A stretch of 64,000 nt of DNA from the NCBI GenBank assembly GCA_951406725.2, contig OX597830.1, positions 56,420,001 through 56,484,000 of the forward strand. Reading direction: 5' to 3'. This document shows positions 1-64,000 of this stretch, piece by piece (positions within the stretch are counted from its first letter, which is position 1; each line of letters starts with the position of its first letter). The notes under the pieces were generated by a model. The model saw only the letters and a program-made list of their open reading frames with translations, did no database searches and was not told the DNA's origin. The position numbers and the translations under genes were made by a program. Origin of the DNA: Octopus vulgaris (lineage: Eukaryota).

Positions 1-1479
1 ACATGCATGTATGTTCTTATTCACTCAATTACATATTTATATAGACACACACAAATTATATATATATATATATATATTGGTAAAACGGTAAGATAAGAGA
101 TGGCCAGATAACCGAAGAGATGGTGGTGTGGATTTCCACCTCGGCATCCGAAACTCAGAGTTTTATCTTGGCTACCGAATAATTGTCACATATTAATTTA
201 CAGATATATATATATATATATATATGTATATAAAGGTGTACATTTATGAACACCATGTATATTTGTGTAGTTTAGTCATCATAGATAGTCATGAAATTAA
301 CAACCAGAGTTCTCAGAAAACGGCAGGGCAGTTAAAGCATCACTGAAAGAATTCAAAGACTGGGTTCTTTTGTTTTTTAATAGAAACACTTTAATGGAAA
401 TACAAAAGCTAAGTATGGATCCAGAATGGAATGCTAAGGGGAGAGAGAGAAAGAGAGAGAGAGAGAGAGATGGAAGGGGAGCAGGAAAGAGTGAGAGAAT
501 AAGGGGAGTTAAAACTATAGCCATAACAAGAACAACAATAATAATTGTTTCTAATTCGGGCAGAAGGTCGGAAACTTGGGGAAAGTGTTTACTTGATTAA
601 ATTGACTCCAGTATGTGACTGGTACTTTATTTTATCAGCCCAGTACTCAAGTATTTTACTGATCCTGGAAGAATGAAGGGTAATGACAACCCTAGTAGGA
701 TTAAACTCGAGTCAGAAAAAATACCAGAAGGTATTTTTTTTTCAAAGCTTTAGCTATCCAGCCAAATTACCACCCTAATAACGATCCTGTCCACTACAGG
801 CACAAGGCCTAAATTTCAGGGGAGGAGCTAGTTGATTACATCGACCCCAGTGTTCTACTGGTACTTATTTTATTGACCCGAAAAAGATGAACGGCAAAGC
901 TGACCTCAGCAGAAATTGAACTCAGAATGTAAAGACATGAAATGCTGCAAAGCATTTTGTCCATCATGCTAACAATTCAGCCAGATCGTTGCCTGATGAT
1001 GATAATAATAATAATAATAATAACAATAATAATTATAGCAGTAACCATTTCCAAAAGGCTCCAGAACTGATCCTAAAACATTACTGGTACACAAGTACAA
1101 GGCCTCTCATTTAAGAAAGTCATACAAATTCTATAAATTGTTTTCTTTCTAGAATATTGTAGTAAATATCTTCCAAGGATTATGGAATCATATAATCAGA
1201 CACATTACAACCCTTTCACTCAAAAGACTAATATTTGAAGAAAAAAAATTTTTTATCTATAAAGAAGAATATGAGAAAGAGAAAGAAAGAATGTTGTTAT
1301 TGTCAACTATACCAAACAAAGATTCAATAGGGAATTTTGAAAACATCAAGAAAGTTAAACCCACATATATATATATATATATATATACATATACACAAAT
1401 ATATACATAATATATATATATACATATATATATATATGCATATATATATATATGCATATATAAAAATATGTATATGTAA

Positions 1480-1512
<33 letters not shown>

Positions 1513-1567
1513 AAAGTATATATATATATATATATATATATTATTATATATATGTATGTATGTGTGT

Positions 1568-1824
1568 GTGGAAGGTGTTTATAAGCCAGTTAAAAACACA
1601 AAAACTGTTACATTCACTTCAACATTTAAATTTAAGTTGCCAAAATATTTTCTTCGCTTTGAGATTACAACCTATTCACTAATAAAATTCCGTGTAGCAT
1701 GGAATTTTGTCAGTGAACAGGTCGCAATCTCAAAGCGACGAAAATACTTTGGCAAATTAAATTTAAATGTTGAAGTGAATCTAATGGTTTTTGTGTTTTT
1801 AAATGGCTTATAAACACCTTCCAC
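1568..1824. repeat. ~257-bp palindromic (fold-back) element; core shared with 20686-20791
   Basis: gtggaaggtgtttataagcca...tggcttataaacaccttccac; arms pair along the whole length. Confidence 0.88.
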
Positions 1825-1947
1825 GCTGCAATTGTTTTTATTCCAGCACACAATATCAGATCAAGTCATTTGCTATGCAAGTACATCTCCATAATATACA
1901 TATATAAATATATATATACATATATGTTTTTATACATATATATATTG

Positions 1948-2015
<68 letters not shown>

Positions 2016-3169
2016 CATCATCATCAATATTATATATTCATATACATATATATATATATATTTATATACATATACACAAACAAATATACATATATATACA
2101 CACATCTATAACTATATACATATGTTTAATATAATATACATGTATACACATGCACACACAAATATATAATATACATATATACATACTATAACTTCTAAAT
2201 ATACATACATATGTACACACACAATATAAACACACACACATACATACATTTATATATATACATGCATATATAAGTTACAACCTCAGTGTATAATATCTGG
2301 TCTTTTTAAAATAGTTGTGTAAACTACAAAAGAATATCTTTTTTTAAATTATAAATATTTCATTGAAAACAAAAAATGAAATAAAATAAAAAATAAAATT
2401 AAGAAAAAAAAATGGAGGTACAAATATTTTCTAAATTGTTTTAATTGAATCTTAATTAAATTCTTTTTATTTTTTTTCATTTTTGTACTTCAGTTTTGCT
2501 TGTCCAATTAAAGGATTTAACACAGCTCCTCTGGAGAGCTTTTTTTTTTTTTTTAGAGAGAGAAATAGAGAGAGAGGGGTATGACGAAACGAGAGAAAAT
2601 AGGGACAAGAAAGAGAGAAAAAGAGAAAGAAGGAAGGAAGGAAAAATATTTTCGCTTTTTTTTTTTTTTTTTTTAATTCTTTTACACAGATGAAAATTTT
2701 GGTGAAGCTGCAAGTTTTAGATTTGGCTCCAAATACAGTGGAGGCTGACATGCAGCTCCAATTTTCAGGAAGTTGCATGGCATTATTGTATATTTTCTTT
2801 GTTTTGTTTTTTTTTTTCAAGTTTTTTTTTTATATAATTTTTAAACTGACATCCAAGAACCATGTTTGGGTAGAATCATTCTGGTTTTTATTATTACTTT
2901 TGGGGGGAAGGGAGGGGAGGGTGAAGTTATTTGTTTATGGTGTATATTTGTTTTTAGATATATATTTTTGGGTGTTTTTGTGAGTTTTTGTTTTTATAGA
3001 ATCATTCCTGCTCCCCCACAACCACCATAACTTGCCCTACCCCCTGCTCATACCCCCCTCTTCTCAGTCCTCCTCCTCCTCCTCCTTCAAGATTTTGTTT
3101 TCCATTTAAACTTTTAATTTAAACTTTCAATTATGCATAACAATACTAAAATATTAATAATAATAATAA

Positions 3170-3377
3170 TATCCTTTCTACTTTAGACACAAGGCCTGAT
3201 GAGGCTAGTTGATAACATCGCCCACAGTGTATAACTGGTACTTATCAACCCCGAAAGGATGAAAGGCAAAGTTGACCTTGGTGGAATTTGAACTCATAAT
3301 GTAAAGCTCCACAAGAAATTTTGCTAGGTATTTTGTCCAGCACGGTAACAATTCTTCTAGCTCAACATCTTGATGAA

Positions 3378-3416
<39 letters not shown>

Positions 3417-4010
3417 TTTGGCACGAGGCCAGCTATTTTGTTGGGTGGGGACAAGTTGATTACACCAACCCCAGTGCTTGACTAGTATTTTATTTTATCC
3501 ACCCCAAAAAGATAAAAGGCAAAGTGAGCCTCAGCAGAATTTGAACTCAGAATGTAATAAGTTGAAGAAACACCACAAAGTATTTTTCCTGATGCTCTAA
3601 CGATTCTGCCAGCTTGCTGCTTTAATAATACTAATAACATTATTAACAACAACAACAACAGTTTCTCACTTAGGCCAGCAATTTTGTGAGGAGAGGGATA
3701 ATCAATACCATCAACCCCAGAAGGATGAAAGACAAAGTTAACCTCAGTGGGACTTGAACTCAGAACCTAAGCAGTCAGAAAAATATTACAAAGTACTGTT
3801 TCTTCAATGCTCTGGATATTCTGCTAGCTCACCATTTTAATAATAATAATAATAATAATAATAACAACAATAGTAATCCTTTCTACTAAAGGTACAAGGC
3901 CTGAAGTTTTGGGAGAAGGGACCAGTCAATTACATTGATCCCAGTGCCCAACTGGTATTTAATTCACTGACCCTTAAAAGGTAAAAGGCAAAGTTTTCAA
4001 TAGTAATAAT
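3170..4010 (-). repeat. Tandem run of older family-A-related SINEs separated by (AAT)n (similar runs at about 545-1030, 10140-10840, 13730-14200, 39735-40470)
   Basis: Repeated ggcacaaggcc...actggtactt...aaaggatgaaaggcaaag...gaatttgaactcagaa units, head-to-tail. Confidence 0.8.
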
Positions 4011-4472
4011 AACAATAATTTCTTTAAGAATCTGGGAATCATTTCCCACTCTGCAAATAACAGAAGACAACCGGTGTAAATAAATGTTTTTTTTTTGTTA
4101 TTGTTGTTCAGTGTTTGTTTTCTTGGAGGGGGAAAATGAGTGGTGGTGTTGGTGGAAGGATTGTTGTTTTTTTGTTTTTATTTTGTTTATGTTCAAGTTT
4201 ACATCTAAGTGGTCTGTTGTTCCTTTTGGGTAGAAAACTGAGCGAGAAGAGAAGAGATGGTGGTGGTGGTGGGGCAATGGGACATAGTGGCATTGTGGCT
4301 TTGCCTAGTTTACAAGAATTAAAAACCAAATTGCATCTCTGCAAGTTGTTCAAATTTCAACCCCTTTCCTTCTTCCCCAACATTGTTTTATTTTATATAT
4401 ATGTATATATATACACACACACATATATATATATGTTCTGTTAGTTGACTTTGGAACGAGTCGAGTGATAAA

Positions 4473-4682
4473 TCAGCCAGACCAATTGTGAACGATATCG
4501 TCTTTGTCTGGAAGTTTCCGGATTTTCATAGAGCCGTCCACACCGCAGGATAGAAGATGGTTCTGTGGTATGACTGTCACTTGCGTGACCCCAGACGTTG
4601 AACCGACATTACGGAAAAACGTTGTCTTGCTGTGTTCACCAACGAATGAACACACCAGTTGGTGAACGTCCAGACTCCAGAT
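4473..4682 (-). CDS. DMXL2: DMXL last coding exon (IWSLDVHQLVCSFVGEHSK...SCGVDGSMKIRKLPDKDDIVHNWSG*)
   Basis: attcag acceptor; 210 nt ending in TGA at 4475-4473. Confidence 0.95.
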   Translation of the reverse strand: MWSLDVHQLVCSFVGEHSKTTFFRNVGSTSGVTQVTVIPQNHLLSCGVDGSMKIRKLPDKDDIVHNWSG

Positions 4683-4987
4683 CTGAATTAAACAAAAAAA
4701 AAAAAAAATAATAATAATAATAACAACAATAATAATCATCCTTTCTATTAAAGGCACAAGGCCTGAAATTCTGGGGGAGGGGGATAGTCAGTTACATCAA
4801 CTCCAGTGCATAACTGGTACTTATTTGATTGACCTCAAAAGGATGAAAGGCAAAATTGACCTTAGTGGAATTTGAACTCAGAATGCAGAAGGATGAAATG
4901 CTGCTAAGCATTTTGTCCAGTGTGCTACTGATTCTGCCAGCTCATCACCTTGATAATAATAATAATAATAATAGTATAATAATAATG

Positions 4988-5475
4988 CTTTCTTTATTAG
5001 CCACAAAGGCTGCAAAAATCATTTAGGACAATATAAAGATAAAGGATAGTAAGGATTTACAGAAATGTGTAAACAATAAAAAAAATAATAACAATTAACA
5101 ACAAAATTCCTGAATAGAGGGGAATCACCACCCAAAGGCAACTCAAAGAACCTCTCAGATCCTGAGCCATCCTATTTACCAGGAGACCCGTGGAAAGTGT
5201 CCTTCTCAGCCTACAGGCACCAGCTTTAGTGTAGGTCAGCTCACATAAGCCATCCTTGTCCCATTCGCCTGTCTTTCAACAAATTTTCTGGATGACAGCA
5301 CCTCCCTTTTAATCCTCACCTTCATTTTCAAACGGAATTCTTAAAAAGTCTCAGCCGAAGAGGAAGTGTTTGGCATCAGTCCTTTCAGTTTTGCCCTCCA
5401 CACAACCTCTTTTGCCATGACCCCCACAGAGAGAGGAAAAGTGCTTGTCGTTCTTGCCCAAAAGAAGGCATGTGG
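4988..5475 (-). mobile_element. 3' fragment of a Tx1/L1-clade LINE
   Basis: Minus-strand remnant LCVVAMAKEVVWRAKLKGL...FRLKMKVRIKRE followed by 3' UTR with AATAAA. Confidence 0.55.
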
Positions 5476-5611
5476 AGTGATCTTCACAATAAAACAACGG
5501 TTTCAAATTTTGGAATAAACCAATGATTTTCATGGAGGGCTAAGTCGATTACATCAACTCCAGTGCTCAACTGGTATTTATTTTGATTTTCAAGAAAAAA
5601 ATATGTCATAC

Positions 5612-5739
5612 CTTGATGTCTCCTTCAGCAGAACCTGTCACAAAGAACCTTTCTTCTGGATCCAGGGCCAGACTTTTGATTGGGGATTCATGGGCTTGGA
5701 AGGTGTGTCGCATTAATCTCTGTCTCATATCGAATAAAC
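5612..5739 (-). CDS. DMXL2: DMXL exon (LFDMRQRLMRHTFQAHESPIK...VTGSAEGDIK)
   Basis: tcccag / gtatga; 128 nt; WD40. Confidence 0.95.
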
Positions 5740-5870
5740 CTGGGAGCGGTTAAGGAAAATCAACACAAAAAGCAAGAAAGAAACATACAGATACACATCC
5801 ATCATCATCATCATTTAATGTCAGTGTTCCATGATAGCATGGATTATATGGTTTTGACAGGATCCAATTA

Positions 5871-6105
5871 CCTATTTCTTTACTACCCACAAGGGGCTAA
5901 ACACAGAGGGGACAAACAAGGACAGACGAATGGATTAAGTCAATTACATCGACCCCAGTGTGTAACTGGTACTTAATTTATCGACTCCGAAAGGATGAAA
6001 GGCAAAGTTGGCCTCGGCGGAATTTGAACTCAGAACGTAACGGCAGATGAAATACGGCTACGCATTTCGCCAGGCGTGCTAATGTTTCTGCCAGCTCGCC
6101 GCCTT
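5871..6105 (-). mobile_element. tRNA-derived SINE family A, young copy with TSD
   Basis: B-box GAGTTCAAATTCC on minus strand; TSD ggatccaattacct; near-identical copies listed separately. Confidence 0.88.
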
Positions 6106-7275
6106 CGGATCCAATTACCTTAATTGGACAAGATCCAATTACCTTAATTGGACAGGATCCAATTACCTTAAGGGTTATGTTGATCTCCTGTGTGCACATT
6201 GGGGAGGTTTCTATGGCAGGATACCCTCCCTAATGCCAATGAATGTACTGGGTGCATTTTTCATTGCGCTAACACTAAAGGGGTCACAAAATAACATGCA
6301 AGACAAGACTCCTTCACAGAATGGTGATGCAGTATTGAGGAAGGTGGTTTTGTACCAGGGGTAGAGAGGCTAAAGTAGGAGAGAGGGATGGGATCAGGTG
6401 TCTTGCTGTAGGCTGTAGAGGAGATACAGGGGTACCTCAACTGAAAAGGAAGAAAGGATGGTATGACTGCTGACTTTCAAATTTCACCATTAAAACTGGC
6501 TTTTAAAAACAATTCTGAGAAGCCAATATTAACAGCAAAATTTCCAATTAAACAGTCACTGTTAATCACTATGTTCACTTTTCTTTTTGCATAGGTTAGA
6601 CAAAATTTGTTGAGGCAGATTTTTTTTGGTCAGATGCCCTTCCTGTGGCCAACCCCCACCTATCTCCAAGCAAGGTAATGTTTTCCCATAGTCTGATAGA
6701 TTTTTCTGTTTTTTTTTTTACAGAAAAAACAACCTCATGTATATGATGGTGACGCTCATACACAACTATCACATGACGTCGGGTTAACAGTACTATGATG
6801 AGCTTGTTTCAGTTTCTGTCAACCAAATCCACATACAAGGTTTTGTTTGGTCTGTGCCTAGAGTAGAAGACATTTGCCCAAGATGCCACATGGTTTGGAA
6901 GCAAACTTCTTGCCACGCATCCAAGAGAAAAACTGGGTATATGTAGCCTCAGATGTAGTGTACAAGAGAGAAGACAGTGCTGGTATGGCCATGTAATGTG
7001 TATGAATGAAGACAATTGCATCAAGAGGTGCTGATCTCTAATTGTAGAGGGAACATGTGGAAGGGGTAGACTCAGGAAGATGGACAAAGTGGTGAGAAAG
7101 GATCTATCAGGAACAGTCAGTTTGAATAGCAGAATATCTCTGATAAACAGTCATTGAAGAAATGGTCTTATATGGGAAACATATACACAACAGCATCAAC
7201 AATACCCTCTCAAAAGATGTAAGATGTGATGAGGTAAAATTTCAGGATGGAATTTACAAAAACCAAAAAGGATAC

Positions 7276-7365
7276 AAATTTCTCCCTTTCTGCCGCCACT
7301 GATAATGAGTTGATGCTGTGGAGCATAGACAATTGCTGGGCTTCCGTGTTCATGACAGGTAAATG
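7276..7365 (-). CDS. DMXL2: DMXL exon (FTCHEHGSPAIVYAPQHQLIISGGRKGEI)
   Basis: ttccag / gtatcc; 90 nt; WD40. Confidence 0.94.
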
Positions 7366-7407
7366 CTGGAAAATAGTAAATAATTCTGATAATTAGATAG
7401 AGGCATT

Positions 7408-8058
7408 CCTTCAGTCAACAGTGTCAACAGTTGTGGGGAGGGAGGTCCTTCAGTCAATGCTGTCAATAGTTAGAGGAGACTGCTTCAGTCAATGCCGTCA
7501 ACAGTTAGAGGAGACTGCTTCAGTCAATGCCGTCAACAGTTAGAGGAGACTGCTTCAGTCAATGCCGTCAACAGTTAGAGGAGACTGCTTCAGTCAATGC
7601 CGTCAACAGTTAGAGGAGACTGCTTCAGTCAATGCCGTCAACAGTTAGGAGACTGCTTCAGTCAATGCCGTCAACAGTTAGAGGAGAATGCTTCAGTCAA
7701 TGCCGTCAACAGTTAGAGGAGACTGCTTCAGTCAATGCCGTCAATAGTTAGAAGAGACTGCTTCAGTCAATGCCCTCAACAGTTAGGAGACTGCTTCAGT
7801 CAATGCCGTCAACAGTTAGAGGAGACTGCTTCAGTCAATGCCGTCAACAGTTAGAGGAGAATGCTTCAGTCAATGCCGTCAACAGTTAGAGGAGACTGCT
7901 TCAGTCAATGCCGTCAACAATTAAAGGAGACTGCTTCAGTCAATGCCGTCAACAGTTAGAGGAGACTGCTTCAGTCAATGCCGTCAACAGTTAGAGAGAT
8001 TTCCTCAGTCAATAGTGTCAACAATAACTTGGGGGATTCTTTCAGTCAATAGTATTAA
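7408..8058. repeat. 35-bp minisatellite, about 18 copies
   Basis: Unit cttcagtcaatgccgtcaacagttagaggagactg. Confidence 0.95.
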
Positions 8059-9570
8059 CAAGGATTCCACCAAGCAATATAAGAAACACAAGAATATATT
8101 TAAAATACATGAGTCTCAATGTGGTAGTTTGAGCTGATAGTCTCGTTTTGGAAGAAAGCTATTTTTAGATAATTCAAAACCATGATGTCTGAAATAAAAT
8201 ACTAAGATGGTATAGTCATAGCTGAAATCCTTTAACACATATCAGTAGGTCTGAAAAAAGGCTGAGTTGAGTGGATAGACTACAACAACAGGAAGGACAT
8301 ATTGGATAAGGTTACCTCAGAGTATGCCTGTTACATGTATTATGAGCATGACAAATATACATGTTCCAGTTGCTACAATATAACATACAAAACATACATA
8401 TTCATTTCAACTGTTGTGTAACACACACACATACACATTCCAGTTGTAGTATAACACACACACGCGCGCGCGTATATTTTAACGGTTGTGTAACACATAT
8501 TGCAGCTGTTGTGTATTGAACATACACATTCCAGTTGCAATGTAACACAAATACATATTCCCATTAGAGTTAACAAACACACACATATGCATTCAAATGT
8601 GTCCTACATACACACACACACATACACACAGAGTGCAAAGGAGTTACACAGCTGTAACTCCAGTGCAAAGATGTCCAACTTTGTTAGACTTCCAAAAAAC
8701 TTCTCATTCTCTAATACCATTAACCCTGCTCCTCGCCACCCAACGACTGGCTGGTATTGATGATGGAAGTAAGTAGCCGGGTGTAGGACAATACAACAGA
8801 GAGACCTCAGAGGTTAGAATCCCGCAAAAGAAGGAAGCGGGTGTGACTGGGAAGCGAGTCGGTCCCACTCCCACACTTTGTTCTAATAAAACTTAATGTA
8901 GAAATACAAATATATCGTTTTTAAGTGGCTACAACTAGGCTGCATGCCACTACACCACACCAGGAATGTTTGTTCCCCATCAGTCTTGGCAGGCCCTCAA
9001 TTTTATGAATGGGTTTCTGCCAATAACATCAATGTAGTTGAATGGTCTTTGTCGTCTGTTAGGATGCAGAAGTTCCCACGAGGTATAACTTGTAGTTCAG
9101 CACAATAGCAGTGGTTGGCAGCCAGTGCAAGTACAATATACATGTAGCTTCATTTATCACTGATTGAATTATCACTGATCAAGAATAGCAGTACACTCAA
9201 TTGTGAAGCATGTTGTGCTTGTCATGGATTGATCTGTGCCAACAAAGGTCAGGATACAGTTAAAGAATTCTGCTTGTACTCCAAAAATGTACTCTAGCAA
9301 CCAGCCACAATCCTCAATCACCCAGAATATACAGTCTATTGCTTGCGTTTACGTGACTGAGCTGCAAGGCAGTGCATATAATTTATATGGATTTATGTAC
9401 TCGCACCCATCAACATGGAACCAGCGAACAGAAAAAAGTACAAAGGCTCCTGATCTTGACAAACAACAGAAGAATGCATTTAAAAAAAAAATGAAAAACG
9501 GTAGAAATAGTCATGAAAATACATGGTGCTAATGAATCAGCTATTCATTCTATTTACAAAGTGTGTGGAG

Positions 9571-9735
9571 AGGATTTATTTATCACTGTCTTTTTGGAAT
9601 CAAAGGATTTATTTATCACTGTCTTTTTGGAACCAAAGGATTTATTTATCACTGTCTTTTTGGAACCAAAGGATTTATTTATCACTGTCTTTTTGGAACC
9701 AAAGGATTTATTTATCACTGTCTTTTTGGAACCAA
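9571..9735. repeat. 33-bp minisatellite, 5 copies
   Basis: Unit aggatttatttatcactgtctttttggaaccaa. Confidence 0.95.
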
Positions 9736-9955
9736 AACAAGGATCCATATATACCTTTACCAATACCAGTAATTTCAGAGGGTAACGATAACAATGAAAA
9801 AAAAAAAGGTAAGAAATAAGACAAAATGAAAAAGAAAAAAATTAAAGAATAACAACAGAGAGGAGGAGGTGATAAAGAAAGTAAAACTGATGAATCTTAG
9901 TGATACAAAGAAGGAGGAAGAGGAGGAGATGATTGATAAAGCAGGTGGTACTGAC

Positions 9956-10100
9956 GATGGACAAGGGCACTTCGTGTTGGTAGCAAGGTGTCCCAAAGAC
10001 AAACATTTTTACTCTCTGAAGAATGGCCAGCTGTTGCAATAAGACTGCATGAACCAACAAAGGTAAAATCACTGGTTGTTTTGTTATGACATTGTAAACT
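9956..10100 (-). CDS. DMXL2: DMXL exon (SLQCHNKTTSDFTFVGS...VCLWDTLLPTRSALVH)
   Basis: ttccag / gtcagt; 145 nt; WD40. Confidence 0.95.
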
Positions 10101-10454
10101 CTGGAAATGAAAAAGAAAAAAAAGAGACACATAATAACAATAATGATGGTTTCAAATTTTGGTATAGGGTCAGCAGTTTTTGAGGGGAGGAGCTAAGTCA
10201 ATTACATCGACCTCCGGTACTTGACTGGTACATATTTTATTGACCCTGGAAGGATGAAATGCAGAGTCGACCCCAGTAGAATAATAATGATAATTTCAAA
10301 TTTTGGCACAGGGCCAGTAATTTCGGGGGAGGGGGGGTCCAGTCAATTATATTAACCACATCATACAACTGGTACTTCTTTTATCGAACCTGAAAGGATG
10401 AAAGGCAAAGTCGACCTCAGCGGAATTTGAACACAGAATGTGAAGACAAATGAA

Positions 10455-10486
<32 letters not shown>

Positions 10487-10841
10487 TAATAATGGCTTCA
10501 AATTTTGGCACAAGGCCAGCAATTATGAGGGAGGAGCCAAATTGATGATATTGACCCCAGTACTCAACTGCTACGTATTCTATCGATCCTGAAAGGATGA
10601 AAGGTAAAGTTGACCGTAGCAGAATTCGAACCAAGACTGTAAAAGCAGATGAAATGCTGCCAAGCATGCTAATGATTCCGCTAGCTCACCACCTTACTAA
10701 TAACAGTAAAAATAATAATCCTTTCTACTATAGGTACATGGCCTGAAATATTGTGGGGAGGAGGGTTAGTCAATTACCCCCCACCCCTCAGTGCTCAACA
10801 GGTACTTACTTTATTAAGATCAGCAACATTTGAACTCTGTA

Positions 10842-11341
10842 CTGTAGATTCTCGAGTATAGTTCGCCATTGAGTATAATACGCAGGGGATTTTTAGGGGG
10901 CTGTACCTCTGAAAAACCTAAACCTTGTGTATAATACGCACCCCTTATCTAACTTGAGTCAAGGAGGTCTATATAACGTCCTTGGTTTGTAAAAATGTTT
11001 ACGGTAACATCCTTTATTATCATTGTATATATAACATAATGCAAACGTGTAGCTTTTTTGGGGGCATTTTGTTTGCAGAAAATAAAGAAATAACAGTAAT
11101 AACGTTTAATAAATGTTGCTTACAGCAAGTTATGGATGATTCTTTTATGACTTCATTGCTTTCAGGCTTAGCTTAAGGTATTTTCGCGCCCGACATCACA
11201 AAATGCATCTGAATAAACATTGCCGGACAGCAAATAGAGACTTGGACATTGCTTAGAAAATATTTTTCATTTTTAACCTCGTATATAGTACGCACTAGGG
11301 ATTTTGGGGAAAAAATGTGGATTATACTCGAGGATTTACAG
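10842..11341. mobile_element. pogo/Tigger-like MITE (500 bp) inserted into a SINE
   Basis: TA|CTGTAGATTCTCGAGTATA ... TATACTCGAGGATTTACAG|TA terminal inverted repeats; SINE sequence resumes on both sides. Confidence 0.8.
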
Positions 11342-11672
11342 TATATAAATACAGATTAACTACTGCTTAGCATTTTGTCCAGAAAGCTAACAATTTTGCC
11401 AGTTTGCTGTTTAGTTTCTAACTTTGGCACAAAAGAATAGGTTAGTTGACATCATTGACCCCTCCCCTACTTTATTCTATTGACCCTGGAGGGATGAAAG
11501 GCAAAGTTAACAATGGTAGCATTTGAACCCAGAACATAGAAAGTCAGATGAAATACCAAAAAACTTTTCCAATGGTTTTAGAAGCAGGAGTTAAAATGTG
11601 AAGTAATATAGGAAAGAAGATTGAGGTCAACATACTTTAGTTAATTAACTGATTAATTAATAAATATCATAC

Positions 11673-11750
11673 CATAATTGGTTTATTGAAATTGCTTCCA
11701 ATACCAACTTGCCAGAGGCACACTGATCCCTCAGCGTCGCTGACACAACA
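11673..11750 (-). CDS. DMXL2: DMXL exon (CCVSDAEGSVCLWQVGIGSNFNKPIM)
   Basis: tttcag / gtatga; 78 nt; WD40. Confidence 0.92.
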
Positions 11751-12185
11751 CTGAAAAGATAATAGAATAAAAGTAAATCCTTTGATGAAATACAACACAA
11801 TGTTTTTTTCTCTGGTGATAGATGAAGAAATATCTGGTCCATTTTGAACTCGTAACCTTTTCATCTGAAATACTTCTGGGGAAACTGAACAACAAAACAC
11901 AAAGAAACAATACCACAATGAGCAGAGAGGGAAAACAAACAAATTTGAAATCAATAACTGACACACACACACATATACAGATAGCATAGAGACATATACA
12001 CACGCACACAGATGAATGGAGACAGAGACATACAGATACATATAGAGAGGCATATACATACACACAGATGCATATATATATACACAAAGAATCATATACA
12101 AAGACACACACATACACATTCACATCGAAATACAAACAGCTACAAATACATATACATGCACACGCACACAAAGATATGTATATAC

Positions 12186-12229
<44 letters not shown>

Positions 12230-15200
12230 CCACAGAATGAGATGCACACACACTCACACAGACACAAACACACAAAATCACATACACGGAAGCACACAAC
12301 ACACACACACACACACACACAATCCACACACAGACACACAGAAACATCATCATCATTTAACGTCCACCTTCCATGCTGGCATGTATACACAAAATCAAAC
12401 ATTGGAGGCACATACATACACAGCCAGACACGTACACAGATATACATGTACAGATACAGGGATGCAGACCCACACAGACACATACATCCACACTGACACA
12501 AACTAAGACACACACTAATATACCAGATATGCACACACACACACACATACACAGATATGCATATACAGACACATCAACACAGACCCACAAAACAACACAA
12601 ACACACACATAAACAGACATACAAACACACATATGATACATGTGTACAAACACACAAGCGCATGCACAAAAACACACACGAGCACACACAATGTTTCTTT
12701 TCAATATTTCCCATTACTCAACCAATAAAACCAGAAAAGACAGCCAGTGGTTGCTTTTTTTTTCTCGATAGATTATCAATGTCAGATTGTAGTATGTTGA
12801 ACGTCAAACAACAGAGGTGTGTAAAACATGAAATGTCAGTGAGCAAGCAGAGAGAGAGAGAGAGAGAGAGCTAAGAGCAAGTGAAACAACATCTTGGATA
12901 TTTCAATCTTGTGCATAAGCATGATGGATAGGTTTGCATTAATGTATATATGCAGCCTTTGAGGATTGTGGGTGATCAGTTAATAACTGTGTGTTAGATT
13001 GTCTGCTTCAATGTTCCCTGTTTGTGGGGGGAAATTAATATTTCTTGTGTTAGTGAGTGTGAGAGAATAGTTTCTGAATGAATAAGGAAGATAATCCACA
13101 GAACAAACCAAGAACAATAAAAAAAAACAACAGAAGTAAGATAAAAGTTCTTTCCACTATAACATTGGCACAAGGCCTGAAACTCTTTAAACTTTTTAGC
13201 ATTCAGCTTATTCTGTCTAATGTAATACCTTTTTACTCACATTGTTTTGAATTACTCTTTGTGTTGAGGTTTCAATGATATGTTTGTTTATTTGTAATGA
13301 CATTGGAGGGTAGGTGTGAGAGGCTAAATACAGCCAGCATGAATGTATAACAGATATAGAATCTGAGCTGGATAAGGCTAGTTTAAATACTAAATGGCTA
13401 AGGAAAGGAACAACCAATTAAATTGGTTCTGGAAACCTTGAAAGAAGGTCATGAGAAATGCCTCTTTCTCCTGAATAAGAAACAATACAGAAAATAATTC
13501 TATTTTCTTCCATACCCTCCATATTTTGCTTCTTCCTTTTTATTTCTTCTACCCTTGAAAAAGATTCACTAAAAAAATCAGACAAGCTGACGCCTGTCAA
13601 CCATGACCTTTTCTTTATATTTCGGCAGAAAAAAGAAGAAAAAGAATTTGTTTTGTAAAAGCATAACAGCAATTAAATAAAGGGTGTGCTTGGTATTCAT
13701 AGATGTTATTCAAAGCAAATACAAATGCTCAGTCTACTGAGAGGGGCTAGTTAATTACGTGGACACCAGTGCCCAACTGGTACTTATTTCATTAAACCCG
13801 AAAGGATGGAAGGCAAAATTGACCTTGATAGTATTTGAACTCAGTACGTAAAGAGGGAGGAAATGCCACTAAATAGTTTGTCCAACAGGTTAACAATTCC
13901 ACCTTGGTAATAATAATAATAATAATTTCAAATTTTGGCACAAGGCCAGCAATTTCAGGGAAGTAGGTAAGTCAATTGCATTGATCCCAGTGTTCAACTG
14001 GTACTTATTTTATTGACCCTGAAAAGATGAAAGGCAAATTTGACCTTGGTAGAATTTGAACTCAGAACATAAAGACTGATGAAATGATGCTAAGCATTTT
14101 ACCAGGCAAGGTCAATAAAATCCACCCCAGTCTTTGACTGGTACTTCATTTAATCAACCCTGAAGGGATGAAGTGTGAAACTGGACTCAGTGGCAGTTAA
14201 ACTGGAACACATATACTGAATGGCAGTGCCCCAGCATGGCCACAGCTCGTAAGCTGAAATTGGATGAAATGAAATGATACCAGAGCAATTTATATGGTGC
14301 TCTCACACTACTTGTCTAGAATTTGAACCTAATACTGCAATAATTTACAGTTAAAAGGGCCTACAACAGTTCAATATCCTGCTGATAAACCTGAGGGATT
14401 TACATGGAGTAGATACAAATGTCGTCAAGAAATAACAGGACATTCTACTATTTGAGGTCCTGGATGACCATATGTTGCAGCAAGAAGCACAAACAAGGTA
14501 GCAGTATCAAATTCCCTCAGTCATAACAAAATAACAAAAAGGAAATAAAAATCTACAGAGGAAGGGCTGTAGAAAGAGTAGGAACAATACCAGCAATACT
14601 CCAGCATGGTCACAACCCAAGGGCTGCAACAGGTAGAAAGAAAACAGTAAAAGAGAGCACACACACACATACACTCACTCACTCATGCACATATGTGTGT
14701 GTATGCAGGTATATATGAGTGTTAATGTATATGAATATGTATGTGTGTATGCCTGTCTAAGTATATATGATTAAGACGCAGATTCTGCAAACCACATTTC
14801 AGGTTCCCCCACTCCATCTGAGAATAAAAATTGATACAGAGCGACAGGGGACTCATTCTATGCTTGCTACAACATCTCCTGTTCTGGGGGACACAATAGA
14901 ATGCACACACTCCACAAACAAAGACACATAACAATAACGACAACAGAAGCAACTATAAGGTTGGCCAGATGTTACATGTTGTGAGCGCCAGATGGTGAAG
15001 GATTGTGAGGAGTGACAAAACCTGTCGGAACCATGCCAGATTAAAAGAAAAAGGAAAAAAAAAAAAACACTCCAACCCACTCTTTCCAGAGATTTTACAA
15101 TAACAAGGAAAATATTTGAAAGTAAGAACTCCTCAGTGAAAAAGAAAGGAAAAATATGAGAATGCTCAATACTGAATGTAGAGTGTTGAAATATAGTTGC

Positions 15201-16378
15201 TAAAATTGAAACTTAAAATTTTGTGGCAGAATTTCATGTCTGATATCATTATACAAATTTTGAATAATGAACAGAGAAACTGTTAATAAGAATATTCAGA
15301 TCATCATCATCATCATCGTTTAACGTCCGCTTTCCATGCTAGCATGGGTTGGACGAATGACTGAGGTCTGGTGAACCAGATGGCTGCACCAGGCACCAAT
15401 CTTGAACTAGCAGAGTTTCTACAGCTGGATGCCCTTCCTAACACTCAACCACTCCAAGAGTGTAGTGGGTGCTTTTATGTGCCAATCAGGCGGCACTGGC
15501 AATGACCTCACATGAATCTTTTACACATGCCACCGGCACAGGTGCCAGTAAGGCGATGCTGGTAACGATCCAGTCACAGAATATATCACCATCATCATCA
15601 TCGTTTAACACCCGTTTTCCATGCTAGCATGGGTTGGACAGTTCGACTGGGGTTCCACATAATAAGCACATGCTGGTGCCACGTAAAAGTGCTTGTGCCG
15701 ATGTTATGTTAAAATATATGTGGTAACAAAAAGAACATTAACTTTTGAACACTGATAGAAATCATTCTCCACACATAAAACAGCCTACAATGTGTGTGTG
15801 TGTGTGCACATGTGCATGTGTGTATGAGAGAGAGAGGAGTGAAGAAATGTGAACAGAAATTGCAACAAAAAAAATGTCAGAAACTCCTCACTGCAAAATT
15901 TCCTATGGCAGATTTGTCTTTTGAAATTATGTAGCAAATGTTTAGCCTTATGCAAACAATTACAAAGAATGAAATTTCTTGCATAATTGCTGTTCCTATG
16001 CAATGAAAACATTAAAACCTTTTTTTTTTGGTTAAACAAAGGTAGCAGATCTACCAGGTTTGAAAGAAGGTGCAATATTAAGGATGGACCAAGCGTATCA
16101 ATGACATTGTCAACAACTTTTCTCTCAATTGTTAAATACTGATTGTTCAATGTCTGCTTATCAATTCTCGAATGGGTTGGACAAGGATTATTTGAAGCAA
16201 TGCTTTACGGCTGGATGCCCTACCTGTCACCAACCCTTGCTTGAGGAATATATTGTATTTCATTGGTCTTTGAGAGAGCAGCAAAACCTATTGCATATCA
16301 ACAAGGTATGTAAACATAATGCGACAGTATCAAGAGAGATTGTAACTATGAAGAAAGTAGTTTGAAAGTGATTCTTAC

Positions 16379-16509
16379 CTTATTACCTTGGGCATTGAAT
16401 AGGGTACGGGTGACCTTTGAGAAACAGCCAGGCTGTCGTAGCAGAGACAATGGCTGGTGATGGCCCCACTCCCACATGCGGACACTGCCATCAGTGCTCC
16501 CGGTCAGAT
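16379..16509 (-). CDS. DMXL2: DMXL exon (YLTGSTDGSVRMWEWGH...LFNAQGNK)
   Basis: atacag / gtaaga; 131 nt; WD40 repeat. Confidence 0.95.
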
Positions 16510-16804
16510 CTGTATAAACAACAACATGTTTAGTGAAACAAGGAATAACAGACGATACAATAGTCTTGTGTTTACAACAAGCATTTCAAAAGCCACATAT
16601 TTCATTGTGTGTGAGTGTATGTACATGTGAGTGTGTGTGTGTATACACACACACACACACATAAGAAAATGAAATCACAAAGGAATAAACGATCATCATA
16701 TGAACTTCAGTAGCTCACAACTGTTTCGGTTATCAAATACAGTGAACTTGTAGTTGAGTTCAGTTCTACACAAGGTCATTTGTTTTGCAATATCTAAGTG
16801 AAAT

Positions 16805-17068
16805 ATCATCATCATCATCGTTTAACGTCCGCTTTCCATGCTAGCATAGGTTGGACGAATGACTGAGGACTGGCAAACCAGATGGCTGCGCCAGGCTCCA
16901 ATCTTGATCTGGCAGAGTTTCTACAGCTGGATGCTCTTCCTAACGCCAAACACTCCGAGAGTGTAGTGGGTGCTTTTACGTACCACCGGCATGGGGGCCA
17001 GTCTGGCGGTACTGGTAACGACCTCGCTCGAATGTTTTTTCATGTGCCAGTAAGGCGACACTGGTAAA
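16805..17068 (-). mobile_element. Short RTE 3'-end copy (same family at about 15300-15570, 21040-21315 +, 45665-46010, 49207-49380, 49950-50195, 54990-55354 +)
   Basis: catcatcgtttaacgtccgctttccatgctagc...ctacagctggatgcccttcctaacgcc matches the 3' UTR end of the RTE at 35078-35280. Confidence 0.8.
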
Positions 17069-17324
17069 TATATATAAAAAATATCATCATCATCGTTTTA
17101 ACATCCACTTTTTCATGTTCACATGGATTGGAAGGAATTCATGAAGCCAGATCTTATACAGCGAAATGCCCTTCTTGCCTCGTCTGTTTCCATGCAAAGT
17201 AATATTTCTCCTTGGCCTAACACGTTTTCAAGGAAGACTGGAAACAAAAGACAACACTTGTATGATGATGACATTCATTTACAACTACCATACCACGTCA
17301 AGACTAGGAGACAGTAGCACACAA

Positions 17325-17377
<53 letters not shown>

Positions 17378-17691
17378 CATCATTATCGTTTAACATCTGC
17401 TTTTCTTGTTGTCATGGGTTAGACAGTCTGACTGGAACTGGTAAGCCAGAGAGCTTCACCAGGTTCTAGTTTGATTTGATTTGGATTGTACGGCCTTCCT
17501 AACTCCAATCACTCCAAATGGCACAGCTACCATTTACATGACACTGGCATGGGCACGACGACAATCTCACAGGTGCCCTTTATATGACACTGGCATCAGC
17601 CATGACTACAATTTCACAGGTGCCCTTTACATGACATCAATAATGGTCACAACTACAATATCACTTGGTTTTACTGGTATCGGCTACATAT

Positions 17692-18098
17692 ACTCTTTTC
17701 TCTCTTTTACTTGTTTCAGTCATTTGACTGCGGCCATGCTGGAGCACCGCCTTTAGTCGAGCAAATTGACCCCGGGACTTATTCTTTGTAAGCCCAGTAC
17801 TTATTCTATCAGTCTCTTTTGCCGAACCGCTAAGTGACGTAAACACACCAGCATCGGTTGTCAAGCAATGCTAGGGGGACAAACACACACACACACAAAC
17901 ATAGACACACACACTTATATATATATACATATATACGACAGGCTTCTTTCAGTTTCCGTCTACCAAATCCACTCACAAGGCATTGCTAGGCCCGGGGCTA
18001 TAGCAGAAGACACTTGCCCAAGATGCCATGCAGTGGGACTGAACCCGGAACCATGTGGTTGGTTAGCAAGCTACTTACCACACAGCCACTCCTGTGCC
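17692..18098 (-). mobile_element. tRNA-derived SINE family B with internal (CA/TA) microsatellite (other copies 34647-35049 -, 31645-32035 +, 52259-52680 +, plus partials)
   Basis: Head GGAGTGGCTGTGTGGTAAG...GGGTTCAGTCCC (A/B boxes), CORE-like CTTGGGCAAGT, tail GACTGAAACAAGTAAAAGAG. Confidence 0.82.
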
Positions 18099-19800
18099 AC
18101 ATATATATATTATCGAGCACCTTTTCTCAAAGTATGCGCTTTGTTTGTTCACTGCAGTATAGCTCCCTCATCATGCTGGGTGTTAAAACACCTGAAAGTC
18201 ATAGACAGGCTGTTTATGAATCTCAGGTGTTTTAACACCCAGCGTAATGAGGAAGTCGTCTCCCCCACCGCAGCGAACTGACAAACAAACAAAACACATA
18301 CATTGTGTATGTGCAGCTGATAATGTTTACAACACTAGCACTTCTTTTAATTTGATACTGAACACACACACACACAAACACACACATGCGATTGTGTGAT
18401 GGGTTTCTTTCAGTTTCCCTTCTACCAAATCCACTTGTAAGAATTTGGGCAGCCTGGGGCTGTAGTAAAATACTCTTTTTCCAAGATGCCATGTAGTGGC
18501 GCCTACATTCATTTTATGATAATACAAAACCACTGCACCTCTATGCATTGCTTTCATTATCTCACCATGAATACAGAAATACAAAGTATGAAGAGCAGTT
18601 TGATTGCCAACTTTTATAAGACACAAAAGAAAGAGTTCAGGGTCAAACCAACTCGTCGAGCAGAAACATGACTACTTAAAAACTTCTCAATGCACCCATT
18701 GTTTTCTAAAACCAATTTTAGTAGTGAAACTTCAAAGTAAACAGTCACTATTTATATCTGCCATTATCACCACCGTTTTAAAGCCTACTTTTCCGTTGCT
18801 TACTTGGCTTAAATGGAATTCGTTGAATCAGATTTTCTACAGCAGGATGTCCTTCCTGCTGCCAACCCTCAAGTGTTTCCAGGCACAGTATTATTTCTCA
18901 TGGCCAGCCATTTTTTTCATGGAAGATTGGAAATGAGCAACCTCACTTATATGATAGTGATACCCATTTACAACCACCACAAGGTCGAGACAAGGGTACA
19001 TACACACATACACATGCAATATTGTATTGAAAATTCAGCTGAGTTTTAATTTCATCTGTTGTATCTGGCCCCTCCCCTCTCAAAGGCTCCTTGTCTTGCA
19101 AGTTATCTGGTGACTCTGCCAGTGCTGGTGCCACGTAAAAAGCACCCAGCCCACACTGTAATGTGATTGGCATTTGGAAGAGCATCCAGCTGTAAAAACC
19201 AAGCCAAAACTGACCTCACCTGTGCTGGTGCCATGTAAAAAGCAATCAGCCCACTCAGTGGGGTGGTTGTTGTTAGGAAGGGCATCCAGCCATAAAAGCC
19301 ATGCCAAAACAGACATAAAAGTCTGGTGCATTCTTCTGCTTAGCTGGCTCCTGTCAAACCATCCAACCCATGCCAACATGGAAGGCAGATGTTAAACAAT
19401 GATGATGATGATGATATCAATGTTTTCTTCATATTTTCATGTGAGTACATTGCAGTTTGTTTTAACTGTAACGTTCCAAATCTGTGATCAATGTTCTAAG
19501 ACTAACATGGTCTTATCTTCTGGATGAAGTCATGTTGGTGTGTGTTGCTGGTTTTGTATTACTTGGTATGACTAATGCAGTGTAGTGTAGTGTAGTGTAG
19601 ACAATGCCACTGGAGTTTGAATTTTAACAAGGACAAAAGGAAAGGAAGTTGATTGTACACCTGTTATCATTGGATCGATCTGAATATGAAATACTAGCCG
19701 ATTTGATTGTCACATTAGAAGAGTGTGTATATGTGTATGTGCATATATTTGTGAGCTGCAAAAAGTAAAGAGTAACAAAAATCAGAAATGACTGACTTAC

Positions 19801-19861
19801 AGTGAGGTAGATGGGGGTGAGCTCCAATTCTTCTGACACCAGTGACATTTCTCTGAATTAT
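19801..19861 (-). CDS. DMXL2: DMXL exon (IIQRNVTGVRRIGAHPHLPH)
   Basis: catcag / gtaagt; 61 nt; first strand of the C-terminal WD40 domain. Confidence 0.9.
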
Positions 19862-22259
19862 CTGATGAGTCAGAGAGAGAGCAAGAGAGTGATAAAGAGA
19901 GAGAGAGAAGAAAAGACGGAAACATTTCATTAAATCACCTTCACTGAATTATCAACATGCAAATACAACATGGATTTCTAATTAGCATACTATTACAGAT
20001 GACATATATTGTAAAATAGGTCAATTTATAGAAAAAGAAAGAACAATGAGAATTATTGAGATTGAAAAAAAAAAAAAAATGCACTCATACAAAATGGCTG
20101 ACATTGTGTTTTGTTTAAAAAAAAAAATTTTAATGTCTAGAAATTAGAGAAGAAATAAAAATGGCAAATGACCATGGCATTTAATTATTCTACTGGAAAT
20201 TGAAATGGAAATGAAATTCATGGATTTTTTTTTTTGATTGTGAGAAAAAATAAAATAACAAAGAAAAAGCTAAGAAGATAAAACTAAGATAATGTCTGTC
20301 TGAAAAACTAAGAACCACAAAAACTACTTAGGTTTTAGTTGAACAACTGACAAATGTGATGACAGAAATGAGATGCAAAGTTAAAAGAAAGCTACAAAAA
20401 CTGTTTGGAATAGCCAAACAAAAACAACAAAAATATTGGTGAAACTATAAAGAAAACATTCAGAAAAGAAATTCTAATCTCTAAGCCATGAATTGTCACT
20501 GAAATACCACAACAATTTTGGAGACCACGACAAAAAAATCCCAGGTATTGCTCTTCTGTCTCTGAACAAAGCCATAAAAGGAGTAGTCACTGTTAAACAG
20601 ATGAAAATAATATTTGCTATTCCAGAGCTTGTATTCCATATCTCTTTTTCTATAAACTTTTTTAAAAATTTAAATATAATTTGTCAAAATATTTTCGTCG
20701 CTTTGAGACCGCGACCTGTTCACTGACAAAACTTCGTGTGTGATGTTTTGTCAGTGAACAGGTCGCGGTCTCAAAGCGACGAAAATCTTTTTTAAAATAT
20801 TTAGTAAAATTGTCAAGATTGGAGAAAGTTTGTTATAGGGAGATCTGAGCACTGCTGCACTATGAAAAGTTTGCTGTTAGAAGATGTAGAAATGACTGTC
20901 TTCAGTAACGTTTGTCAAGTGTTGTGAGATGTAAGCACTGCTATGTTGAGTAAATTTTGGCTGCTATTGGGAGATGTGATCACAGCTGACCTAAATAAAA
21001 ATTTGTCTTCTGTTGGAAGATGTGAGAATTTGAACATATTGCCAGCCTACCCTGGCACCTGTGCCGGTGGCATGTAAAAAGCACCATCCGTATGAGGTCG
21101 ATGCCAGCGCTATCTTGACTGGCTTCCGTGCAAGTGGCACGTAAAAAGCACCCACTACACTCATGGAGTGGTTGGCGTTAGGAAGGGCATCCAGCTGTAG
21201 AAACACTGCCAGATCAGACTGGAGCCTGGTACAGCCTCCTGGTTCTCAGACCCTGGTCAAACCGTCCAACCCATGCTAGTATGGAAAATGGACGTTAAAC
21301 GATGATGATAATGATTACTATCTCTTACCATAATGATTGACTTTTGTACATGGCTTGCATAGCTCTCACAAACCATTCATCTAGTGCTTAGCTTCCTTAG
21401 AGACCACCAGACTACAGAACCTCGAACCCTGAGAAATGCCTTTCTCCTGGCTGATGAATGCTCAGTATTGTGACTTACCCCTGGCTATTACTTCTAGGAA
21501 TATGTCATCACCTCTTCCTTGTACAAAGTCAAACTTCATCTCATCTGGACAACTACTGTATCTAATCAGTTATGCTATAACTCTTTCCATAGTTTTCATC
21601 ACCTGATCCAACAATTTTGATACCTCTGTAGTCAGCTTCCTCTCTTTATATATCTATTTTGCAGGCTGGAAGAGACCTCATAGCTGGCTCTCCCACACCA
21701 GATGACTGGATGTGATTGGGGGAGATCTCTAGAGGCTCAACGTCACCTTGGAGGTTGCAGAGGGGCTGGTACCGGACTGCTAGCGATGGAGAGCACATGT
21801 GGACCTGAATGGCTCTACACATGATGACAACTCTGAAACTATCAACATGGGATGATCTCAGCCTCATCAAGCAAGAAGGAAACTAGTTCAGAATGATATT
21901 ACTTCACCAGTCATTAAGTAAGACATCTCACTGTATTATCTGGTTAACTATACAAGTGACTCCCACGGGACTTATTGTGACAGATATTTCAAGTGTCACA
22001 GCAACTATTCTTCACAGTCTAGTCATTTTCCTTGTCTTCAAACTTTAACCCTTTAACATTAAGATTTATCAGATGTAATGGCCATTGATTCACATTAAAT
22101 TTAACCATGCTTTATCTTGTAGCTTTTAGATTTCAATGATGCAATTGCTTATTTTTACAATGACAATGTTGGGTAGGTGTGAGAGGCTGGAGCTGGCCAG
22201 TTTGAACATAAAACAGGTAAAATATTTGGGTTGAATATGGTTAGTTTAAATGCTGAAGA

Positions 22260-23240
22260 CTTAATTGCACAGGTGACCATTGTCAACTGGAATGGCTTAA
22301 TTGTACAGGTGACCATTGTCAACTGGAATGGCTTAATTGTACAGGTGACCATTGTCAACTAGAATGGCTTAATTGTACAGGTGACCATCGTCAACTAGAA
22401 TGGCTTAATTGTACAGGTGACCATCGTCAACTAGAATGGCTTAATTGTACAGGTGACCATTGTCAACTAGAATGGCTTAATTGTACAGGTGACCATTGTC
22501 AACTAGAATGGCTTAATTGTACAGGTGACCATTGTCAACTAGAATGGCTTAATTGTACAGGTGACCATATTATTGTCAACTAGAATGGCTTGATTGTACA
22601 GGTGACCATTGTCAACTAGAATGGCTTAATTGTACAGGTGACCATTGTCAACTAGAATGGCTTAATTGTACAGGTGACCATTGTCAACTAGAATGGCTTA
22701 ATTGTACAGGTGACCATTGTCAACTAGAATGGCTTAATTGTACAGGTGACCATTGTCAACTAGAATGACTTAATTGTACAGGTGACCATTGTCAACTAGA
22801 ATGGCTTAATTGTACAGGTGACCATTGTCAACTGGAATGGCTTAATTATACAGGTGACCATTGTCAACTAAAATGGCTTAATTGTACAGGTGACCATTGT
22901 CAACTAGAATGGCTTAATTGTACAGGTGACCATTGTCAACTGGAATGGCTTAATTGTACAGGTGACCATTGTCAACTAGAATGGCTTAATTGTACAGGTG
23001 ACCATTGTCAACTGGAATGGGTTAATTGTACAGGTGACCATTGTCAACTGGAATGGGTTAATTGTACAGGTGACCATTGTCAACCGGAATGGCTTAATTG
23101 TACAGGTGACCATTGTCAACCGGAATGGCTTAATTGTACAGGTGACCATTGTCAACCGGAATGGCTTAATTGTACAGGTGACCATAGTCAACCGGAATGG
23201 CTTAATTGTACAGGTGACCATTGTCACCTGGAATGGCTAA
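22260..23240. repeat. 36-bp minisatellite, about 27 copies
   Basis: Unit gcttaattgtacaggtgaccattgtcaactagaatg. Confidence 0.95.
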
Positions 23241-23264
23241 TATCTCTGTTGGGTCAACTTGAGG

Positions 23265-23585
23265 TAAATGCTTTCTCCCATTCATTCTCGTCTTTCAGCA
23301 ACTTCTCATAATAGCAATTCCATGCCTCTTTCTTTTTGGCACCATTAAGAACAAGTGTAATGCTATCATTCTGTACACACTTCTCCGTAGCAATATCTCC
23401 ATTTCTAGTACACCACTTTGCAATCTGGAATGCTTCGTGCCTCTCATCTTCACATTGTCGAACATGTGAAAACCTCTTCTTCCTTTGTCAAGTACACTTG
23501 ACATCCAACTTGTCTTCTACTTACCTCATACTGCTCTTTGCTACCCTCTCCTCTTTTTGTCACCTGTCTAGGCCTGTTTCTCGGC
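23265..23585 (-). mobile_element. Internal RTE ORF fragment (pre-RT region)
   Basis: Remnant EKCVQND...KKKEAWNCYYEKLLKDENEWEK. Confidence 0.6.
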
Positions 23586-26500
23586 ACTTATAACTATCTA
23601 CAGTATTATAATACTACCATGTCTGTTTGGCTGGAACTTAACACTTTCTACACAGTCGATCTGTGGCTCTCTGTAGGTTTTCTTATAATTTTATGTGGGT
23701 GTATGTTTACAAACATATATAAATACACACCTCTCTGTGTGTCTCTCTGTCTGTCTATTTATCTAGGATAAATATTAATCAATAGCTTGAAGTTTACACA
23801 CACACACACACACATGTATGTATGAATGAATGTACATACACATGTATGTGTGTATCTATATAAAAAAAATATATATAGATATCAAACAACTCATATATTC
23901 ATTCAATGGGATTTTTTCCTTCTGAAAAATTCACAAATAGCAAAACCCTCCAGAGCGGTACTGTGAGAACTAAATGGAACAATCCAGCTTCTCCTTTTGA
24001 AGAACCGTTTCCCCAGATTATGCCACATACAACAAACATAGGACATAACTTTAGCGGGGCTACTATTCAAATCACATCACTTGTGACCTGTTTTTTTTAA
24101 ATTTGCTAATGCCATGCATAAACAATGGGCCATATTGAGTCCATATGAAATTAGACACCAAACATAGTATTAAAAATGTTTTACAGAAAACCTCCCAAAA
24201 TATTTTAACTGAAAATATCTACATAATGCCAACGATCTAGCTTAAGAAAATATTTAATGAAATTAAAAACCCCTCAATGTATTTTTTCCTTTTCTTTACT
24301 GTTTTTATTTCTATTAAAGATATTAAATAAGAATTTTGATTCTGCAAGGTCAATGAAATAGCGATTGTGTATTTTGAAAGAAAATGATTGAAAGAGAAGA
24401 GTGCTGGGTTGGATAACATTCAAGAATTATACACAAGTGAATCTTTCTCAAGTGTCTCTGTATTATTTAGATTAGCTTCTCAAAATTGATTGTTAAGCTA
24501 CAGTTCATATACGTACGAGGTGTAGTCAAAGAGTATCCGACCTTGAGTTTTTTGCCCAAAAGATGTAGTACTTATTTATTTGCACTACTTTGAATTAATC
24601 ACGCGTTATCTCATAGCTTGGAGATTTTGATGATGTAATTGTACATTTTAAGAAATGATATTGTAGGGTAGGTGTGAGAGTCTGGATCTGGACTGTTTGA
24701 ATATAAATCAGGTAGAATATTTGGGCTGGATATGGCTGGTTTAAATACTAAAGGGGTAGAGAAAAGATTTCTTAAACTATTGCATATTTTTATCTGGTTT
24801 GCATGATTCATGATGGGAATAAGAAACACATGCACTGGTTCTATTTCACTTCTTTTGTTATAATTAGCTAACCATATAACCAATTAACTACTCAGTTGTT
24901 TGATTAATCATTTAGTCAGTCAGTCAATCAATCACATTTGTCAGTCCTTTCATTGCCATTTGTGACTTCAACGAAATACCCTCTTTACCTAATGCAATAA
25001 TGAAGCAAAGCTGTTGGGTGGTTATTCTGATCTAGCAGAACACAATGTTTTTGAGCACCCTGCGAGCTTGGTTGAAGTTTATAATATTTGAGTTTTGTAT
25101 TTGGTTTGTAAATTTCTTGATGTGGATTTGTGTGTTAAAACAGATTTTGTTGTATCTTGGGAAGATCTTTATGCTAATGACATGACCTTTATGCTAATAA
25201 TAAGATCTTTATGCTAATGTCATCAATGGGATAAAGAATGGTGAGGAAATTTTAAATTTATTCTATATCATAATTTAACTGTATGGTTGATGATTCCAAC
25301 AGACCAATCACCAGTTATCCTTGAAATTAACATACAATGCCTGTAATTACACCAACAACAAAGCAACAGGTAAATGAGTATTTCCATATGATCAGTAGAA
25401 ATAGCAGCCACATCTTTTAAAAAATTTTTTTTAAAAACCATAGGATAGCTTAGTCTGAGCTGAATTATGTCATCCAGCCATGGCAAATTCATCTGAAAAG
25501 AGGAGAGAGTCAAGACTAAATGACTTTGATCAGAAACCTGCTCTATCAGGGGATACAGATCTACGACCATACAAAGACAGAAAAAAACAAAAAAACAAAA
25601 CAAAACTAAGCAATGAGACAAGGGAGCCCCTCTGCAGTTGCTAAGAACAGCAATTAAATCTCTTATATCACACTACCATCTTAAAAAACATTTTAAAAGA
25701 AAGGAAGGACACATTAGATAATTAGATAATGTATTCCTATATGCACTATGTCTGAAAGAAAAAAATGATTCCGGTAAAAATACATTTGCATATTAGTTTA
25801 AAACTACTAAAATGAGAAAAAATTTAAAGACATAGGAACAGCAAAAACACACAAAATGCATTCACACAAATATTATTAATTTATTTAGTAGAGTAATGTG
25901 AATTAATTATAATACTGTTAAGTTAAAGAGAATCAATATACACTCAATGTAATAACAATCTATCTATCTATATGTATATATATATGATACAAATAAGAAA
26001 ATGGAGAAACAAATTTAGTTTGTTCATCAACTTTCGGATATTAGAATGTTGAATTATTCATTCATTTAACAAAATGAGAACCTTAATAGCATACATATAT
26101 ATCTTATAATTCAATACATATAAGATAAGAATACAAATTATAAAAATCATAATATAAATTATTGAAATCATTAAATCACTTCTTACAGCTGTTTCAGCCT
26201 ATGGTTAAAAGTAGTTATTTAAATTTTTATTGCCTATAGTTGTCAATATATTGAGGTTGTAGGCATATAAATACAATATGAAAGATTATATAAAAAATGT
26301 CATTAAATACATATGCATACATAAATACATTCAAACACACACACACACACACATGTGTATATATAAGAGTAATAAAGAGAATATATAAAGAACCATACAC
26401 ACATACATACATAAAAACACACATACACACACAGGACTGTGTTCATCTACTTGTGCACTTTCACATACATAAATACACACACACACGCACATATATGTAA

Positions 26501-26660
26501 CAGAATATCCACATGCATTTATACACAAACACACAGAGAATTGTGTTATAGACATAACATGGAGAATATAAGAAACCGTACACATATATTCACATGCAAA
26601 CACAAACATAGAACAATGTCTATCTTTTTAAGGATTTCCATATATACATACATACATATA

Positions 26661-26893
26661 TATTTCTTTATTGCCCACAAGGGGCTAAACACAGAGGGGA
26701 CAAACAAGGACAGATGAACAGATTAAGTCGATTACATCGACCCCAGTGCGCAACTGGTACTTAATTTATCGACCCTGAAAGGATGAAAGGTTTAGTCGAC
26801 CTCGGCGGAATTTGAACTCAGAACATAACGGCAGACGAAATACCGCTAAGCATTTCACCTGGCGTGCTAACGTTTCTGTCAGCTTGCAGCCTT
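26661..26893 (-). mobile_element. SINE family A copy
   Basis: Full-length match to 5871-6105. Confidence 0.85.
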
Positions 26894-27527
26894 ATACAGA
26901 CATACATACATATATATATATACACACACACACATACATAACATTGACAATAAAAGAACCATGTGCACACACACACACACACAGAAGGATTACCAACTAT
27001 TCAAATGCTTTCATGTGCCAGGCAATGCTGGAGGTCAAAAAGTCAAAAGACAGAATTAGTAAAAAAATGGAATTGATAAAAAGGTAAAAAAAAAAAAAGA
27101 CAATATCGAAAGTTCTATTTAAGATTTTTAGAAAAAACAGAAACAAAACAACAAAAATATTAAAAACTGACAAAGACAAAACAAAAACAAAAAAGAAACA
27201 ACAACCCAAAAAACAGACAAACAAACAAACAATAACAAAAACAATGACAAGAACCAGAACACTAACAAAAAGTCGTTCACAAAGAAAATGTAATTCTATG
27301 AAACAAAAATTGTCTAACGAAAGAATATTGCAAAAATATTGAAGAATACTACGCAGTGAAATGAGTGAGAAAGGTGTCTTTGATATTTGCAGAAAGATGC
27401 ACTAAGATATTCCAGGTGTGTCACAGGGGGACTGGGGGAGTGGGGCAGGGGATGGTGGTGGTGGTAGTGGTGCTGACTGTTCAAAACAGAAACAAGTAAA
27501 TAAAACTGTGCTATATACACACACTCA

Positions 27528-27580
<53 letters not shown>

Positions 27581-27989
27581 ATATAACGGTTGTGATAAAA
27601 GAAAAACGAAAAATAAACCAAAGAGAAGATGAATCTAGTCTCAACATGGGCTAAATATTGTACCCACGTTACTCCATGTTTGAATCTGTCATATATACAC
27701 ACATATATACATACATGCATATTCACATACACAAATACATACACACACACACACACATCAACAATTATATATATGCATGTATATATACATATTTATGTAT
27801 CCACGTGTATATATACTTACACATGCAAATGTATACATACACACATATGCAAATTATATATATATATATATATGATGCCGAAATTATAACTTACATTCTA
27901 ACAAACATACACACATGCATCTCGACAGATGTCATAACCTTTCTGTACAAACATACACAGCTTTCTGTGCAGGTGCTTATACACACACT

Positions 27990-28940
27990 CATGCTTATGC
28001 ATACACACACATATATACACACATAAACACACACACATATGTATACACCAGATAAACTTTAAATGAGCATATGTATACATTTCCATATATACAGGTATAT
28101 AGATGTGTATGTGCACAGGTGTGTAGACATGCAAGTGCTTATGCATACACACATATATACACACATAAACACACACATATATACACACATAAACACACAC
28201 ACATATGTATAGACCAGATAAACTTTAAATGAGCATATGTATACATTTCCATATATACAGGTATATAGATGTGTATGTGCACAGGTGTGTAGACATGCAA
28301 GTGCTTATGCATACACACATATATACACACATAAACACACACATATATACACACATAAACACACACACATATATGTATAGACCAGATAAACTTTAAATGA
28401 GCATATGTATACATTTCCATATATACACAGGTATATAGATGTGTATGTGCACAGGTGTGTAGACATGCAAGTGCTTATGCATGCACACATATATACACAC
28501 ATAAACACACACATATATACACACATAAACACACACACATATGTATACACCAGATAAACTTTAAATGAGCATATGTATACATTTCCATATATACAGGTAT
28601 ATAGATGTGTATGTGCACAGGTGTGAAGACATGCAAGTGCTTATGCATACACACATATATACACACATAAACACACACATATATACACACATAAACACAC
28701 ACACATATATGTATACACCAGATAAACTTTAAATGGGCATATGTATACATTTCCATATATACACAGGTATATAGATGTGTATGTGCACAGGTGTGTAGAC
28801 ATGCAAGTGCTTACGCATACACACACATAAGCACACACACATAAGTATACACCAGATAAACTTTAAATGAGCATATGAATACATTTCCATATATACAGGT
28901 ATATAGATGTGTATGTGCACAGGTGTGCAGACATGCATTC
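27990..28940. repeat. Compound ~167-bp tandem repeat, 6 copies
   Basis: Anchor cagataaactttaaatg recurs near 28049, 28215, 28383, 28551, 28719, 28853. Confidence 0.9.
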
Positions 28941-29261
28941 ATACATATGTGCATATTACATACACACACACTCATATATCCACCTATCCAAACATGCATA
29001 TACAAGTTAAAACTGCAAGCATCTAAATAAGGAAACGGTAAAAATAATATGATTAAAAGACAACATTCATAAGAGCAGCAGCAGCAGCAGTAGCAGCAAC
29101 AACAACAACAGCGATGACAACACCAGGGTGAGCAAGAACAACGACTACAATGGTACCAAGCAAATGAATAAACGGAAAGGTGGGAGTGAGGGGGGACAAT
29201 GGTGGAGGAGGAGGAGGTGGAGGTGGTGATGGTGGTGGAGGTGGTTAGGCTGTGCTCTTAC

Positions 29262-29345
29262 CGACTGTAGCAAGCGTCTACTTCTATCGCGGACAAACTG
29301 ACAGAACTGGGGGGTTCCAAGCCCTGACAGATTAATTCCTTTGAT
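29262..29345 (-). CDS. DMXL2: DMXL probable cassette exon (IKGINLSGLGTPQFCQFVRDRSRRLLQS)
   Basis: ctacag / gtaaga; 84 nt, phase 0-0, open frame; skipping preserves frame. Confidence 0.75.
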
Positions 29346-29694
29346 CTGTAGAGAAATTTACCAATTTTTTTTTTTTATCCAGCCAAGCAGTGGCAACGGC
29401 AGCAAAGAAAGAAAGAAAGAAAGGAGGTAGAAAGAAAGAGAGGGGGGAGAAGAGAAAAAAAAAGAGAGAAAAGACAACCAGATCAGGTCATGATGAACAG
29501 GTCAAATATAGAACATTTAATAAAGGTGGATTTAGCTAAATAAAGGTTTTGATGGAGGGGTTATTTTTGAAGGAAGGGGGCTTTTTCTTTTAAGGATGTG
29601 GAAAACTTCTTGTAACAAAAACAGCACCTTCTTTATTGTTTGAGTAGTTCTTTTTTACTTTTTTTAATAGAGTTTTTCCATTTTTATACATATA

Positions 29695-30088
29695 CTAGTA
29701 GTATAACCCGGCGTTGCTTGGGTTTGTTTTCTTTTCGACCCTTTAGAATTGGAATTTTTGAAAAGTAAAAATTTTGCGTCATGTAGCTTGTTATTCTCTT
29801 TAAGTGAACATTTTTCTGGTTGAAATACACTGAAAAATGGTGACACAGCAGTCAAAAAATCGTAAAAAACAGAGATTTTCATAGAAAAAAAGCACCTTTT
29901 TGATGTAAATAATTTTTGGTCTTAACATGGTCTGATTTGAATTTTTTCTTCTACAGAATGAAGAGCAAACCTTCTTCTATCATACTTTCAATTTTAGTCA
30001 ACTTGCACCGCAGGGTCTTGGAGGAGATAGTGTTAGTTGAAGGCTACCAAACCTACCACACACAGACAACTGCAGCTTTATATATAAA
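29695..30088 (-). mobile_element. Non-autonomous Helitron relic
   Basis: Minus strand ends with GC hairpin CCCAAGCAACGCCGGG followed by CTAG (29695-29698); opposite end lies in a (TA)n run. Confidence 0.65.
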
Positions 30089-31790
30089 TATATATATGTA
30101 CATCCCCTTCACATATCCTCTCTGTAACACACACACGTTTTGTAAGAATGTGTGGGCTCTTGTGGAAAATAAATGAAAGGATTATTATTTCATGCTGGTA
30201 TGGGTTGGACAGTTTGACAGGAGCTGGCCAGGGAGAAGACTACACAAGGCTACTGTGACTGTTTTGGCATGGTTTTTTACAGCTGGATGCCCTTCCTAAC
30301 ACCAACCACCCCACAGAGTGGATTTGTATTTTCATGTGGTTTTTTATTATATATGTATCAAATACATAGGTAATGTTAATTAAAACTTGATGAGAATTAT
30401 AATTAAACCATTCAGGTCTTGGAATATACTTTGTGGTTAGGTGGAAGAGCAGGATTACGTAAACAGAAAAAAACAGTTCTTTGAGAAACACACACATACA
30501 CACCTTCCTTAAATTTCAAATGATTTAACAAGAGTTTCTCCTCAAATTTATACATCTGAGATTTGTGTTCAAACACCATCTTAATACATCAATGTATATT
30601 TATCTTTGGTTTCATCCCAAACAACATCTTAATGTACAAATATACATTTGTCTTTCGTCATGTTTCAAACATTATCTTAATATCCCAATATATACTTATA
30701 TTTTATTTCGTTTTTGGATTTGGTTTGCAAGATTCTTTATATGAGTTCGTGTGTTGAAGCATATTCTGTTGTGTCTGGGGAGAGTCATTTTGTTTTTGTG
30801 CCTTATAATGTAACACACTCACTGGTAAAATTTCTACTTTTTTCTTATTTAAAAAAATTTTTTTTATTTTTATATTTTTACACATATAAGAAAATAAGAA
30901 AAAAGTGGAAATTTTACCGGTGATTGTGTTAAATAAGAAGGCACAAAAAGGACTCTCCCCAGACACAACAGACATTACTTATATTTTGTTATATACCAAG
31001 CACTATCTTAACATACTAATATATACTTCCCATTTTTATGTACCAAACACCATCATAGTATACCAATATACAGTTGTCATTTTTATATATCAAATGGCAT
31101 TTTAGTTTACCAATTTACATTTGCATTTTGCTATATTCCTAATACAAACATCTTAATATACTAATATATATTTCGCTTTTGTTCCAAGCACCATCTAAAC
31201 AAACCAATGAATGGGAAAGTTAGTTATTTTCCAAAATCCGCTCCAATTTAAATTACTATCAAAGTCAATTGAATGAAACATATGGGTCATGTGTTTCCTT
31301 AGACATTATAGAGACTGACTAAAACCTTGAAAAAAAAGAAAAGAAAAAAAACCCTTCTTAAAACCAAATGGAAGTTATTTAGATCTAACAATCCCATCCT
31401 AGTAAGATGTTATCATAGTGGCAGAGTGTACTGTGGAATGAGCATAGAGGGGAAATATTACAGAAAACTATTTCCTGGTTAGTTCCGCTATTTGGATAAA
31501 TATTTCTAAATTCTTCCAACAAGAGTTAGGGCTTCAATGTAATTAAAAGAACCGGAAACTATACACACCACACACATGCATATATACAAACGCATACACA
31601 CACATATATACACACATATACATACACACAGATATCTACACACACGCGTGGCTGCGTGGTAAGAAGTGTGCTTTCCAACTACATGGTTCTGGATTCAGTC
31701 ACACTAGACCGAGTGCCTTCTATTATAGCCTCAGACCGACCAAAATCCTTGTGAGTGGATTTGGAAGATGGAAACTAAAAGAAGCCTGTC

Positions 31791-31822
<32 letters not shown>

Positions 31823-32206
31823 GCATGTTTGTCCCCCACCCCAACCTGCTTGACAACCGGTGTTGATGTGTTTGCATCCCTGTAACTTAGTGATTTGGCA
31901 AAAGTGTCCAATAGAATAAATACTAGGCTTAAAAAATAAGTCCTGGGAGTGGCTCATTCAACTAAAAGATTTTCAAGGCAGTTCCTCAGCTTGGTCACAC
32001 AGTCTAATGACTGAAACAAGTAAAAAGTGAAAAAGGTATATATACATATCATCATCATCATTTAACATCCGCCCTCCATGCTAGCATGATATAATATATA
32101 TGTACTTTATTAATGCAGAACAAGTGAGAAAGGTGTGCTCAATACATGTTGCAGAGGGCAGTTTTTATTTTAAGTTGAGAGTTTGACTTGTAACTTGAGT
32201 TTCATG

Positions 32207-32253
<47 letters not shown>

Positions 32254-33218
32254 CACACACACGAGATAATGGTGTCAATGAGACCCAAAAGTGTCAGGTA
32301 ATGCTGAATAAGTCACTCTCTATTTATATCATATCGAAACTAACTATGACTTAACTTTTCCTCTCACACCACCTCCAATGAAGGGATATTATTATTAATT
32401 AATATTCTAAAAACAGCTGTAAGACCTTCTATCTATAAATGCTCTAATATCTATACAGCTTTGTTTTTTTTTTTATCTCATTACGCAAAAAATTCATATA
32501 TACACACACACACATATATATACACAAACATACTTGTATATAGGTGCAGGCATGAGTGGTGTGGTTCAGAAATAAGTTTCACAACTACGTAGTTTCCGGT
32601 CCAGACCTACTGCACAGCAACAGCTTGGGCAAATGCCTTCTACTACAGCCACAGGCTGAGCACTTCTTTGTCAGTGAATCTGATTGATGGAAAACAAAAG
32701 AATCTCACTGTGTGTGTGTGTGTATATATATTTTTTCTCTCCTTGTTTTTTCTGTGTCCCTTTCTGTAGAAGAGCGTAGGCTCGAAACGTAAAAGACTTT
32801 TTCTATTCCTGAGTGTCATACTAATACATCTGTTTGTTTTGTACACCACCTGTCTTTGTCTTTTGTTTTTTTCGTAAACTCTCCCTGTGTGTATATATAT
32901 ATATATATTTATGTATAAATATAAAACCTGTTACCAGTTCAGATATACTTTAAGAATATCGAACCTGTAAGAAAGCAATTCACCGAATTTTGTCATGGAG
33001 AAAATTTTTTTGCTGTAGATAAATCAGTGTAAACACGTCAAGTCAGTTCAAGGTGCCCCTTACCCAGAGGGATATGGATGCATGCATTTCATTGTAGTTA
33101 TCTCCTGCACAGCATCAGACCCTAGAAGGGGAAATTCCACAAACTGACAAGAGATAGGTCTGTCTTATTATGTGTATGTACATATACATGTGTATGTGTG
33201 TGTGTAAATATATATATA

Positions 33219-33453
33219 CCTATTTCTTTACTACCCACAAGGGGCTAAACACAGAAGGGACAAACAAGGACAGGCAAACGGATTAAGTCGATTATATTGA
33301 CCCCAGTGCGTAACTGGTACTTATTTAATCGGCCCTGAAAGCATGAAAGGCAAAGTCGACCTCGGCGGAATTTGAACTCAGAACATAGCGGCAGACGAAA
33401 TACCGCTAAGCATTTTGCCCGGCGTGCTAACGTTTCTGCCAGCTCGCTGCCTT
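33219..33453 (-). mobile_element. SINE family A copy
   Basis: Full-length match; TSD approx tgtgtaatatatatatacct. Confidence 0.85.
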
Positions 33454-33739
33454 ATGTGTAATATATATATACCTTTTATCTTTTACTTGTTTCAGTCATT
33501 AGACAGTGGCCATGCTGGGGCATTATCTTGAAAAATTTTTAGTTGAATATATCAACCCCATTACTTACTTTGTTTTTGAAGGCTGGTACTTATATATATA
33601 TAGACACACATATACATATTATCTACATTATAAGATTTGTGGGGAGTAGGTAGTCATTGGCTGTTTTCTACCCAAGGAGTTTTTTAAACCAATAGCTTTC
33701 ATGCTAATATTTATAGCTTTATCTATTTTGACCCTACAC

Positions 33740-34010
33740 CAGTGGTTCCCAAACTTATTTAGGCTGTTACGCTTGGCACCCAAGCCACATTCCTAGCGCT
33801 CCCCACCTCACCAATACAAACATAGACCACTTTCTGTATCAATTTCAAAACAACTGTATTTCACTAATAGAACATAACCCATTATTTTGTTGTTTTTACA
33901 TCCATTGCCCCCTTTTGGCCAACCCATTATCATCCCCACTCTTCTTCAGCAACCTCTGAACCTTTCGACAGCACCCAGAGGGACAGTACTGCTCACTATG
34001 GGAACCACTG
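33740..34010. mobile_element. hAT (Charlie-like) MITE
   Basis: TIRs CAGTGGTTCCCA / TGGGAACCACTG; degenerate 8-bp TSD ccctacac / acctaccc. Confidence 0.75.
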
Positions 34011-34248
34011 ACCTACCCTTTATAAATGGTTTATTTCCTACCTCTCCATTTTTTAAAAATGAAAGATGATATAAATAAATGGAGTGGTTGTATACTGTCA
34101 ACTTAATGTGACAGTCCTGTAAGGGAATTACACCAACGCTGTTTAGCCCTAGGAAGCATCGACGCTTCCTGTTGGCCTTGACACATTTCCTGTGTCCTTA
34201 TATATTTACGAAGGGGAGACAAACACCCCCAACAGCTAGGCCTGCATT

Positions 34249-34290
34249 TAGAGACATGCATGTTTCTGGGTCTTGCCCATCATCAGTCTA
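34249..34290 (-). ncRNA. Type I hammerhead ribozyme (intact catalytic core)
   Basis: Minus strand reads UAGA-CUGAUGA-UGGG-CAAGA-CCCA-GAAA-CAUGCAUG-UC-UCUA: all conserved core nucleotides present, helices I/II/III can pair, GUC cleavage triplet. Confidence 0.8.
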
Positions 34291-34846
34291 GAGTAGCAGA
34301 GGCCTGCTAGCTGAAAATATTTGTCTAGACTTCGTAAATATATATATATATATATATTTTTCAGTGAAATTTATTCACTGATCACCAAAATCATTCTCAT
34401 AATACAAACTATAGAATTCTCACTGATAAGGACAAAGCTTCTAAAGTGGATAGAGAAAATCCACTGGATTTCTTTGGTATGATGGTAGAATGTCTGTCAT
34501 GTTCACAGGTGATGTGGGTTCATGCTTCTCTGGCAGCACTTTTCCCTCCCAACCAAAGTGATTTTTAACCCAGCATTCTACATGCTGTTATTTATTGCTT
34601 CATTTATTTAGATTTCAACTGTCAAAATGATTTGTATGTTCTTTTATTCTTTCAGTCATTTGACTGTGGTCATGCTGGAGTACCACCTTTAGTTGAACAA
34701 ATCGACCCCAAGATTTATTCATTGTAAGCTGAGTACTTATTCTATTGGTCTTTTGCCAAACCGCTAAGTTACGGGGACGTAAACACACCTACATCGGTTG
34801 TCAAGCGATGGTAGGAGGACAAACACAGACACAAAAACATATACAT

Positions 34847-34892
<46 letters not shown>

Positions 34893-35362
34893 GATGGGCT
34901 TCTTTCAGTTTCCGTCTACCAAATCCATTTATAAGGCTTTGGTTGGCCCGAGGCTATAGTAGAAGACACTTGCCCAAGATGCCATGCATTGGGACTGAAT
35001 CTGGAACCATGTGGTTGGTAAGCAAGCTACTTACCACACAGCCACTCCTTCACTTATATATACATATACGTACATTATCATCATCATCATCATCGTCGTT
35101 TAACGTCCGTTCTCCATGCTAGCATGGGTTGGACGGTTCGACCGGGGTTCTGGGAAGCCAGAAGGCTGCACCAGGCTCCAGTCTAAATTTGGCAATGTTT
35201 CTACAGCTGGATGCCCTTCCTAACGCCAACCACTCCGTGAGTGTAGTGGGTGCTTTTTACGTGCCACCTGCACAGGTGCCAGGCGGGGCTGGCAACGGCC
35301 ACGGTCAGATTGGTGTATTTTATGTGCCACCGGCACGGAAGCCAGTCGAGCGGTGCTGGCAT

Positions 35363-35820
35363 CGGCCACGAGTCGGATAGTGCTTTTACGTACCACCAGA
35401 CCAGGGATCCTGGCTGGTTCAATTCGATTTCGATTTCGCTTGCCCCAACATGTCTTCACAAGCAAAGGGGGTTGGCAAGGGTGCCTGTCGTACGGTCGCA
35501 TTGGAGTATTTTACGTGCCACGGCCACGAGTCGGATAGTGCTTTTTACGTACCATCAGACCAGGGATCCTGGCTGGTTCAATTCGATTTCGATTTCGCTT
35601 GCCCCAACATGTCTTCACAAGCAAAGGGGGTTGGCATGGGTGCCTGTCGTACGGTCGCATTGGAGTATTTTACGTGCCACGGCCACGAGTCGGATAGTGC
35701 TTTTTACGTACCACCAGGCCAGGGATCCTGGCTGGTTCAATTCGGTTTCGATTTCGATTTCGCTTGCCCCAACATGTCTTCGCAAGCATGGGGGGTTGGC
35801 ATGGGTGTCTGTCGTCGGAT
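35363..35820. repeat. ~158-bp tandem triplication within the RTE 3' UTR
   Basis: cggccacgagtcggatagtgc starts at about 35363, 35521, 35680. Confidence 0.9.
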
Positions 35821-35898
35821 GAGGTTCTATATCGACTTCGCTTGCCTCAACCGGTCTTTGTGTCCAAGGGAGGAAAGGCATTCATAAGTGGGCTGGGC

Positions 35899-37316
35899 TC
35901 ACTTGTCCTGCCTGGTCTTCTCACGTACAGAATATTTCCAAAGGTCTCGGTCTCTGGTCATTTCCTCAGTGAGGCCTAAAGTTCGAAGGTCGTGCTTCAC
36001 CACCTCGTCCCAGGTTTTCCTGGGTCTACCTCTTCCACGGGTTCCCTCAACTGCTAGGGATTGGCACTTTCTCACACACCTATCTTCATCCATTCTCGCC
36101 ACATGACCATACCAGCGCAATCGTCTCTCTTGCACACCACAACTGATGCTTCTTAGGTACAACATTTCTCTCAAGGTGCTAACGCTCTGTCGAGTATGTA
36201 CACTGACATTACACATCCATCGGAGCATACTGGCTTCATTCCTCACGAGCTTACGCATGTCCTCAGCAGTCACGGCCCATGTTTCGCTGCCATGTAGCAT
36301 GGCTGTTCGTACACACGCATCATACAGTCTGCCTTTTACTCTGAGCGAGAGGCCTTTAGTCACCAGCAGAGGTAAGAGCTCCCTAAACTTTGCCCAGGCT
36401 ATTCTTATTCTAGCAGTTACACTTTCAGCGCACCCACCCCCACTACTGACTTGGTCACCTAGATAACGGAAGCTATCAACTACTTCTAGTTTTTCCCCCT
36501 GGAAAGTGACGGAAGTTGTTTTCTGCAGATTTTCGGAGGTTAATGCTCCCGAGCATCTGCCACATACAAAAACTATCTTCCCAGTTAGCCTACCTTTGAC
36601 ATTGCTGCACCTCTTATGTGTCCATAGCTTACACTGGGTACATCTTATAGAGTTTCTACCTACACCTTTTCTACAGATCGAGCAGGGCCATCTTCCTGAA
36701 GATATTTGTGGATTGTCTACCTTTCTACTTATTAGTACTTTGGTTTTAGCTAGGTTGACTCTAAGGCCCCTTGATTCTAAACCCTCCTTCCACACCTGGA
36801 ACTTCTCCTCCAGTTCTGATAGTGACTCAGCAATAAGAGCAAGGTCGTCAGCGTAGAGGAGCTCCCAGGGACAGCCTGTCTTGAATTCCTCCGTAATTGC
36901 CTGGAGTACTATGATAAATAGGAGGGGGCTGAGTACTGAACCCTGGTGGACCCCAACCTCTACTTTGAATTCTTCTGTGTACATGTTGCCAACCCTAACC
37001 TTACTTACGGCATCTCTGTACATGGCTTGCACAGTCCTCACCAGCCATTCATCTATCCCTAGTTTCCTCATTGACCACCAGATAAGGGATCGGGGACCCT
37101 ATCAAACTTTCTCCATGTCAACGAAAGCCAGGTACAGGGGCTTATCTTTGGCTAGGTATTTCTCCTGCAGCTGCCTTACCAGGAATATAGCATCAGTGGT
37201 ACTTTTCCCTGGCACGAACCCAAACTGCATCTCATCTAAACTAACTCTCTCTAATTAGTTGGGCTATGACCCTCTCCGTAACCTTCATTACTTGATCCAA
37301 CAGCTTGATACCTCTG

Positions 37317-37320
<4 letters not shown>
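35899..37320 (-). pseudogene. RTE ORF remnant: reverse transcriptase with embedded PHD-like Cys/His finger
   Basis: Open for 390 aa; small deletions near 37095-37107 create stops (EKV**GP instead of EKAFDRVP); endonuclease half missing. Confidence 0.88.
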
Positions 37321-37368
<48 letters not shown>

Positions 37369-37486
37369 AAATACAAACTGGGACAAGAAAGCAAAACATT
37401 TTAACACAAAAAACAAGGATGGGTCATTCGAAGCCTTCAATCTTCAGTCAAGAACCGGATCATCCTCGCAATTTCGGCTGATTAAT

Positions 37487-37517
<31 letters not shown>

Positions 37518-37519
<2 letters not shown>

Positions 37520-37920
37520 ACAGCTACGCTACATGGTAGTGAGGAGACATAGGCTGTGAGTACTAAGGATATGCAAAGACCTGAAAGAAACGAAGCCTGT
37601 GTATTTCGCTGGATGGGTAATGTCAGTGTGCATATATGACAGTGTAAGTGATTTGGGATAAAAACTGGGTATATTTAGCATCAGGTGTAGTGTGCAAGAG
37701 AGAAGATGGGCACTGGTATGGCCATGTAATGCCTATGAATGAAGACAGCTGCATCAAGAGGTGCCGATCTCTAATTGTAGAGGGAACGTGTGGAAGGGGT
37801 AGACTCAGGAAGACATGGGACAAAGTGGTGAGAAAGGATCTACAGATGCTGAGACTCACAAAAGGGATGACAGGGGACTGAGACCCCAGGCAGATTGCTG
37901 TGCTTGAAAAGATACATCAG
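37518..37920 (+). mobile_element. Degenerate RTE C-terminal fragment (another at about 6925-7105)
   Basis: WYGHVMPMNEDSCIKRCRSLIVEGTCGRGRLRKTWDKVVRKDL parallels the end of ORF 35899..37071. Confidence 0.75.
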
Positions 37921-39457
37921 TATAAGTAAAAATGTGGTTGCCCTTCCTTACAACCCTCTCCAGCTGAGCATCCCTAATCTTGCGGTCTTGTAAGTGCTGG
38001 TGCCACATAAAATGCACCTGTACTGGTGCTGCTTAAAGTACCCAGTAAACTCCTGTAAAGTGGTTGGTGCTAAGAAGGCCATGCCAAAACAGACCCAGAA
38101 CCTGAACAACCCTTCAGCTGGTCAGCTTCTGTCAAACCATTCAACCCAAGCAAACATGGAAAATGGATGTGTGATGATGATGATGATCTCAACAAATGTC
38201 ACTGTTTTCAATTACAAATGCTGATACTTGTAGCTGTGGCCCAAATTGTAAATTTGTAAGCATTCAGACACATGCAGACACATGCACGCACACATAGAGA
38301 TATCAACTGAAGACGATAGTATTACATAATGATTATCTTATGTAACTACTTAAAATGTGTGTATTAAATGAATTCAACACATCAACTTCTAGTTTTGCAA
38401 TTATTCTCAATCACATACACACAATGATGGTCTCTATGCCGAATTCCCTCACAAAGCATTTGTTGGTCTGGAGTTATGGTAAAATACAGTTGCATAAAGT
38501 GCTGCCTAGTGGAACTGAAAACACCTGCCCCTTGTAATACACATATGCATGTACAAATATTTTTACATATATCTATATGTGTGTTTGTTTTTAAATATGT
38601 ATCTCTCTCTCTCTCTCTCTCTCTCTGTGCATGTTTGTACATATGCATCTTAATTAACACATACACACTCGTGTGGATGCCAGTCCATTGCAAGATTAAT
38701 TCCCAGTTGCTGTTGAGTATCTTGTTTAACATCACAACATGCAAGTAAAGGGTACACACAAATACATACATACATGTGAACACACACATATACACAAAGG
38801 GCTTCTTTCAGTTTCCGTCAGCTAAATCTGCTCATAAGGCATTGTTTTGCTTGGACATAAAATAGAAAATATTTGCCCAGGGTACCACATAGTGGAACTG
38901 AACCTTTGACAATATGGTCATTGAAGCAAGCTTCTTAAATACACACTCATACCTATGCCTATATAAGACCCTATCACAGCATAACTTAGCAAGGTTGTTG
39001 GTAGATGGAAAAGACACCCCACAGTACTGCCGTCCCTGAGAGAAATGCTATAGAAAAGAAAGCAAAGGTTTGTCAAGTGATTTACTGTCACTTTTTGATT
39101 TTGTTTTAATCACTAACAAGGTAATTATTACAACAGGTGATATAAATTCAGGGGGGAAAAAAATAATAGTAATAAAAAAAGGTAGTAGACATTTTAAATA
39201 ATCAATACAGATGATAAGAAATAGCTTTGTGTCAGGATCAAAGTGAGAAAGAGATCAAATGACCAGTTAAGGTGCTGAAGTCAATAGATAAACATATGCC
39301 TCGCTATGAACAAAATTATAAGTTAAAAGTGCGTAGTTTTATCTTTCTGCCCATCAATAACTATATCTCTCACCCCTCTCTGTCACCCACTCTATCTCTC
39401 TATCTATATATATATCTATATATATACATACATATATGTATCTACACACACACACAC

Positions 39458-39492
<35 letters not shown>

Positions 39493-40189
39493 ATGTATAC
39501 ATATATATGTATGTATGTGTATATGTAAAGATATGGCAATCAAAATTATACATGTGTCTCTCTCTCTCTCTCTCTCTCTCTTGCGCTGGCAGTATGTTTA
39601 CCAGACAAGTTGTGGGTGTAACTAAACAGAGTAAAAACCGATTATTGAGAGGGAAACAGCTGGATGAGATTTTCTGAAATAATAAAATAAAGGATTTGCT
39701 ATTAACCACTTAAAAGAAATTGGATGAATAACAATAGTTCTTTCCACTGAAGGCATAAGACCTGAAATTTGGGGGTGGAGGGGTTTAGTCGATTACATTG
39801 AGCCCAGCTGGTACTTATTTTATTGATCCCGAAAGGATGAAAAGCAATGTCATCTTGATGGAACTCAGAACACAAAGTTGGACGAAATGCCGCTAAGCAT
39901 TTCGACCAGTGTGCTAACGATTTTGCCAGCTTGCCGCCTTTAAAAAAAAAAATTATTTTTTTCTAAAAGCACAAGGCCTAAAATTTTGGGGGTGGGGTTA
40001 GTCGATTATATTAATCCTAGTTCGTAACTGGTACTTATTTCACTGACCTCAAAAGGATGAAAGGGAAAGTTGACTTTAGTGGAATTTGAACTCAGAATGT
40101 AAAGACAGAAGAAATGTCCCTAAGCATTTTACCTGGCATACTAACGATTCTACCAGCTTGCCACCTTAATAATAATAGTAATAATAATA

Positions 40190-40220
<31 letters not shown>

Positions 40221-40859
40221 TAGTAATAGTAATAATAATAGTAATAATAATAGTAATAATAATAATAATAATGATAATAATAATAATGGTTTCAAATTCT
40301 GGCACAAAAGTAGTATTTTTTTTAAGGAGGAGTGGACAAGTCTATTACATTGACCCCAGTACTTGGGGTTTATTTTACCAACCCTGAAAAGATGCTGCTG
40401 AACATTTTGTCCCACATGCTAATGATTCTACCAGCCTACCACCTTAATAATAATAATAATGATAATGATGGACTGTCCTGTCAAAGACAATGTATGAATG
40501 TCCAGCTTTTTGCCGAACAACCTGTGCAACAGATGATTCTTTTATAATGATCAAATGTATGTACAGTACGGTAGTAGCTCACTTCCTCCATGAAATTAAA
40601 TCAATGTTGCCGATCAGGTGCATTGCATGCCAGGTGTCAGAGTGATTGTAGAGCAATGCGAGACGAAGTGCTTTGCTCAAGAACATAACACACCACCAAG
40701 TCTAGGAACTGAAACCACAGTCTCACAATTGTGAGTCCAAAACCCTGAGCACTGGGCCATGCAATTCTTACATTATAATGATAACAATTCTTCCTAATAT
40801 AGGCACGAGGCCTGAAATTTTGGGTGAGCAGGGATAGTCGATTTTATCAACCCCAGAAA

Positions 40860-41252
40860 TAAAATCACTGATGTCGATGCAATAGACTAACTCCTGTCTT
40901 CCCTTGAAATTTTCTGGCCTTGTACCACGATTCGATGCCATTCTTTATTGAGCTAGCAGAATTGTTAGCATATAAGACATCTTGTTTTGCCATGTTTCTT
41001 CCAGCTCTTCTGATTCTGCATTCAAATACTGCTGAGTTCAACTCAACCTTGCATCTTTCCAAGACTGATAACATAAGTACCAGTCAAATACTGGGGTTGA
41101 TATGTTATCAGAAGAGCAGGAAGAAACATGACAAAAACAAGATGTCTGATATATGCTAACAATTCTGCTATCTTGATAACGAATGGCATTGGATCGTGGT
41201 ACAAGGCCAGAAAATTTCAAGGGAAGACAGGACATTGACATCAGTGATTTTA
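40860..41252. repeat. Local inverted duplication (~140-bp arms)
   Basis: aaaatcactgatgtc...tcctgtcttcccttgaaattttctggccttgtaccacgat is inverted at 41192-41252. Confidence 0.85.
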
Positions 41253-41737
41253 TTTTATCAACCCCAGAAAAATGAAAGGCACTCGACCTTGGTGGAATTT
41301 GGACTCAAAATAAATGCTGCTTAGCATTTTGTTTGATGTGCTGAGTTGAGCATTGATTGATAAGGGGAGATTTGGTGGCTCACTATAGCAGAGCAGGTTG
41401 ATGTAAATCCGTAGACAGTAGAGGTATTTTCTATTAAAAAGCAGAAATTGACGGTGAGCTGCAGAACAGAATCGGACACATGGAAGTATACATACACTAT
41501 CTCTGAGTAGTATGTGTGTGCATTAATGCATTTATTCTCAGTGTGTTTGATTTCTCTCTTTCCCTCACTTTACCCAGTTTATTGATAACAATGTAAACCG
41601 GTCTAACTTATGAAGAGTAAAAAACTCAAAAGCGACAAGGTTTCAAGTTGATCATCATTGGAAATGTTTCGAATATGAATTGTATTTTAGAATTTGAATT
41701 GTATTTTTGTAATTTTCTTTTGTTATTCCATAGTATA

Positions 41738-41972
41738 TCTATTTTTTTACTACCCACAAAGGGCTAAACACAGAGGGGATAAACAAGGACAGACAAATGG
41801 ATTAAGTTGATTGTATCGACCCCAGTGCATAATTGGTACTTAATTTATCGACCCCGAAAGGATGAAAGGCAAAGTTGACCTCGGCAGAATTTGAACTCAG
41901 AACATAACGGCAGACAAAATATGGCTACGCATTTCGCCCGGCGTGCTAACATTTCTGCCAGCTTGCTGCCTT
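41738..41972 (-). mobile_element. SINE family A copy
   Basis: Full-length match; TSD ttattccatagtatatc. Confidence 0.85.
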
Positions 41973-42810
41973 ATTATTCCATAGTATATCACCTGTAACT
42001 GCACCATCTGATTATGCACAACAGGTTGCATAAGAAACACTAAAGCATTACACACACACACACACACACATTGTTAACATTATAAGAATCATTTCGTGTT
42101 CTCTCAATGTTTATAAATTCTTATGATGTCAACAAGATACAATTCTTGCTGGTATGAACCAAGTTTCTAAAATGGATAGGAAACTTCAAAGGATTGCTTT
42201 GGTCCACTGGTAGAACATCTGCCATGTATGTTTACAGATGTGGGTTCACATCCCACAAACAGCCTTCAACTTTCTATCCAAATGTGTTTTAGCCCAATAT
42301 TTACACACTTTTATTTACAGCTTCATCTGTTTGATTTTCAATGTTCCAAGCAAGAAAATGGAATTCAAGAGATACTTTATTAATCAGTTTGATCATTTCA
42401 ACCCATTGTGCATCGGTCCCTTTCTCTACTGACATGAAGGAATTCCTGAAGTTAACCCAATGGCATATATATGCATACTGTTGATGACATCAGGTAGCCC
42501 AATACAGTGAATGGGCTTTAAACAGCATATCACAAGGTATACTCTCTTTTACTCTTTTACTTGTTTCAGTCATTTGACTGTGGCCATGCTGGAGCACTGC
42601 CTTTAGTCGAGCAAATCGACCCCAGGATTTATTTTTTGTAAGTCTATCGGTCTCTTTTGCCGGACCGCTAAGTTACGGGGACATAAACACACCAACATCG
42701 GTTGTCAAGCGATGTTGGGGGGGAGGGGACAAACACAGACAGAGAAACATATACACACACATACGACGGGCTTCTTACAGTTTCCGTCTACACACACACA
42801 CACATACACA

Positions 42811-43030
42811 CAGGGTTGGCTAAAAGTCACCCGACGTAAATCAAAATTTCCCAAGTACTTAATATTCAATTTCATTTATTCATTCCAATAATTGAATGCT
42901 GTGAATTAAAATCACCATTTGTTTTCAACATTTGTCTATCTATTAACGAAGTCTAATATAAAATAATTTTTTGTTTTAATCTTGGAATTAAATGGTTTTG
43001 ATTTACTGTCAGGTGACTTTTGGCCAACTC
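42811..43030. mobile_element. Tc1/mariner-type MITE
   Basis: CAGGGTTGGCTAAAAGTCACCCGACGTAAATCAAAA is inverted at TTTTGATTTACTGTCAGGTGACTTTTGGCCAACTCT. Confidence 0.7.
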
Positions 43031-43041
43031 TCCCCTCTTTC

Positions 43042-43073
<32 letters not shown>

Positions 43074-43806
43074 CGTATGTATGTACACACATATACATAT
43101 ATGAATGAGTGGATAAAAGAAAGAGAAAGGCACTCAACACATTTAGTAGGAATTACATGTATTATTTAAAACAGTTTGATCTGGCTCCATGAGATTTAAA
43201 GTCTTGCAGGCTTCTAAGAGAAACCCAGCTTGTTCAGGCTCAGATTACCAAAATCAGATTCAGTAATCTAAACGAGCTGAATTTCTGTTGGAAGCCTGTA
43301 AAACTTCAAGTTGCCTGGAGCCGGATCAAACTGTTTTAAATAATAATGATATATATATATATATATACACATACACATACATACACATAAAAATTACGAT
43401 ATTATGCAGACATCAGTCAGGGTGTGTGTGTGTATACACTTTGTAATCCAACACCTTGTGACCTATTTGCTATTCTGAGTAAACAGGTGCATGTAGATAA
43501 TAATCATCATCATCATCATAGAAATCAATAGATAATTTTTCTCATATAAATCAATATATTACAGATGGTGCACAGTTAGGGTGGGTGAAGGAGAAGGAGG
43601 GAGAGAGGACAGACAACAAAGATATACAAATATTAGAATCTCGACTTTGTAGGTTGAGGATATTGTATTGTGGTTATAATATATACTGTTGGGACCATAG
43701 TATAAAGAGTTGTAGCTAGTATACAATATATTGCTCAACTGGCTAGAAAGCTAAATCTCCCTAAAACCCTATCCGGAGCCGAGTATAAAGCCTGAAAAAT
43801 CAGAAG

Positions 43807-43849
<43 letters not shown>

Positions 43850-44475
43850 CTCGGCAATAAGAAAATGGAGGGCATCAAGAGGTGGTATTCATCAACTTTT
43901 AGACATTATTTTATGTCTATATATTTTTTAAAAAAACAATTATAACAATATATATCTCTTGATTCCTCCCATTTTCTTATTGCCGTATAAATTAAGGGTG
44001 AAAAAAACCTTCTACCCTCACCCATTTATTACATTCTGTAGTGTAATTGCCATGCAATGAAAAAACACTTGCGTATTCTAGCAGCAGTGTATTGGATAGA
44101 TATTATCCCTTAGTTGGTTGGATTTACAACTTCTAACTCTCTTGGAATATATATATATATATGTAATTTTTTTGACTAATGGGTCAGTGAGTGTGTTTAG
44201 TAAAGCACATTCACTTCACAGTTTGGGCTACCTGGTGACATCCATGGTTGGTGTATATTTCTGCTGGATCTACTTCAGGAATTCTGCAGTATTAGTTTAA
44301 ATAGTAATAGTTGATGAAAGAAATAGAAGATAGATTTGGCACTAGTCTTTCATCAGTGCAATGATCATTTTGACTCATCCTGCAAACTGTCCATTATGGG
44401 CAGGATTTTGTGCAAAAGCCTACTGATAATGGACAGTTGCAATGATCATTGTACTAATAAAGACTAGTATTAAAC

Positions 44476-44716
44476 CTATTTCTTTATTACCCACAAGGGG
44501 CTAAACACAGAGAGGACAAACAAGGACAGACAAAAGACAAACGGATTAAGTTGATTATATCTGCCCCAGTGCGTAACTGGTACTTATTTAATCGACCCCG
44601 AAAGGATGAAAGGCAAAGTCGACCTTGGCGGAATTTGAACTCAGAACGTAGCGGCAGATGAAATACTACTAAGCATTTCACCCGGTGTGCTAACGCTTCC
44701 GCCAGCCCGCCGCGTT
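44476..44716 (-). mobile_element. SINE family A copy inserted into a palindromic element
   Basis: 17-bp TSD actagtattaaacctat at 44463-44479 and 44718-44734. Confidence 0.88.
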
Positions 44717-45083
44717 CACTAGTATTAAACCTATCTTCTGTTTCCTTCATCAATTATTACTATGTGTGTGTGTGTGTGTGTGTATGTGCAGGAGTGGTTG
44801 TATGGTAAGAAGTTTTCTTCTTCCCAACCACATGGTTCCAGTTTAAGGCCCACTGCATGACAACTTGAGCAAGTGTCTTCCATTATAGTCTAGGGCCAAC
44901 CTAAGCCTTGTGGGTGGATTTGGTAGACAGAAGCTAAAAGAAGCCTGATGGGTACACACACACACATAAGTGTATCTTTGTGTTTGTCCCCTACCACAGT
45001 TTGACAAGCTGCATTGGCTTATGTTCTTTTGACTTACTTGATTTGGCATAAGAAACCAATAGAATAAGTACTAGACTTAAGTA

Positions 45084-45148
<65 letters not shown>

Positions 45149-46031
45149 TGATGATAAGGAGAACAGAGATTTATATATCTAGTTTTATTCTGCAGTCAGT
45201 CACGCCTTTCCATTTCTGCACCTACATCCATAAAACTGGATATATAAATCTCTGCTCACATTATCAATAATTTACTATTTCTTCTCTGCTGACAACATGC
45301 AGTCTCTATAGAGACATGTGGATTTACTGCTGTGGAGATCTATTGAGGACAGTAAAATAAACTAACAGGAGTTTTTCTACACTCACAGAGGTTAGCTGGC
45401 ATTATTAACCTGCTAGGATTGTATATCTCTACCAACCTAAGCTGGAAATTTACCTATATATATATATATCAAATAAATACTCAACAGATGAGATCTAGAG
45501 ATTCTTGGTATAGAAAACGCTTAATAGCGCTCAGATGATTCGATTTAGACTCTGATGTCTTTACAAGGGACCAATTCTGCAGGGTAAAGAGTGGCTATAT
45601 GAGGAATCAAGGTGAGCAGATATGGAAGCAATTATGCGGATAAACTCTTGTTAAATTTAATATATCATCATTGTTTAATGTCCGCTTTCCATGCTAGCAT
45701 GAGTTGGACGAATGACTGAGGGCTGGCGAGCCAGATGGCTGCACCAGGCTCCAATCTTGATCTTGCAGAGTTTCTACAGCTGGATGCTCTTCCTAACGCC
45801 AACCACTCCAAGAGTGTAGTGGGTGCTTTTATGTGCCAGTCAGGCGGTACTGGCAACGACCTCGCTCAAATCTTTTATACATTCCACTGGCACAGGTGCC
45901 AGTAAGGCGATGCTGGTAACGATCATGCTCGAATGGTGTCTTTTACGTGCCACCGGCATGGAGGCCTGATAGCCACTCTGGCAATGATCATGCTCAGATG
46001 GTGCTCTTGTTGTGCTCTCTCTCTCTCTCTG

Positions 46032-46063
<32 letters not shown>

Positions 46064-47711
46064 TATAAACATCTCAGCTTTCATGTTGGCATGGATTGCA
46101 TAGATTCATAGGTCGACTGGTCATGAAACTACATTGTACTCTAAAATCTACTCTGGCATGGGTTCTAAGGCTGGATGCTGTTCTTAAACATCAACCACTG
46201 TACAATGCATATGGGATGCATATTCCAGACACCAGTACTAGTGCGGTCACCAGGTAGCTCGCAAGACTAAGTTCCTCTTCAACTGAAGTGGGGCTATAGT
46301 AGAGAGGGAGGCAGCTTTATGCTGTAGGATAAGGGGCTAATGTATGAGAGAAGGGACCAGAAGAGGTTTCATGTTGTTGAGGAAATATACTGATATCTTG
46401 TATCATAAAAGAATGAGTGAGAGTATTAAAGGTGGAGCTTGAAAGATAGAAAAGATAGTGGGGACAAGCTGTCAGGGTTGGCTCTGGAGACAGAAGAAGG
46501 AGGATGGGTAGAGGCTGCAAGAGATTATGAAGAGTGTGAAGATTGGTTATAGGTAGGGTAAAGGTGTGAATTTACTGAATGATGAACAAAGGTTGAGGGA
46601 GAGGATGATATGACTCAGATGGAAGGTAAGGGAAAGTAGATAATAATTAGATATGGGCTAGGGAAAAGAGATGAAGAAGAGATGAATAGCAAAGGGGATG
46701 ATCAATGATACATAGGAGTTATAGGGAAGGTCATGGAATGGAAAACAGGTGCTGATTGGTAGTATAGAAGTGGGTGAAGAGCAGAAGAAGAGTGGTGATA
46801 CAGTAAACAGGAGAAGGGTGAGAGAAAGGGAGATGATGTGTGGATGGGTAAGCTGTAAGAGTGTGATTGGAGAGAGAGAGAGAGAGAGAGTGTGTGGTAA
46901 AAGTTAGAGATATACAGTGATAGAAACAAGTTGACAGGGGGGGTGATTCAATGAAGAGGAGGGGATAATTTGTTGGTGTCAATGTAAAGTGTGCGTGAAG
47001 AGGGACAATGTCAAGGATGTAGGATGGATGTTAAGTGAAGTGGTTCTGGGTAGTGAGAAAGGTAACTGGTATCAGAGAAAAGATGTTAAAATATGCTGTT
47101 CTGCCTCATTTAATTACAGTGGCAGAAGACTACAGTTGGAGGTGGATGAGGGGCCCAGCTGTGTATATTCATATTATATGCTTCCATAACCTCTGTTTCA
47201 CCAAGATGGACATGTCTTCTCAAGTACTGCATATTGCCAGGAGTTCAGGTTCCTTGTCATCTCCTACATAAGATTCAAAGTCCTGAGAGCATCTTTCACT
47301 AATTTTTCAATTCAATTTTTATTGGCTCAAAAAGCAAAAGCAAGGCCATGTAGGGGGACAGGGAGTTATGTACAGGGAGGGTGGTCATACAAAGGGTTCA
47401 GGTCATTTCTGGTCAAGAGAGACTTTGAACTGAGCGGTCGTCAGCATCTTCACTATCTCATCCGGTCACATGTCTTCCTCTTCCACAGGTTCCATAGAAT
47501 AATTATAATAAACAACAATGTTTCTCATTTAGGCACAAGGCTAGTAAATTTCAAGAGAGGGGTCTTAGTTAATAGTATTGAACTTGAAAGGATGAAAGGT
47601 AAAGCAGACCTCAATGATATTTGAATTCAGAACACAAAGAGACCGAACAATCACTGCGAAACATTTTATTCAAAGCTCTAACGATTCTGCCAACTTGCAA
47701 TAAAAATACAT

Positions 47712-47755
<44 letters not shown>

Positions 47756-48318
47756 TACTAATATTTTATATTTATAGTTGAGAGGTTAGCATAGAGAGGG
47801 GACGTTCAGTTATATTAATACTTTTGATATCAGCCAACTGGAGACTACCCCGGGTTCTACAATGCTCATCCAACCATGACCACCTCAGGTTCTATGATGC
47901 TAATCCCCCGGATGCCCCATCTAAATCTATCAAACATCTTATTTTAGAATGTCCATATTGAAATAAAAACAGTCTGTTACGGTATTATGTAGGAACCTTT
48001 TTGTTATGTTTAGTTCCATTTAATGGCTCAGTAAGGATTTATTTACAAAATTAATTACAAAAACAAACAACGTTAATGTATTATTGCAATTAGGGTTAAA
48101 ATATATTAATTAAAAGTGTTAAAATATATTAATCTCACAAAAATGAAAAATTCTCAGACACGACACCAATAATGAATATATGGATGTCAGATAATTTTTA
48201 AGAAGAATTTAAAACATTTAAAAAACAAAATGTTTTATGAAACAAACAACAAATAAAAGTCATCTAAGAGTTAGTGTAATGTTGTTGAAACAAAAAAGGA
48301 AACGGTGATTTTACTTAC

Positions 48319-48487
48319 AACATTAGCCCGATTAGTTGAGTTGTATTGTTGTATGTTTGGTATTGCAGTGTTGGCCGAGTTATAAGACATCGGTGTGCCA
48401 GGAGTGGATACAGCGGTATTAGGAAGCTGGTCGAACGGCGTCTGAACCAAAACGAAGTCAGATTCGTCGTAGCCATAAGCAGTCGTA
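48319..48487 (-). CDS. DMXL2: DMXL exon (TTAYGYDESDFVLVQTPF...QYNSTNRANV)
   Basis: tttttcag / gtaagt; 169 nt; phase fits both neighbours; low-complexity linker before the last WD40 domain. Confidence 0.85.
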
Positions 48488-48740
48488 CTGAAAAATGAAG
48501 CAAAACATACGTAACAATGATAATGTGCAGGAAAGGACAGTTGTTAGCTTACTTCTGATTATAAAACAGACTGTATTTACAAAAGAGTAAAAAGGGTGCT
48601 ATGCAATGGGACTGAACCCAGACCAAGTGGTTGGGAAGCAAACTTCTTAACCACACAGCCACACCTACAACCTATTGTTATAGATCTTAATTAGTAAGTT
48701 AGTTAAATAAAAGCTGAATGAAGAAGAAGGATCAACTTAC

Positions 48741-48865
48741 TTGATCAAGGTCTCAATGTCGTACTCATTCTCATCACCTAACCAGGCTGGCGGATTTAGT
48801 AAGGCACCAATATCTAATTCCACAATTTCCTTCTGAGTAGACAATGCCAAACAATTGGGATTGGC
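48741..48865 (-). CDS. DMXL2: DMXL exon (ANPNCLALSTQKEIVELDI...WLGDENEYDIETLI)
   Basis: tttcag / gtaagt; 125 nt. Confidence 0.92.
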
Positions 48866-49587
48866 CTGAAATAGAGGATATACACACATATATACATGAC
48901 TTTATTTCATACACAGATGATGGATACATTTCTACCCAGGTGCTGCTTCCATATCAGGTCCACCACCCAACCACTACTCTCCTAATCAAGTCCTAAACTT
49001 TTAGGGTAAGGACAACCACCCTGTTCTCAAATCATGTAATGCTTATTTATTCATATTGTTTTGAATAAATAAGCATCTATCATCTCATAGCTTCAAGATT
49101 TTGATGAAAGTGATTATTTATTCTAACAATGACATTGTAAGGTGGGTCAGAGAGCTTGGATCTGGTCCATTTGAACATAAAAACAGGCAAAATATTTTGG
49201 CTGGATATCATCATCCTCATCATCATCATTTAACGTCTGTTTTCCATGCTAGCATAGGTTGGACGGTTCGACTGGGGTCTGGTAAGCCATGAAGGCTGCA
49301 CCAGGCTTTAGTCTGATTTGGCAGTGTTTCTACAGCTGGATGCCCTTCCTAATGCCAACCACTCCGTGAGTGTAATGGGTGTTAGATATCTCATGCCACA
49401 CATCTCCAAATGAACAAAGCCAGCAGATGTTCGGATAGAGCCAGTATAAGTTCAGCAGGAGTTTGAGACCTGGTAACATTGTAGTGCATGATATGTAACC
49501 TGTTTGATATTTATGTACAAGCATCTTACAAAATAGAAGTTATTGTAGAGTGATAGGTAAGAAAAACATGTGAGAAGAGAAACTGAC

Positions 49588-49692
49588 CTGATTTATAGCG
49601 AATGCTGTAATGATATCTTGTTCTTTGTGAATAACTTTCATCAAAGATGAACTCTTCTCAGAGTTTTCGCTGTCTCCTGAGTTTAGTGTTAT
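49588..49692 (-). CDS. DMXL2: DMXL exon (ITLNSGDSENSEKSSSLMKVIHKEQDIITAFAINQ)
   Basis: tttcag / gtcagt; 105 nt; IHKEQD motif. Confidence 0.92.
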
Positions 49693-51078
49693 CTGAAACA
49701 GAAATAAAGAAAAAGAAAAGCTCTTGAAATCCATCTGCATGAGTGTGTGTAAGTGTGTGTGTGTGTGTGTGTAAGTGTGTGCATACTTGTTTGTCATCAC
49801 CATCATCATTGTTGTTGTCATTGTTTTAATATTGACTTTTCCATGCTTATAGTTATTGAGGTAAATTTTTCCTTAGCTGGTTGCCCTTCCTGTCACCAAC
49901 CTTCACATGTTTCCAAGCAGAGTAGTACTTCCCCCATGGCCAGGACAAACATCATCATCATCATCATTGTTTAATGTCCGCTTTACATGCTAGCATGGGT
50001 TGGACGATTTTGACTGAGGACTGGCGAACCAGATGGCTGCACCAGGCTCCAATCTTGATTTGGCGGAGTTTCTACAGCTGGATGCCCTTCCTAACGCCAA
50101 CCACTCCAAGAGTGTAGTGGGTGCTTTTTATGTGCCACCGGCACGGGGGCCAGTCAGACGGTACTGGTAATGACCTTGCTCGAATCTTTTTACACATGTT
50201 TTCATGATAGCAGACTAGAAATGAATGACACTTCTTATGTGATTGTGATTCTCAGTTCTAACCATCGCATGAAATCAAGACAAGAAAACACAACTTTCCC
50301 CCATATATACACACATACAACAGGCTTCTTACAGTTTCTTTCTACCAAACCCACTCACAAGCCTTTGGCTAGCTCAGGGCTACAGCAGAAGACACTTGGC
50401 CAAGATGCCACACAAAGCAAATGAATCCAAAACCACGTGGTTTAGAAACAGACTTTTTAACCACACAGCCGTGCTCGTGTCAAGGATGTATGTAGAAAGT
50501 AAAACATGATTATATATCGAATCTCAATTAATCCATCTTTTACAGTTGACAATTAATCATCCTTTTACAGATTGAGATCAAACAAAACCTTGGTTCAGAT
50601 CATTCATTCATTTACTTTTTCTAATTTCAATCATTGGACTGCAGAGCACTGCATTGAAGGCTTTAAGTCAAACAAACTCACCCTAAAACTAATTTTAGGT
50701 TTGGCATTAATTCACTCAATCTCTTACTGCTGAGCTGCTAAGTCACAAGGCTATAAACAAATCAACGTCAGTTGCCAAGTGGTGGCAGGACAAAGACATG
50801 CACACACTCAGAGCAAGACTTCCATATAGTTTCCGTCTTCCAAATTCAACAAGGTAATTGGTGGGCCTGGGGCTATAGTCGAAAACACCCAGGGTACTAC
50901 ACAGTGGGACTGAACTTGAAACCACACATGGGTTACAAAGCAAACTTCTCAACTAGAGTATAGGCTCGAAACGTAAAAGGCTTTTCCATTATTCCCAGTG
51001 TTCAACTAATACACCTGCTTGTTATTCCTACACCTGTCTTTGCCTTTAGTTTTCTGTAAATTTGAACTATATATACAG

Positions 51079-51135
<57 letters not shown>

Positions 51136-51194
51136 CACACATAAGAGAGAAGAGGAGAGTTAGAGCAATTCCACCACTGACAAGACATACTCAC

Positions 51195-51315
51195 CTCAGT
51201 ATCTTCAAGAAACCTTTTCTTCCGGAAGATGTAGCGAATGAACACATCCTTCAGGTATTCTTCTTTGACAATGAGAAACCAGAGACGTTTCAAGGGTAAG
51301 GTTGAGTGGTGGTTT
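51195..51315 (-). CDS. DMXL2: DMXL exon (NHHSTLPLKRLWFLIVKEEYLKDVFIRYIFRKKRFLEDTE)
   Basis: ttttcag / gtgagt; 121 nt; KRLW and FIRYIF motifs. Confidence 0.93.
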
Positions 51316-51967
51316 CTGAAAATATAAAGCAGAGATGACGCAACATGTGAGATGGAAATGGAGGTATGGCAAACATAAGTGATGATGTGGTCAATGGAGA
51401 ATCTTAATTTAAGCTGATATATGATATGATGTACAATGATCACATGCAATATGTTGTAACACAAAACACCTACCATATAGTATTGAAACACGTGTAACTA
51501 AGGAGTAAGTTTTGTTGTGTCTAGGGAGGGTCACCATGCCAATATAATTAACATACACACTGGTTCATTTCCACTCATTTATTAAATATCTGCTTTTTTG
51601 TCAAAGCTCTTTCATTGCTTTTTTGTAACCTTCTCAGCAAGGAGAACTTCATCAAAAAAAATAAATAAATAAATAAATATCAGATATTTAATAAATGAGT
51701 GGAATTGAACGAGTATGTGTGTTAATTATATTGCCACAATGACACTCCCTAGAGACAACAAAATTTGTTTCAACACACAAATTCACATAAAGAATCTTGC
51801 AAACCAGATACAAAAAACATCCACTAGCACGGATGTCAATCATCAAATTTGATTTTGATTTCACTTGCCTCAATAGGTCTTTGCAAGCAGAGTTTAGTGT
51901 CCAAAGAAGGAAAAGGTATGCATACATCTATATATATAAAATACAGTGAGTTTAGAAAATATCTTAC

Positions 51968-52163
51968 ATGAAGGGCGAGTTATGAGGTTTGAGTAAAGCC
52001 TCATATTTTGTGTGAGGTATTCCTGTTTCAACATCCAGGATCAGGTGAGGAATGTAATTATCTGGTGGCCCAGAGAACAATTCTAGCTTGCTGTGTAACA
52101 CTTCCTCCCATTGTTCCAGATTCTTCAGAACAGCATGTAGCAACGGAGAACTGACAGGAAGTT
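51968..52163 (-). CDS. DMXL2: DMXL exon (LPVSSPLLHAVLKNLEQWEE...YEALLKPHNSPF)
   Basis: ttgcag / gtaaga; 196 nt; LPVSSP motif. Confidence 0.93.
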
Positions 52164-53159
52164 CTGCAAAACAGAATCACATCAATTTCAAAGGCAAGTC
52201 ATTAATATTTTAATCACACACAAAAAAAAAAAAAAAAAATTAATATTAATAATAAAAACAGGTGTGGCTGTGTGGGGAGAAACTTGCTTCCCAACTACAT
52301 GGTTCTGGATTCAATCCCACAGTGTGGCAATTTGGGCAAGTGCCCACTACTACAGCTCCAGGTCGACCAAAGCCTTGTGAGTAGATTTGGGAGATGGAAA
52401 CTGAAAGAAGCCCGTCAAATATGTGTGCATGAGTGTGTGTGTGTGTGTGTATGTGCATGTGTGTGTGTGTGTGGGTATGTTTGTCTCCCACCACTACTTG
52501 ACAACAAGTGTTGGTGTGTTTTTATCCCTGTAACTTAGCAGTTCAGCATAAATAATTGATAGAATAAGCACCAGGTTTAACAAAAGCTAAGTACTGGGGT
52601 CAATTCATTCGATCAAAAATTCTTCAAGGGGATGTCCCAGCATGGCTAAAGCCTAATAACTGAAACAAGTAAAAGATAAAAAAAATCTAAAAAGCAAATT
52701 TAATATTAATAATAAAAATATCATAAAAAAAAAAAATTTGGAAAATGTTTAATTCTTTCATTATAATACTTCTAACAAGTTATTGCTGTTTAGACTCCAA
52801 CGTCCCAATCCTGATTCAGGAGATTCAAGATCAAAGACATTCCAGCCATGATCATCATCTCATCTATTATTCATACATAGTGTCTCTGTGATAACATTAT
52901 CGCTTCCAGTCTTCATAATGGGCTTCTTTCAGTCTCCTTTTACAAAATCCACTCGCAAGGGTTGAGTCAATCTGAGACTATAGTAAAAGACACTTGCCCA
53001 AAGAGTCAACACACTGATACTGAACCCAAAAACCACATGGTTGGGACGCAGGTTACTTAACCACACAGCTTATGGACACACTTGTACCTATAAAGAAATA
53101 AGTATACTGAAACAAACCATATATATATATATATATATAAAACAAAACCTTTGACCTAC

Positions 53160-53290
53160 CTTGCAGTTCCATAGAAACCATGGGTAGGAAGTTGTGCAAG
53201 TTGTGCAGCACCAGTCGAACAATAGCATAGCGAATTAAGCACCAGGAATAGGAGTTGGGATCATTGTGTTGTTGCATGGGGGAGAGACCA
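53160..53290 (-). CDS. DMXL2: DMXL exon (GLSPMQQHNDPNSYSWCLIRYAIVRL...MELQ)
   Basis: ttccag / gtaggt; 131 nt; DPNSYSW motif. Confidence 0.93.
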
Positions 53291-53567
53291 CTGGAAATAA
53301 GAAGTTGAAATATGCCACATAATAATATACAGAACAGCTCTTTTTTTGTTCCCCCTTCCCAAATAAACACCTGCATTATATACTTGTTCTTCAGTTTTAT
53401 TATTATTGTTCATATTTTAGTGTCTGAAATCTTTCGTCACACATCCTCTATGACCTCTTCAGCAATTCTCTGTTTTACTAAACAGAACAGGAGGCGACAC
53501 ATGGGATGGAGAGTCACTGAAGAGGTCACAAGATGTGCGATGAAAGATTTCAGATAAAGGACACTAA

Positions 53568-53633
<66 letters not shown>

Positions 53634-53819
53634 GCTGAACTGAAGAACAAGTATATAGTGTGGGTGTTTATTTGGCAAAAATTATTATTTTCGATGAAAC
53701 TCAGAAATTTAATAGAGAAATCTCATTAATCCTTCTGATAACAAACCGCTTGAGAATGCCCCTGGTTCTATGATATAGTCTTTGTTTTCAATGTGATCTA
53801 AATGAAAACCTGCCATTAA

Positions 53820-54041
53820 CCCTTTCGTTACCGTATTTATTTTGAGATGTTCTGAGTTTCTTTTAATTAATTTTAAATATAACAAAGAATTTAGTAAAAT
53901 ATCTTAGTTATCATTAAGCTTGTGGTAGGAGTATAAATTGTGACTAAGGTTTGGTAGAAGATTTTAATTCAAAACTTATGAAAACGAGACATTTATACTA
54001 CAGAGCCAGAGACGGTTTCAGACAGGTTGGTCATGAAAGGG
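53820..54041. mobile_element. TTAA-flanked (piggyBac-like) MITE
   Basis: TTAA|CCCTTTC...GAAAGGG|TTAA. Confidence 0.75.
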
Positions 54042-54326
54042 TTAAAGTATTGTGTTAATTTATGTTCCAGGCACCAGCTTAGTTGCTTTAGTAATTTCAT
54101 CATTATTATCAAAATTAATTGAAATAGAAGCAGTGTACTTCAACAAAAATATCATTTTTCTATGCTAGTATGGAGTATAAGGAAAGATTTCCTGTATAAA
54201 ATATTGATAAATTGATTAAAACAGTTTTAATTCAACCAACTTATTTTTACTGAGTTATTTTATTTTTTATTAATAAAAAGCATTCAATTTTTTTCTGATA
54301 GCAATCATTTATTATTTAATCAATAG

Positions 54327-54357
<31 letters not shown>

Positions 54358-55692
54358 GTTAAATGTAGTGTTGAACTTATTTTTACTGCAAAGTGCAAAC
54401 TATTCCACAGTCCAATGAACAGCTAACATTACTGTTAACATAAGAGTGTTGGACACTGGCAATTTAATTGAAGACTTTTAATTGAAAGTTAGAAATAGCA
54501 AGTATCATCTTAGAAACAATATATGCTGAAAGAGTCATAAACCAACTGATGGTCAAAAGTACAATTTAATTAGTGTCCAGCAGTTTTATTAGTAAGAGCC
54601 CTTCTCTGAAACTGAGTTGAGTTTTTGACCATAGCATTTTTGCTGTTGGATCATCTCAATTTTTTTTTTTACCTATCTTTTCCACTTCACCCAGTCTTGA
54701 GGATTCTGGGCTTTGATCAATCCAATAGAGAATTAAGCACAAGGCCAGCAATTTTGGAGGAGGGGGTAAGTTGATTACATTGACCTCAGAGTTCAACTGG
54801 TACTTATTTTATCGACCCTGAAAGGATGAAGCGGTAAGTCAACCTCAGTTCAAATTCAGTTGACTTTGCCTTTTATCCTTTTGGGGTCAATGAAGTAAGT
54901 ACCAGTTAAGCACTCGGGTCAATGTAATCTACTAGTTCCTCTCAGTGAAATTTGAACACTGGCACTCTAGTCTTGTGCTAGTAGGATATTAAGAGCACCA
55001 TCCGAGCATGATTGTTGCCAGAGCGGCTATCTGGCCTCCGTGCTGGTGGCACGTAAAAGACACCAATCAAGTGTGATCATTACCAGCATCGCCTTACTGG
55101 CACCTGTGCTGGTGGTATGTGTAAAAGATTTGAGTGAGGTCGTTGCCTGTACCTCCTGACTGGCCCCTGTGCTGGTGGCATGTAAAAGCACCCACTACAC
55201 TCTCGGAATGGTTGGCGTTAGGAAGGGCATCTAGCTGAAGAAACTCTGCCAGATCAAGACTGAAGCCTGGTGCAGCCATCTGGTTCACCAGCCTGCAGTC
55301 ATTCGTCCAACCCATGCTAGCATGGAAAGCAGACGTTAAACGATGATGATGATGAATGTAGATACAGACAAAATGCCATTAAGCATTTTGTACATCAAGC
55401 TAACAATTCAGCCAGCTCATTGTTTTAGCATAGAATTAAATATTGATGTAACAAAATAACTGACATTCAAATGTTTTACTGGCCTTCAATTCTTTACTAG
55501 GTTTTGGTCAATTTAGTCACTGGCCACTCAAATATGACCCAATGGTACTGGATTACATACTACACAGACAGAGAAGAATTCTCAAACAAATCAGTTGTAA
55601 GAACTAGTTTAGTGTCCATCTCAGAAATAAACACATAGATATTAAATGGGTACCAGAGACCAGTTGGCGGTGGTCAAACCCCTTAAACTCAC

Positions 55693-55826
55693 AGTGTTGT
55701 TGGTCTCCCTGAAGTCCATATTTTGTCATCTTCTTCTTCTTGAGACTCAATATCATCCTCTTCTTCGTCCGACAGAGATGTATCAGAATCGTAGCTGATG
55801 ATGGAATTGGATGCTGACAGGAATGG
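55693..55826 (-). CDS. DMXL2: DMXL exon (PFLSASNSIISYDSDTSLSDEEEDD...RPTT)
   Basis: ctacag / gtgagt; 134 nt; acidic YDSD stretch after MTKPF. Confidence 0.9.
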
Positions 55827-55859
55827 CTGTAGAATGACCACAGAGAAGTAAAATATTTA

Positions 55860-56084
55860 TTAACCCTTTAACAACCAGATTACTTTGTCTAATGTAATGC
55901 TTATTTATTTGCGTTTTGAATTAATCATGCATTAATTTTATCACTTCAAGATTTCAATGGAGTGTTTGTATATTTTTAGAATGACATTGTAGAGTAGGTG
56001 TGAGAGAGTGGATCTGGTTGCTTTGAACATAAACAGGTAGAGTATTTGAGCTGGGTATGGCTGGATTAAATGCTAAAGGGATAA
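55860..56084. mobile_element. Second TTAA-type MITE family (related copies near 13185-13400, 22045-22264, 24575-24757, 49040-49205, 62603-62815)
   Basis: ttaaccctttaa...atgctaaaggg ends and shared internal gtaggtgtgagaggctgg...gaacataaaacagg sequence. Confidence 0.65.
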
Positions 56085-57135
56085 ACACAGTTTGAACAAC
56101 ATACATATACACATATGAGGTCTTGATATTTTGGAATTGCCACTAGTACAATATTATTGGTAGTTGAGTGTTAAGTGTCCCTGCTTGCCACAAATAAAAC
56201 TCAGGAATCTCAGGCGGCACTTTACTGGCTCCACTGACAGTGAAAGAGAAAGAACCACAGAGATACAAGAGGAGGATGCAGAGGAGAAGGAATAAATGAC
56301 ACAGTAGTTATAGGAGTAATTACACAAACAAGAGATCGGTTTTACTCTTTTACTTGTTTCAGTCATTTGACTGTGGCAAAAATATACTTCCTAAACTTAC
56401 TGGTCATATGACAGGTAAAAGTCTAGTTTTATGTATATGTTTGTTTGCCTTATATCCACTTTTCTGTGCCAGCATGGATTAGACATAATCCAGACATGCA
56501 TTTTTTTTCTCTCTCCTTTTTCTTTCCTCTTTCCCTTCTGTTGAAGAGCATAGGCTTGAAACACCGAAGACTTTTATATTTTTCCTGAGTGTCAAACTAA
56601 TACAACTTGTTTGCTGTTCCCTCACCTGTCACGGTCTTTTGTACATTTGAACCACACACACATACATATTATTAAGGTAGTGTTACATGGTTGATGTTAG
56701 GAAGGGCGTCCAGTTGTAGAAGCCATGCCAAAGCAGATATAGCACCTGGCAGAGTCTTCTCGCTTGTCTGATCTCGTCAAACCATCAAACCCATGCCAGC
56801 ATGGAAGAAAAGGATAACAAATGATGTTGCTCTTTCCGTCTCTAATCCTCTCCTGTTTTTCTAATAAGTGATCTCTTATTTCACACATCTATGGCGGTGC
56901 ACAATCTGTTGCCTTTTGAAGAACACAAATGTAAACAGACACATTGACAGACATATACATACATACATACACATATACATACATGCAGGCAGACATACAT
57001 ACAGGCATACACATATACAGGTAGACATACATACATACATAGACGGAAACACAGAGAAAGACATACACAACAATTTCATACAGTTTCTGTCTACCAAATC
57101 CACTCATAAGGTTTTGGTTGGTCTAAGGTTATTGT

Positions 57136-57432
57136 GTGGAGGCACGTGGCTTAGTGGTTAGGGTGTCAGCATCATGATCGTAAGATTGTAGTTTCAATTC
57201 CTGGACCGGGCAACGCGTTGTGTTCTTGAGCAAAACACTTCATTTCACGTTGCTCCAGTCCACCCAGCTGGCAAAAATGAGTAACGCTGCAATGGACTGG
57301 CGTCCAGTCCAGCTGGGGAACACATACACCATTGAAACCGGGAAACCAGGCTCATGAGCCTGGCTAACCCATGACTCGTCCAACCCATGCTAGCATGGAA
57401 AACGGATGTTAAACGATGATGATGATGATGAT
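57136..57432 (+). mobile_element. tRNA-derived SINE family C with an RTE-derived 3' tail
   Basis: A box GTGGCTTAGTGG, B-box-like GTTTCAATTCC; ends ccaacccatgctagcatggaaaacggatgttaaac(gat)n, matching the RTE 3' end; 12-bp TSD-like taaggttat(t/c)gt. Confidence 0.75.
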
Positions 57433-57920
57433 TTATTATTTATTAAGGTTATCGTAGAAGTTCAAGGTGACACTGAACCAAAAGCCATGTGGTTGGGAAG
57501 TCAACTTCTTAATGACACAGCTGCTATGACTATGTCTGAGAGAAATGTATATCAAAGAAGTAGAAATAGACTAAACTGTTCTATACAGAGTTGCTGACAT
57601 GGGCAGGGCAAACTTCTATACAATAAATTATGTGAAATGCCATCTAACACGACAAGCAAATTGTATGGGATGACATGTATGTAATACGAGTTGAATAATT
57701 TTGATTAATCTGAGAGTATCATGTGAATTATTCAATAAAAAGTTAAAAGTCATCAGAGATAGACGAATGTCTGAAACAAAAAATCTAAAACCAACAAGGG
57801 GAATAACTCTTGTATAAAAAAACTCTCCCCAGACACAACAGAATCTGCTTCAACACACGATCTTATATAAATACTGTTTGTAATAAAGAACGTGAAAAGT
57901 TTGCAGCAAGAAACGCTTAC

Positions 57921-58060
57921 CTTTGTCATGAAATAAGTGATCATACTTAGTTCAGGCGGCACAAATCTTTCTTCGTATGTTTGTCTTTCATCTTTCCTTA
58001 CTGAACCCATTGCCTTCATATGAACTTTCATTCTATGCTTAGCGGCATCATCCACAGGAC
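57921..58060 (-). CDS. DMXL2: DMXL exon (PVDDAAKHRMKVHMK...YEERFVPPELSMITYFMTK)
   Basis: catttag / gtaagc; 140 nt; RFVPPE motif. Confidence 0.93.
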
Positions 58061-58317
58061 CTAAATGAAAAGTTGACGGTCACTTTAGCTAAATTATGTC
58101 AGAGAAACAATGATCAAATATATATCAGATGAGATCTTCAACCTGTCCCAAGCTATAAGACTGAACAAGATTCCTTTTGAATGGAAAACCACAAATTCCC
58201 AAACATGCACATATCATTGAGCAGATCTATGATCAAAGGTATTACTATCCTGTCTTCTTTTTCAGACATAGTGTACCTTGGACAACATTATTTCATGTAT
58301 CCTTTCTTCCTGTAGTT

Positions 58318-58568
58318 ATAATAATAATAATAATGAAATTATTGTATACAGTGCTCAGGTGCACCACAACTTGTCTAGAAATGTCTGGAAAGCGAACAAT
58401 GTATGAGTCAGATACATGCTTGTGTGTGTATGGAGGGGAGAAAATCAAGTGTAGTGTTGGCGAATCTCAGGAAGCATGGAAGTTTTGAAGGATGCAGTGC
58501 TCCGACAACTAACAACTGATGCCGGCAGTTTGTTCCATGCTTCAGCAACTCTCAGCGTGGAAAAATGT
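58318..58568 (-). mobile_element. CR1-clade LINE 3' end
   Basis: Minus-strand remnant TLRVAEAWNKLPASVVSCRSTASFK and (ATT)n tail. Confidence 0.65.
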
Positions 58569-58808
58569 AGTTGTTCATTCTCAAGTTATACCCATGACAA
58601 ACGTCTCTCCCTCCATGCTAGTGGTGTTAACCAAGGGAAAAAAAGGTAGCTAATGACTGAGCTTAGTATGAGTATTGTTGCAGGTGTTCTTATCAGGACA
58701 GAAGGATTTAAGACAACTTCCCACTGCAAGACAGCTCTAACAATTCTTCCAAATCTAAAAGTCAACCAAGGCAGAATTTAAACTCAGAATATAAGGATGA
58801 AAAAAATA

Positions 58809-59043
58809 CCTATTTCTTTACTACCAACAAGGGGCTAAACACAGAGAGGACAAAAAAGGACAGACAAACGGATTAAGTCGATTATATCGACCCCAGTGCG
58901 TAACTGGTACTTAATTTATCGGTCCCGAGAGGATGAAAAGCAAAGTCGACCTCGGCGGAATTTGAACTCAGAACGTAACTGCAGACGAAATACCACTAAG
59001 CATTTTGCCCAGCATGCTAATGGTTCTGCCAGCTCGCTGCCTT
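58809..59043 (-). mobile_element. SINE family A copy
   Basis: TSD taaggatgaaaaaaatacc. Confidence 0.87.
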
Positions 59044-59332
59044 AAGGATGAAAAAAATACCATTAGGCATTTTGTCCAGTATGGTAATGATTCTGCCAGC
59101 TTGCAGTCTTTATAATTGATTTAGGCACAAAGCCAGCAATTTTGAGTGGAGGGATTAGTTGAATATATCAATTTTATCAACCTGAGTAGTACTTGGCTGG
59201 TACTTTGAAATGCAAAATCGACATTGACAGGATTTGAAATTAGAGTTGGAAGGAAGGGAAAAAAAGACAATAAAAGAAGTTGAAAACAGATGATTGATGA
59301 AGCAAGAGGGAATAGCTGATTGGGTTTCTTAC

Positions 59333-59578
59333 CTTTGGGGAGAAGAACAGAATTTCTTTTGATTACAGTCTTAACACCTCCTCCAAACAGTGCTGCCCAC
59401 GTCTGCTTGTCCAACTTGTGGGCTACAAGTCTATAGAGTAGGTGGACATCATAAGTAGCTAGGCCATTGATGAGCAGACACATGTAGACAGCCACCAATG
59501 ATTCACATAAGAGTACATCTAACCTTGGAGATTCCTCATCACGCTCACGAACTAATAGGACACGTAAAGATGTCACAC
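59333..59578 (-). CDS. DMXL2: DMXL exon (VTSLRVLLVRERDEESPRL...WAALFGGGVKTVIKRNSVLLPK)
   Basis: tttcag / gtaaga; 246 nt; LFGGG motif; overlaps ORF 59121..59576. Confidence 0.93.
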
Positions 59579-59956
59579 CTGAAAGATCAAAAAATAGTTC
59601 TTTAAAGTAGTGAAAATTTAGTTTTTGATGCTGGTTTTCCTTTTTGCTGTTAGTTTAGAACAAAAAAGAGAATCTTGAATGATTATTTCACTTTTGGTAT
59701 TGCATATTTTAGTGTTTCTTTTTACTCATGCAGTTAATATTTTTTTTAAAGTTACGGATAAAACAGAGGCACACTTTCTATAATTTATTGCTATGCTATA
59801 ATTTATTCATAAGTAATTTAGATAAAGAACTATATATAATTATTCATAAATAATTTAAGAATACTAAAATGTTAAATCTTAGGCAAGACACTCCACTCTA
59901 TATGAATACACTGAGATAGTTAACACCATTAGTAAAAAGAATACAAAAGTATTAAA

Positions 59957-60166
59957 CCTATTTCTTTATTACCTACAAGGGGCTAAACACAGAGGGGACA
60001 AACAAGGACAGCCAAATAGATTAAGTTGATTATATCGACCCCAGTGCGTAACTGGTAATTATTTAATTGACCCCGAAAGGATGATAGGCAAAGTCAACCT
60101 TGGCGGAATTTGAACTCAGAACGTAGTGGCAGATGAAATACCGCTAAGCATTTTGCCAGCTCACCT
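59957..60166 (-). mobile_element. SINE family A copy
   Basis: Match to 5871-6105 with a 5' deletion. Confidence 0.8.
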
Positions 60167-60533
60167 AAGACAAGACATACCACTATGTAAATACATCAAC
60201 ATATCTAACATCATCAGTATTAATAATAATAAGGTGTTAAACCTTAAACAAGACACACAACTCTATATGAATACATTGACATATCTAACACCATTAGGAT
60301 CAAGATTAATGAAGTGTTAAACTTTAGACAAGGAGCACCACTCTTCAATGTATAAACATATTTACATATCTAAAACACCATTAAAAATATTCTGACAACC
60401 TACATAATTTAAGGAGCCGATTCCAACATTTAAAAAACCTGGTAGCACATTTCTTTGTTGATGATCAATGAAAAAGTGACATGGAATAGAATGGCCAATA
60501 AAAGATTTGTAAAGTGAAAAAGATTGTGTTTAC

Positions 60534-60649
60534 CTGGCCACTTAGAAGGTGAAGTGTTCACAGCCTCTTCACATACACTACTGGGTAAACGACGTCGTTG
60601 GGGGTTCAATCCTGACATCAGATTGTTTGCTTGGCAAGAGATGTTATGA
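60534..60649 (-). CDS. DMXL2: DMXL exon (HNISCQANNLMSGLNPQRRRLPSSVCEEAVNTSPSKWP)
   Basis: ttttcag acceptor, gtaaac donor; 116 nt; joins next exon to give KWPGVTSL. Confidence 0.88.
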
Positions 60650-61011
60650 CTGAAAATAGCAATGTTCGTTTTTTTTTATTTAAGACGTTAGAATCTTTGA
60701 TGGTTGTGAACACAAATCAATGGGTGTCACTGCCTTCACCCTACCCTTTTAATACAGCTACTATAACAAAATCTTCAAATCACACCCAACAATCTTTAAC
60801 AAAAAAAAACAAAAAAACAAAAGACATATTGGACATAATCTTAGATATACCATATCTTCTGGTATACAGATGAAAATTTTCAGATCAACATTTTCAGCCC
60901 AAAATGTAGCTGACTTGGGAAGATCAAAAATTTCATGTAAAAATGAAGTAGGATTTGGAAAGATAACGATGATGTTTGAATGTTTAAGCAACATGTTTAC
61001 ACTATATACTA

Positions 61012-62505
61012 CACCTTGAACCACGCTATTAGATGAGGAGTGTAATTTAAGACTTCTTGGGTTTCTGTGAATCGATTTTGATAAAACTTTTCCCAGCTGG
61101 TTTGCACACTATGGCAATACCATTGTTATGTTTTCATTATTCTGGGCGACATCCTTTCTTTTTTTATTTCAGATTCTTCAATTTTTGGGTGAACCACGCT
61201 AATAGCTTTTGAATGAAAAGAGCCCACCTAGACATTTTTTTTTTTCAGAAAATGAAGAGTAATGATACATATTAAGCATACATTGAGTATATATTTAACA
61301 GAAAACCACAATAATATAATATTTATTGACATAATGAATTATTTAACCTCATGAGCGTCATTTCGACGGATAACTTCAAAAACCCTATGAGTCATGGAAT
61401 TTGTTAATTTCATAATAGTAGCAGGTTGGACTGCCTCTGCTGCAGCTTTGATGGTCACCCATAAAACATCTTTCGATGTAAATTGGTGTCCATCGGCATA
61501 AACATCTTGTTTAATGATGGACCAAAGATTTTCGATAGGGTTGAGATCTGGAGATGCTGGTGGCCATATCAACCTTTTACCCTGTATGCCATAAGGACCT
61601 AGGAATGTTTGGGTGGCCCTAGCAGAGTGGGGGGGTGGAAGGAGCATTGTCATACACGAATACAAGATTCCTTAGAAGCGACAGCAGTATATCCCCTAGC
61701 CAGGGATCCAAGGCCTCCTTAAAATAACTGCATTAACCCATTCAGGTACCCTGACTTGGCCAACAAGTCTCGCCCCAATAAAACCAGCCCACAATGTGAC
61801 TCCTCCATCCTGTTGCTGACGTTATAGACGTTGGTGACTCTCATCTCCAAAATAGACCCAACCATTTGCCCAACCATCAGTGAACAGGACACAACTTGTG
61901 TCTAATGTCATATACTTTTGGGCCTATTGAAGCTTCAAACTCTTGTGATGGTGCAGTTTAAGGGGTTCTCACACAGAAGCCATGGTCCTGAGGATGCAAT
62001 TTCTAGTGGTTTTTGGTACATGAGAATGTCCAAATGCAGTGAAAAGGGCTTTGCTTGTTTCTCCAGGTTTCCCATGTAATTTGCGGAGAATATTCCTTAA
62101 ATCCCTAGCTGTCACAGTCTTGGAGATCCCACAATTGGATTGCTTCTGCCCTGGCAAAGGTCCTTCAGGAATTGTCTAGCTGTGCCCACACGATGACCTA
62201 ACTTCTCTGCAATGACATGAAGAGAGGTGCCTTTAGCACTTTCTTTGATGATGACAGACTTTTCTTCATCATTAAGACCTTTTCCATGTCCCTTTCTTCT
62301 TAGAGAGGAGCAAAGGTATTAGCGTGGTTCACCCAAAAACTGAAGAATCTGAAATACAAAAAAAGAATAATACACAGAATAATGAAAACAACAATGATGT
62401 TGCCATAGAGTGCAAACCAGCTGGGAAAAGTTTTATCAAAACTGATTTACAGAAAACCAAGAAATCCTAAATTTCCCTCCTATGCTATTAGCATGGTTCT
62501 GGGTG
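61012..62505 (-). mobile_element. Decayed Tc1-like DNA transposon, TRT/DD37E-like, with ~195-bp IR/DR-type TIRs and TA target duplication
   Basis: TA|CACC...GGTG|TA; TIRs about 61012-61210 and 62312-62505; transposase remnants GHGKGLNDEEKSVII, VLFTD, YDNAPS, WPPASPDLNPIENLW, with stops, frameshifts and lost ATG. Confidence 0.9.
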
Positions 62506-64000
62506 TACATTGATTTGTATGCCAAAAAATATATGGTATTATATCTGTGAAAGAGAGAAAAATAATTGAAGATGGTCTGCTGGACCAGGGCAGATTTGGA
62601 GTTAATCCTTTGGCATTCAGGTTACCGTTTCAAATAATGTTTATTGATTCATATCGTTTTGAAATAATCATGCATTGTCTTGTGGAGTTGAGATTTCAAT
62701 GATGTGATAGTTTAGTTTTAGAATGATATTGTAAGAGGCCAGATCTGGAGAATCTGAACATGAAATAGGTAGAATATTTGCGCCAGACATGGCTGGTTTA
62801 AAAGCCAAAATGGTAAACAATGACAACAATAACAACAGTAATACAAACACAAAGATGTTTACAATTCCAATAAAATTAATCAGTAAATGGAAAATGTAAA
62901 ACAAAGTAGAAAACAGGGTCATAGAAGTGGGTATTTATGAGTGGTGAGTCAGGATTTGGGACATGTTAGAATAAGATGTGGCTTATACAGAAATGATGGT
63001 TAAGTTACAAGGAGGATTATAAAAACTGGAGTTTAGAGAAGAAATAACACTTAACTTTGGAAGGAAAATCACAGCTGTTTTGGGACAGAACCACAATCCA
63101 AACATTAGCAGGGATATTTGATAAAAACAGCACTGTATCTGATAAAACCATAAGTACAGTTGCTGATAAATTACCAAGTATTACAGGTGGTAAAATATTG
63201 AGTCCAAGGGATTGATTAAGCAATAAGATTTATATATAAAAAGTAATAAGGAATAGGGTGGATAAAACAATAGGTCAAATGGACTATATTTTAAATAAAA
63301 CAATAGGTAGGTGGGTATCAAGGGCAACAGTTAGAGTGGAAGTACATGTTATGAACGAGCTGTGATTGGATTAACAACTGGATTTATATATATATATATG
63401 TATATATATATGTGTGTATATATATATATGTGTGTATGTATATATATATATATATATATGTATTCCATTGGGTGACAAGTTCAAAAGGAAGCTATATCCA
63501 GGCACTTCGGATAAAACACTTAAAGATATATCTATATACATACATACATGTATGTATGTATGTATGTATGTATGTACACACACTCACCCACACACACTCA
63601 AATATATATATATATATTGTAGTTCATAACAAGCATTGTGGAATGCTGTTAAAAGTGAATTACAACTTCACACTGTCGCAAGTTGGGGTAAAAAGACAAA
63701 GGCCAAACAAAGATTTATACTTTTTTATCTCTTTTTACAATATTTTGGCAAAAAAGGCCCACATCAAGATAAAACAATGACTGATCTTAGCTCTGTTCCG
63801 CATACTTATATAGAGAAATGGGGAAATAAGTTGTGACATTCAGAGACAGGTAGTGTTAAATTGGGCAGTTAACTTTGTGGTTGATGGTGCACTTTAATAA
63901 ATTAATTATTGAAAATGGTGCAGGTGTCCATGTAATTAAGTTTGTTTCTCAAGCACATGATTTTGGATTCAGCCCATCTGTGTGGCAATGACACCTTGGG

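What the first reader, a model, noticed from the sequence alone, without database searches (positions are those of the whole stretch)
34199..34345. Intact hammerhead ribozyme at the tip of a rod-like ~145-bp element, in sense orientation inside a DMXL intron
Seen: the minus strand reads ...cugcuacucUAGA CUGAUGA UGGG caaga CCCA GAAA CAUGCAUG UC^UCUA aaugcag..., a complete type I hammerhead core (CUGAUGA 34286-34280, GAAA 34266-34263, GUC 34255-34253; predicted cut between 34253 and 34252). Helix III is the perfect palindrome ACAUGCAUGU. Helix I extends through an internal loop into cugc/gcag, aggccu/aggccu, cagcuag/cuagcug, agacaaa/uuugucu and terminal atatttacgaag/cttcgtaaatat. The whole element therefore folds as one long hairpin, and it abuts a (TA)n tract. 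Established: palindromic helix III and dimeric cleavage characterise hammerheads of Penelope-like elements and metazoan retrozymes (e.g. newt satellite 2). Inference: this is a member of a possibly undescribed cephalopod retrozyme or PLE-derived family. Being on the pre-mRNA strand in the 19-kb intron before the cassette exon, it could cleave the DMXL transcript co-transcriptionally. The U10.1-A11.1 pair is non-canonical and may reduce activity.
Basis: partly seen in the sequence, partly recalled or inferred. Interest (0 to 1): 0.88.

Follow-up and report, generated by a model that had tools for sequence, protein, structure and literature searches.

The report
Truncated retrozyme copy in DMXL intron
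The hammerhead motif is real, but it lies inside one shortened, mutated copy of a widely scattered ~355-base non-coding repeat, likely a 'retrozyme' pasted in by Penelope-type transposon enzymes, so it probably sits in the DMXL intron by chance rather than as a regulator.

Summary
Confirmed: a type I hammerhead on the minus strand, a 147-nt rod (z -7.4), and sense orientation in a ~19-kb DMXL intron. Corrected: the rod is not a stand-alone element beside a TA tract. It is the middle of a 354-366-nt circularly permuted unit; the window holds one 5'-truncated copy (~34080-34393). At least 146 insertions in four subfamilies were seen, plus two distant sister families. Helix I covaries across them, and one family carries the U3-A8 core swap, which points to selection for cleavage. 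Insertions bear the Penelope (PLE) signature: 170 of 196 3' ends fall at two sites 55 nt apart, and 33 of 35 two-armed insertions with both ends at these sites have exactly one tailed end. Copies run through the cut site, so the template was likely circular or uncut. This copy has a helix I mutation rare in the family, no partner hammerhead in the window, and a predicted core-blocking fold; regulation of DMXL is unsupported. Cleavage and circles are untested. Verdict: new member of a known kind (animal non-LTR retrozyme). This scan has reported cephalopod retrozymes with PLE-type ends before, in this genome and others.

The parts
34080..34393 (-). Whole insertion: one 5'-truncated copy (~310 nt, ends +/-3) of the ~355-nt unit, ending at the family's 'short' 3' site, no 55-nt tail, no target-site duplication seen
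   Evidence: L001 1381-1695; profile match 34393-34087, the only copy in the window
34199..34345 (-). Rod-like arm of the unit with the hammerhead at its tip
   Evidence: z -7.43; covarying pairs along the rod
34287..34292 (-). Helix I, 5' strand (6 nt), preceded by a 3-nt UAC bulge kept in 140 of 154 copies
34280..34286 (-). Catalytic core C3-A9 (CUGAUGA)
34267..34279 (-). Helix II: variable 10.1/11.1 position, three G-C pairs, 5-nt loop
34253..34266 (-). G12-A14, palindromic helix III (3 pairs + tetraloop) and C17; predicted cut between 34253 and 34252
34247..34252 (-). Helix I, 3' strand, with a G-to-A change at 34248 that breaks one pair in this copy
   Evidence: (nearly all laid contigs show the other letter)
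34338..34357 (.). TA tract: internal, length-variable part of the unit, not the insertion target
34080..34198 (-). 3' part of the unit: small hairpins of the branched domain, ending at the first of the two fixed 3' ends (likely reverse-transcription start)
29346..48318 (-). Host DMXL intron (18,973 nt); predicted cut lies 4.9 kb upstream of the 3' splice site
29262..29345 (-). 84-nt phase-0 DMXL exon, candidate cassette exon (matched by spider and tick DMXL, not by the snail or vertebrate sequences tried)

Best explanation
The hammerhead lies in a single 5'-truncated copy of a dispersed 354-366-nt non-coding repeat, which is likely a non-LTR retrozyme copied into the DMXL intron by the enzymes of a Penelope-like element (PLE) and now decaying. 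Family mechanism: (1, inferred) tandem copies are transcribed; (2, inferred from covariation) hammerheads cut out unit-length RNAs; (3, inferred from known retrozymes) these are ligated to circles, in which the core is predicted to be blocked by an alternative pairing; (4, inferred from insertion ends, which are shown) a PLE protein nicks TA/AT-rich DNA and starts reverse transcription at two internal sites 55 nt apart, reading through the cut site and stopping or inverting at variable places. For this copy: it would cut slowly at best as a monomer and likely has no selected effect on DMXL.
For: Family: 40 of 40 scored candidates 95-100% identical over the rod; 45 exact copies of the 34-nt core vs 0 for the reversed control; 146 distinct insertions in the loci examined. 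Unit: natural copies repeat with period 354-366; a tandem trimer and a dimer exist; no frame of 200 codons belonging to the unit in 20 ten-kb loci. Catalytic selection: core intact in 136 of 154 copies; helix I 95.8% paired with double changes at two pairs, helix II at one; sister family F has a wholly different 6-bp helix I around a canonical core (20 of 24 motifs), sister family E has U3...A8 for C3...G8 in 36 of 38 motifs, a swap reported in PLE hammerheads (PMC4209133). PLE footprint: 170 of 196 3' ends at two sites; 50 of 146 insertions two-armed, and of the 35 with both ends at these sites 33 are short+tail, 1 tail+tail, 1 short+short; flanks TA/AT-rich. This matches the one-sided tail of PLE insertions and the two internal start sites shown in vitro (PMC11167929). 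A mobiliser is on hand: 16 of 150 scored GIY-YIG matches lie in 781-codon RT-endonuclease frames, young, TA-flanked, tailed, with a minimal U3-A8 hammerhead-like motif in the pLTR. Template not the cut linear monomer: 5' ends within 3 nt of the cut in 2 of 210 arms, 0 of 16 arms newly found by a post-cut query; 60 of 210 arms exceed 370 nt. This copy decays: six substitutions against the majority of close copies plus one polymorphic site and a longer TA tract; active fold 8.2 kcal/mol above the ensemble vs 3.7 for its nearest relatives, rank 67 of 79.
Against: No cleavage, circle or transcript was observed. No DNA similarity between the unit and the pLTRs of 39 PLE loci (blastn, nhmmer), so the mobilising family is not identified and the pLTR origin proposed by Li et al. 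is not shown here. Arrays are short: 2 of 210 arms exceed two units, unlike the long arrays of coral or axolotl. Covariation counts are few independent events: the double changes map to subfamily branches, and 'pairs with a change on both sides' does not beat the shuffles (373 of 500). Rfam hammerhead models gave no match. Loci were chosen by similarity to hammerhead-bearing or long queries, top 40 per search, which biases the end statistics, and segmental duplicates were not collapsed. Folding energies ignore tertiary contacts and magnesium, so the blocked fold may be overstated. The core itself departs from the optimum (10.1/11.1 never G-C; U4C in about a third of copies).
Confidence: 0.82

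Rival explanations
1. The unit is the pseudo-LTR of an autonomous PLE not yet sampled, and the copies are 5'-truncated PLE insertions rather than a retrozyme.
For: Same tail and inversion signature as PLEs; PLE pLTRs carry type I hammerheads; most PLE copies are truncated to one terminal repeat.
Against: Upstream of the unit lies the unit again, not an ORF: period 354-366, trimers and partial tandems. No ORF tied to copies; PLE protein matches fall in 11 of the family loci at unrelated positions. No similarity to 39 PLE loci. The hammerhead has canonical 6-bp helix I and loop elements, unlike minimal PLE motifs.
Confidence: 0.08
2. This copy has been co-opted: slow co-transcriptional cleavage 4.9 kb upstream of the cassette exon tunes DMXL level or exon inclusion, like the RECK hammerhead or the CPEB3 ribozyme.
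For: Sense orientation in the intron before an 84-nt candidate cassette exon; core nucleotides intact; intronic ribozymes with conserved or measured roles exist (PMC6155905 passages; PMC10919898 abstract start).
Against: Young copy (96-97% identical to dispersed copies) with scattered substitutions, one of them in helix I; predicted less active than its relatives; no second hammerhead in 64 kb; with at least 146 insertions some must fall in introns in sense. Co-opted amniote hammerheads are defined by cross-species conservation, which was not shown here.
Confidence: 0.05
3. The family is a hairpin DNA element (MITE- or satellite-like) and the hammerhead match is incidental or long dead.
For: The 147-nt rod looks like terminal inverted repeats next to TA; lowest-energy fold is not the hammerhead; no Rfam match.
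Against: The rod is internal; ends are one fixed and one variable, with no terminal repeats or target duplication. Helix I is rebuilt with different sequence in three families and the C3-G8 pair is swapped as a pair.
Confidence: 0.03

Closest known systems
Animal non-LTR retrozymes (Cervera and de la Pena 2020, PMC7229834; parts 2-4 of 6 read, supplement unreadable), nearest in size the 350-390-bp Mytilus repeats; nearest in ribozyme the axolotl HHR_Amex2 (helix III capped by a tetraloop, U.U at the base of helix II)
   Same: Non-coding unit within 150-450 bp, GC under 50% (0.41-0.45), type I hammerhead once per unit, tandem and solo copies, highly self-paired predicted circle (z -5.5 to -9.3), coexistence with PLEs.
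   Different: Mostly solo, truncated and two-armed insertions, arrays of at most three in A-D; the core is predicted to be blocked by self-pairing in 83 of 111 intact copies, whereas that paper predicts most animal circles (some mussel ones excepted) leave the hammerhead free; circles not shown here.
Penelope-like elements: Poseidon PAc of Anolis (Frangieh et al. 2024, PMC11167929, parts 1-2 of 4 read); insertion structure in Craig et al. 2021 (10.1101/2021.04.23.441226, passages); PLE hammerheads (PMC4209133, parts 1-2 of 4)
   Same: Two fixed 3' ends with a tail between, downstream of the hammerhead; inverted second arm with the tail on one end only; AT-rich targets; copies not ending at the ribozyme cut.
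   Different: No ORF; tail 55 nt rather than 30-40; full-size rather than minimal hammerhead; no sequence match to the local PLE pLTRs tested.
Vertebrate retrozymes as non-autonomous PLE derivatives (Li, Clavereau, Pollet 2026, bioRxiv 10.64898/2026.07.22.740005, parts 1-3 of 5 read)
   Same: Monomers dispersed, partly intronic; PLE partnership proposed.
   Different: Their link rests on co-occurrence and pLTR homology; here it rests on insertion-end geometry and pLTR homology was not found. Only 1 of their 9 tested dimers cleaved, a caution for this family.
Conserved intronic hammerheads of amniotes (RECK, C10orf118; PMC3088659 and PMC6155905, passages)
   Same: Type I hammerhead, sense strand, in an intron.
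   Different: Those are conserved across mammals or amniotes; this is a young, mutated member of a high-copy family.

Membership tests
Type I hammerhead ribozyme | Core CUGANGA, GAAA and UH at a three-helix junction, helix I open | tested here: met
   core intact in 136 of 154 copies
Type I hammerhead ribozyme | Helices supported by compensatory change | tested here: met
   helix I and II double changes between subfamilies and families; few independent events; helix III nearly invariant in A-D
Type I hammerhead ribozyme | R10.1-Y11.1 (usually G-C) pair at the base of helix II | tested here: not met
   U-A 56, U.U 48, C.A 32, A-U 16, other 2 of 154; natural U.U variants are reported
Type I hammerhead ribozyme | Match to an Rfam hammerhead model | tested here: not met
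   no hammerhead family at E up to 10 for this copy or L002, L064, L096, L165
Type I hammerhead ribozyme | Site-specific self-cleavage | not testable with these tools
   bench assay needed
Animal non-LTR retrozyme | Non-coding unit of 150-450 bp, GC below 50%, one type I hammerhead per unit | tested here: met
Animal non-LTR retrozyme | Tandem copies with two or more hammerheads (family level) | tested here: met
   L081 trimer, L160 dimer, family E arrays; this copy itself is a solo monomer
Animal non-LTR retrozyme | No terminal-repeat-plus-internal-body (LTR) layout | tested here: met
   unit repeats head to tail; PBS and PPT were not searched separately
Animal non-LTR retrozyme | Expressed as unit-length linear and circular RNA | tested here: inconclusive
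   only contigs of runs guessed to be RNA; cannot show ends, strand or circles
PLE-mobilised insertion | Two fixed 3' ends with tail; inverted arm with tail on one end | tested here: met
   170 of 196 ends; 33 of 35
PLE-mobilised insertion | AT-rich or microsatellite target | tested here: met
   68 short-end and 46 tail-end flanks, TA/AT-rich; no genome background was computed
Autonomous PLE | RT plus GIY-YIG ORF flanked by this sequence as pLTR | tested here: not met
Co-opted intronic hammerhead (RECK type) | Orthologous insertion conserved across species | tested here: inconclusive
   contigs of three DNA-like runs neither spanned nor showed a listed joint across the site
Dimer-only (newt-type) hammerhead | Helix III too short for a monomer, rescued by a palindromic dimer | tested here: inconclusive
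   palindrome present but three pairs plus tetraloop; double vs two single folds differ by -0.9, +2.3, -0.5 kcal/mol in three natural pairs; family E does have a minimal helix III

The most novel reading that the evidence does not exclude
This superfamily is an animal retrozyme with a viroid-style lock: selection keeps an alternative pairing that hides the catalytic core (U4-A replaced by C4-G in 36 of 124 rows, at the cost of a core nucleotide), the PLE protein unlocks it and copies the circle from two internal start sites, and sense-strand intronic copies, this DMXL one included, form a latent, PLE-switchable layer of pre-mRNA cleavage.
Probability: 0.12. Interest if true: 0.75.

Novelty: new member of a known kind. 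Interest (0 to 1): 0.4.

Why it matters
The single intronic copy matters little. The family does a little more: the papers read propose that PLEs mobilise animal retrozymes but show it only by co-occurrence or pLTR homology, whereas here the insertion ends carry the PLE tail signature and name two testable start sites, with an intact young PLE in the same genome. Three related families give a natural series of hammerhead variants (U3-A8 swap, U4C, four states at 10.1/11.1) and a predicted self-blocking fold that is unusual for animal retrozymes. No cephalopod retrozyme turned up in four literature searches; a giant squid paper lists 235 Hammerhead_1 matches without analysis (passages) and a 2026 octopus repeat annotation has no occurrence of 'ribozyme' or 'hammerhead' in its main text. 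Supplements of these papers and of PMC7229834 were not seen and may bear on this.

Tried and rejected
Rfam scans: no hammerhead match; hits were microsatellite noise. Loose core pattern: not above chance. MITE reading: rejected, the rod is internal. Search for a parent PLE: blastn and nhmmer of the unit against 39 GIY-YIG loci found only unrelated neighbouring retrozyme insertions; only 39 loci of 6,136 first-look candidates were examined. The pair of cores 4 kb apart on C20 is a local duplication, not pLTR-ORF-pLTR. Opposite-strand hammerhead: two CUGANGA-like words on the antisense strand of three monomers, no second ribozyme evident by eye. Dimer energetics: no consistent preference. Sequencing runs: no RNA holder on record; contigs of guessed-RNA runs cover the unit with the same uneven profile as DNA-like runs, so no statement on expression or circles; the empty site could not be seen. 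PDB search for DMXL exons gave only generic WD40 matches. A fuzzy-regex script timed out; a tree script failed once and was rerun. A recalled paper on the U4C viroid variant was not held; the point is taken from PMC3088659 instead. Literature on exon tethering across cleaved introns was only seen as a search listing and is not used. Orientation bias of intronic copies could not be tested without gene annotation. A direct pattern count of unit-junction copies was left undone, so the number of tandem junctions genome-wide is open.

Full report
1. Observation. The 147 nt fold as one rod at -62.1 kcal/mol, z -7.43. A loose pattern is not above chance, but a descriptor requiring all three helices finds this one site in the window and none in 200 shuffles. 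Rfam hammerhead models match neither this copy nor four relatives. The host gene is DMXL on the minus strand; splice signals place the element in an 18,973-nt intron, 4.9 kb before an 84-nt phase-0 exon.

2. It is part of a larger repeat. The rod retrieves 40 of 40 scored candidates at 95-100% identity; the 34-nt core occurs 45 times exactly, its reversed control never. Flanks of these copies are shared well beyond the rod, and what lies 5' of it is the same sequence that lies 3' of it: the unit is circularly permuted with a period of 354-366 nt. The TA tract is inside the unit. A tandem trimer (L081) and a dimer with an inverted arm (L160) exist; no coding frame belongs to the unit. Searches seeded from divergent copies gave four subfamilies, A (the window's) to D; natural monomers of B, C and D are 76-88% identical. 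146 distinct insertions were counted among the family loci held at that point (segmental duplicates not collapsed). First-look candidate numbers of 1,047-3,484 are not copy numbers. A profile of the unit found two distant sister families, E (young, about 97% identical copies, tandem arrays) and F (older, about 85%). The window holds one copy, about 34080-34393, truncated at its 5' end.

3. The hammerhead looks selected at family level. The core is intact in 136 of 154 copies, and 111 also have all six helix I pairs. On 124 distinct rows helix I is 95.8% paired with double changes at two pairs (31 and 33 rows) and helix II at one (27 rows); slid controls fall to 20-49% paired. These are few events: they map to subfamily branches, and the number of pairs with double changes does not beat the shuffles (373 of 500). 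Stronger is the comparison across families: F has a different helix I around a canonical core (20 of 24 motifs), and E has U3...A8 in place of C3...G8 in 36 of 38 motifs with a minimal palindromic helix III, the swap reported for PLE hammerheads of Schistosoma (PMC4209133). Departures from the optimum are family-wide: position 10.1/11.1 is U-A, U.U, C.A or A-U, and U4 is C in about a third of copies; both kinds of variant are reported as natural and weaker or tolerated.

4. A competing fold hides the core. In the lowest-energy fold CUGAUG pairs with the helix III strand. That helix is 97.3% paired across 124 rows, and U4-A is replaced by C4-G in 36 of them; this is one origin on the tree, with U.G neighbours, and both changed sites are CpG, so it is suggestive only. 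G5 is predicted paired in 83 of 111 intact copies, median cost of the active fold 5.1 kcal/mol. Cervera and de la Pena predict most animal retrozyme circles leave the hammerhead free, unlike plant retrozymes and viroids. Nearest-neighbour energies omit tertiary contacts and magnesium, so this is a prediction. Natural monomers fold as compact circles, z -5.5 to -9.3 against 40 shuffles each. Double-hammerhead folds were no better than two single ones in three natural pairs.

5. Insertion ends point to Penelope-type copying. In hammerhead sense, 5' ends vary and 3' ends are fixed: 170 of 196 fall at two sites 55 nt apart. 50 of 146 insertions have two back-to-back arms; of the 35 with both outer ends at these sites, 33 have one short and one tailed end (about 2e-8 under a coin-toss model, my arithmetic); the other 15 have at least one end elsewhere. 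Flanks are TA- or AT-rich. A tail on one end of inverted insertions is the described PLE structure, and for the anole PLE the tail was shown to lie between two internal reverse-transcription starts, with AT-rich nicking and no need for ribozyme cleavage. Copies run through the cut site: 5' ends lie within 3 nt of it in 2 of 210 arms and in 0 of 16 arms newly found with a post-cut query, and 60 of 210 arms are longer than 370 nt, 2 longer than 720. The template was therefore likely a circle or an uncut multimer; these data do not separate the two, and the sample is biased to hammerhead-bearing copies. The genome holds a young intact PLE: 16 of 150 scored GIY-YIG matches in 781-codon RT-endonuclease frames, ending in TA tracts with its own tail and a minimal U3-A8 hammerhead-like motif. 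No DNA similarity links its pLTR, or 39 PLE loci in all, to the unit, so the partner is a candidate only.

6. This copy. It differs from the majority of close copies by six substitutions, one polymorphic site and a longer TA tract. One change, at 34248, breaks a helix I pair; the active fold then costs 8.2 kcal/mol against 3.7 in its nearest relatives, rank 67 of 79. There is no second hammerhead in the window for a cis dimer. With well over a hundred insertions, sense-strand intronic copies are expected by chance (inference; Xenopus retrozymes are 42-44% intronic). Conserved intronic hammerheads exist in amniotes, but their mark is cross-species conservation, which could not be shown or excluded here. 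Public runs offered only contigs of guessed RNA and say nothing on expression, ends or circles.

7. Comparison and novelty. It works like, and on the features testable here belongs to, the animal non-LTR retrozymes (PMC7229834, parts 2-4 of 6 read); circular RNA and cleavage remain untested, and in a 2026 survey only 1 of 9 predicted dimers cleaved. It is not an autonomous PLE. PLE mobilisation is proposed in both papers; the end geometry here adds direct genomic support. Searches for a cephalopod retrozyme in print found none (passages; two of three supplements of PMC4209133 searched; supplement of PMC7229834 unreadable). My reading was recorded; one search then showed that this scan has reported cephalopod retrozymes with PLE-type ends in this genome and others, which is agreement among AI notes, not independent support.

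8. Verdict. Observation partly confirmed; family reading supported; DMXL regulation unsupported. New member of a known kind; interest 0.40.

Noticed in passing
L142:1-290 and L227-L256 (family E): Young sister retrozyme family, about 361-nt period, tandem arrays, same short/tail ends about 57 nt apart; family-wide U3-A8 core and minimal palindromic helix III.
   Followed up: partly
L150:740-1050 (-) and L257-L286 (family F): Older sister family, canonical core, different helix I, C.A or U-A at 10.1/11.1.
   Followed up: partly
L144:2245-4587 and pLTR 5217-5672: Young intact PLE with 781-codon RT plus C-terminal GIY-YIG frame, an upstream frame of 333-479 codons in several copies, TA-tract targets, a tail of about 35 nt and a U3-A8 minimal hammerhead-like motif near the pLTR end.
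   Followed up: partly
L153, L154, L128, L162: Other PLE loci with their own hammerhead-like motifs, some with C at position 4.
   Followed up: no
window 29262-29345 (-): 84-nt DMXL exon matched by spider and tick DMXL but not by snail or vertebrate sequences tried; likely alternative exon in the WD40 region.
   Followed up: partly
window 35902-37423 (-): Fragment of a LINE-type reverse transcriptase with a PHD-like finger in the same intron, 1.5 kb from the element.
   Followed up: partly
window 61342-62318 (-): Broken frames that look by eye like a Tc1/mariner transposase (label recalled, not tested).
   Followed up: no
window 22260-23238, 7448-8013, 28003-28837, 35363-35815: Minisatellites of 36, 35, 166 and 159 bp.
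   Followed up: no
window, e.g. 33216-33469, 26656-26909, 41735-41988: Abundant ~250-bp dispersed repeat, SINE-like, at least 8 copies in the window.
   Followed up: no
window 34393: The 5' breakpoint of this copy falls within 3 nt of the family's tail-end site, so the copy is nearly one unit minus the tail; a few other copies do the same but there is no clear pile-up.
   Followed up: partly
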